This document shows, one piece after another, positions 1 through 64,000 of a stretch of 64,000 nucleotides of DNA. Location of the stretch: IMG/VR virus record IMGVR_UViG_3300032294_002797, positions 159,303 to 223,302 of that record, one strand, 5' to 3'. The first letter of the stretch is position 1. Every line of letters begins with the position of its first letter. The notes under the pieces were generated by a model. That model did no database searches and was not told where the DNA came from. It was given only the letters and a program-made list of their open reading frames with translations. Made by a program: the position numbers and the translations under genes.

Positions 1-477
1 CAAATTAGCAGTTGCTCCAATTGCTCCAGCATTTGTGATATTACCGTGAGTGTGACTAAGCGGAGTACGAGAATCAGATAACCTACTATCATTACCTTGG
101 CAAAAGGTATTAGCTGTAGTACCAAATGATCCTGTTGTAATAGCGCCAGCTGTTGTTGTGATAAGCGGTAAATTTGCGGTAGATCCTATGGCTCCAGCAT
201 TAGTAATATTACCATGAGTATGGCCGCTGACACTAACAGCTATGCCACCAACGCTTAAACTAGTAAAATTACCGCTACTACTACTTAATAGGGCTCCGCT
301 TATAGAAACTCCGCTATTTGGCAAGATAGCATATGGTAAACTATTCCATGTAGAAGTACCATCTCCAAACTTTATGCGTCCGGTATCTGTTTCTAAAATC
401 ATCTCTCCAGCTAATAGAACGGGATTAACCGAAGCTAAATTAGCTGCTGTACCTCTTAAATTTTGTATTTGTGGCAT
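1..477 (-). CDS. tail fibre protein, partial (runs off window start); Mtd_N-like N-terminus
   Basis: Not in ORF track. Manual translation from ATG at 477: MPQIQNLRGTAANLASVNPVLLAGEMILETDTGRIKFGDGTSTWNSLPY..., with SGHTHGNIT knots, open to position 1. Confidence 0.8.
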   Translation of the reverse strand, partial: MPQIQNLRGTAANLASVNPVLLAGEMILETDTGRIKFGDGTSTWNSLPYAILPNSGVSISGALLSSSSGNFTSLSVGGIAVSVSGHTHGNITNAGAIGSTANLPLITTTAGAITTGSFGTTANTFCQGNDSRLSDSRTPLSHTHGNITNAGAIGATANL

Positions 478-480
478 AAT

Positions 481-996
481 TTACTCCTGTAATGATCTCC
501 ACAACTCTATATCTTTAGAATATATGTAGTGTATTTTATCTAGCTCGTCAACAGATAAAGGCGTTATAGATCCGTAAGATTGATTACAAATCTCTAAGGG
601 TTTATATAAGCCCAACCATTTTGCACAATCTTGTAGCTGGGCTTCAAACAAAAAATACTTATCAAAATGTCCAGTGGGTAGTGGTTGCGGAGGTCTAGAG
701 AGCCAATAGTCAATATTATAATCTGGCTTATGTCTTAACATAGATACGAATCTATCTATTGGATTTCTAACTATAACGCATGTATTGCTCTGTGATCCAT
801 CATAAAATTCTTGTGTTGGTAAAAAAACTGCTGGATGAATATCTCTAACCGTAACGGTATTAGGCCAATAGCAATCAATAGCACACTTGGTAAAAGAAGT
901 AGATGCTGAACGATGAGTTAACACCAAAGATTTACCATTTGGCATTTTTAATATATTACTCATATTATGATCCTCCTGCCAATAGAGATATCTCAC
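481..996 (-). CDS. sulfotransferase-family (Sulfotransfer_2-like) protein
   Basis: 5'-PSB-like HRSASTS and 3'-PB-like VRNPIDRFVS motifs. Confidence 0.65.
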   Translation of the reverse strand: MRYLYWQEDHNMSNILKMPNGKSLVLTHRSASTSFTKCAIDCYWPNTVTVRDIHPAVFLPTQEFYDGSQSNTCVIVRNPIDRFVSMLRHKPDYNIDYWLSRPPQPLPTGHFDKYFLFEAQLQDCAKWLGLYKPLEICNQSYGSITPLSVDELDKIHYIYSKDIELWRSLQE

Positions 997-3484
997 TATC
1001 CGTTAATATACTATCATATATTTTTAAATTATCTATTAAGCCATTGAATGATCCGTATTTAACAGATCCTCCTATGACGAAGGATGTAAATGCTGTTTTA
1101 GCACCAGTGGGGCCGGTCATAGACGTTTCAAAAATTCCATCTATATAAATTTTCATTTGTCCAGTAGAAGAATTTCTTGTGCAAGTTACGTGCTTCCAGG
1201 TTCCCGTGTTAATTAAAGAATTAGAAAGCAATGTTGTATCAGGATTGCCTACTCCAAAAGCCACTTTATTATTTAAATAAGTGATACCAAAATCATTGAC
1301 ACTTCCGGGTGCCTCTCCGTTCACTAAAGAAACTCCATCATACCAATTGCTATATGAAGGCGAAGAAGAAGACGTATTAACAAAAAATGCTATGGTCCAA
1401 TTTGTAGATATAGATCTTGGTATTGTGACATATTTAGCCCCAGTATTTAGTTGTATAGCATTATTAACTCGACCAGTAACAAAAGACGGAGAACCAAAAG
1501 CAGTACCATTATATGATGGATTAGTACTATTCACATTAGAATCAAATGGGTAAGCAGCTAATGGGGTTGTTAAAGACGGACCTGATGGAACAATAACTCC
1601 GCAATCTATTATGCCAATACCTATTGTATAATTATTTCCACTACTAGAAACAATAATACCACTAACCCCTGATATATTAATATTAGATATACCAGAACTA
1701 TTAATAGTAAAAATTCCGCTATTATTATTTATAGATATTCCGCTACCAGCTGTTATATTTTTAACGGCAAGTAGGCCACTAACACTACTATTAAAATTAC
1801 TAATTAACGAAGAATTAATTCCAGAGCTTGATGTTAATGAACCGCCTGTTGTTGTAACAACTAATAATCCGCTAGTAGAGCCAATTTTTCCTGTATATGC
1901 TGTTTCTTGTACTGTATTATCGCTAAATATAATTGCTTCGGGGGCTAACACCATACCACCATTGGCTATATAATCACCACTAATACCAATGAAAATACTA
2001 GAGCATTCAAACTGAACATCACTATTTGCAACTAATAATCCACTATCGCTAGTAGTAATAACACGATTAGCAACACTTCCGATTTGACCAGAACTATTTA
2101 TGTTTCCGTGGGAATGAACCAAGGGAGAGGCAAATATAGAATCTCGTAATTGAATATGTACATCATTAAGGATAGCTTCTGTACCCCAAACCGGCGTGGC
2201 ATCTGAAAAAGATAGAATATCCCAGTTGTTAACCGGATCATAAAGAATTTGCGATTTTGGCGCATAATCTGTTGTTGTAATGACTCCATCGACATCAGTA
2301 ATAAGAACCTTATTTCCAGAAGCTCCTATTGTTCCACTGCTTGTGATATTTCCATGGGAGTGTACCTCTAAACCTATAACGCCACCCCCATTATCTGGAA
2401 AAGTAAAAGTACTGTTTGTCGTCATATATGGAGAAGCTACTAGTCTACAATAATTACCATTAGTAGCATTTAAGTCTATCGTGGGTGGCTCGTCTGTAGG
2501 AGCAGGAGAGACATATCCGTTAACTATAAGTTTATTTGTTGTGGTAGAGCCTGGATTAATTGCATTATATATATTTTCTGGGATTATAGAGCCGACAGCC
2601 ATAATATCTCTAAAGTTGCCAGTTCCAGCAACATCTAATTTATAGACTGGAGAATCAACACCTATCCCAACATTTCCATCAGAGCCAAATTTCGCAACCT
2701 CATACTGATAACCAAAACCTCCAGCTTCAAATACAATAGCTGCTTGAGCACCAAAGGCTAGATTACCACCATTATCTCCTTTAACGTAACATTGGGTTGC
2801 GTCTGTTGCGTCAACGAACCCTAAAGGAATTTGACTGCCTTGACTTTTAATATTTAAAATAGTAGTACTAACATCATTGCTAGTTGCTTCGAATACAGTA
2901 TGCGTGTGTCCGCTCAAACTAACACCCGTCCCATTAACTAATAAACTTTGAGTAAAATTCCCACTAGGACTAGTAATAGAACCAGTAAAAGAAGCCCCAC
3001 TTAAATTAGCCTTACCAGCCAAACTATTTGTGACCGTTGTGCTAAAGTTAGCATCATTGCCGAGCGCAGTTGCTAATTCATTAAGAGTATCAAGGGTTGA
3101 TGGGGCAGATGCCACTAGATTACTGATTTCGGTTCTGACAAATGCTGTGCTGGCAATTTGATTAGTATTAGTACCACTAGATGCTGTGGGAGCTAGCGGA
3201 ACTCCTGTCAAGGTTGGGCTGTTTAGTGGAGCATAAATACCGTTGATCAAACCACTGACACTGCTGTTAAAATCAGTAATATTCGCAGAGGTATGGGTAT
3301 GACCACTAGCACTAACCGCAACGCCATTGATTAATAATCCGCTAGACGAACTAATACTTATATTGCCACTAGCGCTAGATAAAACTAAACTATTACCTGA
3401 CAAAGCCACACTAGCAGCATTATCACTAATATTTTGGCTAAATCTAATATTACCACTAGATGGTGTTATTAATACATCTGGCAT
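965..3484 (-). CDS. tail fibre with C-terminal LamG/ConA-like domain
   Basis: SGHTH knots, APSTLDTLNELATALGNDANF fibre motif, GNVGIG repeat, LamG tail (WKHVTCT...YIDG...IDNLKIYD). Confidence 0.85.
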   Translation of the reverse strand: MPDVLITPSSGNIRFSQNISDNAASVALSGNSLVLSSASGNISISSSSGLLINGVAVSASGHTHTSANITDFNSSVSGLINGIYAPLNSPTLTGVPLAPTASSGTNTNQIASTAFVRTEISNLVASAPSTLDTLNELATALGNDANFSTTVTNSLAGKANLSGASFTGSITSPSGNFTQSLLVNGTGVSLSGHTHTVFEATSNDVSTTILNIKSQGSQIPLGFVDATDATQCYVKGDNGGNLAFGAQAAIVFEAGGFGYQYEVAKFGSDGNVGIGVDSPVYKLDVAGTGNFRDIMAVGSIIPENIYNAINPGSTTTNKLIVNGYVSPAPTDEPPTIDLNATNGNYCRLVASPYMTTNSTFTFPDNGGGVIGLEVHSHGNITSSGTIGASGNKVLITDVDGVITTTDYAPKSQILYDPVNNWDILSFSDATPVWGTEAILNDVHIQLRDSIFASPLVHSHGNINSSGQIGSVANRVITTSDSGLLVANSDVQFECSSIFIGISGDYIANGGMVLAPEAIIFSDNTVQETAYTGKIGSTSGLLVVTTTGGSLTSSSGINSSLISNFNSSVSGLLAVKNITAGSGISINNNSGIFTINSSGISNINISGVSGIIVSSSGNNYTIGIGIIDCGVIVPSGPSLTTPLAAYPFDSNVNSTNPSYNGTAFGSPSFVTGRVNNAIQLNTGAKYVTIPRSISTNWTIAFFVNTSSSSPSYSNWYDGVSLVNGEAPGSVNDFGITYLNNKVAFGVGNPDTTLLSNSLINTGTWKHVTCTRNSSTGQMKIYIDGIFETSMTGPTGAKTAFTSFVIGGSVKYGSFNGLIDNLKIYDSILTDSEISLLAGGS

Positions 3485-3512
3485 AAAAATTCCTTAAAGT
3501 TTGAATAATATA

Positions 3513-3854
3513 TTATACACTATCTGGACTTGGCGGTTGATCATCATTATTGGCTATAATACCTTGATTTTGTCCAACCTTCATAATATAGTTCATTAAT
3601 CCAACAATTATACCCCCAAGCTCTGGATCAGTAGCTGCATTAGATAATAAATTATCCATATTCATAAAAACTACTTCATTAGACACTATAGCATTGCCGT
3701 CTGGACCAGTGGCAAATTTAATTAGTGTTACTTGTGCTGAGGCGTCCCCATTGGGATTTGGTGCTCCGATATCAATACGTTGAACCCACCATTTATCGTA
3801 TACAATGGCTGGTACTGTCGTTGGATTACTTGCTGATAATATTGGTAAACTCAT
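3513..3854 (-). CDS. hypothetical tail-associated protein
   Basis: AAGGA RBS; lies between fibre genes. Confidence 0.6.
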   Translation of the reverse strand: MSLPILSASNPTTVPAIVYDKWWVQRIDIGAPNPNGDASAQVTLIKFATGPDGNAIVSNEVVFMNMDNLLSNAATDPELGGIIVGLMNYIMKVGQNQGIIANNDDQPPSPDSV

Positions 3855-3869
3855 AAAAATTCCTTATTG

Positions 3870-4517
3870 TTAAAGATTGAAACGACCCTTGATAGCATTA
3901 TAATTTTGTAAAATCTCGGAAGAAGATAAAGATCTGCTATAAATAGCTACAGGACCTATCGATCCACTAAAATATGTAGTCCCAGTTCTTCCTATCCTAA
4001 GAGGTTTAGTAGAGCCGGATCCAGTAAACGTCGTTGTTCCAATAAGTGTTCCATTTCTATATATAGGTCCAGTTCTATTCAAAACCAATTGGTTCCATTT
4101 TTGTAAATATATAGTAGATAATGATCCAATATTTGTTCCACCTCCACCAGGGTTACCCCTGCATAACATACTACCTCCATAAGGGAAAATACTCCAATCC
4201 CAAACGGCGCTATTATAACTATTGTCTCCCGCGCAAATTAATATTCTGTCTGATATAGAATTTAGATAAAACCATATTTCTATAGTTACAGCATTATTAA
4301 AGATATTATTACTTGGAAAATCAATATAATCATTAGAACCATCTAATACAACTACTCCTCTATTAGATGGAGATAATGTTGCTCCATTAGTTAAATTACC
4401 ATTACATCCATTATTAGTTAAATCAAAAATACTACTAGAAGTAGATGAAGCATATCCTGGATTCATATAAAAAATTAAACTATTTCTAGTAATACCGGGA
4501 CCATTTTGATAACTCAT
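3870..4517 (-). CDS. LamG/ConA-like lectin domain virion protein
   Basis: FSGSIGPVAIYSRSLSSSEILQNYNA motif. Confidence 0.8.
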   Translation of the reverse strand: MSYQNGPGITRNSLIFYMNPGYASSTSSSIFDLTNNGCNGNLTNGATLSPSNRGVVVLDGSNDYIDFPSNNIFNNAVTIEIWFYLNSISDRILICAGDNSYNSAVWDWSIFPYGGSMLCRGNPGGGGTNIGSLSTIYLQKWNQLVLNRTGPIYRNGTLIGTTTFTGSGSTKPLRIGRTGTTYFSGSIGPVAIYSRSLSSSEILQNYNAIKGRFNL

Positions 4518-4544
4518 TAAATTATTCTCTATCTTAATTAATTT

Positions 4545-5336
4545 TTAGTATGTTGGTAATAATAACCTATATCTAATAATAACTATTCCACTACCTCCAT
4601 ATCCAGATCTACCACCCCCACCACCACCTAAACCATCAACGCCTCTTTGGGCAGAATTTCCTCCTCCTCCTAATCCCCCGGCACCAGACGTAACAGTATT
4701 CCCATAACTATTCACCCCACCGGCACCACCACCACCATAATATTGAGATGTACCAGTAATATTCGACATTAATCCGATACCTCCATCTCCAGCTTTAGAA
4801 GTAGTACCATCCTGTCCATTCCCTCCGGCTCCACCACCACCTCCATAGGCATATAACCAAGATCCTATACCTCCACCATATCCCTGTCCCGTAGTTCCTA
4901 GCGTTCTAAAAAGCCCACAGCAACTATGTGCTAATCCTCCACCAGATGCCCCATTAGTCGGTTGCTGAGTATAGTATCCTCCTGGTCCTCCGCCAAGAGC
5001 AACAATATTATTAAAAGATGAATTATCTCCATTATTTGCCATATTAAATGTTGGATTCGAACTATTTGGAGTACCTCCTAGGCCAACTACAGCACCATAT
5101 CGTCCTTTGGATATATTCATAGACCCTGTTAAAACTCCACCACCTCCTCCTCCCCCACTATCTGCTAGAGGGGTTCCTCCACCACCACCAACTATTAAAT
5201 AATCTATATCTAGATTAGTTGTTGCAATAAAATTTGCAGTATTTTTAAATATATGTACAAAGTAAATATAATTATTTTGAATATATCTATAAAAATCTCC
5301 TCCTAATCCTAAATTTTTTCCATAAACTATTCCCAT
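4545..5336 (-). CDS. glycine-rich virion/tail protein
   Basis: YLIVGGGGG ... GGSGIVIIRY pattern typical of phage Gly-rich fibre domains. Confidence 0.75.
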   Translation of the reverse strand: MGIVYGKNLGLGGDFYRYIQNNYIYFVHIFKNTANFIATTNLDIDYLIVGGGGGTPLADSGGGGGGGVLTGSMNISKGRYGAVVGLGGTPNSSNPTFNMANNGDNSSFNNIVALGGGPGGYYTQQPTNGASGGGLAHSCCGLFRTLGTTGQGYGGGIGSWLYAYGGGGGAGGNGQDGTTSKAGDGGIGLMSNITGTSQYYGGGGAGGVNSYGNTVTSGAGGLGGGGNSAQRGVDGLGGGGGGRSGYGGSGIVIIRYRLLLPTY

Positions 5337-6040
5337 TATAATCCAAACCTTCCTTTTGAAGCATTATAATTTTGTAATATTTCGCTAGTACTTAATAATT
5401 TATTATAAATAGAAAAATTACTAATCAACATATTGCTATAACAATACCCGCAATTAACAGTATATGCCCCAAGTCTTAATAAATTAGTTAAATTAAATAC
5501 AGCTGGCATAAGATTAGAAAATGTCAATATGCCATTCCTATAAGTATAGATTATTTGAGTAGTATTACTATATGTAATAGTAAGATAGGTCCAAGTATTG
5601 ATAATACTAGTTGCATTAGAACTTATGCTCAAATATTTTGCAGTGGTGCTATTCGATCTGGCGGATACATCTAATCTATTTGTATTTCCATTAGTATACA
5701 TATTAATATAATCTCCATAGCCGCTGCTAATTTCGAAAATCATTCTAGTTGTTGGACATGGACATGAGCCGCCTCCGACTACCAAATTATTTATCCATAA
5801 ATTGATAGAAAAATCTGTATTTATTGTATAATTATTATCCGATGTAATGTATTGATTAGTTCCATTTAAAGTGAATCTTCCATTACTAAAAGAAGGATTA
5901 TTAGATAAAGTAAAATGTCTATTATTACCGCTAATATCGTACCATTTATTCCCACTTCCTGGATAACTACGGTTGTTAGCAGCGTCCAGATGTAGAGTTA
6001 AATTATTTGTAATTATATCTGGGCCGCCATATATGCTCAT
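5336..6040 (-). CDS. LamG/ConA-like lectin domain protein (start probably 6040)
   Basis: LHLDAAN..SYPGSG..WYDISGN, IYNKLLSTSEILQNYNA; ATGA overlap with upstream stop at 6037-6040. Confidence 0.8.
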   Translation of the reverse strand: MSIYGGPDIITNNLTLHLDAANNRSYPGSGNKWYDISGNNRHFTLSNNPSFSNGRFTLNGTNQYITSDNNYTINTDFSINLWINNLVVGGGSCPCPTTRMIFEISSGYGDYINMYTNGNTNRLDVSARSNSTTAKYLSISSNATSIINTWTYLTITYSNTTQIIYTYRNGILTFSNLMPAVFNLTNLLRLGAYTVNCGYCYSNMLISNFSIYNKLLSTSEILQNYNASKGRFGL

Positions 6041-8955
6041 AAGGAGTATTCTGTAACTATTTGAGGAATATCTTTTCTTAATCCGGTAAATGTCCAAAAG
6101 AAATCATATAGTCCATTAGTATCACAACCAACAGTAAACGTATTGTGTGGTATCTTAATGTCTTGTATATAAAGAATCTTATTGTGTTTATAGTTAGTAA
6201 TTTGTATATTAATACTATCGTCATCCAAAACTAAATCTTTAATATAGTCTGGTAAATTTACTACACAAACTCCATTTACAACAGTATCTTTTCCTGTTAA
6301 TCGTACTCCGTGATATGGGCTTTCTAATGAGCCGTATTCTAAAACATATCCAGGTTTTGATGGATGGCTTATTTTAAAGCTTTTAGTTGTAGCAGAAAAG
6401 GCTCCCGATACTGCCACATCTCCTACTACATCTAGTTTAACGGCTGGATTATTTTTACCAATTCCTACATTTCCTATATTATCTATTCTTAATCTTTCGG
6501 TGCCGCTAGTACTAATAGACAAGGTATTGGCTGATGGAGAAAATAAGCCTGTATCTGGATCATTGATAAATTCGAATGATGGTAAAGAAGAGGTACCCGA
6601 TCCTGCTATAAATGATCCTGTACAACTAACGTCTCCATTAAATGTACTGTTTCCAACTACATGAAATTTAGTTGAGGGTACTCCTGTTCCTATTCCAATA
6701 TTGCCGCCACTAGAAATCACAAAATCATTTTGATTAAATCTTCCTCCAATTATACTATCGTCACTAAATACTTCAAATATTGGCAAACCAGCATTATTAT
6801 TAACGCTCATTAAGCTACCGCTAAGACTGTCTACAACGCTGAATAGACTACCATTAGTACCTTCAACATTAAATACCAATTCTCCGCTAGTAGTAGAATA
6901 AACGTCTAATAAAGCATTAGGGACTAATCCAGTGGTTGAGGCAAATAATCCTGTTCCCACAACATGTAAACGTCCACTAGGAGCTGTTGTTCCTACTCCT
7001 AAATTACCAACCGACGTTAATCTCATTCTTTCGGTAGCAGCCGGAGAAAATCTGATATGTTGGTTAGCCGTTCCTGCATTATAACTATTTCCTATTTCAA
7101 CCTCTTGACTAAATGCTAAAACTCTTATTCTTCCAGCTTGACCTTCTAAATTAATTGTATTATCTCCACCCCTAACTATTAAACTATCACTAGTATCATT
7201 ATATAACCTATTATATGTTAGCGGTACTGCCGTACCTGATCGTGATATGTATAAAGAACCTTGAGAATAAGAATCTCCAAAAATATGTAAAAGACCACTT
7301 GGCGTTAATGTATTTATCCCAACAGCTCCAGCAAAATAGGCTCCTCCAGACGCATTAATATTAGAAAACATTATAGACCCATCTGCATTTCTGGTTTCTA
7401 TAGCGTTAGCAGTTTGACTGGCTACCTGTGATATGTAGATTCCTCTTCGACTAGGAATAACTGTGCTTACCTCCAATGAGGCGAGTCCGTTCCATGTTGT
7501 TTTAGAAACAGCTAATGTTGTATTATTAATAAATCCAGTTGAACCAAAAGATAAAAATCTTGTACCGCTTCCTTGACTAACATAAAAAGCATTCACGCTG
7601 TCTGTTCTAACATCTAAATCAAACGTTGGATTATTAGTGCCTATTCCTATTCTAGATGATACTATCCCGGTACCCAAAACATGTAGTTGTCCACTTGGTG
7701 TTGATGTTCCTATGCCAAAACTACCAGACGGTGTAATTCTAGCTTTTTCGCTACCGCCGGGATTAAACATAACATAAGCATTAGCAAATGCTGATCCTAT
7801 TTCGACTCCAACGCTTGATGATGACAGAACAAGTTTACCTCCATCTCCTTGTAGCTGTAAAGAATTACTTCCTCCAGCTAAAGTAAGATTTTGAGCACCA
7901 GCTCTTTGAATACTGCATCTATTTCTACTAGTGTCGGCGTAGTCTGTATCGTTTTGATTAAAATATAAAATTCCTTGAATTCTAGATTCTCCATTAATAT
8001 CCAAAACAGAGGATGGAGCAACCCGATTAACGGCTATGCCTGAAGAAAATATTCCCGTTCCTATAACATGTAATTGGCTACTAGGACTAGTTGTTCCTAT
8101 GCCCATATGTCCATTATTTCTGTTTATATGCAAAACATCAGACCAGCTTGTAGATCCTGCTCTGCGAGCAAGTCTAAGATTACCGTCAGTTGCTCTATCA
8201 AAAAATCCCCATCCATTATTTCCACTAGACAATTGAATATTATTGGTACTAGCTAAGAATGGAACTGAATCGTTATTGCCGACTCCGATGTGGGTCTTTA
8301 CTACATTGCTTGGATTACTTAAGAGTACGTAGCTATTATTAGCTACAATTCTTTCTATATGAAGTGCCCCGCTAGGATTAGTCGTTCCTATACCAACACT
8401 AGTATCATTATCAAAAATAACTCCACTAGTTAAACTATTACTTCCATTCCATCGTGAAACATAACCACTAATTCCAATTCCGGTAGTTAAATTAGCTGGA
8501 AATAGTCCACTTACGCTAGAGTTAAAATTAGTAATATTTGATGACGTATGAGTATGGCCGCTGACACTAATAGGAATATTGTTTAATAACCATGGTCCGC
8601 TAAAATTTAAAACTTCGTCGCCTTCGCTTGCTTCTATCGAGCCAGAAACATTATTACCATTAAAATATATTCTATGTATTCCATTAGAATTTATGGCTGG
8701 ATTTATTTCTATTCCACCTTCATAATAAGAAGGAGCATAAATCGATAAATTTTGAAATTGACCACTAGCTGGAGATATCAAACCAGAGGAACTAGCAACA
8801 TTTTTTAAACTATTCCAATTAGATACTCCGTCACCAATCTTTAAAATATTATTGGATAGATCATATCCTGGCTCTCCACTAGCTAGTATAGGATTGGTAC
8901 TGCTCCACTGAGATCCTGTTCCTTTTCGTATTGTAATGGCCGTATTAACTGGCAT
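6037..8955 (-). CDS. long tail fibre, Mtd_N-like N-terminus, GIGTTxP repeats
   Basis: IRKGTGSQWSSTNPILASGEPGYD..LKIGDG; repeated GNxGIGT motifs; C-terminal KSFKISHP..LESP domain. Confidence 0.85.
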   Translation of the reverse strand: MPVNTAITIRKGTGSQWSSTNPILASGEPGYDLSNNILKIGDGVSNWNSLKNVASSSGLISPASGQFQNLSIYAPSYYEGGIEINPAINSNGIHRIYFNGNNVSGSIEASEGDEVLNFSGPWLLNNIPISVSGHTHTSSNITNFNSSVSGLFPANLTTGIGISGYVSRWNGSNSLTSGVIFDNDTSVGIGTTNPSGALHIERIVANNSYVLLSNPSNVVKTHIGVGNNDSVPFLASTNNIQLSSGNNGWGFFDRATDGNLRLARRAGSTSWSDVLHINRNNGHMGIGTTSPSSQLHVIGTGIFSSGIAVNRVAPSSVLDINGESRIQGILYFNQNDTDYADTSRNRCSIQRAGAQNLTLAGGSNSLQLQGDGGKLVLSSSSVGVEIGSAFANAYVMFNPGGSEKARITPSGSFGIGTSTPSGQLHVLGTGIVSSRIGIGTNNPTFDLDVRTDSVNAFYVSQGSGTRFLSFGSTGFINNTTLAVSKTTWNGLASLEVSTVIPSRRGIYISQVASQTANAIETRNADGSIMFSNINASGGAYFAGAVGINTLTPSGLLHIFGDSYSQGSLYISRSGTAVPLTYNRLYNDTSDSLIVRGGDNTINLEGQAGRIRVLAFSQEVEIGNSYNAGTANQHIRFSPAATERMRLTSVGNLGVGTTAPSGRLHVVGTGLFASTTGLVPNALLDVYSTTSGELVFNVEGTNGSLFSVVDSLSGSLMSVNNNAGLPIFEVFSDDSIIGGRFNQNDFVISSGGNIGIGTGVPSTKFHVVGNSTFNGDVSCTGSFIAGSGTSSLPSFEFINDPDTGLFSPSANTLSISTSGTERLRIDNIGNVGIGKNNPAVKLDVVGDVAVSGAFSATTKSFKISHPSKPGYVLEYGSLESPYHGVRLTGKDTVVNGVCVVNLPDYIKDLVLDDDSINIQITNYKHNKILYIQDIKIPHNTFTVGCDTNGLYDFFWTFTGLRKDIPQIVTEYSL

Positions 8956-8992
8956 AAGAATAATCCATAGTAATTTACTTTATAATAATCAA

Positions 8993-9313
8993 CTATCTAA
9001 TAGCTAGCAAACTATTTAATTTATTTTCTAAATCATTACCAAACCTATTCAAAATCTCTTGGGTTATCTGCTCGTCTGTTAAACTATCCAAAGATTGATA
9101 ATTAGTTCCTGAGTATAAAAATATGGGTATTTTAGCCGGTTTTACCCAAACTTTAATAATACTATTTTCACTATCGTCTACCAATAATACATTTAATATT
9201 GAAGATATTTGTTCGGTATATCCACCGGAGCTATTTTGAACTTGTAGAGTAATACTTTGTTCTAAATTAATAATTAAATTTTTATTCATGTTAATATGTA
9301 CAACTCCCATCAT
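8993..9313 (-). CDS. hypothetical tail-associated protein
   Basis: Resembles 10164..10487 (LYSGTNY..I..R.GND versus LWKDTDY..RINELLGDN). Confidence 0.55.
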   Translation of the reverse strand: MMGVVHINMNKNLIINLEQSITLQVQNSSGGYTEQISSILNVLLVDDSENSIIKVWVKPAKIPIFLYSGTNYQSLDSLTDEQITQEILNRFGNDLENKLNSLLAIR

Positions 9314-10160
9314 TCACATTAGCATTAGGATCATAATTGGTGGCGAATGAATCAGTACAACCATAATATAAACACCCATAAGTATAATCTGCAACAGAAT
9401 CATAGACTGGGTTACCAATCACATTACAGCCAACTCTGTATACTGATACTAAGTCGTTCGTGAAGCCATAGGTTCTTTTAGTTTTGTAATAAATTTTACT
9501 TATTTCATCAACTGATAGTGCTCTATTATAAAGGGCCGTTCGACCTATGCTCATGCTAAAGCCGGTATCTCCTATTTGTATATTATATTCATTATCAACT
9601 ATTGTTCCTGTAGCAGCTGTTCTATAAATATACAACTTATTATCATATCCAATATATAAATAGTGATTAAAACCCGATACAGAAGAATCGTAAGAATGAC
9701 CAATAAAATTCCAACCCAACACACTAGGATGAAAGCCCATACCATTTCTCTGATCAGTATTAAAGTCTGCTAAGATAAAATTTCCTCCCATCCATTCTAC
9801 TATAAGTCCATAGTCATAGAAAGCTGGCTTGCCAAATAACGTCTTAAACGAACCGGTAAGTTCATAATCGAATTTAGCCCAAATAATTTGAGTAAAACTA
9901 TCACTCATAACTAATGAGCTATTATGATTTACAGTAATATTATTCGACTGTAGGGGTAGTGCTGGACCATTCGTAGAAACTGAGCTAGAAATAGTTCCAT
10001 GATTATTAAGTCCACTCAAATCATAAATAGTATCTGATCCATTACTATTAAAACTATTACTATTAGCAGGATCAAAATAAAGCACAAGCCCGTTACTATT
10101 AGTTAGTATGGGGTCATATAAATTACACTGATTAGCTTTAGTTTTAATTCCATTTAACAT
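9291..10160 (-). CDS. LamG-domain protein with C-terminal GCTD..NY..DGSC Cys motif
   Basis: GLVLYFDPAN, YNRALSVDEI, YGCTDSFATNYDPNANVNDGSCTY. Confidence 0.75.
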   Translation of the reverse strand: MLNGIKTKANQCNLYDPILTNSNGLVLYFDPANSNSFNSNGSDTIYDLSGLNNHGTISSSVSTNGPALPLQSNNITVNHNSSLVMSDSFTQIIWAKFDYELTGSFKTLFGKPAFYDYGLIVEWMGGNFILADFNTDQRNGMGFHPSVLGWNFIGHSYDSSVSGFNHYLYIGYDNKLYIYRTAATGTIVDNEYNIQIGDTGFSMSIGRTALYNRALSVDEISKIYYKTKRTYGFTNDLVSVYRVGCNVIGNPVYDSVADYTYGCLYYGCTDSFATNYDPNANVNDGSCTY

Positions 10161-10163
10161 TAT

Positions 10164-10487
10164 TTATCTCTGTGGTGGAACAAATAAACCTTCTAATACT
10201 CCCACAGGATTGTCTCCTAATAATTCATTTATTCGATCTTCTACCTGAGCTGTAGTATAATCGCCAATGTTGGTATAGTCGGTATCTTTCCATAAAACTA
10301 AAGGATAAGGACAAGGAACTATTCTAACCATACAGGTTTTACGCTTAATATTATCAAATATAGTATAATCTAGTTCATTAATAGTGATAGGTTTTTGAAC
10401 TCTTACTTCTCCATTAGAGCGAGTGATGGTTGGAGGTTGTATAGTTATTGGGTTGTTTAGATTCATTTTTGATTCCTTTATGGACAA
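10164..10487 (-). CDS. hypothetical tail-associated protein
   Basis: Intact ORF in the operon; resembles 8993..9313. Confidence 0.6.
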   Translation of the reverse strand: MSIKESKMNLNNPITIQPPTITRSNGEVRVQKPITINELDYTIFDNIKRKTCMVRIVPCPYPLVLWKDTDYTNIGDYTTAQVEDRINELLGDNPVGVLEGLFVPPQR

Positions 10488-11743
10488 GATGGTGGTGGGT
10501 TGGGAACAAAGGTTATGGCCGTGCCGAAGCCGGTTACGTTGCAGGCAGAGCCTGTGAAGGTGGCGGTGCCGGTCACTGTGGCTTCGTTGTACGAACTGTC
10601 GTTGAAATTCGCGTCTCCGGTGACGGTGCTGGGGTTGCCGTTGTACGAACTGTCATTAAACGTCGCGTCTCCGGTGCCGCCGCTGTAGTTGTACGCGGTG
10701 TCGTTGAATGTCGCGTCTCCGGTGACGGTGCCGTCGTTGTACGAACTGTTGTTGAACGTCGCATTGCCACTGACGGTGCCGCTGTAGTAGTTGTACGCGG
10801 TGTCGTTGAACGTCGCGTTGCCGGCGACGATCAAGGTGTTGCTCGAACTGTTGTTGAACGTAGCGTTGCCAGTGACGGTGCCGTTGTTGGACGCATTATC
10901 GTTGAACGTCGCGTCTACATTGACGGTGCTAAAGTTGCCCGAACTGTCGTTGAAATTACCGTCGCCAGATACGGTGTCGTAGTTACTCGAACTGTCGTTG
11001 AAAGTACCGTTGCCAGTGATCGTGCCGTCATTATTAGAACTTCCATTAAACGTTGCGTTGCCGTTGATAGTGCCAAAGAAGATGCTCGAATTGTCGTTAA
11101 AAGTAGCGTCTCCATTAATGGTACTGAAGTTAATAGAATTGTTGTTAAAAGTCGCATCTCCATTGACCGTACCACCATTGTTCTGCGAGTTATCATTGAA
11201 AATAGCGTTTCCATTGACCGTGGCGGTGTTGTACGAATAATCGTTGAATGTCACTTCCCCATAAGCGTAACTGAAGTTACGCGAAATATCGTTAAATGTC
11301 GGGTTGTTAGCGTCGCCTTGGTTGGACGAATAACTATTGAAAGCAGCATTACTGACGCTTCCGAAGTTTTGTGAGCTGTTGTTAAAATGCGCATCGCCAG
11401 TGATGGTGCCGACGTTGATCGAATTGTCATTGAAATTAGCGTTGCCAGTAACGGTAATGGATACGAAAAAGAAAAAGTTGCCATTAATAGTAAAGTTCAC
11501 CAGTGTCGGCTCGCTGGCACTATTGGTATTAACAGAGGCGCTCGCAATTACACTATCTATACTTCGTGGTAAATGAGTGGCAGGAACACTAAATTGATCA
11601 TCCAACCACCAATTACCCAAAGTATTCCAATCATTATCAACAGCACCATTAAAGTACAAAACCTTACTCGTTGCTACTCTTACCTTAGCAGCGCCGTTGA
11701 CTATTTTGAATTTATTTCCCCCTACAGCTCGGAAAAAGCTCAT
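10478..11743 (-). CDS. beta-solenoid repeat adhesin-like protein
   Basis: About 19 copies of a ~16-aa unit GxATFNDxSxNxGTVT; ATGA-coupled to upstream fibre gene. Confidence 0.75.
   Translation of the reverse strand: MSFFRAVGGNKFKIVNGAAKVRVATSKVLYFNGAVDNDWNTLGNWWLDDQFSVPATHLPRSIDSVIASASVNTNSASEPTLVNFTINGNFFFFVSITVTGNANFNDNSINVGTITGDAHFNNSSQNFGSVSNAAFNSYSSNQGDANNPTFNDISRNFSYAYGEVTFNDYSYNTATVNGNAIFNDNSQNNGGTVNGDATFNNNSINFSTINGDATFNDNSSIFFGTINGNATFNGSSNNDGTITGNGTFNDSSSNYDTVSGDGNFNDSSGNFSTVNVDATFNDNASNNGTVTGNATFNNSSSNTLIVAGNATFNDTAYNYYSGTVSGNATFNNSSYNDGTVTGDATFNDTAYNYSGGTGDATFNDSSYNGNPSTVTGDANFNDSSYNEATVTGTATFTGSACNVTGFGTAITFVPNPPPSCP
10545..11450 (-). repeat. imperfect ~48-bp coding tandem repeat, GC-rich
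   Basis: Recurring GGC AAC GCG ACG TTC AAC GAC AGT TCG nnC AAC nnC GGC ACC GTC. Confidence 0.9.
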
Positions 11744-13782
11744 GGGGTACCTCCATCAACAAACTGAATAATAATATTAGCAGACCCATCAAAATTAGTG
11801 CCGTTAATAGTACGAGGAGTTTGTAGTGCTGTTGCTGTACTAGCATTACCAGTTAAGGCGCCCACAAAAGTTGTACTAGATACACTAGTTAAACCGCTCA
11901 CACTAACTACCGTATCACCAAGATTAATAGCAGTTGATCCGATAGTCACACGACTATTTTCTAGTTGAGAGTTACCAACACCAGATGCTCTGATACTAAC
12001 AGCACCGCTTGTTACACTAAAGTCACCACTATCAAAACTAGCTATACCTTTGACAGTTGTACTAGCATCAGGAATTAAACCAGAAGCAACGCTGGTAACT
12101 CGTCCATAACTATCAGTGGTTACTCCAACAACCACATTACCAGAACCACTATCAGTTCTACTAACTGTAGCAAGGTCAATATTGTCAGCATTTACAACGA
12201 TTCGACTACTACTAGCTGTTCCAACATTAAGAGTATTTCCACTCTTAACCATACCATCGCCCGCTGTAATTTGACCAGCACCGCTAAACTGAGCAAAATT
12301 CAAAGCGGTTCCAACAATGCCGTTAATAGTAATAGGATCGTTTGTAGTTAAAACCCAACCGCTATCAGCATTGACAGTACCTTCTGTTACAAAAACAAAC
12401 ATACCAGCCGTAACCTCTTCGCTACTATTTGCATCAGCAGCTCTGCTCCAAGATCCACTTGCGGCTACCCAGATACCGTTAATTCTTGGTTCTGCATGAT
12501 TTTTTACCAGTACTCTATCGCCTGCTACTAATGTGACTCCATCTATAGTTTGCAAACCGCTAACACTTAAAGAGCTATCAGCTGATGTTGTAGCAACCCT
12601 AACACTTTGCTTAACGTCTAATCCTGCTCTTGCAGCATCAACATACGCTTTTGTTGCAGCATCACTATCATCTGTTGGTGTTGCTAAATTAGTGATCTTT
12701 TGGCTATTTAACGACACACTACCTGTTGGAGCTGCCATTTGATCCAAACGAGATGTTCTTACCTGAGAGTCAAAGTTATTAATATTACTAGCAACTAAAC
12801 CACTACCTACTAAAGTAAGATTACCGCTAATGCTTGCATTATTACGAACTATTAAATTATTAGTATTAATAGTTTGCGCAGCATATACTTCTCCTAAAGA
12901 GCTAACAGAAAAAACGCCATCTCCAACATCAACAGCATTAACTCGAAGTAGACCCGTGGCGTTGATACCTGTTGCACCCAGATTCCCAATATACAATCCA
13001 GATGCCCTAACTTCTCCAACGTCTCCATAAATTACTGCTTTATTGGCAACAATAGTTTCGGGAGCGGACCCATCTAGCAAATTAAGTTCGCTAGCGCTAG
13101 AAGTCAAGTCTGTAATATCCGACACTTGAATAGTTGGATCACTTAAACTTACAATATAATTACCACCAGAGTGAGACAAACTAATACCACTACCAGCAGT
13201 TAATGGACTACTAACAGTAAGAGTATTATTTCCACTATTATATACAATATCAACACCAGATCCGGCCACAATACTAGTACTAACAGCACTATCAATCAGA
13301 CTGTTAACCCCACTAGCAAAATTTGTAATATCAGACACTTGAATGGTAGGATCACTAAGACTAATGGTTGTATAACCAGTAGTATCATTATAACTAACGG
13401 CAATACCACTAACGCCAGTAACCGATACCCCAATAATATCTTGTATAGTTTCACTATTAATAAGAGTATTAACAGCGCTAGCAAAATCATTAACTTGGCT
13501 AGATTGAATACCTGTTACACTAATAGTAATAGGCACTCCGGTTACAGAAGAAAATGATAATCCAATACCACTAGCTCCTATTAAGTCTGTATTACTAGGT
13601 AATATGGATGAGTATGCTAAACTATTCCATGGAGTTAGTCCATCTCCAATTTTATATCTTTTTGTGGTGGTATCTAGTCCCCATTCACCGGCGCTTAATG
13701 TAGGATTAAGTTGGCTCCAACCACTACCATTAGGAAGAGTAAGTTCTCCTCTACGCATTTGAATTCTTGTTTGAACAGCCAT
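11740..13782 (-). CDS. tail fibre, Mtd_N-like N-terminus
   Basis: IQMRRG..NPTLSAGEWGLDT..KIGDG; DAATKAYVD; IDGVTLVAGDRVLVKN; TPRTINGTNFDGSANI. Confidence 0.85.
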   Translation of the reverse strand: MAVQTRIQMRRGELTLPNGSGWSQLNPTLSAGEWGLDTTTKRYKIGDGLTPWNSLAYSSILPSNTDLIGASGIGLSFSSVTGVPITISVTGIQSSQVNDFASAVNTLINSETIQDIIGVSVTGVSGIAVSYNDTTGYTTISLSDPTIQVSDITNFASGVNSLIDSAVSTSIVAGSGVDIVYNSGNNTLTVSSPLTAGSGISLSHSGGNYIVSLSDPTIQVSDITDLTSSASELNLLDGSAPETIVANKAVIYGDVGEVRASGLYIGNLGATGINATGLLRVNAVDVGDGVFSVSSLGEVYAAQTINTNNLIVRNNASISGNLTLVGSGLVASNINNFDSQVRTSRLDQMAAPTGSVSLNSQKITNLATPTDDSDAATKAYVDAARAGLDVKQSVRVATTSADSSLSVSGLQTIDGVTLVAGDRVLVKNHAEPRINGIWVAASGSWSRAADANSSEEVTAGMFVFVTEGTVNADSGWVLTTNDPITINGIVGTALNFAQFSGAGQITAGDGMVKSGNTLNVGTASSSRIVVNADNIDLATVSRTDSGSGNVVVGVTTDSYGRVTSVASGLIPDASTTVKGIASFDSGDFSVTSGAVSIRASGVGNSQLENSRVTIGSTAINLGDTVVSVSGLTSVSSTTFVGALTGNASTATALQTPRTINGTNFDGSANIIIQFVDGGTP

Positions 13783-13819
13783 GATCGGTGCCTTTCTTTG
13801 GGAAATTATTTATTTAACA

Positions 13820-14098
13820 TTATGGGGATCCACAATCAAATTCATATTCGTCTAAGTATTCATCTAAGCCTTCTATTCTAGCCACATCTAAATTACCAAC
13901 TATTTTACTCATAGGAATATTGTCTGGTAAGTCACTAACTAATATTTTTTCAGTATTAACTATTTCCAAATTAAAACTATCAAAAAGTTCAATTTCAATA
14001 TTATTAACAATACTACCAAAAGAAGTTTCAACTTCTAATATATTTGTTGTAGGCTCCAATATTTCTAAGATAAAATCACTCATATGATTTATACACAA
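13820..14098 (-). CDS. acidic hypothetical virion protein
   Basis: ORF in structural operon ending DCGSP. Confidence 0.55.
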   Translation of the reverse strand: MCINHMSDFILEILEPTTNILEVETSFGSIVNNIEIELFDSFNLEIVNTEKILVSDLPDNIPMSKIVGNLDVARIEGLDEYLDEYEFDCGSP

Positions 14099-14490
14099 TT
14101 AAGAGGTTGTTGAGCTTGACTAAAGCGTTTTACTATATTAACTGTGCCAAATAATAATCGCGTGGTATATTTACCACCACCAGCATACAAATCATCAGGA
14201 CTTTGTAATTCAAGATCATATTTAGCTGTATTAAAATTAAAAGAGTTTGTTGTACTTGATGGCATCATTAAGGTTAATTTGCCATTAGGATCATCTATAG
14301 TAAACTTATAAACATTATGATCAATATTGTCACTACTAAATATTTGAGTAATATTAGTATTAGTTTTCCATATTAATCTAGCACACCACCCTGTTAAATT
14401 TACTGGATTTCCACCATTGTCCTTATAAATTAATGATATTTTAAAAGATGTTCCTTGTTCGATAGTAAAATCGTATTTGCTAGCTGCCAT
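14089..14490 (-). CDS. baseplate/fibre adaptor-like protein
   Basis: TIEQGTSF..NPVNLTGW..YDLEL..RLLFG.V Ig-like phage structural pattern. Confidence 0.6.
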   Translation of the reverse strand: MAASKYDFTIEQGTSFKISLIYKDNGGNPVNLTGWCARLIWKTNTNITQIFSSDNIDHNVYKFTIDDPNGKLTLMMPSSTTNSFNFNTAKYDLELQSPDDLYAGGGKYTTRLLFGTVNIVKRFSQAQQPLNCV

Positions 14491-14621
14491 AATTTGGCCT
14501 TATTATATATAATAATACGAATGAGACAATAACTATAGATACACTAAATAGTATTAGTATTAATATGTCTGCAAACAATAGTAAAATTCAGTCGTTACTT
14601 TTTCTTTGCTATCAAAATAAT

Positions 14622-14834
14622 TTAGCCACCAACTACTGTTTGATTGCCTACTAATTGTACAAAAATACCATTATAGAATCTGTTGTCATATTTAGCTTCA
14701 ATACTACTCATAGCTGGAGTAGTTTTAACATCACGATTATATGTTTGGTATGCTCCGGTAAAAGAGGTTGATGTTACTACGGATCCATTTTTAACTGGAT
14801 TAGACGATATTGCTTTATTTATGTCATTAGCCAT
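14622..14834 (-). CDS. hypothetical protein
   Basis: ORF track; co-oriented. Confidence 0.55.
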   Translation of the reverse strand: MANDINKAISSNPVKNGSVVTSTSFTGAYQTYNRDVKTTPAMSSIEAKYDNRFYNGIFVQLVGNQTVVGG

Positions 14835-14843
14835 AATATTTTA

Positions 14844-15185
14844 TTACCTTTCTATTCTAGATTCTAAAGTTTCTAATGTTTTTGCTAGCATAGCTATTTG
14901 TACTTTCAGCTCATTCATAACATCACTATTTCTTTGAAGCGCAGAGGCAAAAGCCGCCTGGTTTTCTTTATTACTATTTAATCTTTCCATAATAAATTGC
15001 TTGTCATGTAAATAAGGACTTTGTGTTTCTATCATATGCAAAACTTCGGTTTTAGATGCCATATTACGTCCTATGGCTACCCAAAATCCCATCATAGTCA
15101 CTATTATTCCTACGCAGGTAGTTGCTAAATTTTCCCAGAAATGAATAATAGTATCACTCATAATAAATACCTCGTGGATGATCAA
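14844..15185 (-). CDS. single-TM coiled-coil protein
   Basis: N-terminal hydrophobic helix, C-terminal heptads; true start may be the downstream ATG (MSDTII). Confidence 0.55.
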   Translation of the reverse strand: MIIHEVFIMSDTIIHFWENLATTCVGIIVTMMGFWVAIGRNMASKTEVLHMIETQSPYLHDKQFIMERLNSNKENQAAFASALQRNSDVMNELKVQIAMLAKTLETLESRIER

Positions 15186-15221
15186 TATGACAAAGCAAGA
15201 GTCTTTATATACACCTTATAC

Positions 15222-15249
15222 AAAAAGAACCAGGACAACGCCTGGTTCT
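15222..15249 (-). terminator. Rho-independent terminator
   Basis: AGAACCAGG-loop-CCTGGTTCT followed by a T run on the minus strand, after 15282..15866. Confidence 0.75.
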
Positions 15250-15281
15250 CTATGTATACTCGATAGTAGTAAAACACTATA

Positions 15282-15866
15282 TTAGGTAGTTTTCCCAGAA
15301 TACCCTACGGATACCGGAGTTTTGCTGCCTAGCTTGTAGGTCAAATCACCAGGAGCCGTTCTGGTTACACTAGCAGCAACATCTGTAGAAGTTGTTGATG
15401 TACCGGTAGTGGCGCCCCAAAAATTATCTACTGCTGTAGTAGGAGGTGTAGTATATTGGCCAGTATATATGTTCCAGTATCCAGCCCTATATGCAGTAGT
15501 AAATCTGGTGCTTCTGACTTTTTCTTGGCGATGAATACTACGACGAGAAGCTAGGTCAGATGCACCACCCTTAAGAAAAGAATTGCTAACTGTACCAGCT
15601 AATACTGAAGTATATTTGATACTAATAGGTTTTTGATTATTATTAGCAAAAACACCACCACTTAATGCCGGATCGGCGTAGTCACTATTGGCATTAGAAA
15701 TTACTTTAGAGCCAAAAACGCCCAGGTCTTTTGTGCCAAGAGCGTTGTTCTGTAATACCGAAGACTTTGAACCCGCATTAGTTGCTACTCCGCGATTATT
15801 ACGGGTAGATGATTTGGTTGTCGCTGACGAACCGTCTGTTTGTACTGTAGCCATTTTAGTCTCCAT
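15282..15866 (-). CDS. Ser/Thr-rich putative virion protein
   Basis: Intact ORF followed by its own terminator. Confidence 0.6.
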   Translation of the reverse strand: METKMATVQTDGSSATTKSSTRNNRGVATNAGSKSSVLQNNALGTKDLGVFGSKVISNANSDYADPALSGGVFANNNQKPISIKYTSVLAGTVSNSFLKGGASDLASRRSIHRQEKVRSTRFTTAYRAGYWNIYTGQYTTPPTTAVDNFWGATTGTSTTSTDVAASVTRTAPGDLTYKLGSKTPVSVGYSGKTT

Positions 15867-15910
15867 AAAAAGTGGGATAGGTATTAATTACTTACCCCAA
15901 AATTTGCAGA

Positions 15911-16576
15911 TTAATGGTAATTTTGACTTTTTTTAGTAATTTTTTCTAAAGTATATATATTAGAGGTTTTGTATCCATAGATTTTGGTACTATTTAGTAT
16001 ATTATTGATTTGATCATCAGTCCATGCACTACCATTGACTATTATATTCATATTGGTATTTTTTTGACTAATTAACATAGCAGCTAGGATATTATCAGAG
16101 ATATTATCCATTAAAAAATTAGCAGATGGATAGATGGTATTAATGCCAAATTCGGTCAAAATACTAGCTGTTTTATATAGAAGTTCTGGAACAAAAATCT
16201 TATATTCTAGCACATATCTCAAATCCACTGATGATCGCTTGCATAGTTCGGTTTGCGCCTCTAGCTCTTTTCGAAATTTATCATATTTTCTATTGCATAG
16301 AATGTTTGATGGAGCTACCATCTCAATAATGTCAGTCCCATTTTGTATTGCATTTTCAATTAGTTTGTATCTAGAATCGCTGTCAGATAGTCCAAAAGGA
16401 TAATCTAAAATGGTACTTATGGGAATTTGATTTTTTAATAGAGGTTTTATTACTTTTACATAGTAAGGAAATACAGAAATAACAGTAGGATTGTAATAAA
16501 GAGATTTACTAATATTCTCTTTTGTCTCGTTTTCATTACTAGCTATATCATAGTAGCCATATTCTATAATATTCAT
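15911..16576 (-). CDS. DeoC (deoxyribose-phosphate aldolase)-like TIM barrel, apparently non-catalytic
   Basis: DYPFG, GTDIIEMV and LRYVLE match DeoC motifs, but the catalytic lysines are absent. Confidence 0.65.
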   Translation of the reverse strand: MNIIEYGYYDIASNENETKENISKSLYYNPTVISVFPYYVKVIKPLLKNQIPISTILDYPFGLSDSDSRYKLIENAIQNGTDIIEMVAPSNILCNRKYDKFRKELEAQTELCKRSSVDLRYVLEYKIFVPELLYKTASILTEFGINTIYPSANFLMDNISDNILAAMLISQKNTNMNIIVNGSAWTDDQINNILNSTKIYGYKTSNIYTLEKITKKSQNYH

Positions 16577-17247
16577 TATTTAATTTTATTTTTGAGTATA
16601 TCGATATTAGGAAACTTTCTATCTCCAAGTACACCATCAGCAAACCCATACTCTACTGCTTCATTAGATTTTAAAATCCAATCACACTTATTTGCTAATT
16701 GAGAAGTAATATGTTTTCTTGCCATCATCTTTTTCCAATTTTTATTTTTAGCCATTTCACTTTCCATGCATCTATCCGTAAAAATATCTATCATTTTATC
16801 ACACTCATCTTCGTTCCATTTTACAGAACTAACGGCGGCTTTTGAGTGTTCTCCATCCAAACTAAAAGAACCGTAGTGTATCAACATTGTAGTATTGGGC
16901 ATCAAGATTCTTAAGCATGGAGATTGGAAGAGTACGCTACTAGATGATTCTACTTTGGCATAAGCTAAAATAGCAATTTTAGATTTGGAAAAACGCACTG
17001 TATCATACATACCTAAACAATCTTGCCAGTATCCGCCGGGTAGATGCATATGTACTAGAATCGGATCGTGAGACAATGTATTGAGATATCTAATATTCTT
17101 CTCAAATAAAACAGCTGACCTATAATCAACTCCGCTTTCTTCTTCTCCATCAATATATGAATGTAGATATACTTCTCTATTTTTTAGATCTAAACCAAAA
17201 TTATGAATATGGTTCAGCTCAGAGTCCGTGTTCAATGAATGATTCAT
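16576..17247 (-). CDS. clpP: ClpP-like protease subunit
   Basis: HLPGG, AKVESSSS (Ser), MLIHYG (His), CDWILKSNEAVEYGFADGV (Asp). Confidence 0.8.
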   Translation of the reverse strand: MNHSLNTDSELNHIHNFGLDLKNREVYLHSYIDGEEESGVDYRSAVLFEKNIRYLNTLSHDPILVHMHLPGGYWQDCLGMYDTVRFSKSKIAILAYAKVESSSSVLFQSPCLRILMPNTTMLIHYGSFSLDGEHSKAAVSSVKWNEDECDKMIDIFTDRCMESEMAKNKNWKKMMARKHITSQLANKCDWILKSNEAVEYGFADGVLGDRKFPNIDILKNKIK

Positions 17248-17702
17248 AATAATAATCCAGATAGGTAAGAATATATTGTTTGATTGATATTAGATAGTGT
17301 ATCGCTAGAGTTAAATAACTGGCCTATTCCTATGCGGAATCTATATCTTGTATACACATCTAAAACTTCCACCCCTTCATTATTCTCTATGATAGCGGCT
17401 ATTTTTGGCGTTAAATCGAAATTGGTATGCCCTATCCAAAAATTAAAAGAAGACCCTATATTATATTGATCATTATATGGCATCAGACCAAATGGCGTGA
17501 TAATAGCCTTAATATGTTTTTTTGCAAAGCTGTTTTCAGGCTCATCACTATGATCATTTGGATAGTGATCATCTTCGTTTATATCATCTATAAAGTCGGG
17601 AGATTTGACAAAATCTTCTGGAGATGAATATACAGACTCATCAGAAAATGGATCCTGCCACTTCTGCCAAACTATTTTAGGCGAAACTATTTTTGCATCC
17701 AT
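17244..17702 (-). CDS. hypothetical protein
   Basis: ATGA-coupled to clpP. Confidence 0.65.
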   Translation of the reverse strand: MDAKIVSPKIVWQKWQDPFSDESVYSSPEDFVKSPDFIDDINEDDHYPNDHSDEPENSFAKKHIKAIITPFGLMPYNDQYNIGSSFNFWIGHTNFDLTPKIAAIIENNEGVEVLDVYTRYRFRIGIGQLFNSSDTLSNINQTIYSYLSGLLL

Positions 17703-17709
17703 TATTGGT

Positions 17710-18135
17710 TTATGACGGTAAAAAACTTTTAAATACTTGTGATGGTCTAACTACCGGCATATTTTTCTCTGTGTTAGATTTTTGTTTTAGATAAGAAAGC
17801 TCCGTCAATTTATAATAAACATTCTGTGCAAAAAGTATATCATATGATTTATAACTTTTATAATTTTTGATAGTTGATATAATCTCTGATTCTAATAAAC
17901 CCTCATTAATAGCATCAAGCATTAAAGCATAATTATTAGATAGAGATAGTATTTGATCTTTATTATTTTCATTAAACTCTGGCCAATAGCATATTATATT
18001 GATAGTACCATCAATATTCATTTGTATATTTAAAGAACATGCTATATTTTTATTGGTTTTTTTATTATTCTGTTGTGAAAAGTGACCGAACAAATTTTGC
18101 AGAAATTTATACATACGCCATAGCCTTCCTTGCAA
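17710..18135 (-). CDS. hypothetical protein
   Basis: ORF in operon. Confidence 0.55.
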   Translation of the reverse strand: MQGRLWRMYKFLQNLFGHFSQQNNKKTNKNIACSLNIQMNIDGTINIICYWPEFNENNKDQILSLSNNYALMLDAINEGLLESEIISTIKNYKSYKSYDILFAQNVYYKLTELSYLKQKSNTEKNMPVVRPSQVFKSFLPS

Positions 18136-18484
18136 CAGGATTTATAACTGCTAAATTCGGACTAATCAAGAAAGCGTTTTTTACTTTGGTGTCTGATGGT
18201 AGAATAGTTGTATAATTAATTTCTAATATACTTCCATTCTTTTTAACCCCCAATAAATTATAATAAGGAGTATATTTCTCTGGACTAGTAGTTATATTTT
18301 TTTCTATATGATCATATAAAAAATTAGTTAGATGATCATCTAAAGTTAGGTTGTGTGTATCTTTATCAAGATTCAAGAAAAAAGATAAAGGCATATAGTG
18401 TCCATCGGTAGATGAGACAAAATATCTATTGCTTTTATCTTTTATATAGATAGCTGCCACTAGATTACATTTAACTTCAGGCAT
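18107..18484 (-). CDS. hypothetical protein
   Basis: ORF overlapping the sigma factor stop. Confidence 0.55.
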   Translation of the reverse strand: MPEVKCNLVAAIYIKDKSNRYFVSSTDGHYMPLSFFLNLDKDTHNLTLDDHLTNFLYDHIEKNITTSPEKYTPYYNLLGVKKNGSILEINYTTILPSDTKVKNAFLISPNLAVINPVARKAMAYV

Positions 18485-19067
18485 ATTGTCTGATCCTGGA
18501 TAGACCCTTTTGAATATTTTGTCTAATTGCTTCTCTAGTGACGCTGTATTTATTACCTATCTCTAGTAATGTCTTATTATTAAAATAATATTCATAGATT
18601 TGATCTTTTTGCTTATCAGACAAGATATCTGAATTCAAAATACATTCTATATATTTTGCTATCATATCTTTCTCTTCTTGTTCGGATACAATTTCAAAGG
18701 GATCAGACACTCCCTTGGTCTCTATATTTGATATATAGCTACGATTTTCCTTGTTATCGGAGGCATATTGATCCAGAGAATAATTGGTATTTTTCTTTTT
18801 ATAACGATTAGATAAATATGTTTTAATAGCCCATAAACCGCACTGATTACGATAAGAATACTTGGTTTTCGATTTACCATTGTATCCCGTGCGAGTCTTG
18901 TCCCATTTCCAATCTGCTATCATTATAGCTTCTGCAATTTCTGATATTGCTTCTTCATTAGATAATAATTCTTGTCTTAAATTATTGTAAAATGACGGAG
19001 CAAACTTAGAAATAATTTTTTTAGCTAAATTTATATAGGTATCCAGAGTCTCAAATTGCTGTTCCAT
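18477..19067 (-). CDS. RNA polymerase sigma70-family factor
   Basis: Region 4 HTH LSDKQKDQIYEYY..TLLEIGNKYSVTREAIRQ; region-2-like N-terminus. Confidence 0.85.
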   Translation of the reverse strand: MEQQFETLDTYINLAKKIISKFAPSFYNNLRQELLSNEEAISEIAEAIMIADWKWDKTRTGYNGKSKTKYSYRNQCGLWAIKTYLSNRYKKKNTNYSLDQYASDNKENRSYISNIETKGVSDPFEIVSEQEEKDMIAKYIECILNSDILSDKQKDQIYEYYFNNKTLLEIGNKYSVTREAIRQNIQKGLSRIRQYA

Positions 19068-19096
19068 TTAATGTCCTTATAAAAGTAAATTTTGGC

Positions 19097-19537
19097 TTAT
19101 TTTTTCTGAGTCTTTTTTGTCAGTTCTTCCCATTGTTTGGGATTAGGTCTATCTTTATCTCCGGGCTTGGCTGGTCTGTATTTTTTACCCTCTCTTTCTC
19201 TTTTTTTACGGATGTTTTCCCACAGACCCGGGCGAGAACTACCAGTAGATTCATCGTCACTTTCTGTGACATACATCACAAAATCATGGATGGTTCTAAC
19301 ATAATCCTCAGTTATGGCAATTTTACCCTGAAGCCAGCTCTCTGTCAAGTTTTCTTTTACGTGCGGAGAGTCAATAGAATTTATTATATTATTGATATTA
19401 GCCACCATGGCTTTTAAAGATCCTAGACTCATTTCATAGAAATCTTCTTTGTATTCTTGTAGATCATCATTAGTCGAAGACAGTACCTGATCGATATGTG
19501 ATAGAATTTCATTCTTACGATTGGTCATTATTATCAC
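19097..19537 (-). CDS. hypothetical phage protein
   Basis: ESWLQGKI and PGLWENIRKKR motifs, which I recall from large-phage proteins. Confidence 0.6.
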   Translation of the reverse strand: MIIMTNRKNEILSHIDQVLSSTNDDLQEYKEDFYEMSLGSLKAMVANINNIINSIDSPHVKENLTESWLQGKIAITEDYVRTIHDFVMYVTESDDESTGSSRPGLWENIRKKREREGKKYRPAKPGDKDRPNPKQWEELTKKTQKK

Positions 19538-20207
19538 CTTTAGTATATTGTATTAAGTCGTTAAAAAGATTTTTTACTAATAGCACTGATGCGTCATTAT
19601 CGCTAGGAAAATGAACTCCTTGCTTAACTCTAGCTAACATTACTTTGCGAGTAGCTTCTGCTAATTCATCTTTCAAATGAGGGAATTCGACAGTTAATAG
19701 TTGTTCGGCAAGTGCCGCGTATGCTACATGACCCGAGGGATAAGCTGGCGTATGATGAGTTCCAGTGTGTATTACATCTATATTAAGATTATAGAATTCA
19801 GCTATTTGATTAGGTCTGGGTCTATTAAATAGTATTTTTAAATCAGACACAATCTCATACAATAAAGCATATAGTGTATCAAATTTGTTTTGGGGAAAAG
19901 GTAGACTATATTTTTTAAGTATCGTCTTATAAATAATTAATGGATCCTCATCTATTAAGAGAATAGTTTCTTTGATATTAAGAGGGATATTTGAAGTTTC
20001 TTTAATAAGATGCTGAATTTCTGCCTTAGTAATATCACTAGAATTACTTGGAGGACAATCTATTAGATCTATATATTTAAAAGGTAAATAAGATTCTAAT
20101 TCTGTAGGTCTACTCTTATGTATATAATTTTTATATACTAAATTATCTAAATTGGATTGTTTTTTATTAACAATAATATCTTGTATTTTTTTGATTAAAC
20201 TGAACAT
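19515..20207 (-). CDS. PAP2-superfamily acid phosphatase
   Basis: K....RPRP, YPSGH, R...GVHFPSD. Confidence 0.9.
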   Translation of the reverse strand: MFSLIKKIQDIIVNKKQSNLDNLVYKNYIHKSRPTELESYLPFKYIDLIDCPPSNSSDITKAEIQHLIKETSNIPLNIKETILLIDEDPLIIYKTILKKYSLPFPQNKFDTLYALLYEIVSDLKILFNRPRPNQIAEFYNLNIDVIHTGTHHTPAYPSGHVAYAALAEQLLTVEFPHLKDELAEATRKVMLARVKQGVHFPSDNDASVLLVKNLFNDLIQYTKGDNNDQS

Positions 20208-20212
20208 ATTTA

Positions 20213-20773
20213 TTATACTTGTAATGTTAAAAAATTATCTATTCCCATTTGTTCTATCAATTTAAGATATCCTTCATATAGTTTAATGCCATCTTCACTA
20301 CCTTGAAGTAGCGGGATCATAGTATTGGCCGTAAGTTCGTCTCCTACGGCTCGTGCAGCAACAATAGTGGCTCGTTCTGCTGTCGATGCTTCTCTAACTG
20401 AGGCTAGATTGTAATTAATCATTGCCACCATATCATGTCTTGTCCATCTTGGTAGAGATACATTAAGTGGCTGGTAATCAACATCAAAAAACTCTAAACG
20501 TGTTAAGTTTATCATAGCATGTTCATGTTCTTCCAAAGCATCAGCTTTAATAATTGCTGCTAATTTTTTATAGCCCCATCTTTCAAGATGCACTGCTTGT
20601 GCCGATAATACTGTTGTTTGTTGCCAGTGAATATTAAGAGATTTTTTAAGAAGTTCTATCACCGTTTCTGTAGAATATTTTGTGACTTCTTGAGCTTGTG
20701 TGTTTTCTGATTTGTTGTCCATATTAGATATTTTGCTTTCTTGATCTTGTAATAGTTCTGATATAGGTTTCAT
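20213..20773 (-). CDS. bfr: bacterioferritin-like protein (degenerate ferroxidase centre)
   Basis: WGYKKLA, EEHEH, GDELT, IEQMGIDNFL follow the Bfr pattern. Confidence 0.75.
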   Translation of the reverse strand: MKPISELLQDQESKISNMDNKSENTQAQEVTKYSTETVIELLKKSLNIHWQQTTVLSAQAVHLERWGYKKLAAIIKADALEEHEHAMINLTRLEFFDVDYQPLNVSLPRWTRHDMVAMINYNLASVREASTAERATIVAARAVGDELTANTMIPLLQGSEDGIKLYEGYLKLIEQMGIDNFLTLQV

Positions 20774-20777
20774 ATTA

Positions 20778-21338
20778 TCACCAAGCTTTGCATGACCAGT
20801 ATCGGGCTTTATACTTAGGTCCAGGATTATCGCAGTTGTGTCGTGCTCTAAAACTTTTACGTCTTTCGGGAATATTTTTTTTAATTTTCATATTAGGATC
20901 ACCAAATCTAACTATTATAACCTTGCCTTTTTCATTTTTAACATAAACCGCAGATTTTTTAGGTCCATCAGGAGTTCTGAAAGGTTTATTAAGAGTTACT
21001 TTCCGTCCTTGATATTCTGATGCTATCAGATGAGAAATATCATATTCTTCTATTTCTTCACCAAAGTCAATATAGTCTTCTTCTTTAGGAATCAATAGAT
21101 TTGATAATGTAAGAAGTTCTTCTGGATCATCACAATCCTCACAATCATAGGCTAGGCTGAAACCTAATATCTCCATGACCTGATCAATCAAACTACTCTT
21201 AGATTTTTTGGTTTGACCCAAACATACGGACACTCTTTGTTTGGTGTCTTTATAGTCTTTTTTCATTGTTTCGTCACTCATGCAACGACTAACAAATTTT
21301 TGACTATCTTCATCTTTTCTTGGCTTTGGAATTGGCAT
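20778..21338 (-). CDS. conserved phage protein (basic FRARH.C..YWSC domain)
   Basis: RFGDPNM..RRKSFRARHNCD..ARYWSCKAW. Confidence 0.65.
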   Translation of the reverse strand: MPIPKPRKDEDSQKFVSRCMSDETMKKDYKDTKQRVSVCLGQTKKSKSSLIDQVMEILGFSLAYDCEDCDDPEELLTLSNLLIPKEEDYIDFGEEIEEYDISHLIASEYQGRKVTLNKPFRTPDGPKKSAVYVKNEKGKVIIVRFGDPNMKIKKNIPERRKSFRARHNCDNPGPKYKARYWSCKAW

Positions 21339-21392
21339 AGAGTATCTCCTAGATAAATATTAATACACCAATAAAATAACTGAATTTGACCA

Positions 21393-22463
21393 CTAAATGT
21401 GGTTTTTTAAACAGTCTATGGTGCTGGACCAGCTAAGTTTTTTAGCAGTTTCTAAGCCATTGCTATTTGTTCTGATATTATTCTTATACACGTGTTGCAT
21501 ATAACCTATAGTCTGATCTATTTGTGATTGTCCTAATTTCGCCCAATTTCCATTACCAAAAAACCATTTATTATCTATCGCAGGTTCTTTATCTTCGATT
21601 TGCACAAGATAACTATTGTTTTCATTACAATATTCTGTATGAGCAGAATAATTCGATGCTATAACAGGTTTATTCATAGCCATAGTTTCTAATAATTCCA
21701 TATTCCAGCCTTCTCCTCTGGAGATATAGACACCACAATCTGTATAAGAAATAATTTTTGCTACATCTTTTTGTGATGGTACTCTAGGGAAAATTTTAAT
21801 TTTATCTTTTAGTTTGCATTCCATGACTTTGGTAATCCAGACATTTTCTTCTTCAGGAGTAAGAAAGCCGTTATGAGTCAACATCCATAATTCTACATTA
21901 TCATTTGTATTAAAAGCTTTATTAAAACAATCTATAATAGTATCATGTGCTTTTCTTTTTTCCCATTTTCCTATAGTAATAAAAATGTATTTATCTCGTG
22001 GTATGGCTTGATGAGTATTTAGAGCGTTGTCAAAAATAGATCTATCTACTCCTAGTTTTACTATATCAATTTTAGTTTTAATATCATTATCTATCAATAC
22101 TTGTTTGGCCCAAGATGAGGAAACTATGATTTGATCTGGAAAATTTAGATTAATTTTATCTTTATTAGACAGAGAATCCGTCTCAAAAAATGGCATAGCC
22201 ATATATTTCCCCTTGCCTATACGAGACATAAGATCAAACTGGTGCCATATTTTCAGACATGTTGCATTGTATTCTATACTGTCTAGGTTAGACATATATT
22301 TTTTTACAATGGACGCATCGTCTTCATGATCTATACTAGGATTTCCTATGGGGTATAAGCCAATATTATCTAAATTATGATCTATATAAAATCCCTTAAG
22401 AATATTTAACCCGACATAACCATATCCAGTATATCCTATTGGACTCATAATTGTAGTTTGCAT
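21393..22463 (-). CDS. GT4-family glycosyltransferase
   Basis: GKWEKRK, SRGEGWNMELLETMAMNKPVI (EX7E). Confidence 0.9.
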   Translation of the reverse strand: MQTTIMSPIGYTGYGYVGLNILKGFYIDHNLDNIGLYPIGNPSIDHEDDASIVKKYMSNLDSIEYNATCLKIWHQFDLMSRIGKGKYMAMPFFETDSLSNKDKINLNFPDQIIVSSSWAKQVLIDNDIKTKIDIVKLGVDRSIFDNALNTHQAIPRDKYIFITIGKWEKRKAHDTIIDCFNKAFNTNDNVELWMLTHNGFLTPEEENVWITKVMECKLKDKIKIFPRVPSQKDVAKIISYTDCGVYISRGEGWNMELLETMAMNKPVIASNYSAHTEYCNENNSYLVQIEDKEPAIDNKWFFGNGNWAKLGQSQIDQTIGYMQHVYKNNIRTNSNGLETAKKLSWSSTIDCLKNHI

Positions 22464-22469
22464 AGTAAC

Positions 22470-23594
22470 TTATATTCCTAATAATGGATTTTTATTATTG
22501 TGTATTGTATTCGCTTTACAAAATTGGCTGCACTTTGACATGTATTTAATCTGAGAAGCCCCTATGTAACAACAGCAGGAGCGTATGCCTCCTAACAGTT
22601 CTTGTATTACTTTGTCTAAAGAACCTTTATATTTAACTATTATTTTTGTGCCTTCACTTGCTCTATACTCTTTCACTGTATCTTCGTATAGTTGTTGAGA
22701 GTGGTGTGTGCTCATACCATAATAAGAAAATTTAACTTTACGTTTTTCTGTTGGGTATCCAGGATCATTTGGTTGATAAAAATTGCCATGACGAACTAGA
22801 TATTCATATTCCCATTCTCCGTCGCACGGATCACTTCCAGCAAAATAACCACCCAACATAACAAAATCTGCCCCAGCACATAGAGCCTTAGAAACATCTC
22901 CAGAAGTCTTATGTCCTCCATCAGAAACGATTAAGCCGAGTTTCTTGGGTCCATTTTGAAGACCATGAGCGACATAAGCATTTTCTAAACAGGCGGATAA
23001 CTGAGGCATTCCGCAGCCGGTTAGGAATCTTGTGGTACAGGCCGATCCCCCGCCTATTCCGACTTTTACTATGTCTACGCCGCCATAAATCAAAAGTTCT
23101 TGAGTAGATGATGTATTAGTGACATTTCCTGCAATAATAATTGATTCTGGAAAATGCTCTCTAACCTTATGACAATACTTAACAAAAACATCCATATGAC
23201 CATTGGGAACATCAATGCAGATATTTGGTTGTTTGCCTAGTTTTTGTTTAAGTTCTAGCAAATGAGCTAGGTCACTCTTTTTATATCCTATAGATACGAA
23301 AGTATAGTCAATATTGTTCGGATGTTTTATAAAATAATTTACTAATTCATCTACACTATGGTATTTATGTAAACATGCTATTATCTTATGATTAGCTAAG
23401 TCTTTAGCCATATCAAAACTACAAAAACTCATATTAGCACACATGATAGGTATACCAGTCCAAGTTCTTGGACTATGGTAAAAACTAAATGTTCTTTCTA
23501 AATGAATTTCTGATCGACTAGTTAGAGTGGATCGTTGAGGTACTATAAGAATATCATCAAAATCCAATTTGGTTTCATCAATAATTTTTTGCAT
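22470..23594 (-). CDS. guaC: GMP reductase
   Basis: LDFDDILIVP.RS, CIDVPNGH, KVGIGGGSACTTR, SDGG, YRASEG; no CBS domains. Confidence 0.9.
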   Translation of the reverse strand: MQKIIDETKLDFDDILIVPQRSTLTSRSEIHLERTFSFYHSPRTWTGIPIMCANMSFCSFDMAKDLANHKIIACLHKYHSVDELVNYFIKHPNNIDYTFVSIGYKKSDLAHLLELKQKLGKQPNICIDVPNGHMDVFVKYCHKVREHFPESIIIAGNVTNTSSTQELLIYGGVDIVKVGIGGGSACTTRFLTGCGMPQLSACLENAYVAHGLQNGPKKLGLIVSDGGHKTSGDVSKALCAGADFVMLGGYFAGSDPCDGEWEYEYLVRHGNFYQPNDPGYPTEKRKVKFSYYGMSTHHSQQLYEDTVKEYRASEGTKIIVKYKGSLDKVIQELLGGIRSCCCYIGASQIKYMSKCSQFCKANTIHNNKNPLLGI

Positions 23595-23600
23595 ATAATA

Positions 23601-24080
23601 TTACTTATCTTCCTTGTGAATAGTATTCTTTCCTTCTGGAAATTGATATAATACTCCGTAACTTATAAAAATTTCTTGGTTTTCTCGTATTGGTTGAGTT
23701 GCTTTACATCTACCTATAAGTTGTGTGTAATCTATTACAATCTCTGCATTGGGGTCGTCTTGATGATTATATATTCCTCCATACCCTAATCTTAGACATA
23801 AAACTTCTCCGTGTCTTTTGCATTCCTCACACTCGCATTTTTTTGCAACAGAGTACTCTAGGACTCTGGTATCTCCTTGGTAATGTGTGCGGAAATACAA
23901 CGGCACCAAAGGAAATATTTCTATCACATCGCCTATAGAAAAATTTTTCTTTGCAAAAACCCCTATACCATGAACATCCGAAGCTTTAACATAAACTAAT
24001 TCTGAGGAGCATGCTATTTCAGGTAGTTTTGTAGACTCTGGTATATTTGGTATGGCTTTGGTTTTTGTTGTATCTAGCAT
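23601..24080 (-). CDS. SET-domain protein-lysine methyltransferase
   Basis: HGIGVFA, YNHQDDPN, EIFISYG..Y. Confidence 0.85.
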   Translation of the reverse strand: MLDTTKTKAIPNIPESTKLPEIACSSELVYVKASDVHGIGVFAKKNFSIGDVIEIFPLVPLYFRTHYQGDTRVLEYSVAKKCECEECKRHGEVLCLRLGYGGIYNHQDDPNAEIVIDYTQLIGRCKATQPIRENQEIFISYGVLYQFPEGKNTIHKEDK

Positions 24081-24090
24081 TATGACTTCC

Positions 24091-24624
24091 TTATTTTAAG
24101 TTGAAAAAGCACCATCTTTTATTATGATAATCGGAATTAGTATTATTTATTTTATCTAGATATAGGATCATTTCATCCCAGTGACTAAAAATAAATTCAT
24201 GTGGCAATGTACCGAATAGCCAATCTGGCGCGTGATGTTTGCCTTGTTCCATCCTAACAAGAATCGGTTTTTTTTGTCTATTAGCCCAAAAAATTTCTTC
24301 CAAGGTTCCGCAAGGATGGGTATTGAGATCTAGATTAACTATCAAGAAATCACTGATATCCACCATCCTCAAATCTATAGATCTAATCTCTTTCATTAAT
24401 ATAGATAATTCATCGAAAGACCCTTGCTCTTTAAGAGATTTCTTTTTTGCTACGACATTCTCATTTTCGACACCAGCACCTATAGGCTTATGTATAGGAT
24501 TAAGAACATGTACTCCATAACCTACTAATATGGGACTGATATAATCTCTCCATCCTACTCCTCTGTCGGGCACTCTGTCCATAGCACCAGCCAAGTAACA
24601 TCTTTGATTAGAAAGTTTATTCAT
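24091..24624 (-). CDS. nucleoside 2-deoxyribosyltransferase-like protein
   Basis: YLAGAM, WR, NP, DLRMVDISD, GTLEE. Confidence 0.8.
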   Translation of the reverse strand: MNKLSNQRCYLAGAMDRVPDRGVGWRDYISPILVGYGVHVLNPIHKPIGAGVENENVVAKKKSLKEQGSFDELSILMKEIRSIDLRMVDISDFLIVNLDLNTHPCGTLEEIFWANRQKKPILVRMEQGKHHAPDWLFGTLPHEFIFSHWDEMILYLDKINNTNSDYHNKRWCFFNLK

Positions 24625-24630
24625 GAAATA

Positions 24631-24822
24631 TTATTTTCCTAAGAAAAAATCTATCACTGATCTATCTGAATTCTTTACAGTTTTAAAATTTGGAGAATAT
24701 AATTTTACTAAGCCGTCTATAAAACCACATATGATCATTAACAAAAAAGCAAAATAAAGCATATTTTTATTTCGAAGAGATAGGATTGTAAATAAATACA
24801 GGAATGTCATTCCATATGTCAT
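24631..24822 (-). CDS. small membrane protein
   Basis: Hydrophobic ORF; start uncertain. Confidence 0.4.
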   Translation of the reverse strand: MTYGMTFLYLFTILSLRNKNMLYFAFLLMIICGFIDGLVKLYSPNFKTVKNSDRSVIDFFLGK

Positions 24823-25324
24823 GTATCAAACATTCGATAAATTTCCATTGACCACCAGCAAGTCCGCTGCCAAATTTGGGAGCATGAATCTCTACGGTTG
24901 ATGTGTCTGATTGAGAATTAAGATTTTTAACAAGATGCTTGATATTTAACATACACATAGACAATGCTCCGTAATTTAATGGTCTTATATTTTGTTTATT
25001 AATTAAACCATTTTGAGCAATCATATTAATTACTATCAATTCATGTCCATATTGTTTATTTTTCATGACTAATATATTTTGATTCTGACCAAGTACAGGC
25101 TTGCGTAAAAGATGAAAATTTTCTTTGACTATAGGAAATGTATGAGCAATAGCATCAGCAAATCCAGCCCCAAAAGCATTAACATTATTACATACATGAG
25201 GTATAATAACTGTCGCTCCTGTAGAAGCGGATTCTACTCGGTCTTTGGTTATGGTAAAGATATTTTTGTTTAGATAGTGCAGCTTAGAAGATGAATCGGT
25301 TTGAATGGTCATTTTTTGCTCCAT
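24767..25324 (-). CDS. macrodomain ADP-ribose hydrolase (DarG/Poa1-like)
   Basis: HVCNNVNAFGAGFA, NMIAQ, HAPKFGSGLAGGQW. Confidence 0.85.
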   Translation of the reverse strand: MEQKMTIQTDSSSKLHYLNKNIFTITKDRVESASTGATVIIPHVCNNVNAFGAGFADAIAHTFPIVKENFHLLRKPVLGQNQNILVMKNKQYGHELIVINMIAQNGLINKQNIRPLNYGALSMCMLNIKHLVKNLNSQSDTSTVEIHAPKFGSGLAGGQWKFIECLIHDIWNDIPVFIYNPISSK

Positions 25325-25557
25325 TTACCTAAAGGACATTCTTGATCCGCCCAGGCTAATTTATTTAAGAATACTTTCTTTCGATTCACATTACATCCAC
25401 AGACCATACAAGTAGAATCTTTTGTATTATACATGTCACATCCTCCTGAACAAATAGCAAATCGTTCAAAAATTTCTTGCTTAGAACACTTGGGAAATCC
25501 TGCATAAATATGAAAAAACAAGGATTTCAAAAAAGTCTTAATTTTTAGTATGGTCAT
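25309..25557 (-). CDS. Cys-rich zinc-binding protein
   Basis: R..IC...C, CMVCGC, CPLGKW. Confidence 0.65.
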   Translation of the reverse strand: MTILKIKTFLKSLFFHIYAGFPKCSKQEIFERFAICSGGCDMYNTKDSTCMVCGCNVNRKKVFLNKLAWADQECPLGKWSKK

Positions 25558-25783
25558 TGCTATTATCTTGTATTGGTATTATATTCTTATCTTTATCAAT
25601 ATAATAAATTTCTGTAGATTCTACCGTAGTGTTTTCTGGTAGCCATATTCCGGCTCCGCTAGTTATGTTGATAGCATAACAATATTTATTTTTATCTCTA
25701 AACTTAAAGTCTATAGTCAAGACAAATATATTCTCTCTATAAAAGAATATGTTCCCGGGTTTTAGTTCCTCAAGATATTTCAT
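25538..25783 (-). CDS. hypothetical SH3-like protein
   Basis: LEELKPGNIF start; overlapping operon. Confidence 0.55.
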   Translation of the reverse strand: MKYLEELKPGNIFFYRENIFVLTIDFKFRDKNKYCYAINITSGAGIWLPENTTVESTEIYYIDKDKNIIPIQDNSNDHTKN

Positions 25784-25955
25784 TCTCCCAGTCTTCCCAA
25801 AGTTCTTCTGCTCTTAGTTGTTGTTTTTTTTGTTTGAACTGTTTTTTAAGTTTATTGCGATCTTTAGATTCTACAATACCGTCATCTCTAGCATCGAGAT
25901 GCTTTTTCTTAAAACTGTCTCTTCTCTGAATTTTTCTATCGTTTTCTTCGTTCAT
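25770..25955 (-). CDS. small charged protein
   Basis: First gene after the promoter at 25972-25999. Confidence 0.6.
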   Translation of the reverse strand: MNEENDRKIQRRDSFKKKHLDARDDGIVESKDRNKLKKQFKQKKQQLRAEELWEDWENEIS

Positions 25956-25971
25956 ATCGATCTTTCATATA

Positions 25972-25999
25972 ATTATACAACAACCGGGGAATGGGTCAA
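25972..25999 (-). promoter_or_regulatory. sigma70-like promoter
   Basis: TTGACC-N16-TATAAT. Confidence 0.7.
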
Positions 26000-26009
26000 G
26001 AATCGTTTT

Positions 26010-26930
26010 TTACATAGTTGGTCTAATAATACCATTACCTTCGTATCTCCTTAATCCTCTATATTTAGCATTATTTAATGGCATAGTATTTTTTTTAAAA
26101 TGATCTATGTATTCTTTTTGTTGAGGTTTTGCTAAGGGATCTTTTTTTCTCAATAAGGAAAGCCATAAAGCTGCACACCCCACAGCAAAAGGAGTAGACA
26201 TACTAGTACCAGACATTACGGCATAACTATTGCCTGGTGCTGCGCTAATAATATCTGCTCCTGGGGCTAGGAAATCCAAAGAATCACCAGTACAACTAAA
26301 TTGACAAATATCTAGACTCCGATCAATTGCTCCTATACTTATAGTCTCATCATATTTAGCAGGAAAATTTATTTCATGTTTTAATCCACTATTACCGGCG
26401 GCACAAAAAATAATCACTCCCTTACCTGTAGCATATAGCAATGCTCTTTCAATGGCTAAAGAAGGATAAGTTGATCCAAGTGACATTGTTATTATATCTG
26501 CCCCATGATCTGTCGCCCATACTATAGCAGAACCGACGTTGTTATTGGAACCCATACCACTATCATCAAGTGCTTTTATAGGCATAATTTTAACTGATGG
26601 AGCCACCCCTACTATTCCTCTATTATTATTGATAGCGGCGATAGTTCCTGCAACATGAGTTCCGTGTCCATTAACATCTATGGGATCTGTATTCGGTTGA
26701 ATAATATTGTACCCGTCAACTAGATTATCTTTAATATCATCATGATTGATATCACAACCGGTATCTATTACAGCAACAGTAACTCCTACCCCATTTGTTT
26801 TAGACCAACATGTTGGAACATCGAATAATGATATAGACCAAGGGAATATTTGTCCTGCAGAAGCTGATAATCCGTATATAGGCTCTTTAATATGCGGTAA
26901 CAGTCTACATTCTTTACGATTTCTATTCAT
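26010..26930 (-). CDS. subtilisin-like serine protease (S8)
   Basis: VAVIDTG, HGTHVAG, AAGN, GTSMSTP. Confidence 0.95.
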   Translation of the reverse strand: MNRNRKECRLLPHIKEPIYGLSASAGQIFPWSISLFDVPTCWSKTNGVGVTVAVIDTGCDINHDDIKDNLVDGYNIIQPNTDPIDVNGHGTHVAGTIAAINNNRGIVGVAPSVKIMPIKALDDSGMGSNNNVGSAIVWATDHGADIITMSLGSTYPSLAIERALLYATGKGVIIFCAAGNSGLKHEINFPAKYDETISIGAIDRSLDICQFSCTGDSLDFLAPGADIISAAPGNSYAVMSGTSMSTPFAVGCAALWLSLLRKKDPLAKPQQKEYIDHFKKNTMPLNNAKYRGLRRYEGNGIIRPTM

Positions 26931-27708
26931 GGGGAGACACTTTCTCTAATAGTTGTTTATTTGTATCAATCCAATCTATATAATAGCTGATTCTTGTGTG
27001 TCCACTCTCATCTCCATAATTAGAGTCTGTTAATCTATCTGAGGCAAATACGCACGAGTGAATACCAGCTAATTTTTTATCTATAAATAATCCACCTCCA
27101 CTATCACCAGGAGTGATTAAACACTCTAATGAGGTTTTTGGTTTGTCATCATTAGTACAAATAAGTAAATGATTTTCTATCCTATTGATTATATTGGAGC
27201 CTGCTCTTTTTTTATTTGCTGGTATATTTTTATCAAACCCTGTAATAAAATTGCCGGGGGATCCGAAACCGGCCTGACTACTAACTTTTCCTACCTCGTT
27301 AGTCTCATTATAAAGATTAGGATAAAAATTAAGCTTAATAGGGATTTCTAATTTGCCGATTGCTATGTCATAAAAACCTATCTTTCCACGCAAAAATTTG
27401 TCATGTATTATAAAAGAAGAGCAGGGATAAATATTTTTATCAAATAAAACCATAGGCTTATCTGAACCATCCAAGATGTGTGCGGCGGTTAAAAAATAAT
27501 AATCTCCAATTAACACACAAGATCCACGATAAGGAGTATGTAATTCATCTTTATAATTACCGATTATAGATAATACGCATTCATGTTGCGCCCCATAATT
27601 AAGATATTCATCGTCTGATCGCACAGGATCCATAGTAATACTATAACTAGTAGTACTATATAATAAAATAGAAATACAAATAATAATTTTTAAAATATAT
27701 GTAAACAT
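26923..27708 (-). CDS. trypsin-like serine protease (S1) with signal peptide
   Basis: LTAAH, DIAI, GDSGG; hydrophobic N-terminus. Confidence 0.9.
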   Translation of the reverse strand: MFTYILKIIICISILLYSTTSYSITMDPVRSDDEYLNYGAQHECVLSIIGNYKDELHTPYRGSCVLIGDYYFLTAAHILDGSDKPMVLFDKNIYPCSSFIIHDKFLRGKIGFYDIAIGKLEIPIKLNFYPNLYNETNEVGKVSSQAGFGSPGNFITGFDKNIPANKKRAGSNIINRIENHLLICTNDDKPKTSLECLITPGDSGGGLFIDKKLAGIHSCVFASDRLTDSNYGDESGHTRISYYIDWIDTNKQLLEKVSPHE

Positions 27709-28019
27709 TATTTACTCTTTTTAAGCTTAGCATTATATGCTAGACTATCAGATACAATATCAGGATTCCAGCTTTTCCAGTTCATTAAGTGTCCAAATAT
27801 AAAATGACAATATTTATCACAAAGAGTAATTAAATTATTAGAATCTAATTCTTTGTCACTATCTATATGAACAGGAATGATATGATGAACTTCTGGATTT
27901 TTTTTCGAACCACAAGCCATGCAATTAGGATATATTTTTAGATGCTCGTTTCTGATAGATTTCCATTTAGGGGATCTATATGCTTCACGAATACGAGTAT
28001 TTAATGGCCAAATTCTCAT
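27708..28019 (-). CDS. small HNH endonuclease
   Basis: CxxC..VHHIIP..NLITLC...CH. Confidence 0.85.
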   Translation of the reverse strand: MRIWPLNTRIREAYRSPKWKSIRNEHLKIYPNCMACGSKKNPEVHHIIPVHIDSDKELDSNNLITLCDKYCHFIFGHLMNWKSWNPDIVSDSLAYNAKLKKSK

Positions 28020-28023
28020 TGTA

Positions 28024-29022
28024 TTATAATGATGCGGCTATTAGGCATCCTTTAGCTACAGCGTGTAACGGATTAGTAGACATACTGATTTCGGATATTG
28101 CTAGTGGAAAATTACATTCTGTTAATTTTTGAGATAAACTTTCTATATAACCATCGGCTTGGGAAGTGCCTCCAGCAACTATAATTTTAATTGGTTTTTT
28201 AAACTTAGGCAAAGATTTATGATTACTTAATGCATAAGATAACTGTTTTGCTGTATATTCAACCAATCTTTCATAGTATGATGACACCGCGTTTAAAACC
28301 GGATTGTCATTGGGGTGTCCGACTTTAAATCCGCCCGCCTCCTTCTCGATCTGAACTACGCTATCGGGTTCCCCTGTGGCAACAGAACTCATTCTATCAA
28401 TCCAATCGCCGGATTTTGTTGTGGAGAATACAACGGTGGGCTCGCCGTTTAACATAACACATACATTAGTCATCCCGGCACCACAACTTATACCAATACC
28501 AGTATAATCATCTCTTTCTAATTCTGCATAACATAAAGCTTCGGCTTCGTTGATAGATTTAGCATCATATCCCACCTCTGATAGTATAGTTTTAACGACA
28601 TCTTCATGATATCCTACATCAAAATCATCATCTTCTTGATCTATCGGCTGTGCAGGAACGCAGAATACTAATTTTTCATTTGCTTCTGTGGCTTTTCCTA
28701 CTACTTCTTTTAAAATAAAGGCGAGTATTCGTTTAGCATCTTTTTCTTTTACTGACACCACTCCTCTATACATTGGTCTTCTTGCAGTTTCATTTCTTTC
28801 TACGGCTTTTTCTATAGCATCTTTACCCAATAAGATAAATGATCCATCCGTATCTCTGATAAAAATTTTGCCTTTTAATCCTTTTTCTATCATTTTATTA
28901 GCAACGGGGGTTGAAGGCTTAATAACATAAAAAGCATCTCTGAATTCTTTGAAAATTAAACCCTTAGAACCTTGTTCAGACATGACTATAAAAGATGTTC
29001 CTACGTCTAAACCTTTACTCAT
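28024..29022 (-). CDS. actin-fold ATPase (MreB/MamK/FtsA superfamily)
   Basis: Phosphate-1 GLDVGT, connect-1 INEAEA, phosphate-2 SCGAGMT, adenosine VAGGTS, connect-2 PLHAVAKG. Confidence 0.85.
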   Translation of the reverse strand: MSKGLDVGTSFIVMSEQGSKGLIFKEFRDAFYVIKPSTPVANKMIEKGLKGKIFIRDTDGSFILLGKDAIEKAVERNETARRPMYRGVVSVKEKDAKRILAFILKEVVGKATEANEKLVFCVPAQPIDQEDDDFDVGYHEDVVKTILSEVGYDAKSINEAEALCYAELERDDYTGIGISCGAGMTNVCVMLNGEPTVVFSTTKSGDWIDRMSSVATGEPDSVVQIEKEAGGFKVGHPNDNPVLNAVSSYYERLVEYTAKQLSYALSNHKSLPKFKKPIKIIVAGGTSQADGYIESLSQKLTECNFPLAISEISMSTNPLHAVAKGCLIAASL

Positions 29023-29024
29023 AA

Positions 29025-29369
29025 TTAACCTTTCATATCTTTTAATTTATTAATTGATGATATTATATCCAGAGACACTTCTTTGTTTTCTGTGATGGTG
29101 TCATATTTTTTTTCCAAACTATTGGTATTAATTGATCCTACCACTTTTGTTTCGTCGATTGATACTTTAGGAGTAGTATTTTGACCTATTTTTTTAGATG
29201 ATGTGACTCTACTCTCTATAGTTATACACATATTTTTACCAATGAAAATACCTCCAATAAACAATAATAATTGTAATGAAGAAAAAATTAAGTATAAAAT
29301 AATACTAATATTATATTCCATGAATAAATAAATTGATAAGGGTGTATATCTTATTAGATTTTTTTGCAT
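29025..29369 (-). CDS. single-pass membrane protein
   Basis: Hydrophobic IILYLIFSSLQLLLFIGGIFIG; ends 2 nt before the actin-like ATG. Confidence 0.65.
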   Translation of the reverse strand: MQKNLIRYTPLSIYLFMEYNISIILYLIFSSLQLLLFIGGIFIGKNMCITIESRVTSSKKIGQNTTPKVSIDETKVVGSINTNSLEKKYDTITENKEVSLDIISSINKLKDMKG

Positions 29370-29395
29370 TATTACTATAATACACTAAATAAGCC

Positions 29396-29728
29396 ATGCT
29401 GACTACACAAAAATCATGGGGTGAAACTAACCTGGTATTCGATAATAGTACTGTACATGTATATATGGCTCATGTCAATAAAAAAGGATATTCTTCTAAA
29501 CATTATCATAAATATAAAAAAAATCTACTTTTTGTCCATAGTGGATCTTTATTAATTAGAAGATGGGTAGATAACGAACAGATAATAGAAACCCTATTGA
29601 AGAAAGGCGAATCTATTGTTATTCCCAATGAACAATGGCATCAATTTATTGCTCAAGAAGATACAGATCTTCTAGAAATTTATTATACGGTATTAGATCA
29701 TGAAGATATTATCAGATCTATTTTTTAG
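29396..29728 (+). CDS. cupin (mannose-6-P isomerase/lyxose isomerase-like)
   Basis: KSWG, SKHYH..K, WHQFIA..D..LLE. Confidence 0.8.
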   Translation: MLTTQKSWGETNLVFDNSTVHVYMAHVNKKGYSSKHYHKYKKNLLFVHSGSLLIRRWVDNEQIIETLLKKGESIVIPNEQWHQFIAQEDTDLLEIYYTVLDHEDIIRSIF

Positions 29729-30359
29729 GAATCATTCACTCGATGTGAGTCATTTTTTTCTATTTGCTAATACAGAATATAGTAAAAATACAGAAAAACA
29801 ATTGTGGGAATCGTCTGCGTTTTTAAGCAAGAAATCTATTTGTATATTATTTAATTTAGCAAAGCCCTTGGACTACTATAGTATAGTTCAAAAACATGCA
29901 AATAAATGGATTTTTTTTCGGCTATTAGCAGACAATACAAATAATACTTATTATAGAAATTTGGATTTACTAAATTTGTATGATTTTCAAAAATTTTTTT
30001 TAATACCAGATATGTATGACGCTATCTATTTTGGCCCTAAAAAACAAGCGATATTAGAAACAATATCATATATTAAACAAAAGAATATAGACATAACAAA
30101 AATGAATCATATGGATATAAATAATAAAGTGCTGGAATCTGTCAAATCTTTATATCCAATCCAAGAAAATAAAGGAACTATGAGTAGTGGATTATGGACT
30201 TATCTATATCTGAAAACAAAATATCCCTTATCAAAATTTACTTTAATAGACTATGCTTTAAATATGAAATCTGCTTATCATAATTCGTTATTTGAACAGG
30301 GATTTATATTATCAGAAATATTGAGCAACCAATGTGAATACATTGGCGATCATTTATGA
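29700..30359 (+). CDS. hypothetical protein, possibly glycan-related
   Basis: Overlaps the cupin; MSSGL..Y..L and H...FE motifs. Confidence 0.5.
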   Translation: MKILSDLFFRNHSLDVSHFFLFANTEYSKNTEKQLWESSAFLSKKSICILFNLAKPLDYYSIVQKHANKWIFFRLLADNTNNTYYRNLDLLNLYDFQKFFLIPDMYDAIYFGPKKQAILETISYIKQKNIDITKMNHMDINNKVLESVKSLYPIQENKGTMSSGLWTYLYLKTKYPLSKFTLIDYALNMKSAYHNSLFEQGFILSEILSNQCEYIGDHL

Positions 30360-31259
30360 TGATAAAATTCTACCTTTAGACGTTCTAACAATATATCCCA
30401 TTCGTACTAAGAATGGTTCCACGGTATTTTCTATGGTCTCTACTGCTATGCCAGTCATTGCAGAAATACTTTTAACTCCTAGAGGAGAACCCTTCATCTT
30501 TTTCAGAGCATCTAGATATAATCTATCATGCATATCTAAACCATTTTGATCTATACCCTGATCTTTAAAGATTTTGTCTATATCTACAGTTTGATCTTTA
30601 TAATAAGATACATAATTTTTATACCAACTCAATCTAGCATTAAGAATACGAGGAGTACCCTTGCTTCTTTTAGCAATTTCAATCAGATGACTATCATCAA
30701 TCATTAGTCCAAGTTTATTTGCGTTCAACCTTGCAAGTTTAGCTAATTCATCGCTGTTATAATAAGATAGGTGTTCTTTAATTGTAAATCTATCATAAAA
30801 AGGCTGACTTAAGCTGCCTCCACTTGTGGTTGCTCCAGCGATAGTAAATTGTGGAAGATCGATGGTTTCTGGACGGTCTTTATCATCCTCTCCCTTTACT
30901 GTGATATTAATAGCAAAATCTTCCATTACAGGATAAAGAAATTCTTCTACAATTTTTGGTAGTCTATGAATTTCGTCAATAAACAAAAGAGATCTTGGAG
31001 CAATACCCATGAGATAAGGCAGAAGATTTTTTACGCTACGGATATTAGCTGCGTTGACTGTATAGAGATTAACACCTAGTTCATTAGATATTGCTTGTGC
31101 TATAGTGGTTTTACCAAGACCAGGAGGCCCATCAATTAGAACATGAGGTAAAACTCCGTCCGATTCCTTGCATCCGTGAATAATAATTTTTAGTCTGTCG
31201 ATAACAGATGATTGTCCAATAATTCCATCAAAACTAGACGGTCTTAGATTGTTAGCCAT
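30354..31259 (-). CDS. ruvB: Holliday junction branch-migration ATPase RuvB
   Basis: LRP..F..IIGQ, GPPGLGKTT, FIDEIHRL, GATT, DRF, GTPRI, EPFL. Confidence 0.95.
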   Translation of the reverse strand: MANNLRPSSFDGIIGQSSVIDRLKIIIHGCKESDGVLPHVLIDGPPGLGKTTIAQAISNELGVNLYTVNAANIRSVKNLLPYLMGIAPRSLLFIDEIHRLPKIVEEFLYPVMEDFAINITVKGEDDKDRPETIDLPQFTIAGATTSGGSLSQPFYDRFTIKEHLSYYNSDELAKLARLNANKLGLMIDDSHLIEIAKRSKGTPRILNARLSWYKNYVSYYKDQTVDIDKIFKDQGIDQNGLDMHDRLYLDALKKMKGSPLGVKSISAMTGIAVETIENTVEPFLVRMGYIVRTSKGRILSS

Positions 31260-31689
31260 TATTTCTTATCTCCAATAGGGTGTTTTTAATCCAAATAGAT
31301 ATATCTTCAGTAGGTTGTTTAATGTAAGCAGAAGTTAATGCATCGATAGCCTCTTGTTTTGTAAAACCAAGATCAACTAAACAAGGTATTGCTTTATTTA
31401 GTAAACTTTCATTTGGCTTTGGCTGATTAGGGTTTTTAATCTCTGGCTTTTCCGGCGTTTTGCTTGAATCATCTGGTTTCAGTAACTTGTCATCATATAT
31501 AATTTTAAGAGTTTTTATTTTTTTGGGCTTAAAAACCGTACCGCAATCACAAACAATTTTAAAATTTTTGGTTTGAGTTTCTAATAAAGACAACCAATGT
31601 TCGTATCCGCAGTTGTTGTTTGGACATCTATATTTTAGATGAACATCTAAACTAATTGGTTTTTGGTTTTTTATTGATTTTGTTATCAT
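31252..31689 (-). CDS. zinc ribbon fused to RuvA C-terminal (domain III)-like region
   Basis: CP...C and CDCG; AIPCLVDLGFTKQEA..IKNTL; overlaps the ruvB start. Confidence 0.7.
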   Translation of the reverse strand: MITKSIKNQKPISLDVHLKYRCPNNNCGYEHWLSLLETQTKNFKIVCDCGTVFKPKKIKTLKIIYDDKLLKPDDSSKTPEKPEIKNPNQPKPNESLLNKAIPCLVDLGFTKQEAIDALTSAYIKQPTEDISIWIKNTLLEIRNNG

Positions 31690-32077
31690 CTTCTTTTACC
31701 CAAAAAACGAAATCGTTCAAATCATCATCATAAGCAGATTCGATTAAGCCTCTTTTATTTAAGTTAGATAAAATATTACTGACTAGTCTTGCGTTTAAAG
31801 CCTCTAGTATATCTGTAAATATTTTTTCATTAACAATGTATCTAATTTGTTTTGTTGTTTTGTTGGTTTGCTTGCGTGTTAAAGACTCTACGATAAGCAT
31901 AGATTCTTGCTGGCTTAATACTTCGTTCATCTCAGTTTCTTCTTCACCAGATAATTGTGTAACCATATCGGTAAAATCGTCTTGTGTTTCTTCTACTGCC
32001 TTCCCGAAACCGCTAAAGACTAATCGTCTTGCACTTTCAGTAAATTCCTCCAAGTCTTTTATTTCGTATTTTGCCAT
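31652..32077 (-). CDS. hypothetical protein (paralog of 46766..47110)
   Basis: Shared C-terminus LSxL...IxxAxDD..NxxVFW. Confidence 0.65.
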   Translation of the reverse strand: MAKYEIKDLEEFTESARRLVFSGFGKAVEETQDDFTDMVTQLSGEEETEMNEVLSQQESMLIVESLTRKQTNKTTKQIRYIVNEKIFTDILEALNARLVSNILSNLNKRGLIESAYDDDLNDFVFWVKEDDNKINKKPKTN

Positions 32078-32082
32078 AATGT

Positions 32083-32490
32083 TTAATTCAGTATGTCGAA
32101 TAATCCTTTATAGTAATGGGGCTGTTTTATAAAGTGTATTGCATGAGATTGTATGTGGTTTATATATTGATGTTGAAGAGGGTCGCAAATAAAATATTTC
32201 TTTTTCCAAACCTGACTATTCTGATAGTTACTCCCCAAATACTGGAAGGTTTTATCCTTGCCAGTATTGGAGAAATAACTACTCACAGGAAACGACTCTT
32301 TTGGCAAATTACCAATATACCACACGTTTGGAGAATTTTCAACTAGGCCATCTAGAGCATCATATAGTATTTTCCCCCAAGCGTCCCATGCTTCTGGATC
32401 AAACTTGAAATAATGCTTATACTGACTCTCTAAATCGTCATGACTATCACCGTAGTCATCGTCACCATAGTTGTCATATTCTTCGTGCAT
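32083..32490 (-). CDS. hypothetical protein
   Basis: Intact ORF directly after the primase. Confidence 0.6.
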   Translation of the reverse strand: MHEEYDNYGDDDYGDSHDDLESQYKHYFKFDPEAWDAWGKILYDALDGLVENSPNVWYIGNLPKESFPVSSYFSNTGKDKTFQYLGSNYQNSQVWKKKYFICDPLQHQYINHIQSHAIHFIKQPHYYKGLFDILN

Positions 32491-32496
32491 TCTATG

Positions 32497-33546
32497 TTAA
32501 CCTATGCAAAATTTATCACTAAGTTGAGATGCGAGGTCTTTGGCAGCACTGGACAGAAACCGATTGTTGCTAAAGTACAGTGCTGTAGACGCTTGGTTTA
32601 GGTACTCGACCACCGTTTTTAAAAGTTTGGTCTGTGACCCATCAAGGTTTATATCCTCGTCTGGGAGCGACTCTAGCATATCATTCTGGTCAACAGGAAC
32701 GACAGGCATAGGATCACCATAAGAACGGGACTGTAATTCATTAAGAATTTTAGTAGCAACATCTGCTGATACTGGAACACCAGTTTCATCGGCTTGCTTA
32801 TAAGCCTTAGCATACCCCTTATACCATTCGTCACTACATTTATCGGGAATAATCTGTAGAGTTGCTGGCTGACCAGTAAGAGCACTCTTAAGATCGGCCA
32901 CATTAACTACTTGACCAGTGCTACCGGGAAGCAGACTTGTAAAGTACGGAGCCTTCTTTTCCCAGCCTTTACGCCACCAAGTATAAGGAACACGATAAAT
33001 CTGGTTAGGCTTAATTGCTCGTGGATCACCACCAAAATAGTTAACCAGTTTCTTTTGCAAGCCATTCCAGAAAGTTTTATTTGAACCAATCATTTGGCGA
33101 CTAGCATCATCAAAAATCCAGTAGCACTGATACCCATTACGAGTATCAACAACCCAACTTGGCTTGACCGGAAACTCATTAATCTTTTTGAGGAACTGCT
33201 TCTTCTTTGTCATCACAACACTAGGTTTGAAATAGTTACCTTCGTTATCTCGACCAGCATCCATATCACAAAAACAACAAGTAAACTCTTTAATAGCATA
33301 TAGTTTACGTCCGCCATTTACATAAAAATAAACATCAGAACTATTATTGATATTAGCATTAATAGCCTCGTCAAGAGTATTAGTATGATACATATTACTA
33401 ATCTTTTTACGAGGATTACCATTATGGCAAAAAATATTATTTTGCTTGAAAGAATTCAAGAAACGATTTCTCTCAATAACATTGCCATTAGCAAAAACAT
33501 TGTTATCGTTTGAAAAAGGGTTAAATCCAAGATTATCATTAAACAT
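32497..33546 (-). CDS. RepB-type DNA primase (AEP superfamily)-like protein
   Basis: YFYVN, FCDMD, PSWVVDTRNGYQCYW, GGDP....QIYRVP. Confidence 0.75.
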   Translation of the reverse strand: MFNDNLGFNPFSNDNNVFANGNVIERNRFLNSFKQNNIFCHNGNPRKKISNMYHTNTLDEAINANINNSSDVYFYVNGGRKLYAIKEFTCCFCDMDAGRDNEGNYFKPSVVMTKKKQFLKKINEFPVKPSWVVDTRNGYQCYWIFDDASRQMIGSNKTFWNGLQKKLVNYFGGDPRAIKPNQIYRVPYTWWRKGWEKKAPYFTSLLPGSTGQVVNVADLKSALTGQPATLQIIPDKCSDEWYKGYAKAYKQADETGVPVSADVATKILNELQSRSYGDPMPVVPVDQNDMLESLPDEDINLDGSQTKLLKTVVEYLNQASTALYFSNNRFLSSAAKDLASQLSDKFCIG

Positions 33547-33580
33547 ATTATTTCCAACTTTCCTGTGTACTATCTATCCA

Positions 33581-33619
33581 GATATTGGGACAGCAACCTT
33601 TACTATCATTAGCAATATC
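33581..33619 (-). other. stem-loop between the tRNA-like element and the primase gene
   Basis: GATATTG/CAATATC stem, internal loop, GATAGTAA/TTGCTGTC stem with G.U pairs. Confidence 0.55.
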
Positions 33620-33623
33620 AAAA

Positions 33624-33703
33624 AGATGGTAGAGGAATCGAACCTCTATTGTAGGATAGTAAAAACTATATAGGTACTATCTTACAAGTTCCAAACACCA
33701 CCT
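33624..33703 (-). ncRNA. unclassified tRNA-like RNA
   Basis: Acceptor AGGTGGT/ACCATCT, T-arm AGAGG-TTCGATT-CCTCT, 13-bp helix in place of the anticodon arm. Confidence 0.65.
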
Positions 33704-33716
33704 TAACTATTTAATT

Positions 33717-34583
33717 TTAGTAGTTTCCGTAGAGCCCATTGTCCAAATCTGACTCGTCTTCATCTTCTTCATCGTCAAAACTGTTCCAATAAGCATCATC
33801 ATATTCATCATACAGAGCCTCTTCTTCGTCATCATAATCGTCTTCACTAAACTCACTCTTATAGAGAGGCTTGAGAAGTTCGCCTTGATACTCGCCAACT
33901 ACTTCATAGCGACAAGTACGAAGTTTTTCACAATTACAATCATTAGGAACACTAACAACGTCCTTGGGATTAATCTTGACAATTACGATCTTGTCACCAG
34001 AATCTACGCTACCATAACTAGCAACATAGTTCAAAGCACCAGCATGAAGTCCCTGAGAGCATCCAACTCCACGATTATCATCAACCTTTGCTCGTCTCAT
34101 TTCGCAAATGCTACCAACACGGTTGTCAAATGTACCGGCATACTTATCCTTATAATCATTTCGCACAGCCTTATAAGCCAAGAAATGACCATCCTCAGTA
34201 ATAGGAAGATACTGATGCTCCAAGAAATCATACAGTTCAGTCTGACTCTGCATACTTGGATTTTCCATCAGATTATCAAGAAAATTAACAAGAGGCTGAA
34301 AAGGCAAACCCTTACTCATAAACTCCAGAATACGCTTGCTGATCGCCCCATGAACTTCTTCGCCATCATAAAGCACCTGACCATTCTTGACCTCAACCCT
34401 GCCCTGACTAAATGTAGCCACAGCAGTTTGAATATCTACAAGTTCCAGCAACTCATCTTCGCTGGCAGATTGCAGACTATCCATAATCAACCTATAGTTA
34501 ATATGATCCGGCAATACCTGATGAGCCTTATTCTTAAGGATCAGTGTAAGATTGCCATCAACCCACATAAAAGGAACGCTCAT
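33717..34583 (-). CDS. rIIB: rIIB-like protein
   Basis: ENPS...ELYDFL, ITEDGHFLAYKAV, CSQGLH, NPKDVVSVP.D...KLRTCRYEV. Confidence 0.9.
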   Translation of the reverse strand: MSVPFMWVDGNLTLILKNKAHQVLPDHINYRLIMDSLQSASEDELLELVDIQTAVATFSQGRVEVKNGQVLYDGEEVHGAISKRILEFMSKGLPFQPLVNFLDNLMENPSMQSQTELYDFLEHQYLPITEDGHFLAYKAVRNDYKDKYAGTFDNRVGSICEMRRAKVDDNRGVGCSQGLHAGALNYVASYGSVDSGDKIVIVKINPKDVVSVPNDCNCEKLRTCRYEVVGEYQGELLKPLYKSEFSEDDYDDEEEALYDEYDDAYWNSFDDEEDEDESDLDNGLYGNY

Positions 34584-34608
34584 TATATTTCTCCTGTTTC
34601 CTGTGAAA

Positions 34609-37272
34609 TTAAATTATCGAATTACCAATCAACTCTTTAAACTTATCAACATTATCAAACTTTGTTGACCAAGAACTTTTCTTGCTATAGTAACTATTAC
34701 TAGAACCAAAACTGAGAGGATTAGTTGAACGAAGTTCACGCAAATCGCCTCGACACTCTTGGCTACACACAATATACTTCAACATCGGCTGTTTGTCAAG
34801 AGCCTCTTTAATACTATTACGCAACTCATCGACTTTCGGCAGTTTATCTTTGAGCGAATAATCTGGCTTGATAAGTTTGGTCATAGATTCTTGCTCATTA
34901 GAACTACCATACAATGTAGCAACCCATCGAATGAGACTATTATAGAGAATATTATTCTGACGAATATCTTTACTATTGATTCCATTCAGCCCAATATTGT
35001 GCAACAGTTTCGTGATATGGGTAAAATAATCAACAGCCTTAAACTTTTGAATATCAAATGATGGTCTATAAATAGTGTCAGCAAAGAATTCAAGAGTCAT
35101 ACACTGATCCATTAGAGATACAAGTTGCTGATCTTTAATGTATTGACCATATTCCAGTCCAAGTAGGTTTAGAACATGAAACATAAACTGCTTATCAATA
35201 CTACCATAGTTATAGTAATTGTAATCACTACCTTTCTGGACTTTATTGTATTCAGACCTAGCGTGTTCTGTAAGACCATTATATTCGGCTAAATCCTTAA
35301 ACTTATTCTCATACAGTTTCTCTAGTCTTTCCTTAAAGAACTTATTGAAACTAATAAGGTTATAGCCCTTCTTGATTAGATCATTAGCATAACTGCTCTT
35401 TATCGCAAAGATTTTAGTATCTCCGAAAAGTTCAGTAGCAAGTGTGCTGTCCTGCTCTTTAATAAAGAGATTCAGATCATGAATACCAGGAAATCCTTCA
35501 ACAGAAGCATATCGCAAGATAGGAATGTATACGATCTCATCCTGTTCAAGAACATCGTCTCTTTCTTCCTGATCCTTAATTTCAAGAAGATACTGAGCAT
35601 CGTTCATAAGATTATCGCTTACGATAGCCCCAGCACTCTTAATCTTACCATGAATCAAGAATAGACTATCCTTACTGACAGAACCAAGAGGATCAACAGT
35701 GCGACCCTTCTTTGAAGGACTACTCAAAAGACTCTTAAAATCCGAGACCTTAAGGAGTTTATCTTCTCCCCCAATATCAGAAATAATCTTTTCAAAACCC
35801 TCAGACGAATCTTCTGGATGGTCGCTGTCGATAAAAAGATAGGCATAGCAATCGTTCTGATTACAATACTTTGTAACAATCTTCTTGGCAGACTCTTCTC
35901 CCTTAACGTCACAAACAAAGAACGCCATAGGATTACTTTTACGATTATTCTGCCAGTAATACTGACCCTTGCCATTCAATGTTTCGGAGTGAATCTTATC
36001 TGTAAGATAAACCATCCTACGAGAACGGTATCCAGAGGTTCTAAAGTTAAAGACGTACAGATTCTTACTCTTTTTAAGAGTGTACTCTAGGTCTTTTCCA
36101 GACTGCAATTCATGAACCTTATTATTAGTATCCGTCCATGATGCTCCCGCAGTCCAGCCACCAGCAAGATCACTAAGATTATAGTATGTTTGATAAGCCT
36201 CAACCAAACTCTTGGCGGTTGACAACTTATTGCTCATATCCTGCTTAAGTTCAAGATAGATTTCTTGAGTACGATCACGCAGAGTCTTGATAACATTTTT
36301 AGTATACTGCAAACCCTCGCGGCTTACATCCATCTCAAGTTCACCAATACCAAATTGGATCTCAAGATATAATCCGGCATTAAGAATCTCTCTGACTAGA
36401 CTCTTCCAATTATCAACGTCGGCTTTACCAAAAGCCCTATTCCACTTTTGAATATGGTCTGGTTGATCGGGCCTATCTTCGCCCACAATTTTACTAGAGT
36501 CTACTGGATACGCAATATTACCCATGATAGCAACAACACCACTACCGGGACTATTATGACCACTAGGATATTTGGTGTGTTCATTACTAACTCGTCCAAT
36601 CTTCCAACCCTTACCTTCGATCACAACATTGTGATGAGAATACGAGCCATCATTAATCGATGAACAAACACCACCATTGATAATAGGCTTAAGTTTGAAA
36701 TAATGGAAAATTCTCTTTGCCTTAGCAGTAAACTCATGAAAGTCATACTGCTTAACAGCAAAACTAATTTCTAGTCCATTCGGTTCCTTGGTATCTGTGA
36801 CACTAACCAAATTCAAACTAGGAACACCGCTTTCATCCATAGCCGCGATATAAGATAGTTTCTTACCATCATAATAAGAAATAGTGCTAAAACTCTTGGT
36901 ATAAGCAAAAGGACTCTTACTACCAAGACCAAGACAACCAACAAAATCATTGCTATCATTCTTGTTAGATGCCCCGTATGTTGTATACAATTCCTCCATA
37001 TCGGTCTGACTAAGACCAGTACCAAAATCTCTAACAGTAAAAGAGGGATTGGTTTGTGTGGGGAGAGTTACCCTAAAAGGGTTTTGATTTTTTGCAGCAA
37101 TATGGGCGTCATAAGCATTTGTGCTAAGTTCACGAATAACCGCCATAACCTTATCGGAATAAAGAGAATCCGAAAGGATCTTAAACATTTTGCTGGTTTG
37201 TGCGATACTAAACTGATTAGCCGACTGAATACCAACCGAATGAATCTCAACCGTCCTGTCTGCCAACTTCAT
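34609..37272 (-). CDS. rIIA: rIIA-like protein (GHKL ATPase N-terminus)
   Basis: LYSDK..RELSTNAYDAH, DFGTGL, GCLGLGSKSPFAY, SREGLQY; directly upstream of rIIB. Confidence 0.9.
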   Translation of the reverse strand: MKLADRTVEIHSVGIQSANQFSIAQTSKMFKILSDSLYSDKVMAVIRELSTNAYDAHIAAKNQNPFRVTLPTQTNPSFTVRDFGTGLSQTDMEELYTTYGASNKNDSNDFVGCLGLGSKSPFAYTKSFSTISYYDGKKLSYIAAMDESGVPSLNLVSVTDTKEPNGLEISFAVKQYDFHEFTAKAKRIFHYFKLKPIINGGVCSSINDGSYSHHNVVIEGKGWKIGRVSNEHTKYPSGHNSPGSGVVAIMGNIAYPVDSSKIVGEDRPDQPDHIQKWNRAFGKADVDNWKSLVREILNAGLYLEIQFGIGELEMDVSREGLQYTKNVIKTLRDRTQEIYLELKQDMSNKLSTAKSLVEAYQTYYNLSDLAGGWTAGASWTDTNNKVHELQSGKDLEYTLKKSKNLYVFNFRTSGYRSRRMVYLTDKIHSETLNGKGQYYWQNNRKSNPMAFFVCDVKGEESAKKIVTKYCNQNDCYAYLFIDSDHPEDSSEGFEKIISDIGGEDKLLKVSDFKSLLSSPSKKGRTVDPLGSVSKDSLFLIHGKIKSAGAIVSDNLMNDAQYLLEIKDQEERDDVLEQDEIVYIPILRYASVEGFPGIHDLNLFIKEQDSTLATELFGDTKIFAIKSSYANDLIKKGYNLISFNKFFKERLEKLYENKFKDLAEYNGLTEHARSEYNKVQKGSDYNYYNYGSIDKQFMFHVLNLLGLEYGQYIKDQQLVSLMDQCMTLEFFADTIYRPSFDIQKFKAVDYFTHITKLLHNIGLNGINSKDIRQNNILYNSLIRWVATLYGSSNEQESMTKLIKPDYSLKDKLPKVDELRNSIKEALDKQPMLKYIVCSQECRGDLRELRSTNPLSFGSSNSYYSKKSSWSTKFDNVDKFKELIGNSII

Positions 37273-37314
37273 TTTAATTCTCCAAAGTGTCGTTTTCTGT
37301 CCTGTGATCTCCCA

Positions 37315-37343
37315 AGTATACTATCGGTTGTCACGCTTGTCAA
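37315..37343 (-). promoter_or_regulatory. sigma70-like promoter (rIIA operon)
   Basis: TTGACA-AGCGTGACAACCGATAG-TATACT. Confidence 0.8.
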
Positions 37344-37596
37344 GCATGAGTTTTTTATTTGCCTCTCGTCTTGTATTAATAGCCATCAGTCCTAAACCAG
37401 CAGAAACTAAACCTAGCCAACGTATGCCCGCGATAGGTAGTAGAAAAAACCATACTCCTATAAATATTGTCAAAATACTAATTAGATATACAATAATATT
37501 TGGAATAATTTGGATCTTAGAAAGCAATAAGCATATCGGGCCACTTAATATAACGGATAGTGCTACTATTGAGGCCAATAATGCTAAACTTGCCAT
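37321..37596 (-). CDS. small membrane protein (about 3 TM helices)
   Basis: Hydrophobic helices with a basic C-tail; holin-like topology, function not established. Confidence 0.6.
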   Translation of the reverse strand: MASLALLASIVALSVILSGPICLLLSKIQIIPNIIVYLISILTIFIGVWFFLLPIAGIRWLGLVSAGLGLMAINTRREANKKLMLDKRDNR

Positions 37597-37940
37597 TAAA
37601 TATCCTCTTCATCATCATCGTCGCGGTTTTCTTCCCAATTATTTACTTCTGGAAGCCATCCTTCATTAGACTGGTATTCTTCTTCACCATCATCTTCGTC
37701 CAGAATAGATTCAGCATCTTCTATAAAGATAGTTAATGTGTTTAAAATTTCTAATACATCATCAAGTTTATTAGACAAAGATTTTACATCCTTTTTTAGA
37801 CCTTGGATTTCTCTGTCTAATTCACCGATTTCTTTAGATATTCTGTCATCTACTTTATGTAGTTCTTTATTACTTTTAATTACTTCCCTGATGATATCAT
37901 TAAATTCACGAGACATTTTTATATTCCTTAATATCGCCAT
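37596..37940 (-). CDS. coiled-coil protein with acidic tail
   Basis: Heptad pattern. Confidence 0.6.
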   Translation of the reverse strand: MAILRNIKMSREFNDIIREVIKSNKELHKVDDRISKEIGELDREIQGLKKDVKSLSNKLDDVLEILNTLTIFIEDAESILDEDDGEEEYQSNEGWLPEVNNWEENRDDDDEEDI

Positions 37941-38208
37941 TTTGTACTATTTTCTTATCTTCATACGGACTAGCCACACGACGATAATACTCTTGCTTTA
38001 TATTCTCTAATACACCAGTAATCATAGCAATATTATTGTAGGTGGGCTCACCCATTAAACTCGCTAGAATACGAGAAAAACTATAGTTAATATCGCCCAA
38101 AATTTCTTCCATAGAACCAGTATTATATCTTCCACCGTCCAAACAATGTGTGATTTCTTCTATACAAAAATTTAAACGATCTCTACGATCTTCTTTAATA
38201 TATGGCAT
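37906..38208 (-). CDS. conserved phage protein
   Basis: MPYIK..GDINY..EYYRRVASPYEDKKI..NGD motif. Confidence 0.7.
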   Translation of the reverse strand: MPYIKEDRRDRLNFCIEEITHCLDGGRYNTGSMEEILGDINYSFSRILASLMGEPTYNNIAMITGVLENIKQEYYRRVASPYEDKKIVQNGDIKEYKNVS

Positions 38209-38210
38209 AA

Positions 38211-38738
38211 TTAATCCTCACTACATCTACATTGGTATTCTTCACAGTAGCAACATTTTGGCCCAGGTTCAGACATTCCCCAAGCATTACTTATTCCGCT
38301 AAAACTTTCTTTGCCAGTATCTATACAAACCAACTTTTTTTTGTCTGCTCTTAATACTAAGCCGACATTAAACCAGTGACAATCCCAAAATTTAAGCCCC
38401 GTCTTATCTTGTATAATTTCTACAAGACTTTGAATTTTTCTCATACTACTATCAGTATGCTTAACAGGATAGGCTCTTTCTGTAATATATCCCCAATCAC
38501 TAGGTTCGTCAGGCTTATAACCATCATCTTCTGCAAATTCTAGTTTGATAATCTTACTATAAAGTTTTGGAGCAAGATCAAGACCGGCCAGTAATTTGTG
38601 GTATTTGTAAGATTCTTGGGCTTTTCTTTTATTGCGAAACTCTTTAAATACCCAGCCTTTTTTGTCCTTAATTGGATATACTTGACAATATCCACCTTCA
38701 TCACACCAGTCGCTATAGTCGATAAGATATTTAGTCAT
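38211..38738 (-). CDS. minimal protein-kinase-like fold protein
   Basis: EGGYCQVY, VFK, DCHWFN catalytic loop, IDTG. Confidence 0.7.
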   Translation of the reverse strand: MTKYLIDYSDWCDEGGYCQVYPIKDKKGWVFKEFRNKRKAQESYKYHKLLAGLDLAPKLYSKIIKLEFAEDDGYKPDEPSDWGYITERAYPVKHTDSSMRKIQSLVEIIQDKTGLKFWDCHWFNVGLVLRADKKKLVCIDTGKESFSGISNAWGMSEPGPKCCYCEEYQCRCSED

Positions 38739-38739
38739 A

Positions 38740-39066
38740 TTAGTACGAGATAATTTGAGGAATTTCTCCGGTCAAATTATAAAGAAATTCTTTGGCTGAC
38801 TCTATTGTAAAGAAATCACCAAGAAAAATTGGCTTACTTAACTTATCATCAATATATCGTTTGCCATATATTTTATAGAATGGCTCATCAATAGCGTTCC
38901 AATCATTAATTAGGAACTGCTCCGCACTTTTTACTTGTTCAAGTATAGTGCCATTCTCATAATCGTCATATTCTCGTACTGTTACCAATTCAAAATATGC
39001 TATTGGAGATTTTGGATTGTTGTTTTTGATCAAGCCATTACATAGAGTATTAGACATTCTTAACAA
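38740..39066 (-). CDS. hypothetical protein
   Basis: ORF track. Confidence 0.55.
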   Translation of the reverse strand: MLRMSNTLCNGLIKNNNPKSPIAYFELVTVREYDDYENGTILEQVKSAEQFLINDWNAIDEPFYKIYGKRYIDDKLSKPIFLGDFFTIESAKEFLYNLTGEIPQIISY

Positions 39067-39466
39067 TCATATATAGAGGAATAACTTTAGTTTGATCATC
39101 GTAGGGATTATTTTTAATGCCTATATCATAGAGCCAACCATCATCCGTTATTTTAGCGTAAGCAACTGGTTTGTCAATAAAGCCTTTTATGGAACCTAAT
39201 TCTTCCGCTACTTTCAGATACTCATTGGTTTGTTCAACAGCAGATTCGTTTGCCTTATAAACTTCTTGCACCCATTCTTTTTGTTTTTCTCTGAGTTTTT
39301 TAAGTTCGTCCTTAGCATTATTAACAAAAAATAAATCTGCTCCGCTAGCCCAAGCAAAATCAATAATAGCATCTAAAGGATTGGCAACTTTGTCCATAAG
39401 AATACTTAATTCTATAAAGGTTAAACGAGTCTCATCTTCCCAAGATAAATCTTCAAGCAAAACCAA
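39050..39466 (-). CDS. hypothetical protein
   Basis: ORF track; start uncertain. Confidence 0.5.
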   Translation of the reverse strand: MVLLEDLSWEDETRLTFIELSILMDKVANPLDAIIDFAWASGADLFFVNNAKDELKKLREKQKEWVQEVYKANESAVEQTNEYLKVAEELGSIKGFIDKPVAYAKITDDGWLYDIGIKNNPYDDQTKVIPLYMIVKNV

Positions 39467-39668
39467 TTCTCATTTTGTCTGCAAGAGTTACTTCGATTTC
39501 ATTAGGAGCAAAAGATTGGGTTGAATATGAACGACTATTCCACCAACCACACTCATACGTAACATTATTATCACCATGAATAGTGATACTAATAATTGTA
39601 CCAAAAACATCTTCTGTTAACTTAACTCTACTTCCGATCTTATATAGCTCTAGAACATTTTTGCTCAT
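39453..39668 (-). CDS. small SH3/KOW-like protein
   Basis: YKIGSRVKL..YECGWW; AAGGA RBS. Confidence 0.6.
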   Translation of the reverse strand: MSKNVLELYKIGSRVKLTEDVFGTIISITIHGDNNVTYECGWWNSRSYSTQSFAPNEIEVTLADKMRIGFA

Positions 39669-39715
39669 TATTTATTCCTTATTATAATACTACTTATTAT
39701 CTAATTACAAATTAA

Positions 39716-39989
39716 TAGGGGCTATCGGATTCGAACCGATACTGTACGGATTTTCTTACTACTATAACTTTCGTTACCATTTCTGTTTGTAGTCTGGACT
39801 TTACCTTAACCATAGTTTTCACTTTAGGTTCCTGCCGTCAAGTCTCTACACCTTCATATTTCTATGCTTGGCTCGGTATTGCCATTTTACAGGTTTCACC
39901 GAATTTGACAAGTTCTACTTTAAAGATTTCTCTCTAAGCACTCCAATTTAACTAAAAGTCCGATGACTCTGCCGTTGGTCTAAGCCCCC
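39716..39989 (-). tRNA. tRNA-Leu(UAA), short variable loop, intron-split (exons 39989-39956 and 39754-39716)
   Basis: Spliced 73-mer folds: GGGGGCT/AGCCCCT acceptor, anticodon loop CT-TAA-AA, ATCGG-TTCGAAT-CCGAT T-arm; no encoded CCA. Confidence 0.9.
39755..39955 (-). mobile_element. group I intron (IC3-like), 201 nt, no ORF
   Basis: P AAATTCGGTGAAA, Q AATACCGAGC, R GTAGAGACTTGACGG, S AAGGTAAAGTCC, terminal G; P1 ACTT/GAGT with U.G at the splice site. Confidence 0.9.
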
Positions 39990-40074
39990 ATAATAACCCT
40001 GACTACACAAACCACTGATTTGAGGTTGACTAATGTTGTGCCTCTATCATATCTGTGTAGCCAGAGTTTATTAT
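39990..40074 (-). ncRNA. long rod-like hairpin, candidate ncRNA
   Basis: ATAATAA/TTATTAT plus CTCTGGCTACACAGAT/GTTTGTGTAGTCAGGG with several G.U pairs; inner GAGG/CCTC. Confidence 0.5.
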
Positions 40075-40093
40075 AAGTTGAAATTTACAAAAA

Positions 40094-40375
40094 TCAACCG
40101 TTGCTGTGAGCCTTGAGGCGACGAACAATGTCGGCCATAGCCTCAACATTATCAACCGTCTTAATGGGCTTCGCACGTTCCATAGTGGGCAGTTCAATAC
40201 CCTTCTTAGAAAGAGCGGCCTTGGTACGAGCAAAACGAGCCATCGTACTAGCAACCTTCTGACCAGTCTTTGACGCAATTTCGGCATACGTCTTAGACGA
40301 AAAAACAGCCTCAAGAAACTGCTCGTCACTGCAACGAACTCTTGTCTGCTTATCAACCGTAGTAACTTCAGCCAT
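40094..40375 (-). CDS. small basic HTH-like DNA-binding protein (start probably 40375)
   Basis: SKTYAEIASKTGQKVASTMARF; GGAGG RBS; own promoter. Confidence 0.65.
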   Translation of the reverse strand: MAEVTTVDKQTRVRCSDEQFLEAVFSSKTYAEIASKTGQKVASTMARFARTKAALSKKGIELPTMERAKPIKTVDNVEAMADIVRRLKAHSNG

Positions 40376-40450
40376 AATCAACCTCCAAATCATTTTCCAA
40401 ACTTGTTGAGCAAGTCGATCACGCGACCGAATCCTTGCATCAACTCACCC

Positions 40451-40479
40451 ATTCTACAACACTGTATCGGCACTGTCAA
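40451..40479 (-). promoter_or_regulatory. sigma70-like promoter
   Basis: TTGACA-GTGCCGATACAGTGTTG-TAGAAT. Confidence 0.8.
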
Positions 40480-40523
40480 TAGGCTTCCTTGAAAAATTTT
40501 CCGCACCTGACCAATTTTTAGAG

Positions 40524-41345
40524 TTAGTCAACAAAAATCCCGTCAAACTCAGTTTTTAAAAACTGTCTAATAGGCTCTGCGTCCTTGTGATTTAAAAGAG
40601 CCTGTTGTAACCTATCCTGTTCCTTATTACGAAATTCTGGAACGTCCGCACCAGCACTAAAAGCCCGCTCAGACCGAATCAAATTATACTTGATAAAACC
40701 TTTAAACTGAGTATTAGTTTCCCAAAATACTGGATCATTTTCTTTTACTGCTATTGCTAACGCAGTAGCATATATGCTGAATTCTAATGCTCCAGACACA
40801 GCATTAGTTTTTTCTAATTGTCTATTTCTTTTAAAGTCATCTACAGCACACTCAGCACCAAGTACATAAGAGTTCCATTCGTCTAAAATATATGTAGGAA
40901 CCTCATCCCAATATACTAATTGATCTTCTAAATATAGTTTGTATCTTGATGATCTTAAAACTTCTGGAATATATCTTTGTATATGACGAATTTTTATATT
41001 TGGATCTTCCACAATAACACATTTGCTGTCTAAACAATAAAATCCATTCACAGATTTTTTAAGTAATGGCTTATACTTTTGTCTTAGTTCGTTGTGTATG
41101 CCGTGTGCTGTTTCATGAACATTGGTATATCGGCCGTCTTTATCTCCATGAGGCTGTTGTTTAGAATGACTTAAAACGTCGCTATATATATCGTCCCCAG
41201 ATAAATTTCTATACTTTGGTACAAACAAAAAATCTAAAGATTCATGTTTTGGCTGAACTATTTTTGGTACTATTGCAGTATAATTTTGTCCAAAATATTG
41301 CTGCTGTTGACCAAAAAAGAAAAGTAAGAAAATGGTAGGTAACAT
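40524..41345 (-). CDS. exported HEXXH metallopeptidase-like protein
   Basis: Hydrophobic N-terminus, NVHETAHG, YILDEW. Confidence 0.6.
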   Translation of the reverse strand: MLPTIFLLFFFGQQQQYFGQNYTAIVPKIVQPKHESLDFLFVPKYRNLSGDDIYSDVLSHSKQQPHGDKDGRYTNVHETAHGIHNELRQKYKPLLKKSVNGFYCLDSKCVIVEDPNIKIRHIQRYIPEVLRSSRYKLYLEDQLVYWDEVPTYILDEWNSYVLGAECAVDDFKRNRQLEKTNAVSGALEFSIYATALAIAVKENDPVFWETNTQFKGFIKYNLIRSERAFSAGADVPEFRNKEQDRLQQALLNHKDAEPIRQFLKTEFDGIFVD

Positions 41346-41406
41346 AGCATCACCATAATGTATTCTAAATTGTCCATAATATAGAATACACTATAAGCGT
41401 ATGCTA

Positions 41407-41589
41407 TTATTCTTCGTTTGGTAATATTATTGCTAACAATAAATATGCCCAAAATACCAGACTACCAGAAAAAATAGCACCTAATACAAAGGCTATTCTT
41501 ACTAATGTAACGTCTATGCCGCTCCATTGTGCTATCCCTCCACACACGCCAAAAAGCGATTTATTTTTAGACTTAACTAATTTAGCCAT
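41407..41589 (-). CDS. pspC: PspC-domain membrane protein
   Basis: LFGVCGGIAQWSGIDVTLVRIAFV..AYLLLAIILP. Confidence 0.9.
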   Translation of the reverse strand: MAKLVKSKNKSLFGVCGGIAQWSGIDVTLVRIAFVLGAIFSGSLVFWAYLLLAIILPNEE

Positions 41590-41672
41590 GTTGAAATATC
41601 CATTGGGTTATATCCATTTAACAGTAATGCTTGATATAAGCCTATCACTGGCTCTAACTCATGTATCATAAT

Positions 41673-41942
41673 TTATTCCTTATTGTTAAGAGTAACTTTA
41701 ACTATAATATAGTCTTTTTGTTCTGAGTCAATAAGATCAATTCCAATCACTTTGCCCCTACCCAAAAAGTTATGACCAATATGAACCAAAGGCCCACAAT
41801 CAAAGTCTATATAACTTATAGCATACTCGCTTTCGCCGCCAATTTTTGTATTATCTGAATTGCCTTCAATCAAAAACTGAGTATCACTAATTTGAGTAAA
41901 TGTTAATTGTTTACCACTCTTACATTTGGGTGGACTAGACAC
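41673..41942 (-). CDS. hypothetical protein
   Basis: ORF track. Confidence 0.55.
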   Translation of the reverse strand: MSSPPKCKSGKQLTFTQISDTQFLIEGNSDNTKIGGESEYAISYIDFDCGPLVHIGHNFLGRGKVIGIDLIDSEQKDYIIVKVTLNNKE

Positions 41943-42135
41943 AAATTGCCTCGCTGTCGAGAACTAAATCTGTATTATTTTCTGACGCTAGATTTATAAG
42001 AACGTCTTTGAGTCTATGGTTTTCAGACTCTAATGTATTTATAATACTCTGTGCCTGAGTTAGTGCAAATTGTAGATGTTTTACTTTATTAGCAAGTTCA
42101 TCAGCCACATAACTGTTCATACTTCTTACTACCAT
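41935..42135 (-). CDS. small coiled-coil protein
   Basis: AAGGAGG RBS. Confidence 0.6.
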   Translation of the reverse strand: MVVRSMNSYVADELANKVKHLQFALTQAQSIINTLESENHRLKDVLINLASENNTDLVLDSEAICV

Positions 42136-42184
42136 AGGTAAACCTCCTTGAAAAAAGAAGATTGGCTCACCATAATATACACCA

Positions 42185-42469
42185 CTATGATCGTAGATCT
42201 AAGCCTGATAAAAAAGTTTTAAGATCACTTAGTTGCTTATTATCTAACATTATTTGATCGGCATACGGTTTTTTGTGGAATAAAACCTGCCAACAGTACC
42301 GTAGTCTCTGCCATAATGACATCTTTGATTTATAGGCTACTTGATGTTCATAAATAGCAAAATCAGCCATTTGCATTTCATGATCATATTCTATCATAAG
42401 AATTTCACTACGACAACCACAAGGAATAAAAAGAGTCTTATTTGTTTTTAGATTTGTTGTGCTTCCCAT
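42185..42469 (-). CDS. hypothetical protein (CxC motif)
   Basis: CGCRSE..SLWQRLR. Confidence 0.6.
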   Translation of the reverse strand: MGSTTNLKTNKTLFIPCGCRSEILMIEYDHEMQMADFAIYEHQVAYKSKMSLWQRLRYCWQVLFHKKPYADQIMLDNKQLSDLKTFLSGLDLRS

Positions 42470-42566
42470 CTTTTTCTTTCTTAAAGATTCTTTCGTAGTT
42501 TTTATCCCAGGTTTCCTGAGAAATCAATCGCGGTCTTTTTTTAGAACCTTTACCGTTTTGACTCAT

Positions 42567-43265
42567 TTAATTCTCCAGAACAAAACTCCAGTACCGACTA
42601 TCTTCTTTCTTTTGAAGATCATCCCAATAAATCGAGCGGGCGATATAGGATGGAACCTTGAGTTTACCACAATTAATCATCCAATGACGCTCCATCTTCT
42701 TATAAATCGATGATCCCAACTTACTTTTATTATACTTTAGAGACTCAACATCGTAAAGTCGAAGTTGATGTATATCTCCACACAATACTCTAGCCTCATT
42801 AGGATGAATCATCTCTAGAGCAAAACTAATCTTTGCCAAACCAATACCCCTAATTTTATTCAAGATACTGTCTCGTTTCTTGACATGATACTTTTTAGTA
42901 GTAAAATAAAAGTCTTTAGGATTAGTCCAAAACTTGGTACTAAAATCCCAAATATAATTAGTGCGATTATTATGCAGTCCTACGCCGCTCTTGTGGAGTT
43001 TTGTCAAAAGAATTTCTTTGTTATCCACCCACTCGCTAAAATTCTTTATAGCATTATATCCTTTAACATTACCCTGCCAAGTGGTATGGACGCTGCAAAA
43101 AGAAAAGAGATAGCGACGGAAAATATCTTCGTCAGTCTTGGGGCGAACAGTTTCCCAATAGTCTTTATAGGCAACCACCTTATCCTTTGGGAAGTTCTTA
43201 AAGAACTCGTCAGCCTTGCTCGTACTCATAACAACGGGTTTTTTCTCAACAACAATCTCTGTCAT
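42567..43265 (-). CDS. HhH-superfamily DNA glycosylase/lyase-like protein (start probably 43265)
   Basis: IRGIGLAKISF (HhH with Lys), CGDIH; the upstream extension overlaps a promoter. Confidence 0.7.
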   Translation of the reverse strand: MTEIVVEKKPVVMSTSKADEFFKNFPKDKVVAYKDYWETVRPKTDEDIFRRYLFSFCSVHTTWQGNVKGYNAIKNFSEWVDNKEILLTKLHKSGVGLHNNRTNYIWDFSTKFWTNPKDFYFTTKKYHVKKRDSILNKIRGIGLAKISFALEMIHPNEARVLCGDIHQLRLYDVESLKYNKSKLGSSIYKKMERHWMINCGKLKVPSYIARSIYWDDLQKKEDSRYWSFVLEN

Positions 43266-43302
43266 ATTGTCCTCAAAGGTTAGTTCCAAAGTGTATGCTG
43301 CT

Positions 43303-43331
43303 ATTCTACACTTATCGTATCGTCTTGTCAA
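43303..43331 (-). promoter_or_regulatory. sigma70-like promoter
   Basis: TTGACA-AGACGATACGATAAGTG-TAGAAT. Confidence 0.8.
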
Positions 43332-43403
43332 GACCCGTTTCTTTAGGTTTTGTAGCCAACTGGTGTATAAAAGTGTAAGGTTTCATATTACGAGGATTGA
43401 TCT

Positions 43404-44042
43404 ATGAAAAAACAATGTGCTAAATGTCTAAAAAAATTTCCCGCTACAAATGAATACTTTTATAAAGATAAAAGAGCATCGTCTGGCTGTTGTTCTAGAT
43501 GTAAAAGATGTCATAATAAACAAAGAAAAGAATATTTAATGAATCAAGATAACTCTAATAAGCATAAAGAAAGATGCAAAAAATATTATCGCGCACATAA
43601 AAATAAAATAGCAGAATATTATAAAGATAATAGAGATCAAATACTAAAAAGAAAAAAAGAATACAGACATAAAAATAAAAAGAAAATTGCTGAATATAAA
43701 TATTGGTATCATAAAAATAGGTATAAAAATGATTTACAGTATAGGCTATTGCATAACTGTGGAAATCATATAAGAAAATATCTAAAACAAAATAAAAACG
43801 ATAAACGGTCAACAGAATTGTTGGGATGTTCTACACTAGAATTGAAGGCATATCTAGAAAAACAATTTGATAATAAAATGTCATGGAAAAATTATGGTAC
43901 TTATTGGCATATCGACCATATCATTCCATGTTCTAGTTTTGACTTTACCGATCCCATACAACAACAACAGTGTTTTCATTATACAAATTTACAGCCATTA
44001 GAGGCAAAAGCAAATATTAAAAAAGGAAATAAAATACTTTAG
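43404..44042 (+). CDS. free-standing HNH homing endonuclease-like protein
   Basis: CxxC/CxxC N-terminus, WHIDHIIP..HYTNLQPL...N. Confidence 0.85.
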   Translation: MKKQCAKCLKKFPATNEYFYKDKRASSGCCSRCKRCHNKQRKEYLMNQDNSNKHKERCKKYYRAHKNKIAEYYKDNRDQILKRKKEYRHKNKKKIAEYKYWYHKNRYKNDLQYRLLHNCGNHIRKYLKQNKNDKRSTELLGCSTLELKAYLEKQFDNKMSWKNYGTYWHIDHIIPCSSFDFTDPIQQQQCFHYTNLQPLEAKANIKKGNKIL

Positions 44043-45352
44043 ATATCTCTGTTATCTCCATATATGTATGCCAGTGTGGGAAATCTTAGGGATGTTGTTC
44101 CGTCTTGGTTCTTCGTTTCTTCAAAATAGTTAACTCGAATAATTTTACCCAAAATATCTTGTGGATTTTCATAAAAGTACTGTCTTTGTTCAATATTAAA
44201 TCCGCTTCCTACCCTCACCTTATATCCTTTATGTTCGATAGTTACACATGACAGCATCTCTTCCTCACACTCTGCACCATCTTTAACATATCGAAATGGC
44301 CCCATCTCAACTTCAAGTACAGAATATTCTGCGTCTTGAAATTCCTTAAACTTTAGCAAATCTTTGCTTCTTTTTCCCTTATAAGGCTCATCTGCTCGTA
44401 GCATAAGTCCTTCATACCCATAGTCTTTGCTCTTTTTAATCCACTCTTGAAAATGATCGTCATCTTTAATCAATTCTTGACCAAGAACACTAAGACAAAC
44501 ACAAGAATTATTCTTCATAACTTCTCGTAGATTATTATAGCGATGGGTATAAGTTTTATTTTTATCACCCTTCTTGCTATAAAATTCGTCATGAGAGATC
44601 ATATCAAAAATTTTGTAAGAAGGATTAGGAATGGTATGATCCTTCTTTTTAAGTTGCTTCATGATTCCTTGGAAATCTTCATTACCATCATCATCAACCA
44701 AACAAAGTTCGCCATCAAATACTACATTAGATACGCCAAGAGCCTTAATACCACCGCGAACAATATCCAAAGTATCAAATTCTTTTCCCGTGCGGGAATA
44801 AAAAGTAGCGTACCCATTACTATCAACAATAGCGATACATCTAGCACCGTCAATTTTACGGCTAACATACCATTCATCCTTCCAGTCTACAAGTTTAGGC
44901 TCGTATTTATCTGCCAAGGCAACGCTAAACTCTGGAATATGGTCAGGAATAGCCTTGTTGATAATCTTATCACCAGCACGGGTTTTCAAATCCTTGTCAA
45001 TAATACAATGGATAAGTTCCTCGTATTCAGAATAGTGTTCAATAAAACTATTAACAGCAGATATAGCATCATGCCCGGTAATCTGTCTGCTTTTAAGAGC
45101 ATCAAGAAGATCAAAGAAGTTTTTATATTCATTCTTTCTGGCTACAAGATGATTCTTCTTCTTGAGATTGTCGCTAGTGACATTGTATTGCCACAACGGA
45201 TGATAGGTATACAACAGAATATTCTTCGTAAAACTAGCAGCGGCACTACTATGATTACAATAGTCCTCAATAATGCCCTGCTTATCAATAGTGCTGCTGG
45301 TGGCTCTAAGATCACGAACCATTCCCCAAACATAATCAAAATCGTGAATCAT
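44039..45352 (-). CDS. lig: ATP-dependent DNA ligase
   Basis: KIDGAR, SRTG, FDGE, FD, EGLMLR, LLKFK, VGSGF, SLRFP. Confidence 0.95.
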   Translation of the reverse strand: MIHDFDYVWGMVRDLRATSSTIDKQGIIEDYCNHSSAAASFTKNILLYTYHPLWQYNVTSDNLKKKNHLVARKNEYKNFFDLLDALKSRQITGHDAISAVNSFIEHYSEYEELIHCIIDKDLKTRAGDKIINKAIPDHIPEFSVALADKYEPKLVDWKDEWYVSRKIDGARCIAIVDSNGYATFYSRTGKEFDTLDIVRGGIKALGVSNVVFDGELCLVDDDGNEDFQGIMKQLKKKDHTIPNPSYKIFDMISHDEFYSKKGDKNKTYTHRYNNLREVMKNNSCVCLSVLGQELIKDDDHFQEWIKKSKDYGYEGLMLRADEPYKGKRSKDLLKFKEFQDAEYSVLEVEMGPFRYVKDGAECEEEMLSCVTIEHKGYKVRVGSGFNIEQRQYFYENPQDILGKIIRVNYFEETKNQDGTTSLRFPTLAYIYGDNRDI

Positions 45353-45376
45353 CTTTTTTCTCCGGTGTGTCCTACC

Positions 45377-45405
45377 ATTCTACACTACACAGTCGCCTTT
45401 GTCAA
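45377..45405 (-). promoter_or_regulatory. sigma70-like promoter (ligase)
   Basis: TTGACA-N17-TAGAAT. Confidence 0.75.
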
Positions 45406-45668
45406 GTATCGTCAATTCGTGATCGTTTCTTGAATACAGAAGCCAGCATTTTGACCAGATCGCTACCAGCGGTTTGATAAAAACATGGGAATATTGCATG
45501 AATTAATAGATATATAGATGCAAGAAAACATAAGCCACTATATAAAAGAGCAAAAAACATATGCTCAAAATAACTCATGCTATTTTCAGTTAAATGTTTA
45601 ATCCATAAGTTCTTAAATTTAGTTAGCATTTTTTCTATTTCTTGACTTGACAAAATAATTAAACGCAT
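45402..45668 (-). CDS. small membrane protein (H..SYFEH..HAIFP family)
   Basis: HLTENSMSYFEHM..IHAIFP...TAGS. Confidence 0.65.
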   Translation of the reverse strand: MRLIILSSQEIEKMLTKFKNLWIKHLTENSMSYFEHMFFALLYSGLCFLASIYLLIHAIFPCFYQTAGSDLVKMLASVFKKRSRIDDT

Positions 45669-45972
45669 TAACTATGCCCTGTAAATTATCTCCCAATTTT
45701 CCTATACCAGTATTACACTTAGTACAGAGCCATCCTCTAAAAGTATCATCAGAATGATCGTGGTCTAATGCCCATTGTATAGGGATTTTACCACAGCACT
45801 CACAAACTTCTGGTCTTGGAGGGGCTATTTTATGCAGACCACTTCTGATCTTAGAATGTTTCTTGACACATTTTTTACATCGTGTATCAAGATTATCTTT
45901 ATACATACTGTGCTTAGGGAAACTCCCCTTGTTTTTTCTTTTTCCACAGTAACTACAAATTTTTCTATTCAT
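45619..45972 (-). CDS. endonuclease VII-like protein
   Basis: CECCG, LDHDH, RGWLCTKCNTGIG. Confidence 0.85.
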   Translation of the reverse strand: MNRKICSYCGKRKNKGSFPKHSMYKDNLDTRCKKCVKKHSKIRSGLHKIAPPRPEVCECCGKIPIQWALDHDHSDDTFRGWLCTKCNTGIGKLGDNLQGIVNAFNYFVKSRNRKNAN

Positions 45973-45979
45973 AATATAA

Positions 45980-46335
45980 TGGAGGCGGCGGGGTACTGCC
46001 CCCCGCGTCTTGTTATATTGTCCACAATATTTTCTACAAGTTTATTTTGTTCATAAATTTTAAACAAGATTAAAGAGCAAACAACATTCATCTTGTCGTA
46101 CCAACTAGTCTCAGGCTAGAACCCGTTGGCTATTCTAGCAGCCGAAGGATTTTACGACAATCTTTTGAACGCTACCTTCATCGCTTTCTAAGATTGTTAC
46201 TGCTTTTTATTAAGCAGCAAGGGCTAACTGAGTATTGCCAGTTAAAGCACTTGATATGATGATTAAAGAGGCCAACATATCATCCTCTACTTGCTTATAT
46301 GGTTTCTAATATTCAATCGATTCTAATTCGCCCCC
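45980..46335 (-). ncRNA. ssrA: tmRNA; tag (A)GNTQLALAA at 46239-46210
   Basis: GGGGGCG/CGCCTCC-A acceptor with G3.U70; TTAACT upstream of the resume codon; tag ends LAA-stop; 356 nt. Confidence 0.92.
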
Positions 46336-46353
46336 CATTCTTTTAGAATACAC

Positions 46354-46602
46354 CTATTCGTACTTTGTATTTTCTAATCTTTTAATTTCTTCTACTATTC
46401 TCTGGTATTCTAAAGGAGTAACCCATCTATTACGTTGAATACTACTCTCTAGTCTTTGCACTGACTGACTCAGATGCCAATTATATCCCAAAGAAACTAA
46501 AAGGCAACCGGCCAAAATTACAAAAAATGTTAGTTCTTTCTTTCTGTGTATCATACTTTTCCTTTTGATAGTAAGGTTAAATATTCTTCTGTACTCAACC
46601 AA
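46354..46602 (-). CDS. small TM/coiled-coil protein
   Basis: Hydrophobic helix. Confidence 0.5.
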   Translation of the reverse strand: MVEYRRIFNLTIKRKSMIHRKKELTFFVILAGCLLVSLGYNWHLSQSVQRLESSIQRNRWVTPLEYQRIVEEIKRLENTKYE

Positions 46603-46765
46603 ATGTCATCATACAAAACATCTCCACCGGCAAATATAGGATACCATATTTTTTTGCGTCCTCTATACGCCCATGCAAATTTAATCGGCTTACCGCTGAT
46701 ATAACAATGTCGTTTTAAAAAACTAAAACGATGACTCCAAGCCCTATGTTTTAGAATTTTATCAA

Positions 46766-47110
46766 TCATTGTTTTGAACTTGTTTCGTTATACCAGAAAA
46801 CCATACAATTTTGTTCATCGTCCCAAGCACACTGAATTTTATCTTCTGCTGCCAATTTAGATAGTCCGGAATTAATTATCCAGTTGGTTACTTCATCAAA
46901 AATAGTATTGTACTGATCCTCATCCATTATAATATTGTTTTCCTCGTCTTTGTCAGTATTCTCCAATATAACACTCTCTACTTGAGAGATACTCACAAAA
47001 GTATCCAAATCTTCATTTTCTGTATCCCCAACACTCATAGCGGCATTTTTACGAATACTAGACGCCAAATGAGTTAGATCGTTCACAACATATCTGTCGT
47101 TCTCGTTCAT
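46766..47110 (-). CDS. hypothetical protein (paralog of 31652..32077)
   Basis: LSKLAAEDKIQCAWDDEQNCMVFW. Confidence 0.65.
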   Translation of the reverse strand: MNENDRYVVNDLTHLASSIRKNAAMSVGDTENEDLDTFVSISQVESVILENTDKDEENNIIMDEDQYNTIFDEVTNWIINSGLSKLAAEDKIQCAWDDEQNCMVFWYNETSSKQ

Positions 47111-47385
47111 ATATACTTTTTCAACCCCTTATCTACGGATTCGCCATTTTTATCTAAAAGCCTAACGATAGTATGTTGCATAGTCTGTTCGCCTCTAGGC
47201 AACCATCTATCGTCTACATATAATGCTGTGGTAATTTGAGGGATATAGTGTTGATAGGCTACTTCAAATTCTTCTGGGAAATATACTTTAAGTATACGTT
47301 CTATATGAAATAGACTATCAGTTATTTGATCTCTATACTCAATGAGTTCGTTTAATTGATGTTTTTGTTCGTTAGTAAAAGTCAC
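47107..47385 (-). CDS. hypothetical protein
   Basis: Overlap-coupled ORF. Confidence 0.6.
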   Translation of the reverse strand: MTFTNEQKHQLNELIEYRDQITDSLFHIERILKVYFPEEFEVAYQHYIPQITTALYVDDRWLPRGEQTMQHTIVRLLDKNGESVDKGLKKYI

Positions 47386-47795
47386 GACACAACTTCCCTT
47401 GGTTTAAGTTTCAACAGTTTATGGGCCGTTTTCCAAACGCCAGTTTCCTTATTCTGTATATCTCCATTCATATAAATATGACAGAAACCAGTGTGCTTAT
47501 CAATACCATAAGCACGAATACCATGTTCATCAAGACTTTCAACAATGAATCGACCTCTATATCCCATAGGAATAAATTCGCCGCGAGAAACATAGTACGG
47601 GCCACCGGCAACCTTAATTCTGTCACCCTTGACCAGTTCACGCCAATTAAAGTCACGCACAATCTTTGTATTCTTTGCTTCCTTACTCTTAGCCTTAAAT
47701 ACGAAAGGAGTATTGCAGTTCTTGCAAAAATAGGCACGGGGGCCGGTTATTGTTCCGCACTTAGGACAAGCCTTTTTACCTTTTCCAATACCCAT
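47382..47795 (-). CDS. zinc-ribbon protein
   Basis: CPKCG...CKNC; first gene after a promoter. Confidence 0.7.
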   Translation of the reverse strand: MGIGKGKKACPKCGTITGPRAYFCKNCNTPFVFKAKSKEAKNTKIVRDFNWRELVKGDRIKVAGGPYYVSRGEFIPMGYRGRFIVESLDEHGIRAYGIDKHTGFCHIYMNGDIQNKETGVWKTAHKLLKLKPREVVS

Positions 47796-47833
47796 AATCT
47801 AATCTCCTGTGATTGAGTAACTGATATGCTCTA

Positions 47834-47861
47834 AGTATAGCATACTAATCGGCGTTGTCAA
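47834..47861 (-). promoter_or_regulatory. sigma70-like promoter
   Basis: TTGACA-ACGCCGATTAGTATGC-TATACT. Confidence 0.75.
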
Positions 47862-47871
47862 GCAGTGTTCT

Positions 47872-48297
47872 TTAAGAATTTCTATGAGCCTCACAACGAG
47901 TCGAAATCCAACCCTGTTTATTGGCTTCTCCTTTGTTGCCACAAACATCACAAATCTTATAACTCATGGCTTCTGCCATACTCACTAAACCTTCTATATA
48001 TTGATCGCCACCACTAAAATAGACTCTAAGCCCGCCATATTTTTCTTTTATTTGATCAAACTTTACTGGAAAATAATCCGACTTATATTCTGGATTTGTT
48101 TTTTGATTCCATTCTGTTTGCCAAATAATGCTATCTTCATACTGTTTAATCATCCAACAAAGAGAAGACAGTATTTCATACCAACCTTCGCCTGTCTCTA
48201 TGCCGAAACACATACAACTTTGCATAGGGGTTTTATCTTTGTTAACAAAAAGTTGAGGATACTTTTCGTATAATTTATTTTGTAGTTCGCTATTCAT
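47872..48297 (-). CDS. conserved phage protein
   Basis: GEGW, QIKEKYGGLRVY, CDVCG..GW...C..H. Confidence 0.7.
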   Translation of the reverse strand: MNSELQNKLYEKYPQLFVNKDKTPMQSCMCFGIETGEGWYEILSSLCWMIKQYEDSIIWQTEWNQKTNPEYKSDYFPVKFDQIKEKYGGLRVYFSGGDQYIEGLVSMAEAMSYKICDVCGNKGEANKQGWISTRCEAHRNS

Positions 48298-48957
48298 AGT
48301 CTTTGTTTCTTCTTAAGTTCTGGACTCTTATAATCTGGTTCTGGAATAATAGTTAGTTTACCAGAATTATAATGGCAAAAATAACTACTTTGTATTTTAC
48401 GCTTAATCAAGCCTTCTTCTTCTATTTCAACATATACATTAACCCTATAGCGAGTATCCCACAAGTTTATAACCTTAGTCATAAAATGATTTTTGGGCTT
48501 TTCGACTTGTTTAAACAACAAACTTTCGATTTCTATATCCATTAGTTATCCTTACTATGATTAATAATTAAAACAAGTCCATCATTCTCAGACTGTGAAT
48601 AATAAGTATCACAATCGCATAATTCTCCGGTAGCGTTGTCAAATACTTTAACTCTTTTATTCCAGTCAAAAGTTCCTACAGCATTAACGTTGTTTGCTCT
48701 TTCGTGTAGAAAGTTATATAGATCAAGCCAATTCATATTTACCTCGCACGACGATTTGCTCTATCAAGAATACGAATAGTTTGAGTAGCATTAGATGGAA
48801 CCATTACTAAACTAGGAGCAGTTTTATGAGACCAATCAAGAAAGCCCACAGCCTTATTTTCTACGCTACATTCCTTACAAATTATATTACGACCAGTTTC
48901 AACAAGAAATTCGTAACGATCAACACCAACACAATTTTTGCAGTAAATACAATTCAT
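48294..48957 (-). CDS. three small hypothetical genes (48294-48542, 48542-48736, 48739-48957, the last a zinc finger)
   Basis: Tightly coupled ORFs; the last has CxxC..CxxC and a GGAGG RBS. Confidence 0.6.
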
Positions 48958-48976
48958 AGTATCCTCCGTTGAACGA

Positions 48977-49004
48977 ATTATACCATACTCATCGGCATTG
49001 TCAA
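48977..49004 (-). promoter_or_regulatory. sigma70-like promoter
   Basis: TTGACA-ATGCCGATGAGTATGG-TATAAT. Confidence 0.8.
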
Positions 49005-49436
49005 CTCGCCCACTGCAACCTTTTCTCCCAAACTGTCACAAAAATCACCATCGTCTGTGCTGTAAAAAACAGTGTTAAGTCCAACAGCACTCAATAGTTT
49101 ACTACAGTTTTCGCAAGGTCTACTTCCTAAGATTAATCCTCTTCTGTTAATTCGCATAACAACAATTGACCAATTAGGATCAATGGTATTGTAGCGATCA
49201 AGCAGTTTAGATATAAGATGAGACTCGGCATGGTAAAATGGGTGTTCCTTATATTTGGGTAAGTTAAAATCTTCGCCTATTTTATAAGCCCCTGTGTGTG
49301 TTTTAATAGGATTGTTTTGGGTAAATCCTATAAGTTTTGTTCCATCAAAAGCCGCAGAGTAATGGTAGCAACGAATTTCCCTACAAGGATTCCAATTATT
49401 GTATGCTTTCCGAATTGTCTTTTGAATTATTTTCAT
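48978..49436 (-). CDS. zinc-dependent cytidine/dCMP deaminase-fold protein
   Basis: HAE and SRPCENC. Confidence 0.85.
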   Translation of the reverse strand: MKIIQKTIRKAYNNWNPCREIRCYHYSAAFDGTKLIGFTQNNPIKTHTGAYKIGEDFNLPKYKEHPFYHAESHLISKLLDRYNTIDPNWSIVVMRINRRGLILGSRPCENCSKLLSAVGLNTVFYSTDDGDFCDSLGEKVAVGELTMPMSMV

Positions 49437-49574
49437 GTTCCAAAGGTTTTATAGCAGTAATATATCCGTAATCGTCGTAAAGTAATTTTATAGGTTCCAA
49501 AGGAATCTTTTGTACTGTTTTTGAGGACGGGGCATCTGTTAATTTAATTTTAACTGGTTCTTTCATAAGTATCC

Positions 49575-49721
49575 TTACTTACTAGCAAGCATATATAATC
49601 CAATATTAGCACTAGCATATCCTAGATATGTTATAAGCATACCAATATTTCCTTTATAACCTTGCTCGGCAGCAACATATAAGTATATTACTCCCGTTAA
49701 TGCTATAAGCCATGCACTCAT
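49575..49721 (-). CDS. 48-aa membrane protein (below the ORF-track cutoff)
   Basis: MSAWLIALTGVIYLYVAAEQGYKGNIGMLITYLGYASANIGLYMLASK. Confidence 0.6.
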   Translation of the reverse strand: MSAWLIALTGVIYLYVAAEQGYKGNIGMLITYLGYASANIGLYMLASK

Positions 49722-49860
49722 ATTATTTAATTTTTGTTGATAGGAATATAACGAGTACCATCCGGTAGTACTTCTTCTTTACCTATAGTAACTTTAGGAT
49801 CGGTTTTGGCTAGTTCAATGAATTTAGCAACATTAATATTTTCAGAAATAACAATAGCAC

Positions 49861-50805
49861 CTATTTGAGACATTCTGTAACTCCTTTAGTAAAAAAATCC
49901 GGATAAAGTTTATTATAATGATTAATGGCAGAACATTTGCCTTTGAGTTCAAAATCAAGATCAAATTCTAAGTCATAAGTATTAATAGGCTTATCTGCAA
50001 ACTCCGCATGAGCCCTTGGATTATTTCCTTCCCTACTTTCGCTATAATGAAATAGTGGGCGGGTTTGCCAAGTATCATAGCACATATTAATTGCTTCAAC
50101 TTCTGTAGTATTGTTAGGATGACATTTGTGGTGCAAGTAATCAAAGCAAATCGGAATACGAGTAATAGGATGAAAAATATCTACCAGTTCTCGTACACTC
50201 CAACAGTTTAGTTTATCGTCATTTTCTATGGTTACTCTGGCCTGACAATTCTCATCCAATTTTTTGAAGTTTTCATAAAAACGACGAGAAATTTCTTCTC
50301 TAGTACCATTATTATTATGAATATGAAAATTCATTGGAGCATTTGTATTTGCTGGTAAGCCAATTCTGTCAAAAAAACTACTGTAAAAATTAAGTTCTAT
50401 AATAGTCTTATCAACAACTTTAGGAGATAGGCTAGATAAACTGTTAAACTCCGATGGATGGGCTGAGACACGCACATTAGTATCCTTAATGGTTTGTTCT
50501 ATATTGTCAAACTCATCTTGAATTTCATCATGCTGGGGCAAATCTTCTAAACTTATATTAGCCTCATCATAAGTAATTAGTGGGAATATATCAGATGATA
50601 CTCTATAGACCCAATTATTCTCACCGCAAAATCTGATGGTTTCGCTGGTGGTTTGAAGGTTATTAAGAATCCTACCCCCTAGAATCTCTAGGGCTTCATT
50701 ACGAGGCAGGGATGAAAATCTTTTGTATGTCATAGTCTGAAATTTAACCGGAGGATCACGCTCTTGCAAACTCAAACTGATGCAACAAAGACCGGGACGA
50801 ACCAT
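49861..50805 (-). CDS. uvsE: UV damage endonuclease UvsE/UVDE (start probably 50805)
   Basis: GLCCIS, YRVSSDIFP, SAHP, IENDD, FDYLHH, HYSE, AHA, ELKGK. Confidence 0.92.
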   Translation of the reverse strand: MVRPGLCCISLSLQERDPPVKFQTMTYKRFSSLPRNEALEILGGRILNNLQTTSETIRFCGENNWVYRVSSDIFPLITYDEANISLEDLPQHDEIQDEFDNIEQTIKDTNVRVSAHPSEFNSLSSLSPKVVDKTIIELNFYSSFFDRIGLPANTNAPMNFHIHNNNGTREEISRRFYENFKKLDENCQARVTIENDDKLNCWSVRELVDIFHPITRIPICFDYLHHKCHPNNTTEVEAINMCYDTWQTRPLFHYSESREGNNPRAHAEFADKPINTYDLEFDLDFELKGKCSAINHYNKLYPDFFTKGVTECLK

Positions 50806-50825
50806 AAAACCTCCGTAGTGAGCCA

Positions 50826-50853
50826 ATTATACAGTGTATCGTCGTTTTGTCAA
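50826..50853 (-). promoter_or_regulatory. sigma70-like promoter (uvsE)
   Basis: TTGACA-AAACGACGATACACTG-TATAAT. Confidence 0.8.
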
Positions 50854-51500
50854 CCGACACTTGAATTTGTTTCGTATTCTTGCAAAAGAGCGTTTTTAAT
50901 TTCTGGGGTCAAATTATTTTTATCTAGATAATAGTTCAGATTAGAGTTAAAAACATTTGGCATATAAGGCAATACTCTGTCTGAATATATGGGATTTTTT
51001 GGTCTTATTCTTAACTCTCTATTAATATGATATGACCATAAATAGGCGTTAACAGCCTTGATGTATTTGTCCGTATCAAAATTTTCTATAGGATTATTTG
51101 CTACTAATTTTAGAACTCTTTTTTCACAATCATGTTCTATTTCTAATATATCATGTAAACTTTGGTCTAGTTGTTCATTTGTATATTGGCAGTCTTTAAT
51201 ATCTTCGCAGTATTTTAAAGATGGAAAACTGATCCAATCAAATAAAATATCATAAGTTGATGTGCTCTTCTCCCATAACTGTCGATCATGCTTCCACTGT
51301 AAAAAATGACAGTATTCATGAATAAGTATTTCAAAACCCATGTGATGTTTCATAGCCACCACAAATTCTTCCTCGCCTTCGTCTGTGCCAAACCAGCCTC
51401 CATACCCATCTATACTTTCTTTGTTATGAAGAAATACGGAGAAATTATGACTTAATAGTTCTTTAACTACTTTGGTTGTAAAACTGAGTTTAGTATCCAT
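50850..51500 (-). CDS. HEXXH metallopeptidase-like protein
   Basis: LIHEYCHFLQW and downstream EHDCE. Confidence 0.65.
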   Translation of the reverse strand: MDTKLSFTTKVVKELLSHNFSVFLHNKESIDGYGGWFGTDEGEEEFVVAMKHHMGFEILIHEYCHFLQWKHDRQLWEKSTSTYDILFDWISFPSLKYCEDIKDCQYTNEQLDQSLHDILEIEHDCEKRVLKLVANNPIENFDTDKYIKAVNAYLWSYHINRELRIRPKNPIYSDRVLPYMPNVFNSNLNYYLDKNNLTPEIKNALLQEYETNSSVG

Positions 51501-51798
51501 ACTATATTGGTTCTACTGAGTAAATTTTTATAACTTTATGAGTGGGTTCAAAATATTGCTGAAAAGCAAGTTGTGCTTCCAATTTAGTTGCCGTAAAAAA
51601 TGTTTCATGCAGCAAAATAGTTTGCTTATATTCATCATTCTTTTCGTATCCCTGACCAGTAACAAGATATTCTTTAGTCATATTATTCCTCATTGTTTCC
51701 TATAAACCATTCCCACCAAACTTTAAGCCCATAAACAGTACACTCCAATACCAATATCGCTATTGGCATAAAAATAATAATACTTAGTGGAATATCTG

Positions 51799-52434
51799 TC
51801 ATTTCCATTCTAAAGCCTCACTAATTGTAGGAAATTGAGATACGAAAATAGATTTACATTCATTAGCAATATCCATGTGCTCTTTTTGAGTACCGTGTGC
51901 TGATCGTAAGTTTATATAATGAATCCATGATCGTATACTACCAGAGACATAAATTCTAGTAGGGGTTGCCAATGGCAATACAAACCTAGCACACTCTTTA
52001 GCAACTCCATCTGCTATCATGCCGTCATAAATACTCTTGGCTTTTGAGAAGTGTTCTCTGATTTTCATATTCCATTTAGCTTTAATCTCATCGTCAATAT
52101 CATTGATACTATTTTGACGATTTTTATTATCTTGACGCCTTAATTCAAAAGTAGGAATATCTTCTGCTAAAAGTGTGGCATCGGCATATCTTTGGCTAAA
52201 TTCTTGAAAGGTAAACGATCTGTGTCTCAGAATTTGAGCAGCGATTCCTCTGGTAGTATTAATCTCAAGAGTTAAAAACGCCATTTCAAAAATAGACCAA
52301 TGTTGATGATCTATACAGTATTTTAGAAGTTTAGAATAGTTATCGCTATCTTGCCCTTTTGGATTGGATACTCTAGCACAGTATGCCATTTGTTTTTCTG
52401 CGTCTGGAGTTAGACTAATTAATTTTACATTCAT
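51799..52434 (-). CDS. thyX: flavin-dependent thymidylate synthase
   Basis: RHRSFTFQEFSQRY signature, HWSIFE, ECARFVLP. Confidence 0.97.
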   Translation of the reverse strand: MNVKLISLTPDAEKQMAYCARVSNPKGQDSDNYSKLLKYCIDHQHWSIFEMAFLTLEINTTRGIAAQILRHRSFTFQEFSQRYADATLLAEDIPTFELRRQDNKNRQNSINDIDDEIKAKWNMKIREHFSKAKSIYDGMIADGVAKECARFVLPLATPTRIYVSGSIRSWIHYINLRSAHGTQKEHMDIANECKSIFVSQFPTISEALEWK

Positions 52435-54148
52435 AATTGATCCTCAGTATATGATATATCAAACTCTTCTAGAGGGCAAAGTTCTTCATCCCAAAAATTA
52501 TTTCTTAAACCTCTTCCTAAGATATGTCCTGCTTTTATCCATACATTCTCGTAATTTTCTTTAGTCATTCTTTTCAGAGTCCTTCCCCAATCACACATAG
52601 TAGCGTCAAAAACCTCTGTTCCAGAATCAAACCATTCGTCTGGTTTTGATATGAATTTGACATACATTATTCTTTTTCCCAATATTTAGTAAGTTTTTGC
52701 CACAATGGTCTAAAAAAGTATACAGCAACGTATGCTACTATACCATTAATAGCAGAAGAAATTATACTACCTAAAGTAACAGTAACAGTTACGCACTGAC
52801 TTTTGAAACTTTTATCGGAATCCGAATCCTTGGTCATGGATAATATCTTCTATATTTTGTTGGTATGACTGTTGATACTCTACATGAGTATTATCTGTCA
52901 TATGATTATAAACAGCAAATGCCAATTTACTAACACTACTAGCCTCGCCAGATACAACAGGATCGTCCATTTTAGACCAAGTATAATGATATGAATTAGT
53001 AGACCCTGTTACCTTAGTTCTATCTGTTTTGTAGCCCTTTTCTTTCGACCAAGACTTAATTTCTTTCCAGAGCATATATCACTTCCTTTAGAGTTCCACT
53101 TAGTATCATATAACTTAGTAAGTACAGAATTAATATCACTAATTTGTTGCTGGTTCAAACTGGTTGATCTTAGTGCTTGATAACAAATATTTATTATTAG
53201 ATCAATATCTTTATGGTCTAAGCAGTTCATTTTTGCATCATTTCTTGGTAACGCATATTTCTTTTATATTCATAACCATTGGCAAAAGCAGCAATATAGG
53301 CTTGTCTAATCAAGTCTAAATCTGCATCTATAAGAATATCTTTATTAGATGAGGCCCAATAAACCCAAGATGTTTCTTCGTCGCTTTCGTCTGTCATCTT
53401 TTCAAGATAAAGATCAGCATAATTATACTTTAAACCTACAGATTCTTCCACAAGAAATTCAATATTGTCTAATCTGCCAGAAAGATTATAGAATTTTGTT
53501 TTTCCCACAACCTTAAGTGGCTCTCTAAAACAATTATATACTATATCTCCAGCATTAATACCTTCTGCAATATCTAATCTCATGGTAGTATTTTTTCTTC
53601 TGATGTAAGGGGAGAGTCTTGTTTAATTTTACCCGTGCTGTAGTCTGTATAAGTGAAATTAGCCCTACAAACGTCAATAGATTCGTATACGGCAGCATTG
53701 AGATTGCTAGGGTTCTTTAGACTACGCTCAAGTAATGATCTAACAGTTGCTATAGCCTTAGTTAGTCTAGCATTTTTATCGACCATATCTGCGATAGTTT
53801 GTTCGCTATCTCTTTGATAGGCCAGAATATCTCCTATAACATTATTCAGGGAATCCATTGTACCCATCCAACTGTAAAGCCTGAGTAAAAGTATCAAACA
53901 AAACTCTTTCGTGAGAATCTATCAGTATTGCCAACCCCTCAAGAGCATTGGCTATTTGGTCTATTGACATACCATCTTCTAGAACATTATGGCTCAAATC
54001 TCGTAGATGTTCAGCAAAAGTTCCAGTAAAGTTTATCTTTTGTTCAAGATCAAATCGGTCTTTCATGCTTGCTCCTATTCAACAGTATATTGTTCTGGAA
54101 AAAGATCCAGATAAAGATCACCAAACGGTACGAACTCACCGTCTGCGT

Positions 54149-54177
54149 ATTCTACCCCATAGATCGGCAGATTGCAA
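54149..54177 (-). promoter_or_regulatory. sigma70-like promoter
   Basis: TTGCAA-TCTGCCGATCTATGGGG-TAGAAT. Confidence 0.65.
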
Positions 54178-54542
54178 GACTCTTCTGAACTATTTTTAGT
54201 TTGTTCTTCACTATTCATGGTTTGGATTTATTAAAAAACTTACTGGATATCCATCATCATCATACTCATAAGTCATACTCATTTCTTCTTTGTGCCACTT
54301 AATAACCTCTTCTAATGCCTCATCTAAAGAATCATAGTAGTGGGTTCTATGAGGCCCAAATACATAAGAGCCTATGCAAACTCCTTTAATTTTACACTCA
54401 CAATTAGGATCGCTCCAATAGTCTCCAAATTCTAGACTAATAAAACCTTCGCCACTTTTACAGTGTCCATCTGAATGTTTAAAATAATGATCGTATGCTT
54501 CTTTTAAAAGACGACGAATTTTAATAAGTTTTTCTTTGTTTG

Positions 54543-54713
54543 TCATACGAATAACCTATCTTGAAGTAATTCTTTAACAATTGTTGTTACATTAATTCCA
54601 TCAACAGTAATATTATCACCACCATCCTTAATGGGATTTGGAGGTATAGTTTTAGCCACTCTATTATAGAGCCAGAATATAACAAACTTTTGTTCAGGCG
54701 TTAAGTTCGTCAT
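54543..54713 (-). CDS. 56-aa protein paralogous to the C-terminus of 57710..58105
   Basis: Manual translation MTNLTPEQKFVIFWLYNR..ITVDGINVTTIVKELLQDRLFV. Confidence 0.65.
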   Translation of the reverse strand: MTNLTPEQKFVIFWLYNRVAKTIPPNPIKDGGDNITVDGINVTTIVKELLQDRLFV

Positions 54714-55046
54714 TTAGTCCTTTCTCCTTCATTAGATCCGCTACAAATGATATCAAATTAAATAAATCCACAGTCTTTATTTTTTCTCCGTCTGATACTT
54801 GTAAAAAACTTCTACCCTTATCGTTCACTCCAAAAACTAAATTATGAGCTTTTGGATTTATAGAATTATGTCTAATACTAACCCCGGCATAATCAAAAGA
54901 TGGACTAATTTCTAAACCTATGGTATATTTATCTGTTTTTAGCCAAGCACATTTCTTATCTTCTCCTTTTGTCCAAGTTTGAAATATATTTCCAAAATTT
55001 GTATGAAAGTTATGATCATCATTATTAAAAGTTTTTGTTGTCATCA

Positions 55047-55595
55047 TTATTCTCCTTTTTTAAGTTTTTCTTCTTGTTCATATTCTTCTTGAGTGTACCA
55101 TTTATTTGTTTTGGGATTTTTACTTAATATTTGAAATTGACCAGCACCCATACATTTTCCGCACATTGTTTTCTCAAACTTTGATCCTTCTTTTTCATAG
55201 TCTTTGAAAAAACTGTCATATTTTTCTTTTACTTCATCGCAATAATCATATTCACCATTGGGTAGTTTCTCACACTTTTCGCATTTGTCAACCATCATAT
55301 GTTTATTAAAATAAAGTTGTACCTTTGCCATAAACATGAGTTTATTTACATCTTCAATTCTTTCTCCAGTGCCCTTACAATAGATGCAGGTTAATAGTGG
55401 GGGTTTATGTTCTTGATTATAAGATTCTAGTCTTTTTGCTTTAATATAATCGTACAAGTTATACTTATCTGGAATAAAAAAAGACAATACGAATAATATT
55501 ATTGTTACTACTATAAGCATTTGTTCGTAAGGTTTTAATGGTATATTCACGATATTAACTCCACAAATTTCCATATTCCTAGTCCAATCAAACAT
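55047..55595 (-). CDS. membrane-anchored DnaJ-type zinc-finger protein
   Basis: TM helix; CIYCKGTG and CGKCMGAG (CxxCxGxG). Confidence 0.6.
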   Translation of the reverse strand: MFDWTRNMEICGVNIVNIPLKPYEQMLIVVTIILFVLSFFIPDKYNLYDYIKAKRLESYNQEHKPPLLTCIYCKGTGERIEDVNKLMFMAKVQLYFNKHMMVDKCEKCEKLPNGEYDYCDEVKEKYDSFFKDYEKEGSKFEKTMCGKCMGAGQFQILSKNPKTNKWYTQEEYEQEEKLKKGE

Positions 55596-58500
55596 AATGC
55601 CGTTATTACTCCCAATACAGCAAAACTGGCTACGAAAAAAACCACAAAAGTAGTTACTGGATCAGTATAGTTTTTAAAGTCCATAATCAAAACACTCTAC
55701 TTTCTTAATTATTTTACGTTTATCGTATTTTATATCATCATTAATATGTTTTTGTGCTTGTTCTATATTAGAGAATTTATCAATGGTTCTAAGCGGCCCA
55801 ACTCCTGTATACGATGACATATAAGACCAGAATAACCATCCCTTTTTTAAAATTTGATACCATTCTTCATCGTTATCATTAACAAATTTACATATTTTAT
55901 ATTTATTCATATCTTGTTTCCCATATAACATCATTAAATTCCATTAATCCTATTTCGCTATGTATCATGGGGTAATATCCCCATAAGTATACAGCATGAC
56001 CTCTTGTCCAACCTAGTTCATCTGGTATGCAAAACCATACTGGAGTATTATGCTGTAAAGTATAGTGTTGACCAATAGGTATTAGTAATAGAATCAATGA
56101 GTAAATATATTTCACTCCATTCCTCCCATCAACCACTTCTTAACATTAATAGGATGGTCATTACTAAATTGTGGAGTTGAACTAATATAGCCAGCAGCCA
56201 TAGATATTACTACGTTTTGTTTTTCAATAACTCGTTCCAGATCTATATTTCTAGATTTAAGATTGTAGTAATCTGTTTGGCATTTTTGAATTTCTTTATT
56301 GGCTTTCGCCATAGTATCTATTAGTCTATCAATTTCTTTATTTTTTTCTTGTTCCAGTTTTTCTAACTTTTCTTCTAATTCTTTATAACTTTTACCTGGA
56401 GCATAAACTCTTGCTGTACATTTATTGTATTCTTCTTGTTGTTTTTTGAAATTTTTTAGATCAGCAATTTTATATCTTAGTTCTTCATTTATTTGAACTA
56501 ATTCATCATAACTTAATTTATTATAATCGCTCATTTAACATCCTTTTCAATTTCTTAATAGCCATAGTTCTGCTATCTTTCATAAGTTCATCAATAAGAT
56601 CATCAACCCTCTCATCCAGCGTCAATTCTGCTGGTTTAGGCGGTACAGGCGGGTTTATCAAATCTGTAAATATTGATCTTAGATTCGTTATCATACCATT
56701 GTCATACAAACCTATGTTATACATTTGTGCTGAAAAACTATCACAATTGGTGATAAAATAGTTGTTCTTGAAAAATAAGTCATGCTCACTATCTGTTGTA
56801 TGCTTATCGGTTTTATGAACCATAATAAACTTATCAAAGATGGTAATTTCATTATTAAGGTTGAGCGTTAAAATATCGTTTTTAGCATCATGCTTATCAT
56901 AAGTTAGTGGATGATTAATAAAATCAGATTTCTTATAGCGATTCAAAGTAACAAAACTATCAGTGTGCTGTTCATGACTGAACTTGATATCTGAATCATA
57001 ATAATAATGATGACCATAATCTAATAAATTTGATGGGCCGTATGTTTGAAACGATTGTATAGAGTAGATGCGATCATTAATAACCCAGCGATACTTTATA
57101 TCATAAAAGTCGCTGCCCGGTTTTTGTGCAAAATTTAAGCAATATGGTATTATATCTTTAAGTCTCATCTTATTCCCTTAGCTAAAATACATAGTATCTA
57201 GTTTCTTGATAATATTAATATAAACTTCTGGCTTATCATATATTTCAATACCTTCTGGCCCATTATCTATTTCTTTAAGTTTATCTTCTAATAATTCTAT
57301 TAGAATATCTAAATCTTGATTAGTTAGTTTCATTTTTCTTAAAACCCCTTAGCGGTAATGTGATATCTATGATTATCTTTTTTATCTCTATGAGCATGAA
57401 AGAGTATTTCACTAAATGAGACTGAATAGAATTGGTTAATCATTTCTTTATGAAAATACTGTAGCAAGTCTTTTGGGGTGAACTCCCTATCATCTTTCCA
57501 GTAAACGGCATAACCGTAATCTTGTTTATCTACTTCAGCCCAACCATATACCTCGTTCATATTTTCTGTTTCGAGTGTTTTTGCTGTAAAAATACTAAGA
57601 CTGTTTATTTGACCAATACTCTCTTTGTTTAAAGACGGTAGTAGTTTAGTAAAACCCAACATAAATTCTGCGTAGGCTTCTGGTATACTGTTAACAATTA
57701 TTTTTGTTGTCATATGAATAATCTATCTTTTAGTAAGTCTCGTATCGTGTCTGTAATATTAATTCCATTAACTATAATACTATCTTTATCTGGATATCTT
57801 CCAGCCTCTCTATCATACAGCCACCAAATAGCAAACTCTTGGTCTCTGGTTAATTTAATATTGCTTTTAACATTCTTGTTCATATCCAGCAACAACTGAT
57901 TCATAGTCTCTTTGCTAGCATAAATAACTTCTGACGATGATGGATCGGTAGAAGTGATATCTATAGCCATATTAAACGCCCCAGTATTTGGATATGCAGC
58001 ATATTTTCCCCAACCCATTTTATCATATAGTTCTTGCATACTATCATCAAGAGTTTTAGGAAACATCCAATCAAATAAACTTAAAAAGCCATTTAAAAAA
58101 CTCATGACTCTACCTCTTCTGGTCTTAATACTTTTAGTTCTAGTGCTGATGTTAACAGCAAGTGTTTATTATTGATATTGCTGTCTTTTTTCCAATCTAT
58201 AATTTTTTGTTCAACTCTGTGATAAGTTTCAGCACTTAGTTTATCTACAGTAGAGAATACTAGAACATCGTCTGGTTTTAAACTCATTACTGATATTTGT
58301 GGTAAATCATTCATTTTGATAATATCCATAGCGTTGTGATAAATAAAGATGCTTGAACTATTGGAAAAACAGCAACATAAAGCGACCAACGATTAAGAGC
58401 CACAGGAATAGCTGAACAGATAAAACAAACAACGGGAAAAGTTAATATAATCCACATCATTATATGAGCCAATATACTATCTTGTGCTTGAGGACTATCC

Positions 58501-60690
58501 ATGCTCATTAGTCCTGCCATTAAACATGGAAGAAAACTAACCACACCCAATACTAAATTAAAGAAGCACAATACTTTTGTTAGAAGAATCATTTTCTAAC
58601 TCCTGCTCCACCAGTAACTAATCCAGTAAGCCACAAGGTTGCTAAATATGTCCATATATTCATTGGGATATTAGTATGGAACAAAGTATTCATCGCCCAT
58701 ATAGTGATAAATGGACAAACTATAACAAGTATAACGATAAAAATTAAGAACCAAACAAACATATCAGTTTTCATTATTTTGCTTTCTAATTTGATATAAA
58801 TTTATACCCTTTTTAATGTTTTTAACAACAGTACATATCTTTTTTATAATATCTGTACCTGATATAGTTTTACCATCAATTATAGTATACGAATCACCAA
58901 CATAAATGGCTAACTGCTCAGACGCTTTAATCATATCATCTGTGATCTGGTTGTCAAGATATTCTAGATCGTGGCTTAGTCCTTTAATTGTCCAGCCTTT
59001 GAGTTTAAGTTCATTTCTGAGTTCTATATTTTCTTGTCTAGTTTGAGAAGTAGGTTCAACCCAAGGAAAATCTCTGACAATCCTTTTATAGAATTCTAGA
59101 TTCTTGCGGTGCCTTTTATTGCTGGTTTGAAGTTTCTTAATCTTTTTTTCTAGTCGTTGAATTCTAATTTGTTCTGGTGATGGTGTTGAATAATTTTTCT
59201 CATCTCTTTTATCAGAGAAAACGGGCCATTCTAATGCTAGCTCCTTTAAAAGATCATGAGGTTTTTTGTGAAGTATATCAAAATAAAAGGTGTCTTCGTA
59301 TGAACCAGTAATTTGATGATATTTTTGCGGCCAGACTTTAGACAATTCATCCAATATAATTTGGCCGTACCTTAATCGTTCAGACTCAGGTTTATCACCT
59401 TGATCCGCATAAATCTTCTCAATATTGTCAATAAACTTTTTAAATGTCATTTACATCACCATTAAAAAATACTTCATTTCCTAAAAATCCTAGTATAAAC
59501 CCCATAGAAAGCATAGCCGCGAATGGATCATTCCACCATAAACAAGAAAGTATAAAAATAACAGCAGCACTATATGCTATAATAAGTTTTTGAATTTGTG
59601 ATTTAGTCATTATTATAATATCCATTCTCTTAGGTCAATTATATTAAACCAATCATATGTTTTATCAGTATTGATGTGCAAATATTGTATTTCTGGTTCT
59701 TTTTTGTATTGAATCCCATTTAGATCAAAAGTTCCGCGTTCTTTAGTTATAACTGTGAAAGAATTTATCGCTTCCTCTCTTGAGGAAAAGGTTCCTATCC
59801 AATTCTTATCGCCAGACTGAGGATAATAATCATTACCCATAGTTAATAGATAAAATTTCATCTTCCCAAAATCCTTTCCTCTAAGAACATAAAATATCCA
59901 TTATAAAATACTTTGCACATTATATGCAATATTTCTTCATCGTTTTGTGCGTTCTTGATACTGTATAGTAGATATTCTCTTTTGTTAGAAAATTTCGGAC
60001 TACTCCAATCTATTTCGTCTAAAAAAGTTTCAAATTTTTCTCTAATACTCTTACTCATATCAATATATAGACTCGATAGGAAAAGGTTTGTTATGTGTTT
60101 CTGGTTGTTGAACTTCTTTAAGAAATTGTTCTCCAGAAATTTTTCTTGTTATTGCTGTAAAGTTTCCATTAAATGTATAAGAGTTACCACTATAGTCCAT
60201 AAAAGTATTGTTGCTTAATTCATAAAGATTTCTGTATGTTTTCCCACTACTATCAGTAACATCAACAACAGTATATATTTTTTGAGGATCTATTACTCTG
60301 CATGATTTAATTCCTGACCCAATAGTAATTATCAGAAATAAAATGGACAATCCAACAACTGTTCCATGAATGAATGTAAAAAGATAGTGGTTAAATTTTT
60401 CCATTATTTTCCTACCTTAACTATTTCAAAACCCCAACCAAAAATTCTAAAATTAAAACCCTTCCCCCAATCGTATGTATAATAATACATTTCGGTAGTT
60501 AAATTTAAAGATATACCATATTCATAAAGATCATCGCTGGGATGCCAGTTTTTATCTAAAAAATTAGGCATTTTAAAAAACAATAAATCAAAAGGATGAA
60601 AAAATTTAATAGATATCATTGCTGGTGTACTTATACTTATAAGATAAATGTCTGTCGTGGGATATTTATTTTTACAAAACAACTTATCGT

Positions 60691-60719
60691 ATGATAACAG
60701 AAGCCTATGGGTTTGTCAA
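60691..60719 (-). promoter_or_regulatory. sigma70-like promoter
   Basis: TTGACA-N17-TATCAT. Confidence 0.55.
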
Positions 60720-60763
60720 CCACGACTGACACTCCTATGGGCTTTTTGTTTTGAGGTTTAAAA

Positions 60764-61435
60764 ATGCTTATCATAGTCAAAAAGTGCCCTAAATGCAAAG
60801 AGCATAAAATATTAGATAGTTTTTATAAAAGTAAAACACATTTATTTGAAAGAACATCTATATGTAAAATTTGTTGGAATAAATCTGGTAAAAAATATGT
60901 TCAAAAAAATAAAACAAAAGTTAAAGAATATAAAAAAGAGTATTATCAAAAAAATAAACAGAAAATAAAAGAAAAATATGAAGAACGACTTGTATCTAAT
61001 AAAGAAAAAATTTTAGAAAATAAAAGAAAATACTATCATAATAATAAAAAAATCCTAAAGAAAAAAATTAAATACTATCGACAAAATAATAAAGAAAAAA
61101 GAAATGCTCATGAAAGGAATAGAAGAAAAATAGATATTGTTTATAGAATCAAATTAAATTATAGATCTAGAATTTCTGGCATCATTAATGGAATAGGAAG
61201 AAAAAGCAAAAAAACAGAAGAAATGTTGGGTTGTTCATGGGAAACTTTTGTTAAATATTTAGAACAAAATTTCAAAAAAGGTATGAATTGGAATAATTAT
61301 GGGGATTGGCATATAGATCATGTGATACCTTTATGTACAGCAAAAACAGTGGATGAACTAAATAAATTAACTCATTATACTAATTGTCAACCCCTTTGGG
61401 CAGAAGAAAACTTGAAGAAGGGTGCAAAAATTTAA
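60764..61435 (+). CDS. free-standing HNH homing endonuclease-like protein
   Basis: CPKC/CKIC, WHIDHVIP..HYTNCQPLWAEEN; same family as 43404..44042. Confidence 0.85.
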   Translation: MLIIVKKCPKCKEHKILDSFYKSKTHLFERTSICKICWNKSGKKYVQKNKTKVKEYKKEYYQKNKQKIKEKYEERLVSNKEKILENKRKYYHNNKKILKKKIKYYRQNNKEKRNAHERNRRKIDIVYRIKLNYRSRISGIINGIGRKSKKTEEMLGCSWETFVKYLEQNFKKGMNWNNYGDWHIDHVIPLCTAKTVDELNKLTHYTNCQPLWAEENLKKGAKI

Positions 61436-61443
61436 TAACTTAG

Positions 61444-63283
61444 TTAAGTAAGAAATTCATCTTGACAATCATTACAAACCCAAAGACCACCAACAGACTC
61501 TACTCCATTGTTATGACTTTTGACTGGACAAAGATAACTATCATTAACAGATTCTTTTCTTTCACAAGTATAGATATATCGCCCACAAACCATACAAGTT
61601 TCAGTAGGAGCATCTGGATCGCAACATTTAATATTATTAGTCATAGAGTTTGCTTTTATAAATGTCTGGGTGAAAATTAACAATATTTGCAGTGGTATCC
61701 TCTATACCTAGAGCATACAAGACGTATGTGAAAAAAGCAAGACCTTCGTATCTATGTTTTGGATATTCTCCACAGCGTTTATCATAGTCTATAATCAATG
61801 GTCGTAGCTTGTCTAAAAATTCTTGATTAGTCATATCTATATTGTAAAAATTATGAGTTTAAAGTACCATAATATAAAAATTAACACTGGTATACCAGAA
61901 ATTATTGTTGCTAAAATTTCTGATCCTAATGTCAAATTACTACCAAATCTTAATAGTAAAGTAAAGAAATATAAAAATGCCCAAGCAAGTATGCAAATGA
62001 AACTAAAAGCAATATAAGATATAGATATAATCATAGAACTTCTGTAAGAATTCTCCAACTTTTAAGTTTGAGTCCTTCATTAATAACTTCTATTGGTTTA
62101 CCTTGAAGTTCATCAATAGTTTTAACTTTAGCATCTTTTAGTAACTGGTTGATCTTTTTGACCATCTCTGCTCTTTGTATTTGACGATCTTTTTCTGTCC
62201 ATTTAGTATATTTATCAACTTGAACCGTTTCGCCCCACCCACCACTAATAAAATCGAAAGAGCCACACCCACCAAAACTTAATTCCACAGTTAAACCAAA
62301 CTGAGCATCTTGGTATCCGCCATATCCAAAATATACCTTTTCAATTTTACCAAGTTCTTTTTTAGAATTCATCTTCTGTTACCTCTCTAAAGTCACTAGT
62401 ATGTCTCATAACCTCAATTCTGCCATTATCTAAGTCTGCCAAAACACAATGACCAGGAGCGTTTTTAATTTCGGTTAAGAATACAAAAAACTTTTTCTTA
62501 TTTGATCCATATCCCAACGAATCATAATATTTAATTTTATCTTGGTCTGATAATTGATTCCAAAAATCTGGATTAAAATTTTTTGGTTCAAAAACAACTA
62601 CTGTGCCGGGAGTAAAAGTATTCATATTTAGTCTTCTTTTGCTGCTTTAATTACATCTTCTCTTGAGATAATTACTGTAACACGATAATGATTTGACTTC
62701 CATTGTTCCCAAGCCTTACATAATACGCATCTAGGCTCATAGTCTGTACAAGGTTCTCCATAAATATCAATCATTTCATTCATAGTTAAAGGCAATGTAA
62801 CTTCAACAAAATTTAAACTAAATCCATAATGTGCTTTTAGATTTTCTAATTGATCTTTTTGAGTTAGTGGACTTTTATACATCTTATTTATCTAGTGTAG
62901 AATTCCACTTAAATTCAACTTTTCCTGTGTCATCCACTATTATCCAATGAGCCGCTCTATTGATAATGGCTTGTCTTTTAAATTTATGGTCTGTCCAGTT
63001 TGTTCCACAACCCCAGCCTATAACAAAACCAACTAATAGTATTAATGCTGCTGGTATAAAAAGTTCATTATACTTATCATCTATCATATTATTGTTGTCC
63101 TATAAAATTCCATTCAAATTCTACTGTTCCATCTTCATTAAGAGTCCAATGTGCGGCTTTATGTTCAATCGCTTGTTTTTTAAACTCTTGCGATGTTATA
63201 TGATTGCCCAATAAGACGCCTAACACCAAAAAACATAAACACATAACAGCACAAATACATCCAGCACCTTCATGTTCATACAT
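61444..63283 (-). other. cluster of small hypothetical genes including a tandem paralog pair (62884-63087, 63089-63283)
   Basis: FKxQAIxxxAAHW...GxVEFxWN shared by the pair. Confidence 0.65.
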
Positions 63284-63288
63284 ATTGT

Positions 63289-64000
63289 TTACTCTTTAAG
63301 TAAGAAATCATTATTTATGGCTTTGAAACTAATTTCTCCACATATACTACGAATAACAATCCCCTCACGATCCTGAGATTCTTTTGCAGAAGGGAAGTGA
63401 GTTTTATACTTGCCTCTCGCCATTTCCAGTAGATCGGTCTTAGTATAAGCGAAACTTGAGCCTTTGTCAACTATAGGAACAAAATTCAAACCAAGTTGAG
63501 AGGTTACAATTAAAGATTTATCTAAACATAATTTTTGACCTGTTCTAATATCTACCACATTAAATATATAAAGATCAACATGAGATAATCCTAATGGGTT
63601 TTTTTGAATACCCGGCCCAACAACTTCTCCCTGTAATGCTAGTCTGTGACCTTTTTCCCAAAAATTCCTTAAACCCTGCTCAATATTGTATTTTCTACTT
63701 AAGACCCAAAAGTTATGGGTGTCGTTTTCTTTATAGGAGAAATTTCTTCCACAAACATGATAAGTTTCATCTTTGGGATCAATTAAAAATGTACTAGAAG
63801 TTCCATCTAATTTAAGACTAATATAGTAAGACTTTCCAGTTAATCTTTCAATAAATCCATACTCATCGTCTAATTGAACACGTACTTCATCTGTTTTACT
63901 TATGGGCCAGTTAAAACTTCGTGCATCTCCTACTATTTGTACTGGAATTGGTGGTTCGTATTTTTCAATACCTAATAGATCAGTAACATCAGCCCCAGCA
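63289..64000 (-). CDS. RNA ligase (Rnl2/DRB0094-like), partial; 5' end outside the window
   Basis: Frame open to the window end: KTDEVRVQ, KLDGTS, CGRN, LQGEVVGPGIQKN, REGIVIR, SFKAINNDFLLKE. Confidence 0.9.
   Translation of the reverse strand, partial: AGADVTDLLGIEKYEPPIPVQIVGDARSFNWPISKTDEVRVQLDDEYGFIERLTGKSYYISLKLDGTSSTFLIDPKDETYHVCGRNFSYKENDTHNFWVLSRKYNIEQGLRNFWEKGHRLALQGEVVGPGIQKNPLGLSHVDLYIFNVVDIRTGQKLCLDKSLIVTSQLGLNFVPIVDKGSSFAYTKTDLLEMARGKYKTHFPSAKESQDREGIVIRSICGEISFKAINNDFLLKE

What the first reader, a model, noticed from the sequence alone, without database searches (positions are those of the whole stretch)
10478..11530. GC-rich 48-bp repeat cassette grafted onto an AT-rich virion gene
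Seen: the 5' part of the gene has genome-like composition (21/60 GC at 11581-11640), the repeat part is GC-rich (35/60 at 10561-10620), and the neighbouring gene is AT-rich (14/60 at 10321-10380). There are about 19 units with fixed F-N and N ladders, a TxT/TxN face, and two hypervariable codons that are mostly NNC (TAC, AGC, GGC, TCC, GAC, ACC, AAC). Inference: a recently imported beta-solenoid receptor-binding module whose length and surface vary by repeat shuffling. The NNC pattern also fits DGR-type AAC mutagenesis but could be plain GC3 bias. TxT ladders recall ice-binding solenoids.
Basis: partly seen in the sequence, partly recalled or inferred. Interest (0 to 1): 0.62.

Follow-up and report, generated by a model that had tools for sequence, protein, structure and literature searches.

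The report
GC-rich beta-helix repeats in phage fibre gene
An AT-rich lake phage carries, in its tail-fibre cluster, a 421-residue protein of 19 sixteen-residue turns predicted to form a beta-helix; its unusually GC-rich 3' part is a swapped-in segment of an unnamed, phage-only gene family, not the product of a mutagenic diversity system.

Summary
Window 10478-11743 (-) encodes a 421-aa protein with 19 tandem units, mostly 16 aa (48 bp). Third-codon-position GC (GC3) steps from 0.29 to 0.53 to 0.78 along the gene. The 3' array is the most GC-rich 432 bp of the 223-kb, 35% GC phage genome.

- **Fold:** AlphaFold gives a confident parallel beta-helix (pLDDT 88.5). The best structural matches are autotransporter adhesin passengers and phage tailspikes.
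- **Swapped cassette:** related phages keep the flanks and the first 66 codons but carry other, shorter arrays. The first GC3 step falls at that same breakpoint.
- **Not a DGR (diversity-generating retroelement):** the genome has no reverse transcriptase and no template copy. The AAC codons are the invariant ladder, and the units differ by indels.
- **"Recent import" is not shown:** no donor above 78% identity was found. Most copies in other AT-rich phages are also GC3-rich (0.72-0.84), some are sharp mosaics, and some are fully AT-adapted.
- **Nearest DNA:** the GC-rich part and C-terminal cap match genes of GC-rich phages best.

Best reading: a mosaic, horizontally exchanged fibre or adhesin module. 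Selection or biased conversion that keeps GC3 high remains a live rival. The family has no Pfam, PHROG or NCBIfam model and is absent from GenBank phages.

The parts
10478..11743 (-). Gene for the 421-aa repeat protein. Its ATG overlaps the stop of the upstream fibre gene (ATGA).
   Evidence: ORF list. More than 637 homologues support this frame. The AF2 model is confident.
11546..11743 (-). Resident 5' part, codons 1-66. GC3 is 0.29. It is shared with relatives and is the putative attachment end.
   Evidence: Contigs of X2 (about 96% identity) and X6 (about 90%) align down to 11545/11543 and then diverge. P0001 is nearly identical up to residue 66. A GC3 change point lies at codon 66. The best DNA hit is the syntenic orthologue L026 at 81%.
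11453..11665 (-). Trp-rich N-terminal cap of the helix (LYFNGAVDxDWNTLGNWW...), aa 27-97. It is the family's signature domain.
   Evidence: Alignment A2 has invariant Y, N, W, NWW, LP and D columns. pLDDT is 91-98 over this stretch.
11021..11452 (-). Repeat units 1-9 (aa 98-241). They are degenerate, with GC3 of 0.44-0.62.
   Evidence: Unit table. Mean pairwise core identity is 60%. Best outside hits are 68-70%, to copies in phage loci with flank GC 0.35-0.46.
10523..11020 (-). Repeat units 10-19 (aa 242-407). They are close to consensus, with GC3 of 0.62-1.00. This is the most GC-rich DNA of the genome.
   Evidence: Mean pairwise core identity is 73%. Two-unit periodicity is visible (units 14/16 at 90%, 13/15 at 87%). 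The second GC3 change point is at codon 263, window about 10955. Best DNA hits are genes of phages with flank GC 0.63-0.64, at 76-77%.
10478..10576 (-). C-terminal cap, TGTATFTGSACN...FVPNPPPSCP, with two conserved cysteines, followed by the stop codon.
   Evidence: The same cap is present in P0001, P0003, P0009, P0011, P0019, L012, L043 and L046. A disulfide between the two cysteines is an inference.
11740..13782 (-). Upstream 680-aa tail-fibre-like gene, translationally coupled to the repeat gene.
   Evidence: Pfam Mtd_N at 4.6e-06. PHROG hits to tail fibre and virion structural families. GC3 is 0.18.
10164..10487 (-). Downstream 107-aa ORF that overlaps the gene's end by 10 nt. It marks the 3' edge of the variable cassette and is conserved next to the orthologue.
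   Evidence: L026 carries a 104-aa counterpart at about 75% DNA identity. Contigs of relatives re-align at 10215/10239-10466. GC3 is 0.21.

Best explanation
The gene encodes a single-chain, probably right-handed, parallel beta-helix. Each turn is one 16-residue unit, and there are 19 turns.
- **Core (inferred from the sequence pattern):** Phe and Val/Ile stack inside, and Asn ladders hold the turns.
- **Ends:** a Trp-rich N-terminal cap and a Cys-containing C-terminal cap close the helix.
- **Surface (inferred):** one face carries T-x-T/N/S. The variable residues (unit positions 12, 14 and 15, plus insertions) line one edge.

It is made from the tail-fibre operon of a large uncultured lake phage. 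It most likely serves as a rigid fibre or adhesin module for host-surface recognition.

The GC-rich 3' array is explained by history, not by targeted mutagenesis. The gene is a recombinant mosaic:
- Codons 1-66 are resident and AT-rich, and close relatives share them.
- Everything downstream, to the stop codon, is an exchangeable cassette drawn from a phage-only gene family.
- That family circulates between phages of very different GC content (flank GC 0.33-0.68).
- The conserved N-terminal cap, the 48-bp units and the C-terminal cap probably supply the homology for crossovers.

The 3' half still carries the codon style of GC-rich lineages. The middle units are an older or different segment closer to the host genome's composition.

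**Shown:** the fold prediction, the mosaic GC3 steps, the coincidence of a GC3 step with the homology breakpoint, the allele replacement in relatives, the family's spread across GC classes, and the absence of DGR parts.

**Inferred:** virion location, receptor binding, direction and age of transfer, and the disulfide.
For: **Fold**
- AF2 mean pLDDT 88.5, pTM 0.85.
- VIA-align: Vag8 passenger Z 21.0 (rmsd 2.7, 294 aligned), TibA 18.2, Ag43b 17.5, phage APK16 tailspike 17.4, cyanophage Pam1 tailspike 16.3.
- Left-handed hexapeptide helices align only at rmsd above 10.

**Context**
- Mtd_N tail-fibre genes lie on both sides, and the start overlaps the upstream stop as ATGA.
- In an unrelated GC-rich phage (L043) the family gene also sits in the structural module, between the portal and virion proteins.

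**Mosaic**
- GC3 is 0.29 | 0.53 | 0.78, with change points at codons 66 and 263.
- Contigs from two other samples keep 11545-13900 at 90-96% identity. They then jump to other or shorter arrays and re-align after about 10466.
- P0001 (270 aa) and P0003 (264 aa) share the N-terminus and the C-terminal cap but have about 10 units.

**Segment affinities**
- The 5' 198 nt match the syntenic orthologue best (81%).
- The GC-rich part and C-terminal cap match genes of phages with flank GC 0.63-0.64 best (76-77%).

**Family pattern**
- Copies in AT-rich phages have repeat GC3 ranging from 0.17 to 0.84.
- Some are sharp mosaics. L013 goes from 0.12-0.34 to 0.72-0.84. L026 has a GC3-rich block in the middle.
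- Homology between AT-rich and GC-rich phage loci is confined to this gene.
- N-domain tree: GC3-rich copies of AT-rich phages (L001, L010, L012) group with copies from GC-rich phages.

**Against expression-driven codon choice**
- Neighbouring fibre genes have GC3 of 0.18-0.22.
- The shift happens inside one gene.
Against: - No donor was found. The best identity anywhere is 76-78%, so transfer is old or the donors are unsampled.
- GC3-rich copies are the majority in AT-rich phages. Syntenic relatives that differ by 16-30% at the DNA level (L060/L079, L001/L012) are both GC3-rich. This could mean that GC3 is actively maintained rather than repeatedly imported.
- The tree nodes linking AT-phage and GC-phage copies have weak support, 81-88 ultrafast bootstrap.
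- In this window the GC3 rise along the array is graded rather than one sharp step.
- No virion proteomics, binding data or host are available.
- Only contigs could be laid, not raw reads, so rare variants are invisible.
Confidence: 0.55

Rival explanations
1. High GC3 is an intrinsic, actively maintained property of this repeat family. One possible cause is selection, for example against A/T-rich slippery or promoter-like repeats: Tyr-Asn read as TAT AAT is a perfect -10 box, and here it is always TAC AAC. The other is GC-biased gene conversion among units. Under this view the gene is resident and no import is needed, and AT-rich copies are decayed or relaxed ones.
For: - Nine or more distinct AT-rich phage loci carry copies with GC3 of 0.72-0.84.
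- Syntenic relatives that have diverged by 16-30% both keep high GC3.
- Gene GC stays at 0.53-0.60, whether the genome is 35% or 68% GC.
- Pooled over genes, units closer to the consensus have higher GC3 (rho 0.35).
- Units 10-19 are more alike than units 1-9, 73% against 60%.
- All nine Tyr codons in units 10-19 are TAC.
- No donor was found.
Against: - Family members with GC3 of 0.17-0.36 exist and keep open frames (L075, L031, L048).
- In L001, L011 and L012 the non-repeat N-terminal domain is also GC3-rich, so the effect is not specific to repeats.
- Here the first GC3 step is at codon 66, a recombination breakpoint, and not at the first repeat, codon 98.
- Within genes there is no consistent link between consensus-likeness and GC3.
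- Among synonymous differences between copies, strong-to-weak (G/C vs A/T) changes dominate and strong-to-strong (G vs C) changes are few. This is also what independent decay from a GC-rich ancestor would give.
Confidence: 0.3
2. A diversity-generating retroelement, or another targeted hypermutation system, diversifies the two variable codons.
For: - Variable codons are often NNC.
- Neighbouring genes carry the Mtd_N domain, named after a DGR target protein.
Against: - No RVT_1 match in the 223-kb genome, which CheckV rates 100% complete. The same search rang in 3 control genomes.
- No template repeat or paralogue: blastn and tblastn of the gene hit only the gene itself.
- AAC is the invariant ladder codon, and conserved codons are NNC too.
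- Units differ in length (15-18 aa).
- The fold is a beta-helix, not a C-type lectin.
- The source run gives a single form, and a related allele is invariant in 10 samples.
Confidence: 0.02
3. The GC-rich array is an assembly chimera that joins this phage to a homologous gene from a GC-rich phage in the same sample.
For: - The record is a metagenome assembly.
- Homologous repeats from other phages occur in the same and in related samples.
Against: - An independent Logan assembly gives a 62-kb contig that covers 8900-13900 with 0 differences at uniform depth.
- The longest exact internal repeat is 24 bp, too short to mislead the assembler.
- The frame is intact across all junctions, and the model folds as one continuous helix.
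- The same mosaic pattern recurs in independent contigs (L013 group, L026).
Confidence: 0.03
4. The T-x-T/N ladder is an ice-binding face, and the protein is a phage-borne ice-binding or antifreeze solenoid.
For: - The T-[VI]-[TNS] triplet recurs, with Thr at unit position 16 in 15 of 19 units.
- The Marinomonas beta-helical antifreeze 3p4g matches at Z 13.7.
- Runs X5 and X6, which hold related sequence, are labelled freshwater and lake-water metagenomes.
Against: - A strict TxT is present in only about 8 of 19 turns.
- By eye, no Gly-rich Ca-binding turn motif of the MpAFP kind is present in the units.
- Adhesin passengers and tailspikes match much better, at Z 16-21.
- The position in a tail-fibre operon and the allele swapping fit host recognition.
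Confidence: 0.05

Closest known systems
Passenger beta-helices of AIDA-type and other autotransporter adhesins (Vag8 7akv, TibA 4q1q, Ag43b 7kob)
   Same: A long, single-chain, three-faced parallel beta-helix built from short tandem repeats, with very few loops. VIA Z is 21.0, 18.2 and 17.5, with rmsd of 2.7-4.4 over 239-294 residues. These proteins act as surface adhesins.
   Different: - Sequence identity is only 9-11%.
- The unit here is 16 residues. By my recollection AIDA/TibA units are about 19 residues.
- The protein ends at residue 421 in a small Cys cap, leaving no room for a C-terminal translocator barrel.
- No Pfam autotransporter family matches.
- It is encoded by a phage in a fibre operon.
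Phage tailspike and neck-appendage beta-helices (Acinetobacter phage APK16 gp47 8opz, cyanophage Pam1 tailspike 7eea, phi29 gp12 3gq7, Andhra 8egr)
   Same: Virion-borne parallel beta-helices used for host-surface recognition. Z is 14.9-17.6. They are likewise encoded among tail genes.
   Different: - Tailspikes have wider turns with loops that form a catalytic groove, and they carry separate head-binding and trimerisation domains. This is a minimal helix of 16 residues per turn with no such domains.
- Sequence identity is 7-9%.
- Oligomeric state was not tested here.
Diversity-generating retroelement targets (Bordetella phage BPP-1 Mtd)
   Same: A hypervariable receptor-binding gene in a phage tail cluster. 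The neighbouring genes carry the Mtd_N domain.
   Different: There is no reverse transcriptase, no template repeat, no adenine-specific pattern and no C-type lectin fold.
Host recognition clusters of cyano- and pelagimyophages (PMC7029224)
   Same: A hypervariable island inside the structural region of large AT-rich aquatic phages. It holds tail fibres with Mtd domains together with glycosyltransferases. This window has the same ingredients.
   Different: In the passages retrieved, that paper does not describe this repeat family or a GC-rich cassette. This phage is only distantly related to cultured phages: its rIIA is at most 36% identical, and no Gp23 Pfam hit was found, although that search rang in no control genome either.
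Beta-helical ice-binding proteins (MpAFP region IV 3p4g; insect TxT antifreezes)
   Same: Regular solenoids with ranks of Thr and Asx on one face. Z to 3p4g is 13.7.
   Different: By eye there is no Ca-binding turn motif. The Thr ranks are incomplete. Adhesin helices match more strongly. No assay has been done.
Bactofilin (PF04519)
   Same: A small beta-helix of short repeats. A few family members (P0002, P0027, P0043) carry a precomputed PF04519 hit.
   Different: The window's protein has no PF04519 hit even at E 0.1. Bactofilins are cytoplasmic polymers, without the Trp-rich and Cys caps seen here.

Membership tests
Diversity-generating retroelement (DGR) target | A reverse transcriptase encoded nearby or elsewhere in the genome | tested here: not met
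   PF00078 search of the whole 223,302-bp record (CheckV 100%) gave 0 matches. The control search rang in 3 genomes.
Diversity-generating retroelement (DGR) target | A template repeat near-identical to the variable region, differing at adenines | tested here: not met
   blastn (word size 7) and tblastn of the gene against its own genome hit only the gene itself. Internal copies are 64-76% identical.
Diversity-generating retroelement (DGR) target | Variation confined to codons that are AAC/AAT in the template, with no indels | tested here: not met
   AAC codons form the conserved N ladders. Units vary in length from 15 to 18 aa.
Right-handed parallel beta-helix (fold class) | Stacked three-strand turns forming a continuous helix | tested here: met
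   Prediction only. AF2 pLDDT is 88.5, with short strands that mostly recur about every 16 residues. VIA Z is 21.0 with rmsd 2.7 to 7akv_G. Handedness is inferred from which helices superpose: left-handed helices reach only rmsd above 10.
Autotransporter adhesin (AIDA/TibA/Ag43 type) | A C-terminal beta-barrel translocator domain and a signal peptide | tested here: not met
   The protein ends at residue 421, straight after the last turn, in a 15-residue cap. No Pfam autotransporter family matches at E 0.1. Presence of a signal peptide was not formally predicted.
Phage tailspike depolymerase | A catalytic groove or residues on the helix, and trimer assembly domains | not tested
   Only fold similarity is available, Z 12-17. 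No pectate-lyase or other enzyme family was hit. Oligomeric state was not modelled.
Beta-helical ice-binding protein | A flat, regular array of TxT (or TxN with Ca2+) on every turn, plus ice-binding activity | tested here: inconclusive
   The T-x-[TNS] triplet is present in most turns, but a strict TxT in only about 8 of 19. By eye there is no Gly-rich Ca-binding turn motif. Activity cannot be tested with these tools.
Bactofilin (PF04519) | A match to the family profile above the gathering score | tested here: not met
   Zero Pfam families for the protein at E up to 0.1.
The unnamed phage family itself (Trp-rich NWW cap plus GxATFNDSSYN units) | An N-terminal LYFNGAVDxxWxxLGNWW...LPxSxD cap, followed by about 16-aa F-N/N-ladder units | tested here: met
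   More than 637 proteins at E of 0.001 or less, the best at 6.9e-77. Alignments A1 and A2 have invariant N44, W45 and near-invariant W39, W46, P59, D63. 78 viral loci were found.

The most novel reading that the evidence does not exclude
The family may be a "GC-homeostatic" gene. Its arrays would be held at about 55-58% GC, with GC3 near 0.8, in phage genomes from 35% to 68% GC. The cause would be a force acting on the DNA or mRNA of the repeats, either GC-biased conversion among units or selection against AT-rich repeat DNA. That would make it a natural system for measuring such forces in viruses. On this reading the protein itself is a new minimal beta-helix adhesin, 16 residues per turn, specific to uncultured aquatic phages.
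Probability: 0.25. Interest if true: 0.6.

Novelty: new variant of a known kind. Interest (0 to 1): 0.42.

Why it matters
Host-recognition modules decide which bacteria a phage can infect, and their exchange drives host-range change in nature.

This gene gives a clean example of an exchangeable cassette:
- Its borders are mapped: codon 66 at the 5' end and the stop codon at the 3' end.
- A compositional scar marks the swapped part.
- It belongs to a large family (hundreds of members found here) that no curated database (Pfam, PHROGs, NCBIfam) names and that no GenBank phage carries.

The family crosses phage lineages of very different base composition. It can therefore serve as a tracer of gene flow between phages of different hosts in lakes.

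If the GC3 excess turns out to be maintained rather than inherited, it would be a rare, testable case of non-mutational control of base composition in a virus.

In practical terms, the family deserves a profile model, so that such genes stop being labelled "hypothetical".

Tried and rejected
**Searches that found nothing**
- blastn and tblastn of the gene, and tblastn of its N-domain alone, against 50,697 GenBank phages: no match.
- Pfam, PHROGs and NCBIfam: no family for this protein.
- ESM Atlas by features: only unnamed viral clusters, at a score of 0.78, which is only a lead.
- Foldseek against PDB: nothing at E of 0.001 or less. VIA-align was needed instead. BFVD gave only uncharacterised or "parallel beta-helix repeat" phage proteins.
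- Literature search for the repeat motif: only an OCR artefact.
- The Pfam Gp23 search gave no match, but it rang in no control genome either, so it is uninformative.
- The promoter and terminator scan gave counts no higher than in shuffled sequence.

**Donor hunt**
- blastn of gene segments against 136 fetched loci, including a scan of JGI metagenome contigs, gave a best identity of 78%.
- DNA of the closest orthologue, P0001, could not be fetched because the sample file is too large.

**Tests without enough power**
- A SNP-polarity test on near-identical copies found 0-1 SNPs inside the genes.
- A within-gene link between consensus-likeness and GC3 was inconsistent.
- A synonymous-difference test could not separate saturation under bias from shared ancestry.

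**Rejected or set aside**
- The scan of 185,579 species genomes gave only 14 loci, all in MAGs. Several are long contigs labelled as CPR (candidate phyla radiation) bacteria and are probably mis-binned phage, so a cellular origin was rejected as unsupported.
- The long antisense ORF 10448-11374 (+) was rejected as a by-product of stop-free GC3-rich repeats.
- Translational selection through phage tRNAs was not followed further. The phage does encode tRNA-Asn(GTT) and tRNA-Asp(GTC), but each reads both synonymous codons, and other fibre genes stay AT3-rich.
- An alignment-based viral scan with A1 failed for lack of conserved columns. The N-domain alignment A2 was used instead.

Full report
**1. 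What is there**

Window 10478..11743 (minus strand) is a 421-aa ORF. Its ATG overlaps the stop of the upstream 680-aa gene (ATGA), and its last 10 nt overlap the start of a 107-aa ORF. The neighbours at 11740-13782 and 6037-8955 carry the Pfam Mtd_N domain and hit PHROG tail-fibre families. The window also holds rIIA, a DNA ligase and glycosyltransferases.

The window is the last 64 kb of a 223,302-bp viral record that CheckV rates 100% complete. Genome GC is 34.9%. rIIA is at most 36% identical to any GenBank phage. Runs that hold related sequence are freshwater and lake metagenomes. So this is a large, uncultured lake phage of unknown host. The layout resembles the "host recognition cluster" described for aquatic myophages (PMC7029224).

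**2.

Anchoring on the F-N core gives 19 units of 15-18 aa, mostly 16 aa = 48 bp. They span aa 98-407 = window 11452..10523. TRF reports period 48 and higher-order periods of 96/102 bp.

Within a unit:
- G3, A5, T6, F7, N8, S11, N13 and T16 are conserved.
- Positions 12 and 14-15 vary and carry the length changes.

The GC excess is synonymous:
- GC1 and GC2 stay flat while GC3 climbs from about 0.45 to 0.8-1.0.
- Maximum-likelihood change points lie at codons 66 and 263, giving GC3 of 0.29 | 0.53 | 0.78. The single change point (codon 238) was matched in 0 of 500 permutations; the two-change-point model was not permuted.
- The last 432 bp of the array are the most GC-rich 432 bp of the genome, at 56.9% against a mean of 34.9% and sd of 4.8%.
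- The gene has the highest GC3 of 168 ORFs: 0.59 against a median of 0.25.
- The adjacent fibre genes have GC3 of 0.18-0.22.

In units 10-19 the C- or G-ending codon wins for every common residue, conserved or variable. The genome uses these same codons at 7-21%. The NNC pattern is therefore plain GC3 bias within this segment, not a mark of the two variable codons.

**3. Not a DGR, and no sign of fast shuffling**

- The genome has no RVT_1 match, although the search rang in control genomes.
- The gene's DNA and protein hit nothing else in the genome, so there is no template repeat and no paralogue.
- AAC is the invariant ladder codon, and the units differ by indels.
- Only contigs could be laid. 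The probable source run gives one 62-kb contig with 0 differences and no alternative repeat number.
- A related allele (the L001 group) is identical in 10 metagenome samples, while its flanks carry 7 SNPs.
- The longest exact internal repeat is 24 bp, so misassembly is unlikely.

**4. The protein**

No Pfam, PHROG or NCBIfam family matches.

AlphaFold2 with a 36-sequence alignment gives mean pLDDT 88.5 and pTM 0.85. Residues 20-130 and 160-400 are mostly at 90 or above, and short strands mostly recur about every 16 residues.

Foldseek finds nothing significant in the PDB. VIA-align gives:

| Match | Z | Notes |
|---|---|---|
| Vag8 passenger (7akv) | 21.0 | rmsd 2.7, 294 residues aligned |
| TibA | 18.2 | |
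| Phage Andhra upper tail | 17.6 | |
| Ag43b | 17.5 | |
| Phage APK16 tailspike | 17.4 | |
| Cyanophage Pam1 tailspike | 16.3 | |
| phi29 gp12 | 14.9 | |
| MpAFP | 13.7 | |
| Left-handed hexapeptide helices | - | superpose only at rmsd above 10 |

I read this as a minimal right-handed parallel beta-helix with one unit per turn.
- **Core (inference from the pattern):** F7, V/I1 and A5 point inward, and N8 and N13 form the ladders.
- **N-terminal cap:** the Trp-rich segment LYFNGAVDxDWNTLGNWW...LPRSxDSVI, aa 27-97, with pLDDT of 91-98.
- **C-terminal cap:** TGTATFTGSACN...FVPNPPPSCP. It has two conserved cysteines and recurs in many relatives. A disulfide is an inference.

The first roughly 20 residues are modelled with low confidence and are conserved only in close orthologues. 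They plausibly attach the protein to the fibre or virion (inference).

**5. The family**

- The word search finds more than 637 relatives, the best at 52-54% identity. Nearly all have no name. A few are fused to other modules (PG-binding, laminin-G-like, collagen, FGE-sulfatase domains), or carry two or three NWW caps.
- Viral-contig scans gave about 100 loci.
- In 185,579 species genomes there are only 14 loci, all in MAGs. Several are long contigs labelled as CPR (candidate phyla radiation) bacteria, which I take for mis-binned phage.
- GenBank phages have none.
- In an unrelated phage of 63% GC (L043) the gene lies between the portal and virion structural genes.

The family is in practice phage-only and structural-module-associated.

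**6. Why GC-rich?**

*(a) The cassette is swapped between close relatives.*
- Contigs from another sample of the same study (X2) match 11545-13900 at about 96%. A contig from a different lake study (X6) matches 11543-12298 at about 90%.
- Both then jump to other or shorter arrays and re-align from 10215/10239 to 10466.
- P0001 is nearly identical to residue 66 and then differs, with about 10 units and 270 aa in all. P0003, the syntenic orthologue L026, has 264 aa.
- The homology breakpoint at codon 66 coincides with the first GC3 change point.

*(b) Segment affinities differ.*
- The 5' 198 nt match L026 best (81%).
- Units 1-9 match copies in phage loci with flank GC 0.35-0.46 best (68-70%).
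- The GC-rich part and the C-terminal cap match genes of phages with flank GC 0.63-0.64 best (76-77%).

*(c) Across the family the same pattern recurs.*
- In phages with flank GC 0.34-0.38, repeat GC3 is 0.72-0.84 in L001, L010, L011, L012, L027 (two genes), L041, L060 and L079.
- It is intermediate and sharply mosaic in L013 (0.12-0.34, then 0.72-0.84) and in L026 (a GC3-rich block in the middle).
- It is low in L048 (0.36), L031 (0.23, flank GC 0.41) and L075 (0.17).
- Homology between AT-rich and GC-rich phage loci is confined to this gene, at 74-78% DNA identity over 600-760 bp.
- In an N-domain tree the GC3-rich copies of AT-rich phages L001, L010 and L012 group with copies from GC-rich phages, though support is weak.

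Together this favours a gene that moves between phage lineages and recombines inside itself. The window's allele would be a three-part mosaic.

**7. What weakens "recent import"**

- No donor above 78% was found in viral contigs, fetched loci or one JGI metagenome scan.
- Syntenic relatives that differ by 16-30% (L060/L079, L001/L012) are both GC3-rich. It leaves room for a force that keeps GC3 high, either selection on the repeat DNA or mRNA or GC-biased conversion.
- I could not separate the two. The SNP polarity test lacked SNPs, and the synonymous-difference test was ambiguous.
- Against a purely intrinsic force: AT-adapted family members exist. Non-repeat N-domains are GC3-rich in some copies. 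Here the step sits at a recombination breakpoint rather than at the first repeat.

**8. Verdict**

- The beta-solenoid and grafted-cassette ideas are supported.
- "Recent" import is not shown.
- DGR is refuted as far as sequence allows.
- The ice-binding idea is untested and unlikely.

The object is a new, unnamed family of a known fold class. It plays a familiar role as a mosaic host-recognition module, and it carries an unexplained family-wide GC3 excess that is worth a targeted test.

Noticed in passing
window 8956-10239: Contigs of related phages from two studies join 8956 directly to 10215/10239. They therefore lack the ORFs 8993-9313 (106 aa) and 9291-10160 (289 aa, with a Cys-rich C-terminal YGCTD...NYDPNANVNDGSCTY motif). 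This is a second indel hot spot in the fibre cluster.
   Followed up: partly
window 10164-10487 and 8993-9313 (both on the minus strand): Two small ORFs of about 106 aa, each just downstream of a fibre-cluster gene, are weak paralogues (24% identity, E 2e-05 for the pair). No family matches either. They might be fibre assembly helpers, which is a guess. The first is conserved next to the orthologue in L026.
   Followed up: partly
genome C1:16950-32000 (outside the window): A second GC-rich island. It holds 9 tRNA genes (Lys, Glu, Ile, Ser, Asn, Gln, Thr, Asp, Arg, at 18993-22652) and several ORFs with GC3 of 0.4-0.59, for example 17050-17997 and 23248-23619. The repeat gene is therefore not the only compositionally foreign DNA in this phage.
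   Followed up: partly
window 10448-11374 (+), and other frames of the array: The GC3-rich array is free of stop codons in several frames, which produces a 308-aa antisense ORF and others. The same happens in L001. I take these as by-products of the codon choice, not as genes.
   Followed up: partly
L010 and L011 (IMGVR_UViG_3300031951_000022, both contig ends): In this 157.7-kb contig, family genes run off both ends, so the array may span the contig's break point. The L011 copy interleaves the 16-aa units with a repeated module of about 60 aa (TASSYIGNPAGGTINGTVTFSSASPVSFTVNN..WSADTSDWVF...). The same module appears in P0032, P0089, P0104 and L022.
   Followed up: no
L001-L009 and L020; L013-L019 and L024: Two alleles of the family gene recur unchanged in 10 and 8 viral contigs, respectively, from different metagenome samples. 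Across both groups there is only one SNP inside the genes. The L001 and L013 groups share the upstream region and gene start at 88.7% identity, but one gene is fully GC3-rich and the other is a mosaic.
   Followed up: partly
L108, L110, L112, L113, L115 (MAGs labelled Saccharibacteria); L104-L106 (Pirellulaceae MAG): The only "cellular" genomes with the family's N-domain are MAGs. They include contigs of 156-160 kb with 37-40% GC, which look like phage genomes binned as CPR (candidate phyla radiation) bacteria.
   Followed up: no
C-termini of family proteins (P0002, P0004, P0051, P0089, P0102, L001, L013): The family has two alternative C-termini. One is the Cys cap ...FVP[ND]PPPSCP, as in this window. 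The other is a tail ending in RGINGSSILGV[IL] / GINNSNILGMI. This may mark two ways of docking or processing.
   Followed up: no

What the first reader, a model, noticed from the sequence alone, without database searches (positions are those of the whole stretch)
26010..29386. Operon of membrane protein, actin-like ATPase, HNH, exported trypsin and subtilisin
Seen: five abutting or overlapping genes behind an RGTGTAT motif (29380-29386). The ATPase has all five actin-fold motifs, but phosphate-2 reads SCGAG (no Asp). Known: jumbo-phage cytoskeletons are usually tubulin (PhuZ); phage actins are known from few cases (e.g. AlpC of corynephage CGP3). Inference: a membrane-anchored actin filament system for positioning DNA or capsids. 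Coupled to an exported protease, it could instead be a protease-based envelope remodelling or egress module; no endolysin was recognised in this window.
Basis: partly seen in the sequence, partly recalled or inferred. Interest (0 to 1): 0.72.

Follow-up and report, generated by a model that had tools for sequence, protein, structure and literature searches.

The report
Phage actin with a membrane adaptor
An uncultured 223-kb aquatic jumbo phage carries an actin-like (volactin-family) gene paired with a small membrane protein predicted to dock onto it, which points to an unstudied actin-based phage cytoskeleton; the nuclease and two protease genes beside it are neighbours, not shown to be parts of it.

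Summary
The five minus-strand genes are real, tightly packed, and sit behind a promoter-like motif whose placement is non-random. The ATPase is a full-length member of Pfam Volactin (215 bits; MreB, MamK, BeeR and salactin models all fail). Its nearest solved structures are filament formers (MamK, BeeR, MreB). The missing phosphate-2 Asp is a trait of the sampled family, not a defect of this copy.

The upstream gene encodes a single-pass membrane protein. Its conserved C-terminal tail (…INKLKxMKG) recurs at the end of the gene upstream of volactin genes in distant phages and in Planctomycetota chromosomes. It is predicted to bind the actin (ipSAE 0.65 against 0.00 for the best control). This adaptor-actin pair is the core.

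The HNH gene is a mobile hitch-hiker. The trypsin-fold protease has a conserved Sec signal peptide. The subtilisin does not: it looks like an intracellular ISP-type enzyme, so "exported subtilisin" is wrong. Every related locus with full flanks keeps at least one of the two proteases, but coupling to the actin is unproven.

Ten peptidoglycan-hydrolase families gave no hit in the genome. Polymerisation, membrane tethering and the cellular role are inferred. This is a new variant of actin-plus-adaptor systems.

The parts
29380..29386 (-). AGTGTAT, a promoter-like positional motif (RGTG followed by TATnnn). It lies in the short divergent intergenic region ahead of the unit.
   Evidence: Genome-wide, 26% of hits lie within 80 nt upstream of a same-strand gene, against 2% for control heptamers. 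Function as a promoter is inferred.
29025..29369 (-). Adaptor: a small bitopic membrane protein with an N-terminal TM helix, a variable linker, and a conserved cytoplasmic tail ending INKLKDMKG. The likely true start is Met17 at 29321.
   Evidence: alignment A2. There is no Pfam or PHROG hit. The family has 197 homologues, all unnamed. Binding to the actin is predicted. The same tail sits upstream of volactin genes in distant phages and in Planctomycetota.
28024..29022 (-). Volactin-family actin-like ATPase, 332 aa.
   Evidence: PF25216 scores 215 bits over profile positions 1-321 of 321. The AF2 model has pLDDT 96.7. Foldseek gives MamK filament TM 0.74, BeeR 0.73 and MreB 0.67. The family profile matches MamK in the PDB at 3.5e-17. 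It is the most conserved gene of the neighbourhood, at 76-84% identity.
27708..28019 (-). Free-standing HNH endonuclease, probably a homing-type mobile insert.
   Evidence: PF01844 and several PHROG HNH families match. It is present in 24 of 41 full-flank loci. Its position varies: right after the actin, upstream of the adaptor, or kilobases away.
26923..27708 (-). Chymotrypsin-fold (S1) serine protease with an N-terminal Sec-type signal peptide; exported.
   Evidence: PF00089 scores 42.9 bits. Nearly all of the 42 distinct relatives show the signal-peptide pattern: a short n-region, a hydrophobic core, then a small-residue site before GTIDP. One has a truncated N-terminus. TAAH and GDSGG are present in 42 of 42. 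No signal-peptide predictor was available.
26010..26930 (-). Subtilisin (S8) without a signal peptide or prodomain; ISP-like, presumably cytoplasmic.
   Evidence: PF00082 scores 184.6 bits. No relative among 26 has a hydrophobic N-terminus. ECRLLPHIKE aligns with EIRLIPYEVK of intracellular serine protease 7y6m. Intracellular proteases align over the longest span. DTG and GTSM motifs are present in 26 of 26.
25972..25999 (-). Sigma-70-like site (TTGACC, 16 nt, TATAAT) between the subtilisin stop and the next gene. It is the likely start of the next transcription unit.
   Evidence: This is a consensus match only: such sites are not enriched in the region (50 found against 43 ± 7 expected).

Best explanation
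The core of the locus is a two-gene cytoskeletal cassette of a bacterial jumbo phage. The first gene encodes a small adaptor that is held in the cytoplasmic membrane by one N-terminal helix. The second encodes a volactin-family actin-like ATPase.

The adaptor's conserved cytoplasmic C-terminal tail docks onto the actin. The actin itself has no membrane-targeting extension. ATP-driven filaments would therefore be tethered to, or grow from, the host membrane during infection. They could organise the infected cell by positioning replication or assembly sites, or by changing cell shape or division.

The HNH gene is a selfish insert into this highly conserved region.

The two serine proteases are co-oriented and probably co-transcribed neighbours with different destinations. 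The S1 protease goes across the membrane. The ISP-like subtilisin stays in the cytoplasm. Their link to the actin is conserved in this lineage, but its mechanism is unknown.

Shown: the gene structure, the family assignments, the synteny, the conserved tail, and the signal-peptide pattern. Predicted: adaptor-actin binding. Inferred: polymerisation, membrane tethering, and the cellular role.
For: - Family: Volactin HMM scores 215 bits against a cut-off of 35, over the full length. The H. volcanii founder forms dynamic filaments whose tips touch the membrane (PMC10869688).
- Fold: the nearest solved structures are filaments, namely MamK, BeeR, MreB and actin. No Hsp70 or sugar kinase is in the top 50.
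- Tree: the family is separated from MreB (100*). The window sits in a clade of eight sequences, all from phage contexts (98*).
- Pairing: an upstream ORF abuts the actin in 76 of 80 IMG/VR loci. The tail is conserved while the rest of the adaptor diverges.
- Same tail elsewhere: the KL[KR]x[LM] tail sits upstream of volactin genes at 40-55% actin identity and in Planctomycetota chromosomes. hhalign of the phage tails against the planctomycete tails gives E 8e-4 with the motifs in register.
- Rarity: the motif occurs in the last 20 residues of only 2 of 488 ORFs in this genome.
- Complex prediction: ipSAE 0.65 against a best control of 0.00. That mark was reached by 58 of 80 solved complexes and by 2 of 110 mismatched pairs.
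- Conservation: the actin is the most conserved gene of the neighbourhood. Relatives of it carry inteins. Both are typical of an important gene.
- Topology: basic residues follow the TM helix, which puts the tail in the cytoplasm.
Against: - No experiment bears on the phage protein. Polymerisation is inferred from family and fold.
- Phosphate-2 lacks the Asp that is needed for hydrolysis in ParM and MamK (my own knowledge). The kinetics may therefore differ.
- I could not obtain the H. volcanii sequence to compare it directly.
- The complex score is the model's own confidence, and my own alignments were used.
- The hhalign probability is only 24%.
- One distant phage locus has ClpP rather than an adaptor directly upstream (L175). 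The 595-kb phage shows no clear tail motif.
- RNA libraries hold only diverged fragments of relatives' actin genes, so transcription is not shown.
- The host is unknown.
Confidence: 0.6

Rival explanations
1. Protease-centred envelope remodelling or egress module. The exported S1 protease, possibly together with the subtilisin, attacks envelope proteins at lysis or during takeover. The membrane-anchored actin serves to place or time this activity.
For: - All 41 related loci with full flanks keep at least one of the two proteases, with intact catalytic motifs.
- The cassette volactin-HNH-trypsin-S8-trypsin persists at 55% actin identity.
- Other protease classes (ClpP, M24, Trypsin_2, M42) flank volactin genes in more distant phage contigs.
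- The S1 protease has a conserved signal peptide.
- Ten peptidoglycan-hydrolase families gave no hit in the 223-kb genome.
Against: - The subtilisin is intracellular in type.
- Subtilisin is missing from 16 of the 41 loci and trypsin from 6.
- The proteases near distant volactins are mostly cytoplasmic housekeeping types.
- Some contexts have no protease at all (L090, L173, and the two huge phages).
- The distant contexts may share ancestry, so they are not independent observations.
- Two of the ten hydrolase searches had no positive control. An unrecognised endolysin, or one embedded in a giant structural protein, is not excluded.
- The neighbourhood is otherwise a replication and metabolism region.
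Confidence: 0.15
2. A non-polymerising membrane complex that works like PilM-PilN. An actin-fold ATPase is clamped to the cytoplasmic peptide of a bitopic membrane protein and acts as a switch or platform rather than as a filament.
For: - The architecture is an actin-fold protein plus a short cytoplasmic peptide of a single-pass membrane protein.
- PilM appears among the structural matches (ranks 36-40).
- The unusual phosphate-2 could mean weak hydrolysis.
Against: - PilM matches are much weaker (TM 0.52-0.55) than MamK (0.74) or BeeR (0.73).
- The family founder polymerises in vivo.
- In several relatives the adaptors have no TM helix and are instead long coiled coils. That fits filament adaptors better than a membrane platform.
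Confidence: 0.1
3. A DNA-partition or DNA-transport system of the ParMRC or AlpAC kind. The adaptor links phage DNA to a pushing filament.
For: - The logic is the same: an actin-like protein plus an adjacent adaptor with a binding tail.
- A related bacterial cluster fuses volactin to an HU-type DNA-binding domain.
- RuvB and a weak RuvA-C-like gene lie just upstream.
Against: - This adaptor consists of a TM helix plus a tail and has no recognisable DNA-binding domain.
- No ParM or StbA family hit was reported.
- No centromere-like repeats were looked for.
Confidence: 0.05

Closest known systems
Volactin (VolA, HVO_2015) of Haloferax volcanii; Pfam PF25216
   Same: It belongs to the same Pfam family, with a full-length match of 215 bits. 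Volactin forms dynamic filaments that touch the membrane by their tips (PMC10869688). That behaviour fits a membrane-end adaptor.
   Different: This copy is encoded by a bacterial phage, not an archaeon. It sits in a phage clade separate from the Planctomycetota clade. It has a dedicated TM adaptor. No partner is described for VolA in the paper I read. VolA acts in the rod-to-disk shape change, whereas the phage role is unknown. I could not compare it directly with the VolA sequence.
ParM-ParR (plasmid R1) and AlpC-AlpA (prophage CGP3)
   Same: The working logic is the same: an actin-like filament with an adaptor encoded next to it that binds the actin through a short terminal segment. AlpAC is a phage-borne precedent (PMC5539076).
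   Different: The sequence families differ. Those adaptors bind DNA, whereas this one is a membrane anchor. Here the adaptor gene lies upstream of the actin.
MamK (with MamJ), BeeR, MreB (with RodZ)
   Same: These are the nearest solved structures and profile matches: MamK at 3.5e-17 and TM 0.74, BeeR at TM 0.73, and MreB. MreB-RodZ is a precedent for an actin-like protein held by a bitopic membrane protein.
   Different: The curated models fail: MamK 26 bits against 400, BeeR 27 against 530, salactin 25 against 400, MreB_Mbl 19.8 against 27. The protein has no amphipathic helix of its own.
PhuZ tubulin spindle of nucleus-forming jumbo phages
   Same: It is a phage-encoded cytoskeleton in a jumbo phage, and so an analogue in concept.
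   Different: The fold is different. No tubulin-family hit was found in this genome.
Intracellular subtilisin proteases (ISPs) of Bacillus (2x8j, 7xr8, 7y6m)
   Same: The subtilisin has no signal peptide and no I9 prodomain. It has a short N-terminal extension whose LLPH aligns with LIPY. Its alignment to ISPs spans more of the protein than its alignment to secreted subtilisins.
   Different: It is phage-encoded. Whether the extension inhibits the enzyme, and what the substrates are, is unknown.

Membership tests
Volactin (Pfam PF25216) | Score above the curated gathering threshold over the whole profile | tested here: met
   215.1 bits against a cut-off of 35, covering residues 1-330 and profile positions 1-321 of 321. 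The six-frame genome search gave 214.7 bits.
Volactin (Pfam PF25216) | Actin-fold nucleotide motifs as in the family (phosphate-1 DxGT, phosphate-2 SxGxG, adenosine GGT) | tested here: met
   D6, G8, G181, G183, G284 and G285 are invariant. T9, S179 and T286 are at least 90% conserved in 67 family members.
Volactin (Pfam PF25216) | Forms dynamic filaments in cells | not testable with these tools
   Shown only for H. volcanii VolA (PMC10869688).
MreB/Mbl (PF06723) | Score above the gathering threshold | tested here: not met
   19.8 bits against 27, a partial match. Bona fide MreBs form a separate branch with 100* support.
MamK (NF040964), BeeR (NF053558), salactin (NF053533) | Score above the NCBIfam cut-off | tested here: not met
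   26.4 against 400, 26.9 against 530, and 24.8 against 400.
ParMRC / AlpAC-type partition systems | ParM/StbA-type actin and a DNA-binding adaptor | tested here: not met
   No such family was reported for the actin. The adaptor has a TM helix and no recognised DNA-binding domain. DNA binding itself was not tested.
Actin-plus-adaptor cassette (functional class) | The adjacent partner binds the actin through a conserved terminal segment | tested here: inconclusive
   The prediction supports binding: ipSAE 0.65 against a best control of 0.00. That mark was reached by 58 of 80 solved complexes and by 2 of 110 mismatched pairs. The tail is conserved from phages to Planctomycetota. No physical test was possible.
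Homing-type HNH endonuclease | HNH motif plus patchy presence and variable position among close relatives | tested here: met
   PF01844 scores 29.7 bits. It is present in 24 of 41 loci at several positions. Nuclease activity was not tested.
Sec-exported S1 serine protease | Catalytic His/Asp/Ser and an N-terminal signal peptide | tested here: met
   TAAH and GDSGG are present in 42 of 42, and the Asp motif in 41 of 42. The signal-peptide-like N-terminus is conserved. This was judged by eye and by hydrophobicity, with no SignalP.
Intracellular subtilisin protease (ISP) | No signal peptide or prodomain; a short N-terminal LIPY/F-type extension; an intact triad | tested here: met
   The motif reads LLPH here, and LLPH or LLPY in relatives. 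An inhibitory role was not tested.

The most novel reading that the evidence does not exclude
An abundant, uncultured clade of aquatic jumbo phages builds a membrane-anchored actin (volactin-type) cytoskeleton in its bacterial host. It uses an adaptor family that is shared with Planctomycetota chromosomes. This cytoskeleton is functionally coupled to phage serine proteases that take the place of a canonical endolysin in remodelling or opening the envelope.
Probability: 0.15. Interest if true: 0.88.

Novelty: new variant of a known kind. Interest (0 to 1): 0.68.

Why it matters
Phage cytoskeletons are known mainly from the PhuZ tubulin of nucleus-forming phages and from a few actin-like partition proteins. 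Here an actin of the recently named volactin family is among the best conserved genes of a widespread aquatic jumbo-phage lineage. Homologues number 1928, and 320 IMG/VR contigs carry one.

The actin comes with a previously unnamed adaptor family. The actin-binding tail of that adaptor is also found next to volactin-like genes in Planctomycetota. This gives a concrete two-protein system that can be expressed and imaged without the unknown host. It also supplies a candidate binding partner for a family whose partners are not described in the papers I could search.

The papers in the held library that mention volactin (17 held, 14 listed) do not, by title or abstract, deal with phages.

Tried and rejected
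- The single-sequence search against PDB sequences found nothing useful. The family profile was needed.
I therefore could not fetch H. volcanii VolA or test archaeal loci.
- The phage collection holds no cultured relative. The actin matches only two uncultured huge phages at about 32% identity. The terminase is at most about 26% identical to those of Bacillus siphophages.
- PADLOC gave only generic subtilase hits, so the locus is not a known defence system.
- Sigma-70-like and terminator-like sites are not enriched in the region.
- Metatranscriptome contigs cover only diverged pieces of the actin gene and do not show transcription or co-transcription.
- Host: one adaptor homologue is binned in a Chitinophagia MAG. 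The phage uses strong Shine-Dalgarno sites, which argues against Bacteroidota on my own knowledge. An archaeal host was considered and rejected because the replication genes are bacterial (split DnaE, DnaB, DnaG-like), as are RuvB and a sigma-70 region-4 protein.
- I considered the idea that the Asp-less phosphate-2 marks a dead ATPase. I rejected it as a special feature of this copy, because the trait is shared across the sampled family.
Full report
WHAT IS THERE

The window is the last 64 kb of a 223,302-bp IMG/VR virus record that CheckV rates complete. The genome has a large terminase, a portal, tail-fibre-like genes and nine tRNAs. It also has two giant ORFs of 4690 and 5391 aa. Its replication genes are of the bacterial type: a split DnaE, DnaB, a DnaG-like primase and a ribonucleotide reductase. 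No cultured relative exists in the phage collection. Runs that hold this DNA come from lake, wetland and other aquatic metagenomes.

Five minus-strand ORFs lie at the stated coordinates, with gaps of 2 and 4 nt and overlaps of 1 and 8 nt. Pfam assigns them as follows:
- no family (114 aa);
- Volactin, 215 bits, full length;
- HNH;
- Trypsin;
- Peptidase_S8.

They follow a 26-nt divergent intergenic region that holds AGTGTAT. As a bare heptamer the motif is not enriched in the window, but its placement is non-random. Genome-wide, 13 of 50 copies are intergenic and within 80 nt upstream of a same-strand gene. Same-composition control heptamers average 2% and reach at most 8%. A sigma-70-like site follows the subtilisin stop. 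Both are read as promoters by inference only.

THE ACTIN

The protein fails the curated models for MreB, MamK, BeeR and salactin. It passes Volactin by a wide margin.

A family profile finds MamK (3.5e-17), BeeR, MreB and FtsA in the PDB. An AlphaFold model (pLDDT 96.7) is closest to the MamK filament (TM 0.74), BeeR (0.73), MreB and actin. No Hsp70 or sugar kinase appears in the top 50.

A quick LG+G4 tree of 118 sequences gives three results:
- the family is separated from MreB (100*);
- Planctomycetota and Omnitrophota form one clade (100*);
- the window falls in a clade of eight sequences that all come from phage contexts (98*).

The phosphate-2 motif SCGAG is real, but S179 is at least 90% conserved and the two glycines are invariant across 67 diverse members. 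The Planctomycetota pattern is the same. It is a family trait, at least in the phage and bacterial members sampled.

The family founder, H. volcanii volactin, forms dynamic filaments that bridge the cytoplasm and touch the membrane by their tips (PMC10869688).

The family is large. The word-indexed search gave 1928 hits. The exhaustive search gave 932 clusters at 50% identity. ESM Atlas clusters named Volactin are 93-100% viral.

Some relatives carry LAGLIDADG inteins inserted just before the GDW motif. The gene is the most conserved in its neighbourhood, at 76-84% identity against 31-73% for its neighbours.

THE ADAPTOR

The upstream ORF has one N-terminal hydrophobic helix followed by basic residues, then a variable linker, then a conserved tail. 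The tail reads I-x-I-D-D-T-K-V-V … L-E-K-K-Y-D … I-S-S-S-I-N-K-L-K-N-M-K-G. Relatives start just before the helix, so Met17 (29321) is the likely start.

The family has 197 detectable members. All are about 100 aa, unnamed, and without a Pfam domain.

The same extreme C-terminal motif, KL[KR]x[LM], ends the gene upstream of volactin genes in more distant phage contigs:
- L086, at 55% actin identity, with a TM helix;
- L174, at 40%, with a TM helix;
- L173, L088, L090 and L176, which are soluble and coiled-coil rich.

The motif also ends the 230-470-aa coiled-coil proteins encoded immediately upstream of volactin-like genes in Planctomycetota chromosomes. A profile-profile comparison aligns the phage tails and the planctomycete tails in register, with E 8e-4 and probability 24%.

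In this genome only 2 of 488 ORFs have the motif in their last 20 residues.

The complex prediction for the actin with adaptor residues 38-98 scored 0.65 against a best control of 0.00. That mark was reached by 58 of 80 solved complexes and by 2 of 110 mismatched pairs. The counts hold only roughly, because my own alignments were used.

The confident interface covers tail residues 66-97. On the actin it covers residues 98-107, 165-173 and the C-terminal helix 317-332, plus 14-27 and 46-65. I read this as the IA/IIA cleft running up to subdomain IB. That reading is an inference, because I could not inspect the coordinates.

The actin has no terminal extension of its own. Any membrane attachment would therefore need the adaptor.

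THE OTHER THREE GENES

HNH. It is present in 24 of 41 full-flank loci. It lies directly after the actin, upstream of the adaptor, or kilobases away, and it is absent from close relatives. This is the behaviour of a mobile endonuclease.

S1 protease. Nearly all of the 42 distinct relatives carry a typical Sec signal peptide ending before GTIDP; one has a truncated N-terminus. All 42 keep TAAH and GDSGG. Its closest solved relative is only a crab collagenase, at E 2e-4.

Subtilisin. It has no hydrophobic N-terminus, here or in 26 relatives. Its N-terminal ECRLLPHIKE aligns with EIRLIPYEVK of an intracellular serine protease (7y6m). Intracellular subtilisins align over a longer span than secreted ones do. 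It is therefore ISP-like and presumably cytoplasmic.

IS THE PROTEASE LINK MEANINGFUL?

In 41 loci with full flanks, trypsin is present in 35 and subtilisin in 25, and every locus has at least one of them.

At 55% actin identity the order is RuvB, adaptor, volactin, HNH, trypsin, S8, trypsin. More distant phage contigs have ClpP, M24, M42 or Trypsin_2 within a few genes. Others have only glycosyltransferases or nothing recognisable.

These contexts may share ancestry, so they are not independent observations.

Ten peptidoglycan-hydrolase families gave no hit anywhere in the genome; two of those searches had no positive control. No tubulin was found either. A protease role in egress therefore stays open but unsupported.

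VERDICT

The best-supported mechanism is an adaptor-plus-volactin cassette that tethers ATP-driven filaments to the host membrane. Polymerisation, tethering and purpose remain inferred.

It works like ParMR, AlpAC or MreB-RodZ. By family it is a volactin.

I found no paper on phage volactins or on this adaptor in the held library.

Noticed in passing
window 56521-57168 (-): A 215-aa ORF with no Pfam hit is the only other ORF in the genome that ends with the KL[KR]x[LM] motif (…AIKKLKRMLNERL). Its last 45 or so residues are almost identical in relatives that are only about 52% identical overall. It may be a second actin-binding adaptor.
   Followed up: partly
Proteins P0122 and others; ESM Atlas cluster: Homologous phage actin genes of about 700 aa carry a LAGLIDADG intein inserted between FSTTK and GDWxD. 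In L176 a Vsr-like endonuclease ORF sits between the adaptor and the actin. The locus attracts selfish elements.
   Followed up: partly
Whole genome G000: Ten common peptidoglycan-hydrolase Pfam families gave no hit, and neither did tubulin. How the phage lyses its host is open.
   Followed up: partly
L091-L170 (Planctomycetota and Omnitrophota genomes): Volactin-like genes are widespread in Planctomycetota: 476 stretches matched. Each one examined is preceded by a coiled-coil protein with the same C-terminal tail. Variants include a tandem double actin (P0126), a fusion to a Wzz/BY-kinase-like C-terminal region (P0172, judged by eye), and an HU-domain fusion in Acidobacteria.
   Followed up: partly
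G000:C1:47946-62018 and 75495-91670: Two giant ORFs of 4690 and 5391 aa, plus others of 1488-2772 aa, lie in the structural region.
   Followed up: no
window 29396-30359 (+): A cupin gene and a 219-aa ORF on the opposite strand separate RuvB from the adaptor here. They were detected in only 11 and 6 of 80 related loci, so this is a variable insertion point.
   Followed up: partly
window 18477-24080 (-): Auxiliary genes lie nearby: a sigma-70 region-4 protein, a PAP2 phosphatase, a ferritin-like protein, a glycosyltransferase, an IMPDH/GMP-reductase-like enzyme and a SET-domain protein.
   Followed up: no
G000:C1:122719-127102 (-): DNA polymerase III alpha (DnaE) is split into two ORFs about 830 bp apart. 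One carries PHP plus the NTPase domain; the other carries the finger, HhH and OB domains.
   Followed up: no

What the first reader, a model, noticed from the sequence alone, without database searches (positions are those of the whole stretch)
33560..33703. Unclassified tRNA-mimic RNA plus a second hairpin directly upstream of a RepB-type primase: candidate ncRNA-primase module
Seen: the rIIB-primase intergenic region (minus strand) folds as an 80-nt tRNA-like unit. It has a 7-bp acceptor AGGTGGT/ACCATCT with G3.U70, a canonical T-arm AGAGG-TTCGATT-CCTCT, a 9-nt D-region GTTTGGAAC, and a 13-bp helix (one mismatch) with a 13-nt loop instead of an anticodon arm. A bulged hairpin follows (33581-33619), then the primase ATG at 33546. 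Known: G3.U70 is the AlaRS identity element; this architecture resembles the tmRNA tRNA-like domain and tRNA-mimicking bacterial Y RNAs; RepB'-type primases recognise hairpin ssi sites. Inference, with alternatives: an RNase P/Z mRNA-processing signal, a decoy for host tRNA nucleases or SmpB, or an RNA/ssDNA cofactor or primer site for the adjacent primase. The discriminator would be U rather than A, so alanylation is uncertain.
Basis: partly seen in the sequence, partly recalled or inferred. Interest (0 to 1): 0.85.

Follow-up and report, generated by a model that had tools for sequence, protein, structure and literature searches.

The report
Phage tRNA-like punctuation element after rIIB
A conserved, non-decoding tRNA look-alike lies between the rIIB gene and the next gene in a large family of uncultured freshwater jumbo phages; it most likely serves as a cutting signal for the host's tRNA-processing enzymes, and it stays in place even in relatives that have lost the neighbouring primase gene.

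Summary
An equivalent element is present downstream of rIIB in all 93 related loci with enough flank. The acceptor, T and mini-D stems show many compensatory changes (90% of cells paired, 15 of 18 pairs covary). The "anticodon" arm varies from a 13-bp helix to nothing, or to a second tandem unit. G3.U70 is not conserved (11 of 50 sequences). ARAGORN calls none of the elements I submitted, and no Rfam family reaches its gathering score. The second hairpin (33581-33619) is also real (98.6% paired, 11 of 14 pairs covary). Gene X (32497-33546) is an AEP primase of the RepB'/PrimPol fold.

The "ncRNA-primase module" idea fails for the tRNA-like element. Three relatives lack the AEP domain, two by losing the whole primase gene and one by keeping only its C-terminal domain. 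All three keep the element directly after rIIB and lack the hairpin. Primase homologues that are not preceded by rIIB have no such element.

Best reading (about 0.5): a t-element-like RNase P/RNase Z processing signal that separates rII mRNA from the downstream replication-gene mRNA, with hairpin 2 as the primase mRNA leader. No transcript ends could be mapped, so the mechanism is inferred. I rate it a new variant of a known kind, of moderate interest.

The parts
33624..33703 (-). tRNA-like element (TLS), 80 nt. Acceptor 33697-33703 / 33624-33630; mini D arm 33688-33696; long arm 33675-33687 / 33649-33661 with 13-nt loop 33662-33674; T stem 33643-33647 / 33631-33635; T loop 33636-33642.
   Evidence: Sequence; MFE and centroid fold; recovered by a model built from other types; covariation.
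33620..33623 (-). U-run directly after the 3' acceptor strand. The would-be discriminator is U and no CCA is encoded.
   Evidence: A T-run or pyrimidine follows the acceptor in nearly all relatives.
33581..33619 (-). Hairpin 2. Outer stem 33613-33619 / 33581-33587; 5-nt internal loop; inner stem 33601-33607 / 33589-33595; loop 33596-33600; bulged C at 33588. It is the conserved leader of the primase mRNA.
   Evidence: Alignment A2 and pair counts; model R2 hits once per genome segment, always right after the TLS; absent where the primase AEP part is absent.
32497..33546 (-). Gene X: AEP-fold primase (RepB'/PrimPol-like N domain of about 230 residues plus a helical C domain). D94 and D96 (DxD motif) are invariant.
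33717..34583 (-). rIIB gene. Its stop codon lies 13 nt upstream of the TLS.
   Evidence: PHROG 609, E 1.4e-71; tblastn.
34609..37272 (-). rIIA gene, first gene of the presumed transcription unit.
   Evidence: PHROG 612, E 1.9e-109.
37315..37343 (-). Sigma-70-like promoter (TTGACA-17-TATACT) upstream of rIIA. No comparable site lies between rIIB and gene X.
   Evidence: consensus scan only.

Best explanation
The element is a non-decoding tRNA-like structure embedded in the rIIA-rIIB-replication-gene transcript.

What selection keeps is the part of a tRNA that processing enzymes read. This is the 7-bp acceptor stem stacked on a 5-bp T stem, a canonical T loop, and a small D arm whose GG can form the elbow with the T loop. 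The anticodon-arm equivalent is free to change or disappear.

The most likely mechanism (inferred) has three steps. RNase P cuts at the 5' side, creating the 3' end of the rII mRNA. RNase Z cuts after the unpaired U that follows the acceptor, because no CCA is encoded. This releases an ~80-nt tRNA-like RNA and creates the 5' end of the downstream mRNA. The early rII message and the downstream replication and recombination genes are then uncoupled in stability and dosage.

Hairpin 2 lies 2-4 nt downstream in most lineages. It would then be the 5'-terminal structure of the primase mRNA. It could act as a stabiliser, or, given its invariant internal-loop nucleotides, as a protein-binding translational operator.

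Shown: the structures, their conservation and covariation, the synteny, the independence from the primase, and the lack of a recognisable promoter between rIIB and the next gene. Inferred: the cleavages, the enzymes and the consequences.
For: (1) An equivalent element was found in all 93 related loci that have rIIB and at least 250 nt downstream.

(2) Covariation: 90.1% of cells are paired and 15 of 18 pairs show compensatory changes, including all 7 acceptor pairs. No shuffle in 500 reached the observed values, and the slid controls pair at 37-57%.

(3) The conserved parts are those that, to my knowledge, RNase P, RNase Z and the CCA-adding enzyme read. The T loop TTCGAnn and the D-loop GG are invariant. 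The lower arm ranges from a 13-bp helix to a 13-nt linker, to nothing, or to a second unit.

(4) Frequent G.U pairs make the fold specific to the sense (mRNA) strand.

(5) The element stays directly after rIIB when the primase gene is deleted (L085, L097) or truncated to its C domain (L098). The next start codon is then only about 20 nt away, which leaves no room for a promoter. Downstream genes must therefore be read through the element, so it cannot be a full terminator.

(6) In the window there are good sigma-70-type sites before rIIA and inside its 3' end, but none between rIIB and gene X. A distant X homologue that does not follow rIIB has a perfect TTGACA-17-TACAAT promoter and no such element.

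(7) The phage's own tRNA-Leu and tmRNA also lack an encoded CCA. To my knowledge such genes are matured by RNase Z and a CCA-adding enzyme.

(8) Many lineages carry an extra hairpin between the rIIB stop codon and the element. That is where a 3' protective hairpin would sit after an RNase P cut.

(9) Precedent: plant mitochondrial t-elements are non-canonical cloverleaves found by the same GGTTCRANYCC motif. Their ends coincide with mRNA 5' and 3' termini (PMC1920247).
Against: No transcript ends could be mapped. The only RNA-library data are sparse assembled contigs of relatives. One contig joins the rIIB 3' end to the 5' three-quarters of the element, which is either an unprocessed precursor or DNA carry-over.

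There is only one such element in the 64-kb window, so it is not a genome-wide punctuation system.

Within type A the 13-nt loop and the long arm are almost invariant: the element is 88-99% identical where the primase gene is 72-75% identical. A simple cleavage signal does not need that, which hints at an extra, lineage-specific role.

The host, and therefore its RNases, is unknown.
Confidence: 0.5

Rival explanations
1. 3'-end module of the rII mRNA. The element stays attached to the rIIB message, either because only the 3' side is cut or because the acceptor stem plus U-run causes partial intrinsic termination. It then protects the message from 3' exonucleases, in the way I recall that tRNA-like 3' ends protect plant-virus RNAs. 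Alternatively it attenuates read-through into the replication genes.
For: The element travels with rIIB, not with the primase. A U-run follows the acceptor in most lineages. Other jumbo phages have a classic terminator hairpin plus T-run at this position after rIIB (L108, L109). The scan flags the T arm plus trailing Ts as weakly terminator-like. The Y-RNA paper argues that tRNA-like ends resist bacterial exonucleases (PMC4201824).
Against: The stem next to the U-run closes a multi-branch loop, not a simple GC-rich hairpin. In type B the Ts are paired inside the acceptor stem, and L053 has no U-run. Downstream genes have no promoter of their own, so termination cannot be efficient. An intact 7-bp acceptor plus T arm should itself be an RNase P substrate.
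Confidence: 0.2
2. The released ~80-nt RNA is itself the product. It would be a stable, possibly CCA-tailed tRNA mimic that acts in trans through its lineage-specific lower arm. Possible roles are a decoy for host tRNA-targeting defences or acceptor-end toxins, or a cofactor or guide.
For: Within type A the whole element, loop included, is 88-99% identical where flanking genes are about 72% identical. A TAGTT-like motif recurs in the distal loop or linker of types A, A', C, L064 and L102. Tandem duplication occurs in type E. To my recollection, T4 encodes small stable tRNA-like RNAs of unknown function.
Against: The lower arm is absent in types C and D and in minimal forms such as L076, so no common effector part exists. 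No complementary target is enriched in the window. The discriminator is U or C and G3.U70 is not conserved, so there is no obvious aminoacylation identity.
Confidence: 0.13
3. The reader's module: the tRNA-like RNA and/or hairpin 2 is a cofactor, primer or ssi-like recognition site (RNA or ssDNA) for the adjacent RepB'-type primase.
For: Gene X is structurally a RepB'/PrimPol AEP. Hairpin 2 is present only where the full-length primase gene is present, and it has invariant unpaired nucleotides suited to protein recognition.
Against: The tRNA-like element is retained without the primase and is absent from AEP homologues in other contexts. Loss of hairpin 2 together with the gene is also what simple physical adjacency in one deletion predicts. 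L076 has a full primase gene but no hairpin 2. The cumulative GC skew is monotonic, so no origin signal lies near here. As I recall the RSF1010 ssiA sequence, there is no resemblance to it.
Confidence: 0.1
4. Decaying tRNA pseudogene, or an attP-type tRNA fragment, without function.
For: It has tRNA-like T and acceptor arms but no anticodon arm. ARAGORN and Rfam do not call it.
Against: Compensatory changes maintain all helices across lineages whose primase proteins are only 43-70% identical. The element is more conserved than the flanking coding DNA. An attP fragment would not need a covarying 5' acceptor strand.
Confidence: 0.02

Closest known systems
Plant mitochondrial t-elements (tRNA-like mRNA processing signals; Forner et al. 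2007, PMC1920247)
   Same: Both are non-canonical cloverleaves with a conserved GGTTCRANYCC T arm and an acceptor stem. Both lie between or next to protein-coding genes, do not decode, and are proposed RNase P and RNase Z cut sites that define mRNA 3' and 5' ends.
   Different: This one is in a bacteriophage, with one element per genome region at a fixed rIIB junction. Its lower arm is extremely plastic, and a second conserved hairpin follows it. Cleavage is shown for t-elements but not here.
mascRNA / MALAT1 tRNA-like 3'-end processing, and the mitochondrial tRNA punctuation model (from my own knowledge)
   Same: A tRNA-like fold inside a longer transcript is used by RNase P and RNase Z to make transcript ends and to release a small tRNA-like RNA.
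   Different: Those are eukaryotic nuclear or organellar systems. There is no sequence relationship.
tmRNA tRNA-like domain, including the mRNA-less jakobid mitochondrial form
   Same: Both have an acceptor plus T arm with a long helix in place of the anticodon arm. The window copy has G3.U70. There is a weak sub-threshold Rfam tmRNA match for one relative (17.2 bits).
   Different: G3.U70 is not conserved. A covarying D stem is present. There is no tag reading frame and there are no pseudoknots. The discriminator is U or C. The phage has a separate bona fide tmRNA at 45977-46335 with a different T loop.
Bacterial and phage YrlA Y RNAs (tRNA-mimicking; Chen et al. 2014, PMC4201824)
   Same: Both have a tRNA-like module with T and D arms. 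M. smegmatis YrlA can be cut by RNase P and CCA-tailed.
   Different: This element has no Ro-binding stem and no GNCGAA motif. No Ro60/TROVE gene was found among the larger ORFs within about 12 kb. There is no Rfam match.
RSF1010 RepB' primase with its ssiA/ssiB hairpins
   Same: The downstream protein shares the RepB' catalytic fold (3h20, 3h25), and a conserved hairpin lies beside the gene.
   Different: As I recall, ssi sites are ssDNA hairpins in oriV rather than in the primase leader. Hairpin 2 uses many G.U pairs on the mRNA strand and has a different architecture (two stems, a 5/1 internal loop). The tRNA-like element is independent of the primase.

Membership tests
Canonical tRNA | Cloverleaf with a 5-bp anticodon stem and a 7-nt anticodon loop, detectable by tRNA finders | tested here: not met
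   The element has a 13-bp helix with a 13-nt loop. ARAGORN finds nothing in the window or in 20 relatives. The best Rfam hit is tRNA-Sec at 19.4 bits against 47.
Canonical tRNA | 7-bp acceptor stem, 5-bp T stem with a TTCRAnn loop, and GG in the D loop | tested here: met
tmRNA / tmRNA tRNA-like domain | Conserved G3.U70 (alanine identity) | tested here: not met
   At pair 3:70 the counts are A-U 21, G-U 11, G-C 5, U-A 2 and other 11, out of 50 distinct sequences.
tmRNA / tmRNA tRNA-like domain | Tag reading frame and pseudoknots; a score above the Rfam tmRNA threshold | tested here: not met
   The element is 80 nt with no room for either. tmRNA-type hits score 9.3-17.2 bits against 47. The real tmRNA is elsewhere in the window.
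YrlA-type Y RNA | Ro-binding stem with a GNCGAA motif; encoded next to a Ro60 (TROVE) gene | tested here: not met
   The element has no such motif or stem. The neighbouring ORFs scanned have no TROVE domain (small ORFs were not all scanned).
t-element-like processing signal | Non-canonical cloverleaf with a GGTTCRANYCC T arm and an acceptor stem, located between coding regions | tested here: met
t-element-like processing signal | The element's ends coincide with mRNA 3' and 5' termini; cleavage by RNase P and RNase Z | not testable with these tools
   Only sparse assembled metatranscriptome contigs were available, and they give no end pile-ups.
Intrinsic terminator | GC-rich simple hairpin immediately followed by a U-run, ending the transcription unit | tested here: inconclusive
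   A U-run is present in most lineages, but the adjacent stem closes a multiloop. Downstream genes lack their own promoter.
RepB'/PrimPol AEP primase (gene X) | AEP catalytic fold with a conserved DxD motif | tested here: met
   Foldseek finds 6zp9 (E 5.5e-8, TM by target 0.72) and 3h25 (TM by target 0.66). D94 and D96 are invariant in 93 homologues. Distant homologues are fused to a DnaG zinc ribbon.
RepB'/PrimPol AEP primase (gene X) | Match to the Pfam RepB_primase or other AEP HMMs | tested here: not met
   There is no Pfam or NCBIfam hit. The only sequence-level PDB hit is with the profile, at E 0.016, to 6zp9. The relationship is visible by structure only.
   The element is present without the primase in L085 and L097, and with only its C domain in L098. 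It is absent from AEP homologues in other contexts.

The most novel reading that the evidence does not exclude
The excised ~80-nt tRNA-like RNA is a stable, CCA-tailed phage small RNA whose fast-evolving lower arm is a lineage-specific effector, for example a decoy for host tRNA-directed defences. Hairpin 2 is an RNA operator through which the AEP primase controls its own translation. Together they would form a two-part regulatory unit with no described counterpart in phages.
Probability: 0.12. Interest if true: 0.8.

Novelty: new variant of a known kind. Interest (0 to 1): 0.55.

Why it matters
The use of tRNA look-alikes as cutting signals for mRNA is well documented in organelles and in the eukaryotic nucleus. 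I found no report of a conserved family of this kind in bacteriophages.

This family is large, with more than 90 loci from many freshwater metagenomes. It is absent from Rfam and invisible to tRNA finders. It offers a natural series, from full cloverleaf to 46-nt minimal form to tandem units, that shows which parts of a tRNA shape are needed.

If the cleavage is confirmed, it would show how a jumbo phage separates the fate of its rII message from that of its replication genes without a terminator-promoter pair. It would also give annotators a new feature to look for after rIIB. The second hairpin is an independent, well-supported structured leader of an AEP primase gene.

Tried and rejected
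- **GenBank phage searches.** Megablast of the region and tblastn of gene X found nothing. Only rIIB has distant hits, at about 40% identity.
- **Sequence-only identification of gene X.** Pfam, NCBIfam, PHROGs and phmmer against PDB all failed.
- **First AlphaFold run.** With a shallow alignment it gave pLDDT 55. It needed the deep alignment from the 1.8-billion-protein search.
- **Read mapping.** The RNA libraries hold only a few low-depth contigs of relatives and give no end information.
- **Promoter reading of hairpin 2** (a TTGnnn -35-like box). Rejected because no -10 element is conserved, whereas both stems covary.
- **Promoter inside the type A element** (TTGGAA-18-TATAGT). Rejected because it is not conserved in the other types.
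- **A uORF starting at the ATG in hairpin 2.** Rejected because that ATG is TTG or CTG in many relatives.
- **Derivation from the phage's own tmRNA.** Rejected because the T loop and acceptor differ.
- **A pairing target for the 13-nt loop in the window.** Matches are at chance level.
- **Origin of replication.** The cumulative GC skew is monotonic across the window.
- **Literature searches.** Searches for a phage rIIB or primase tRNA-like element found nothing specific.

Full report
**What is there.** On the minus strand the order is rIIA (34609-37272), rIIB (33717-34583), an intergenic region of 170 nt, and then a 349-codon gene X (32497-33546). The intergenic region holds the 80-nt element at 33624-33703, a short U-run, a two-stem hairpin at 33581-33619, a purine-rich ribosome-binding stretch and the ATG at 33546. 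ARAGORN finds no tRNA. At gathering thresholds Rfam finds only a tmRNA (45977-46335) and a group I intron (39774-39965) elsewhere in the window. With permissive settings the best match to the element is tRNA-Sec at 19.4 bits against a threshold of 47.

**Source genome.** The window is part of a 223-kb uncultured viral contig from freshwater. It has no close relative among GenBank phages. Its rIIB is about 40% identical to those of jumbo phages.

**Gene X is a primase.** Sequence libraries gave nothing. A profile search of 1.8 billion proteins found 439 relatives. The distant ones fuse the N-terminal 200 residues to a DnaG-type CHC2 zinc ribbon. With a 93-sequence alignment AlphaFold gave pLDDT 89.7. 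Foldseek then matched the cyanophage S-2L PrimPol AEP domain (6zp9, E 5.5e-8) and RSF1010 RepB' (3h20 and 3h25, E 1e-6 and 1e-5). D94 and D96 of the DxD motif are invariant.

**The tRNA-like element is conserved and structured.** Searching viral contigs with gene X returned 80 loci, and an exact 24-mer of the element returned 18 more. All 93 loci with rIIB and at least 250 nt downstream carry a T-arm-bearing element at this position. The elements fall into several types:
- Type A is the window form.
- Type A' (L007) has a different long arm.
- Type B has a 4-bp D stem and a two-part long arm.
- Type C has a D arm plus a 13-nt single-stranded linker and no anticodon arm.
- Type D is 46-52 nt, with only acceptor, D arm and T arm.
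- Minimal forms exist, such as L076.
- Type E has two units in tandem.

A covariance model built only from types B, C and a few odd forms recovered the window element at exactly 33624-33703 (26.5 bits). It recovered all other types too. It gave no second hit in the 64 kb and nothing in unrelated phages apart from a genuine tRNA. On the resulting alignment 90.1% of cells pair and 15 of 18 pairs have double changes, including all seven acceptor pairs. No shuffle in 500 and no slid control comes close. That alignment was fitted to the model, which favours pairing. However, the T-stem pairs are anchored by the invariant loop and show the same pattern in raw sequence.

G3.U70 is present in only 11 of 50 sequences. 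Frequent G.U pairs make the fold strand-specific. Within type A the element is 88-99% identical in phages whose primase genes are 72-75% identical. This is not a decaying pseudogene.

**Hairpin 2 is a separate conserved structure.** In 20 diverse relatives 98.6% of cells pair and 11 of 14 pairs covary. A G-C pair closes each stem, and the sequence TGAT and a CCC are invariant around a 5/1 internal loop. Its model hits once per genome segment, always just after the tRNA-like element. It does not cover the ribosome-binding site.

**Which gene does the element belong to?** Three relatives answer this.
- In L085 and L097, from different samples, the order is rIIB, element, then the homologue of the window's gene after X. 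The primase gene and hairpin 2 are both gone.
- In L098 only the C-terminal domain of X (residues 240-349) remains. It starts 22 nt after the element, again without hairpin 2.

Conversely, X homologues that do not follow rIIB have no such element. L099 has a perfect sigma-70 promoter instead, and L105 overlaps its upstream gene. More distant phages that keep the rIIA-rIIB-X order do have the element (L102, X 43% identical, T loop TTCAACT). P0006 shows the same gene order, with a gap of the right size. So the element marks the rIIB junction and is independent of the primase. Hairpin 2 goes with the primase gene, although simple adjacency within one deletion could also explain its loss, and L076 has the gene without the hairpin.

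**Mechanism.** Several observations bear on it.
- The parts kept by selection are the acceptor-T stack, the T loop and the D-loop GG. To my knowledge these are the determinants read by RNase P, RNase Z and the CCA-adding enzyme.
- No CCA is encoded here, in the phage's tRNA-Leu or in its tmRNA. To my knowledge that points to RNase Z-type 3' maturation.
- No promoter-like site lies between rIIB and the next gene, and in L085 there is no room for one, so transcription must pass through the element.
- Other jumbo phages have an ordinary terminator at this spot.
- Many lineages add a hairpin just upstream of the element, and hairpin 2 lies just downstream. These are the positions where protective end structures would sit after excision.

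The closest precedent is the plant mitochondrial t-element (PMC1920247). I therefore favour a processing, or "punctuation", signal at about 0.5.

The rivals are as follows:
- a retained 3' stabiliser or attenuator of the rII message (0.2);
- a trans-acting tRNA-mimic small RNA (0.13), which the strong sequence conservation of the type A loop keeps alive;
- the primase-linked reading, now mainly for hairpin 2 (0.1);
- a pseudogene (0.02).

No transcript ends could be obtained, so the mechanism remains an inference.

**Novelty.** No Rfam family reaches its gathering score, and ARAGORN calls none of the elements I submitted to it. The literature searches found no description. It works like a known kind of signal but in a new setting and with unusual plasticity, so I rate it a new variant of a known kind.

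Noticed in passing
window 39715-39990 (-): A tRNA-Leu(UAA) gene is split by a 201-nt group I intron in the anticodon loop. As I recall, this is the classic cyanobacterial and plastid arrangement. Default ARAGORN missed it, and intron mode finds it. No CCA is encoded. It may hint at a cyanobacterial host.
   Followed up: partly
window 45977-46335 (-): A phage-encoded tmRNA (Rfam, 100 bits) that ARAGORN did not report. It has G3.U70, discriminator A, no encoded CCA and an unusual T loop (GGCAGUA).
   Followed up: partly
L085 1755-1860; L097; L098 3588-3700: Natural variants of the phage family lack the AEP primase gene entirely (L085, L097) or keep only its C-terminal domain as a 127-aa ORF (L098). 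These phages must prime replication in another way.
   Followed up: partly
L016 3826-3929; L033 3015-3119; L035 3796-3909; L036; L039: Some lineages carry two tRNA-like units. They can be read as a tandem pair or as one nested inside the other, closed by a single outer acceptor stem. Alternative pairing of one 5' strand with two 3' strands looks possible in L016.
   Followed up: partly
window 33662-33674 (-) and the equivalent loops in L007, L037, L064, L102: A TAGTT-like motif recurs in the distal loop or linker of several otherwise different lower arms. Within type A the 13-nt loop is almost invariant. No complementary partner was found in the window.
   Followed up: partly
L017, L037, L062, L066, L036, L043, L073, L076 (the 60 nt upstream of the element): Additional stable hairpins lie between, or overlap, the rIIB stop codon and the element. 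They have different sequences in different lineages and no U-run.
   Followed up: partly
window 28024-29022 (-): A 332-aa protein matches the Pfam Volactin family (an actin-like family) full length at E 2e-63. An actin-like protein is worth a look in a jumbo phage.
   Followed up: no
window 30354-31689 (-): A RuvB homologue (E 4.5e-47) is preceded by a small protein with a weak RuvA C-terminal domain match. This is a phage-encoded branch-migration pair in the same gene string as the primase.
   Followed up: no
window 22470-23594, 26010-27708, 44039-45352 (-): An IMP dehydrogenase/GMP reductase-like gene, adjacent subtilase and trypsin-like protease genes, and an ATP-dependent DNA ligase gene.
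   Followed up: no
L059 5151-5220: A genuine tRNA (probably Gly, anticodon UCC) lies just downstream of the primase gene in one relative. This shows that real tRNA genes also insert in this region.
   Followed up: no
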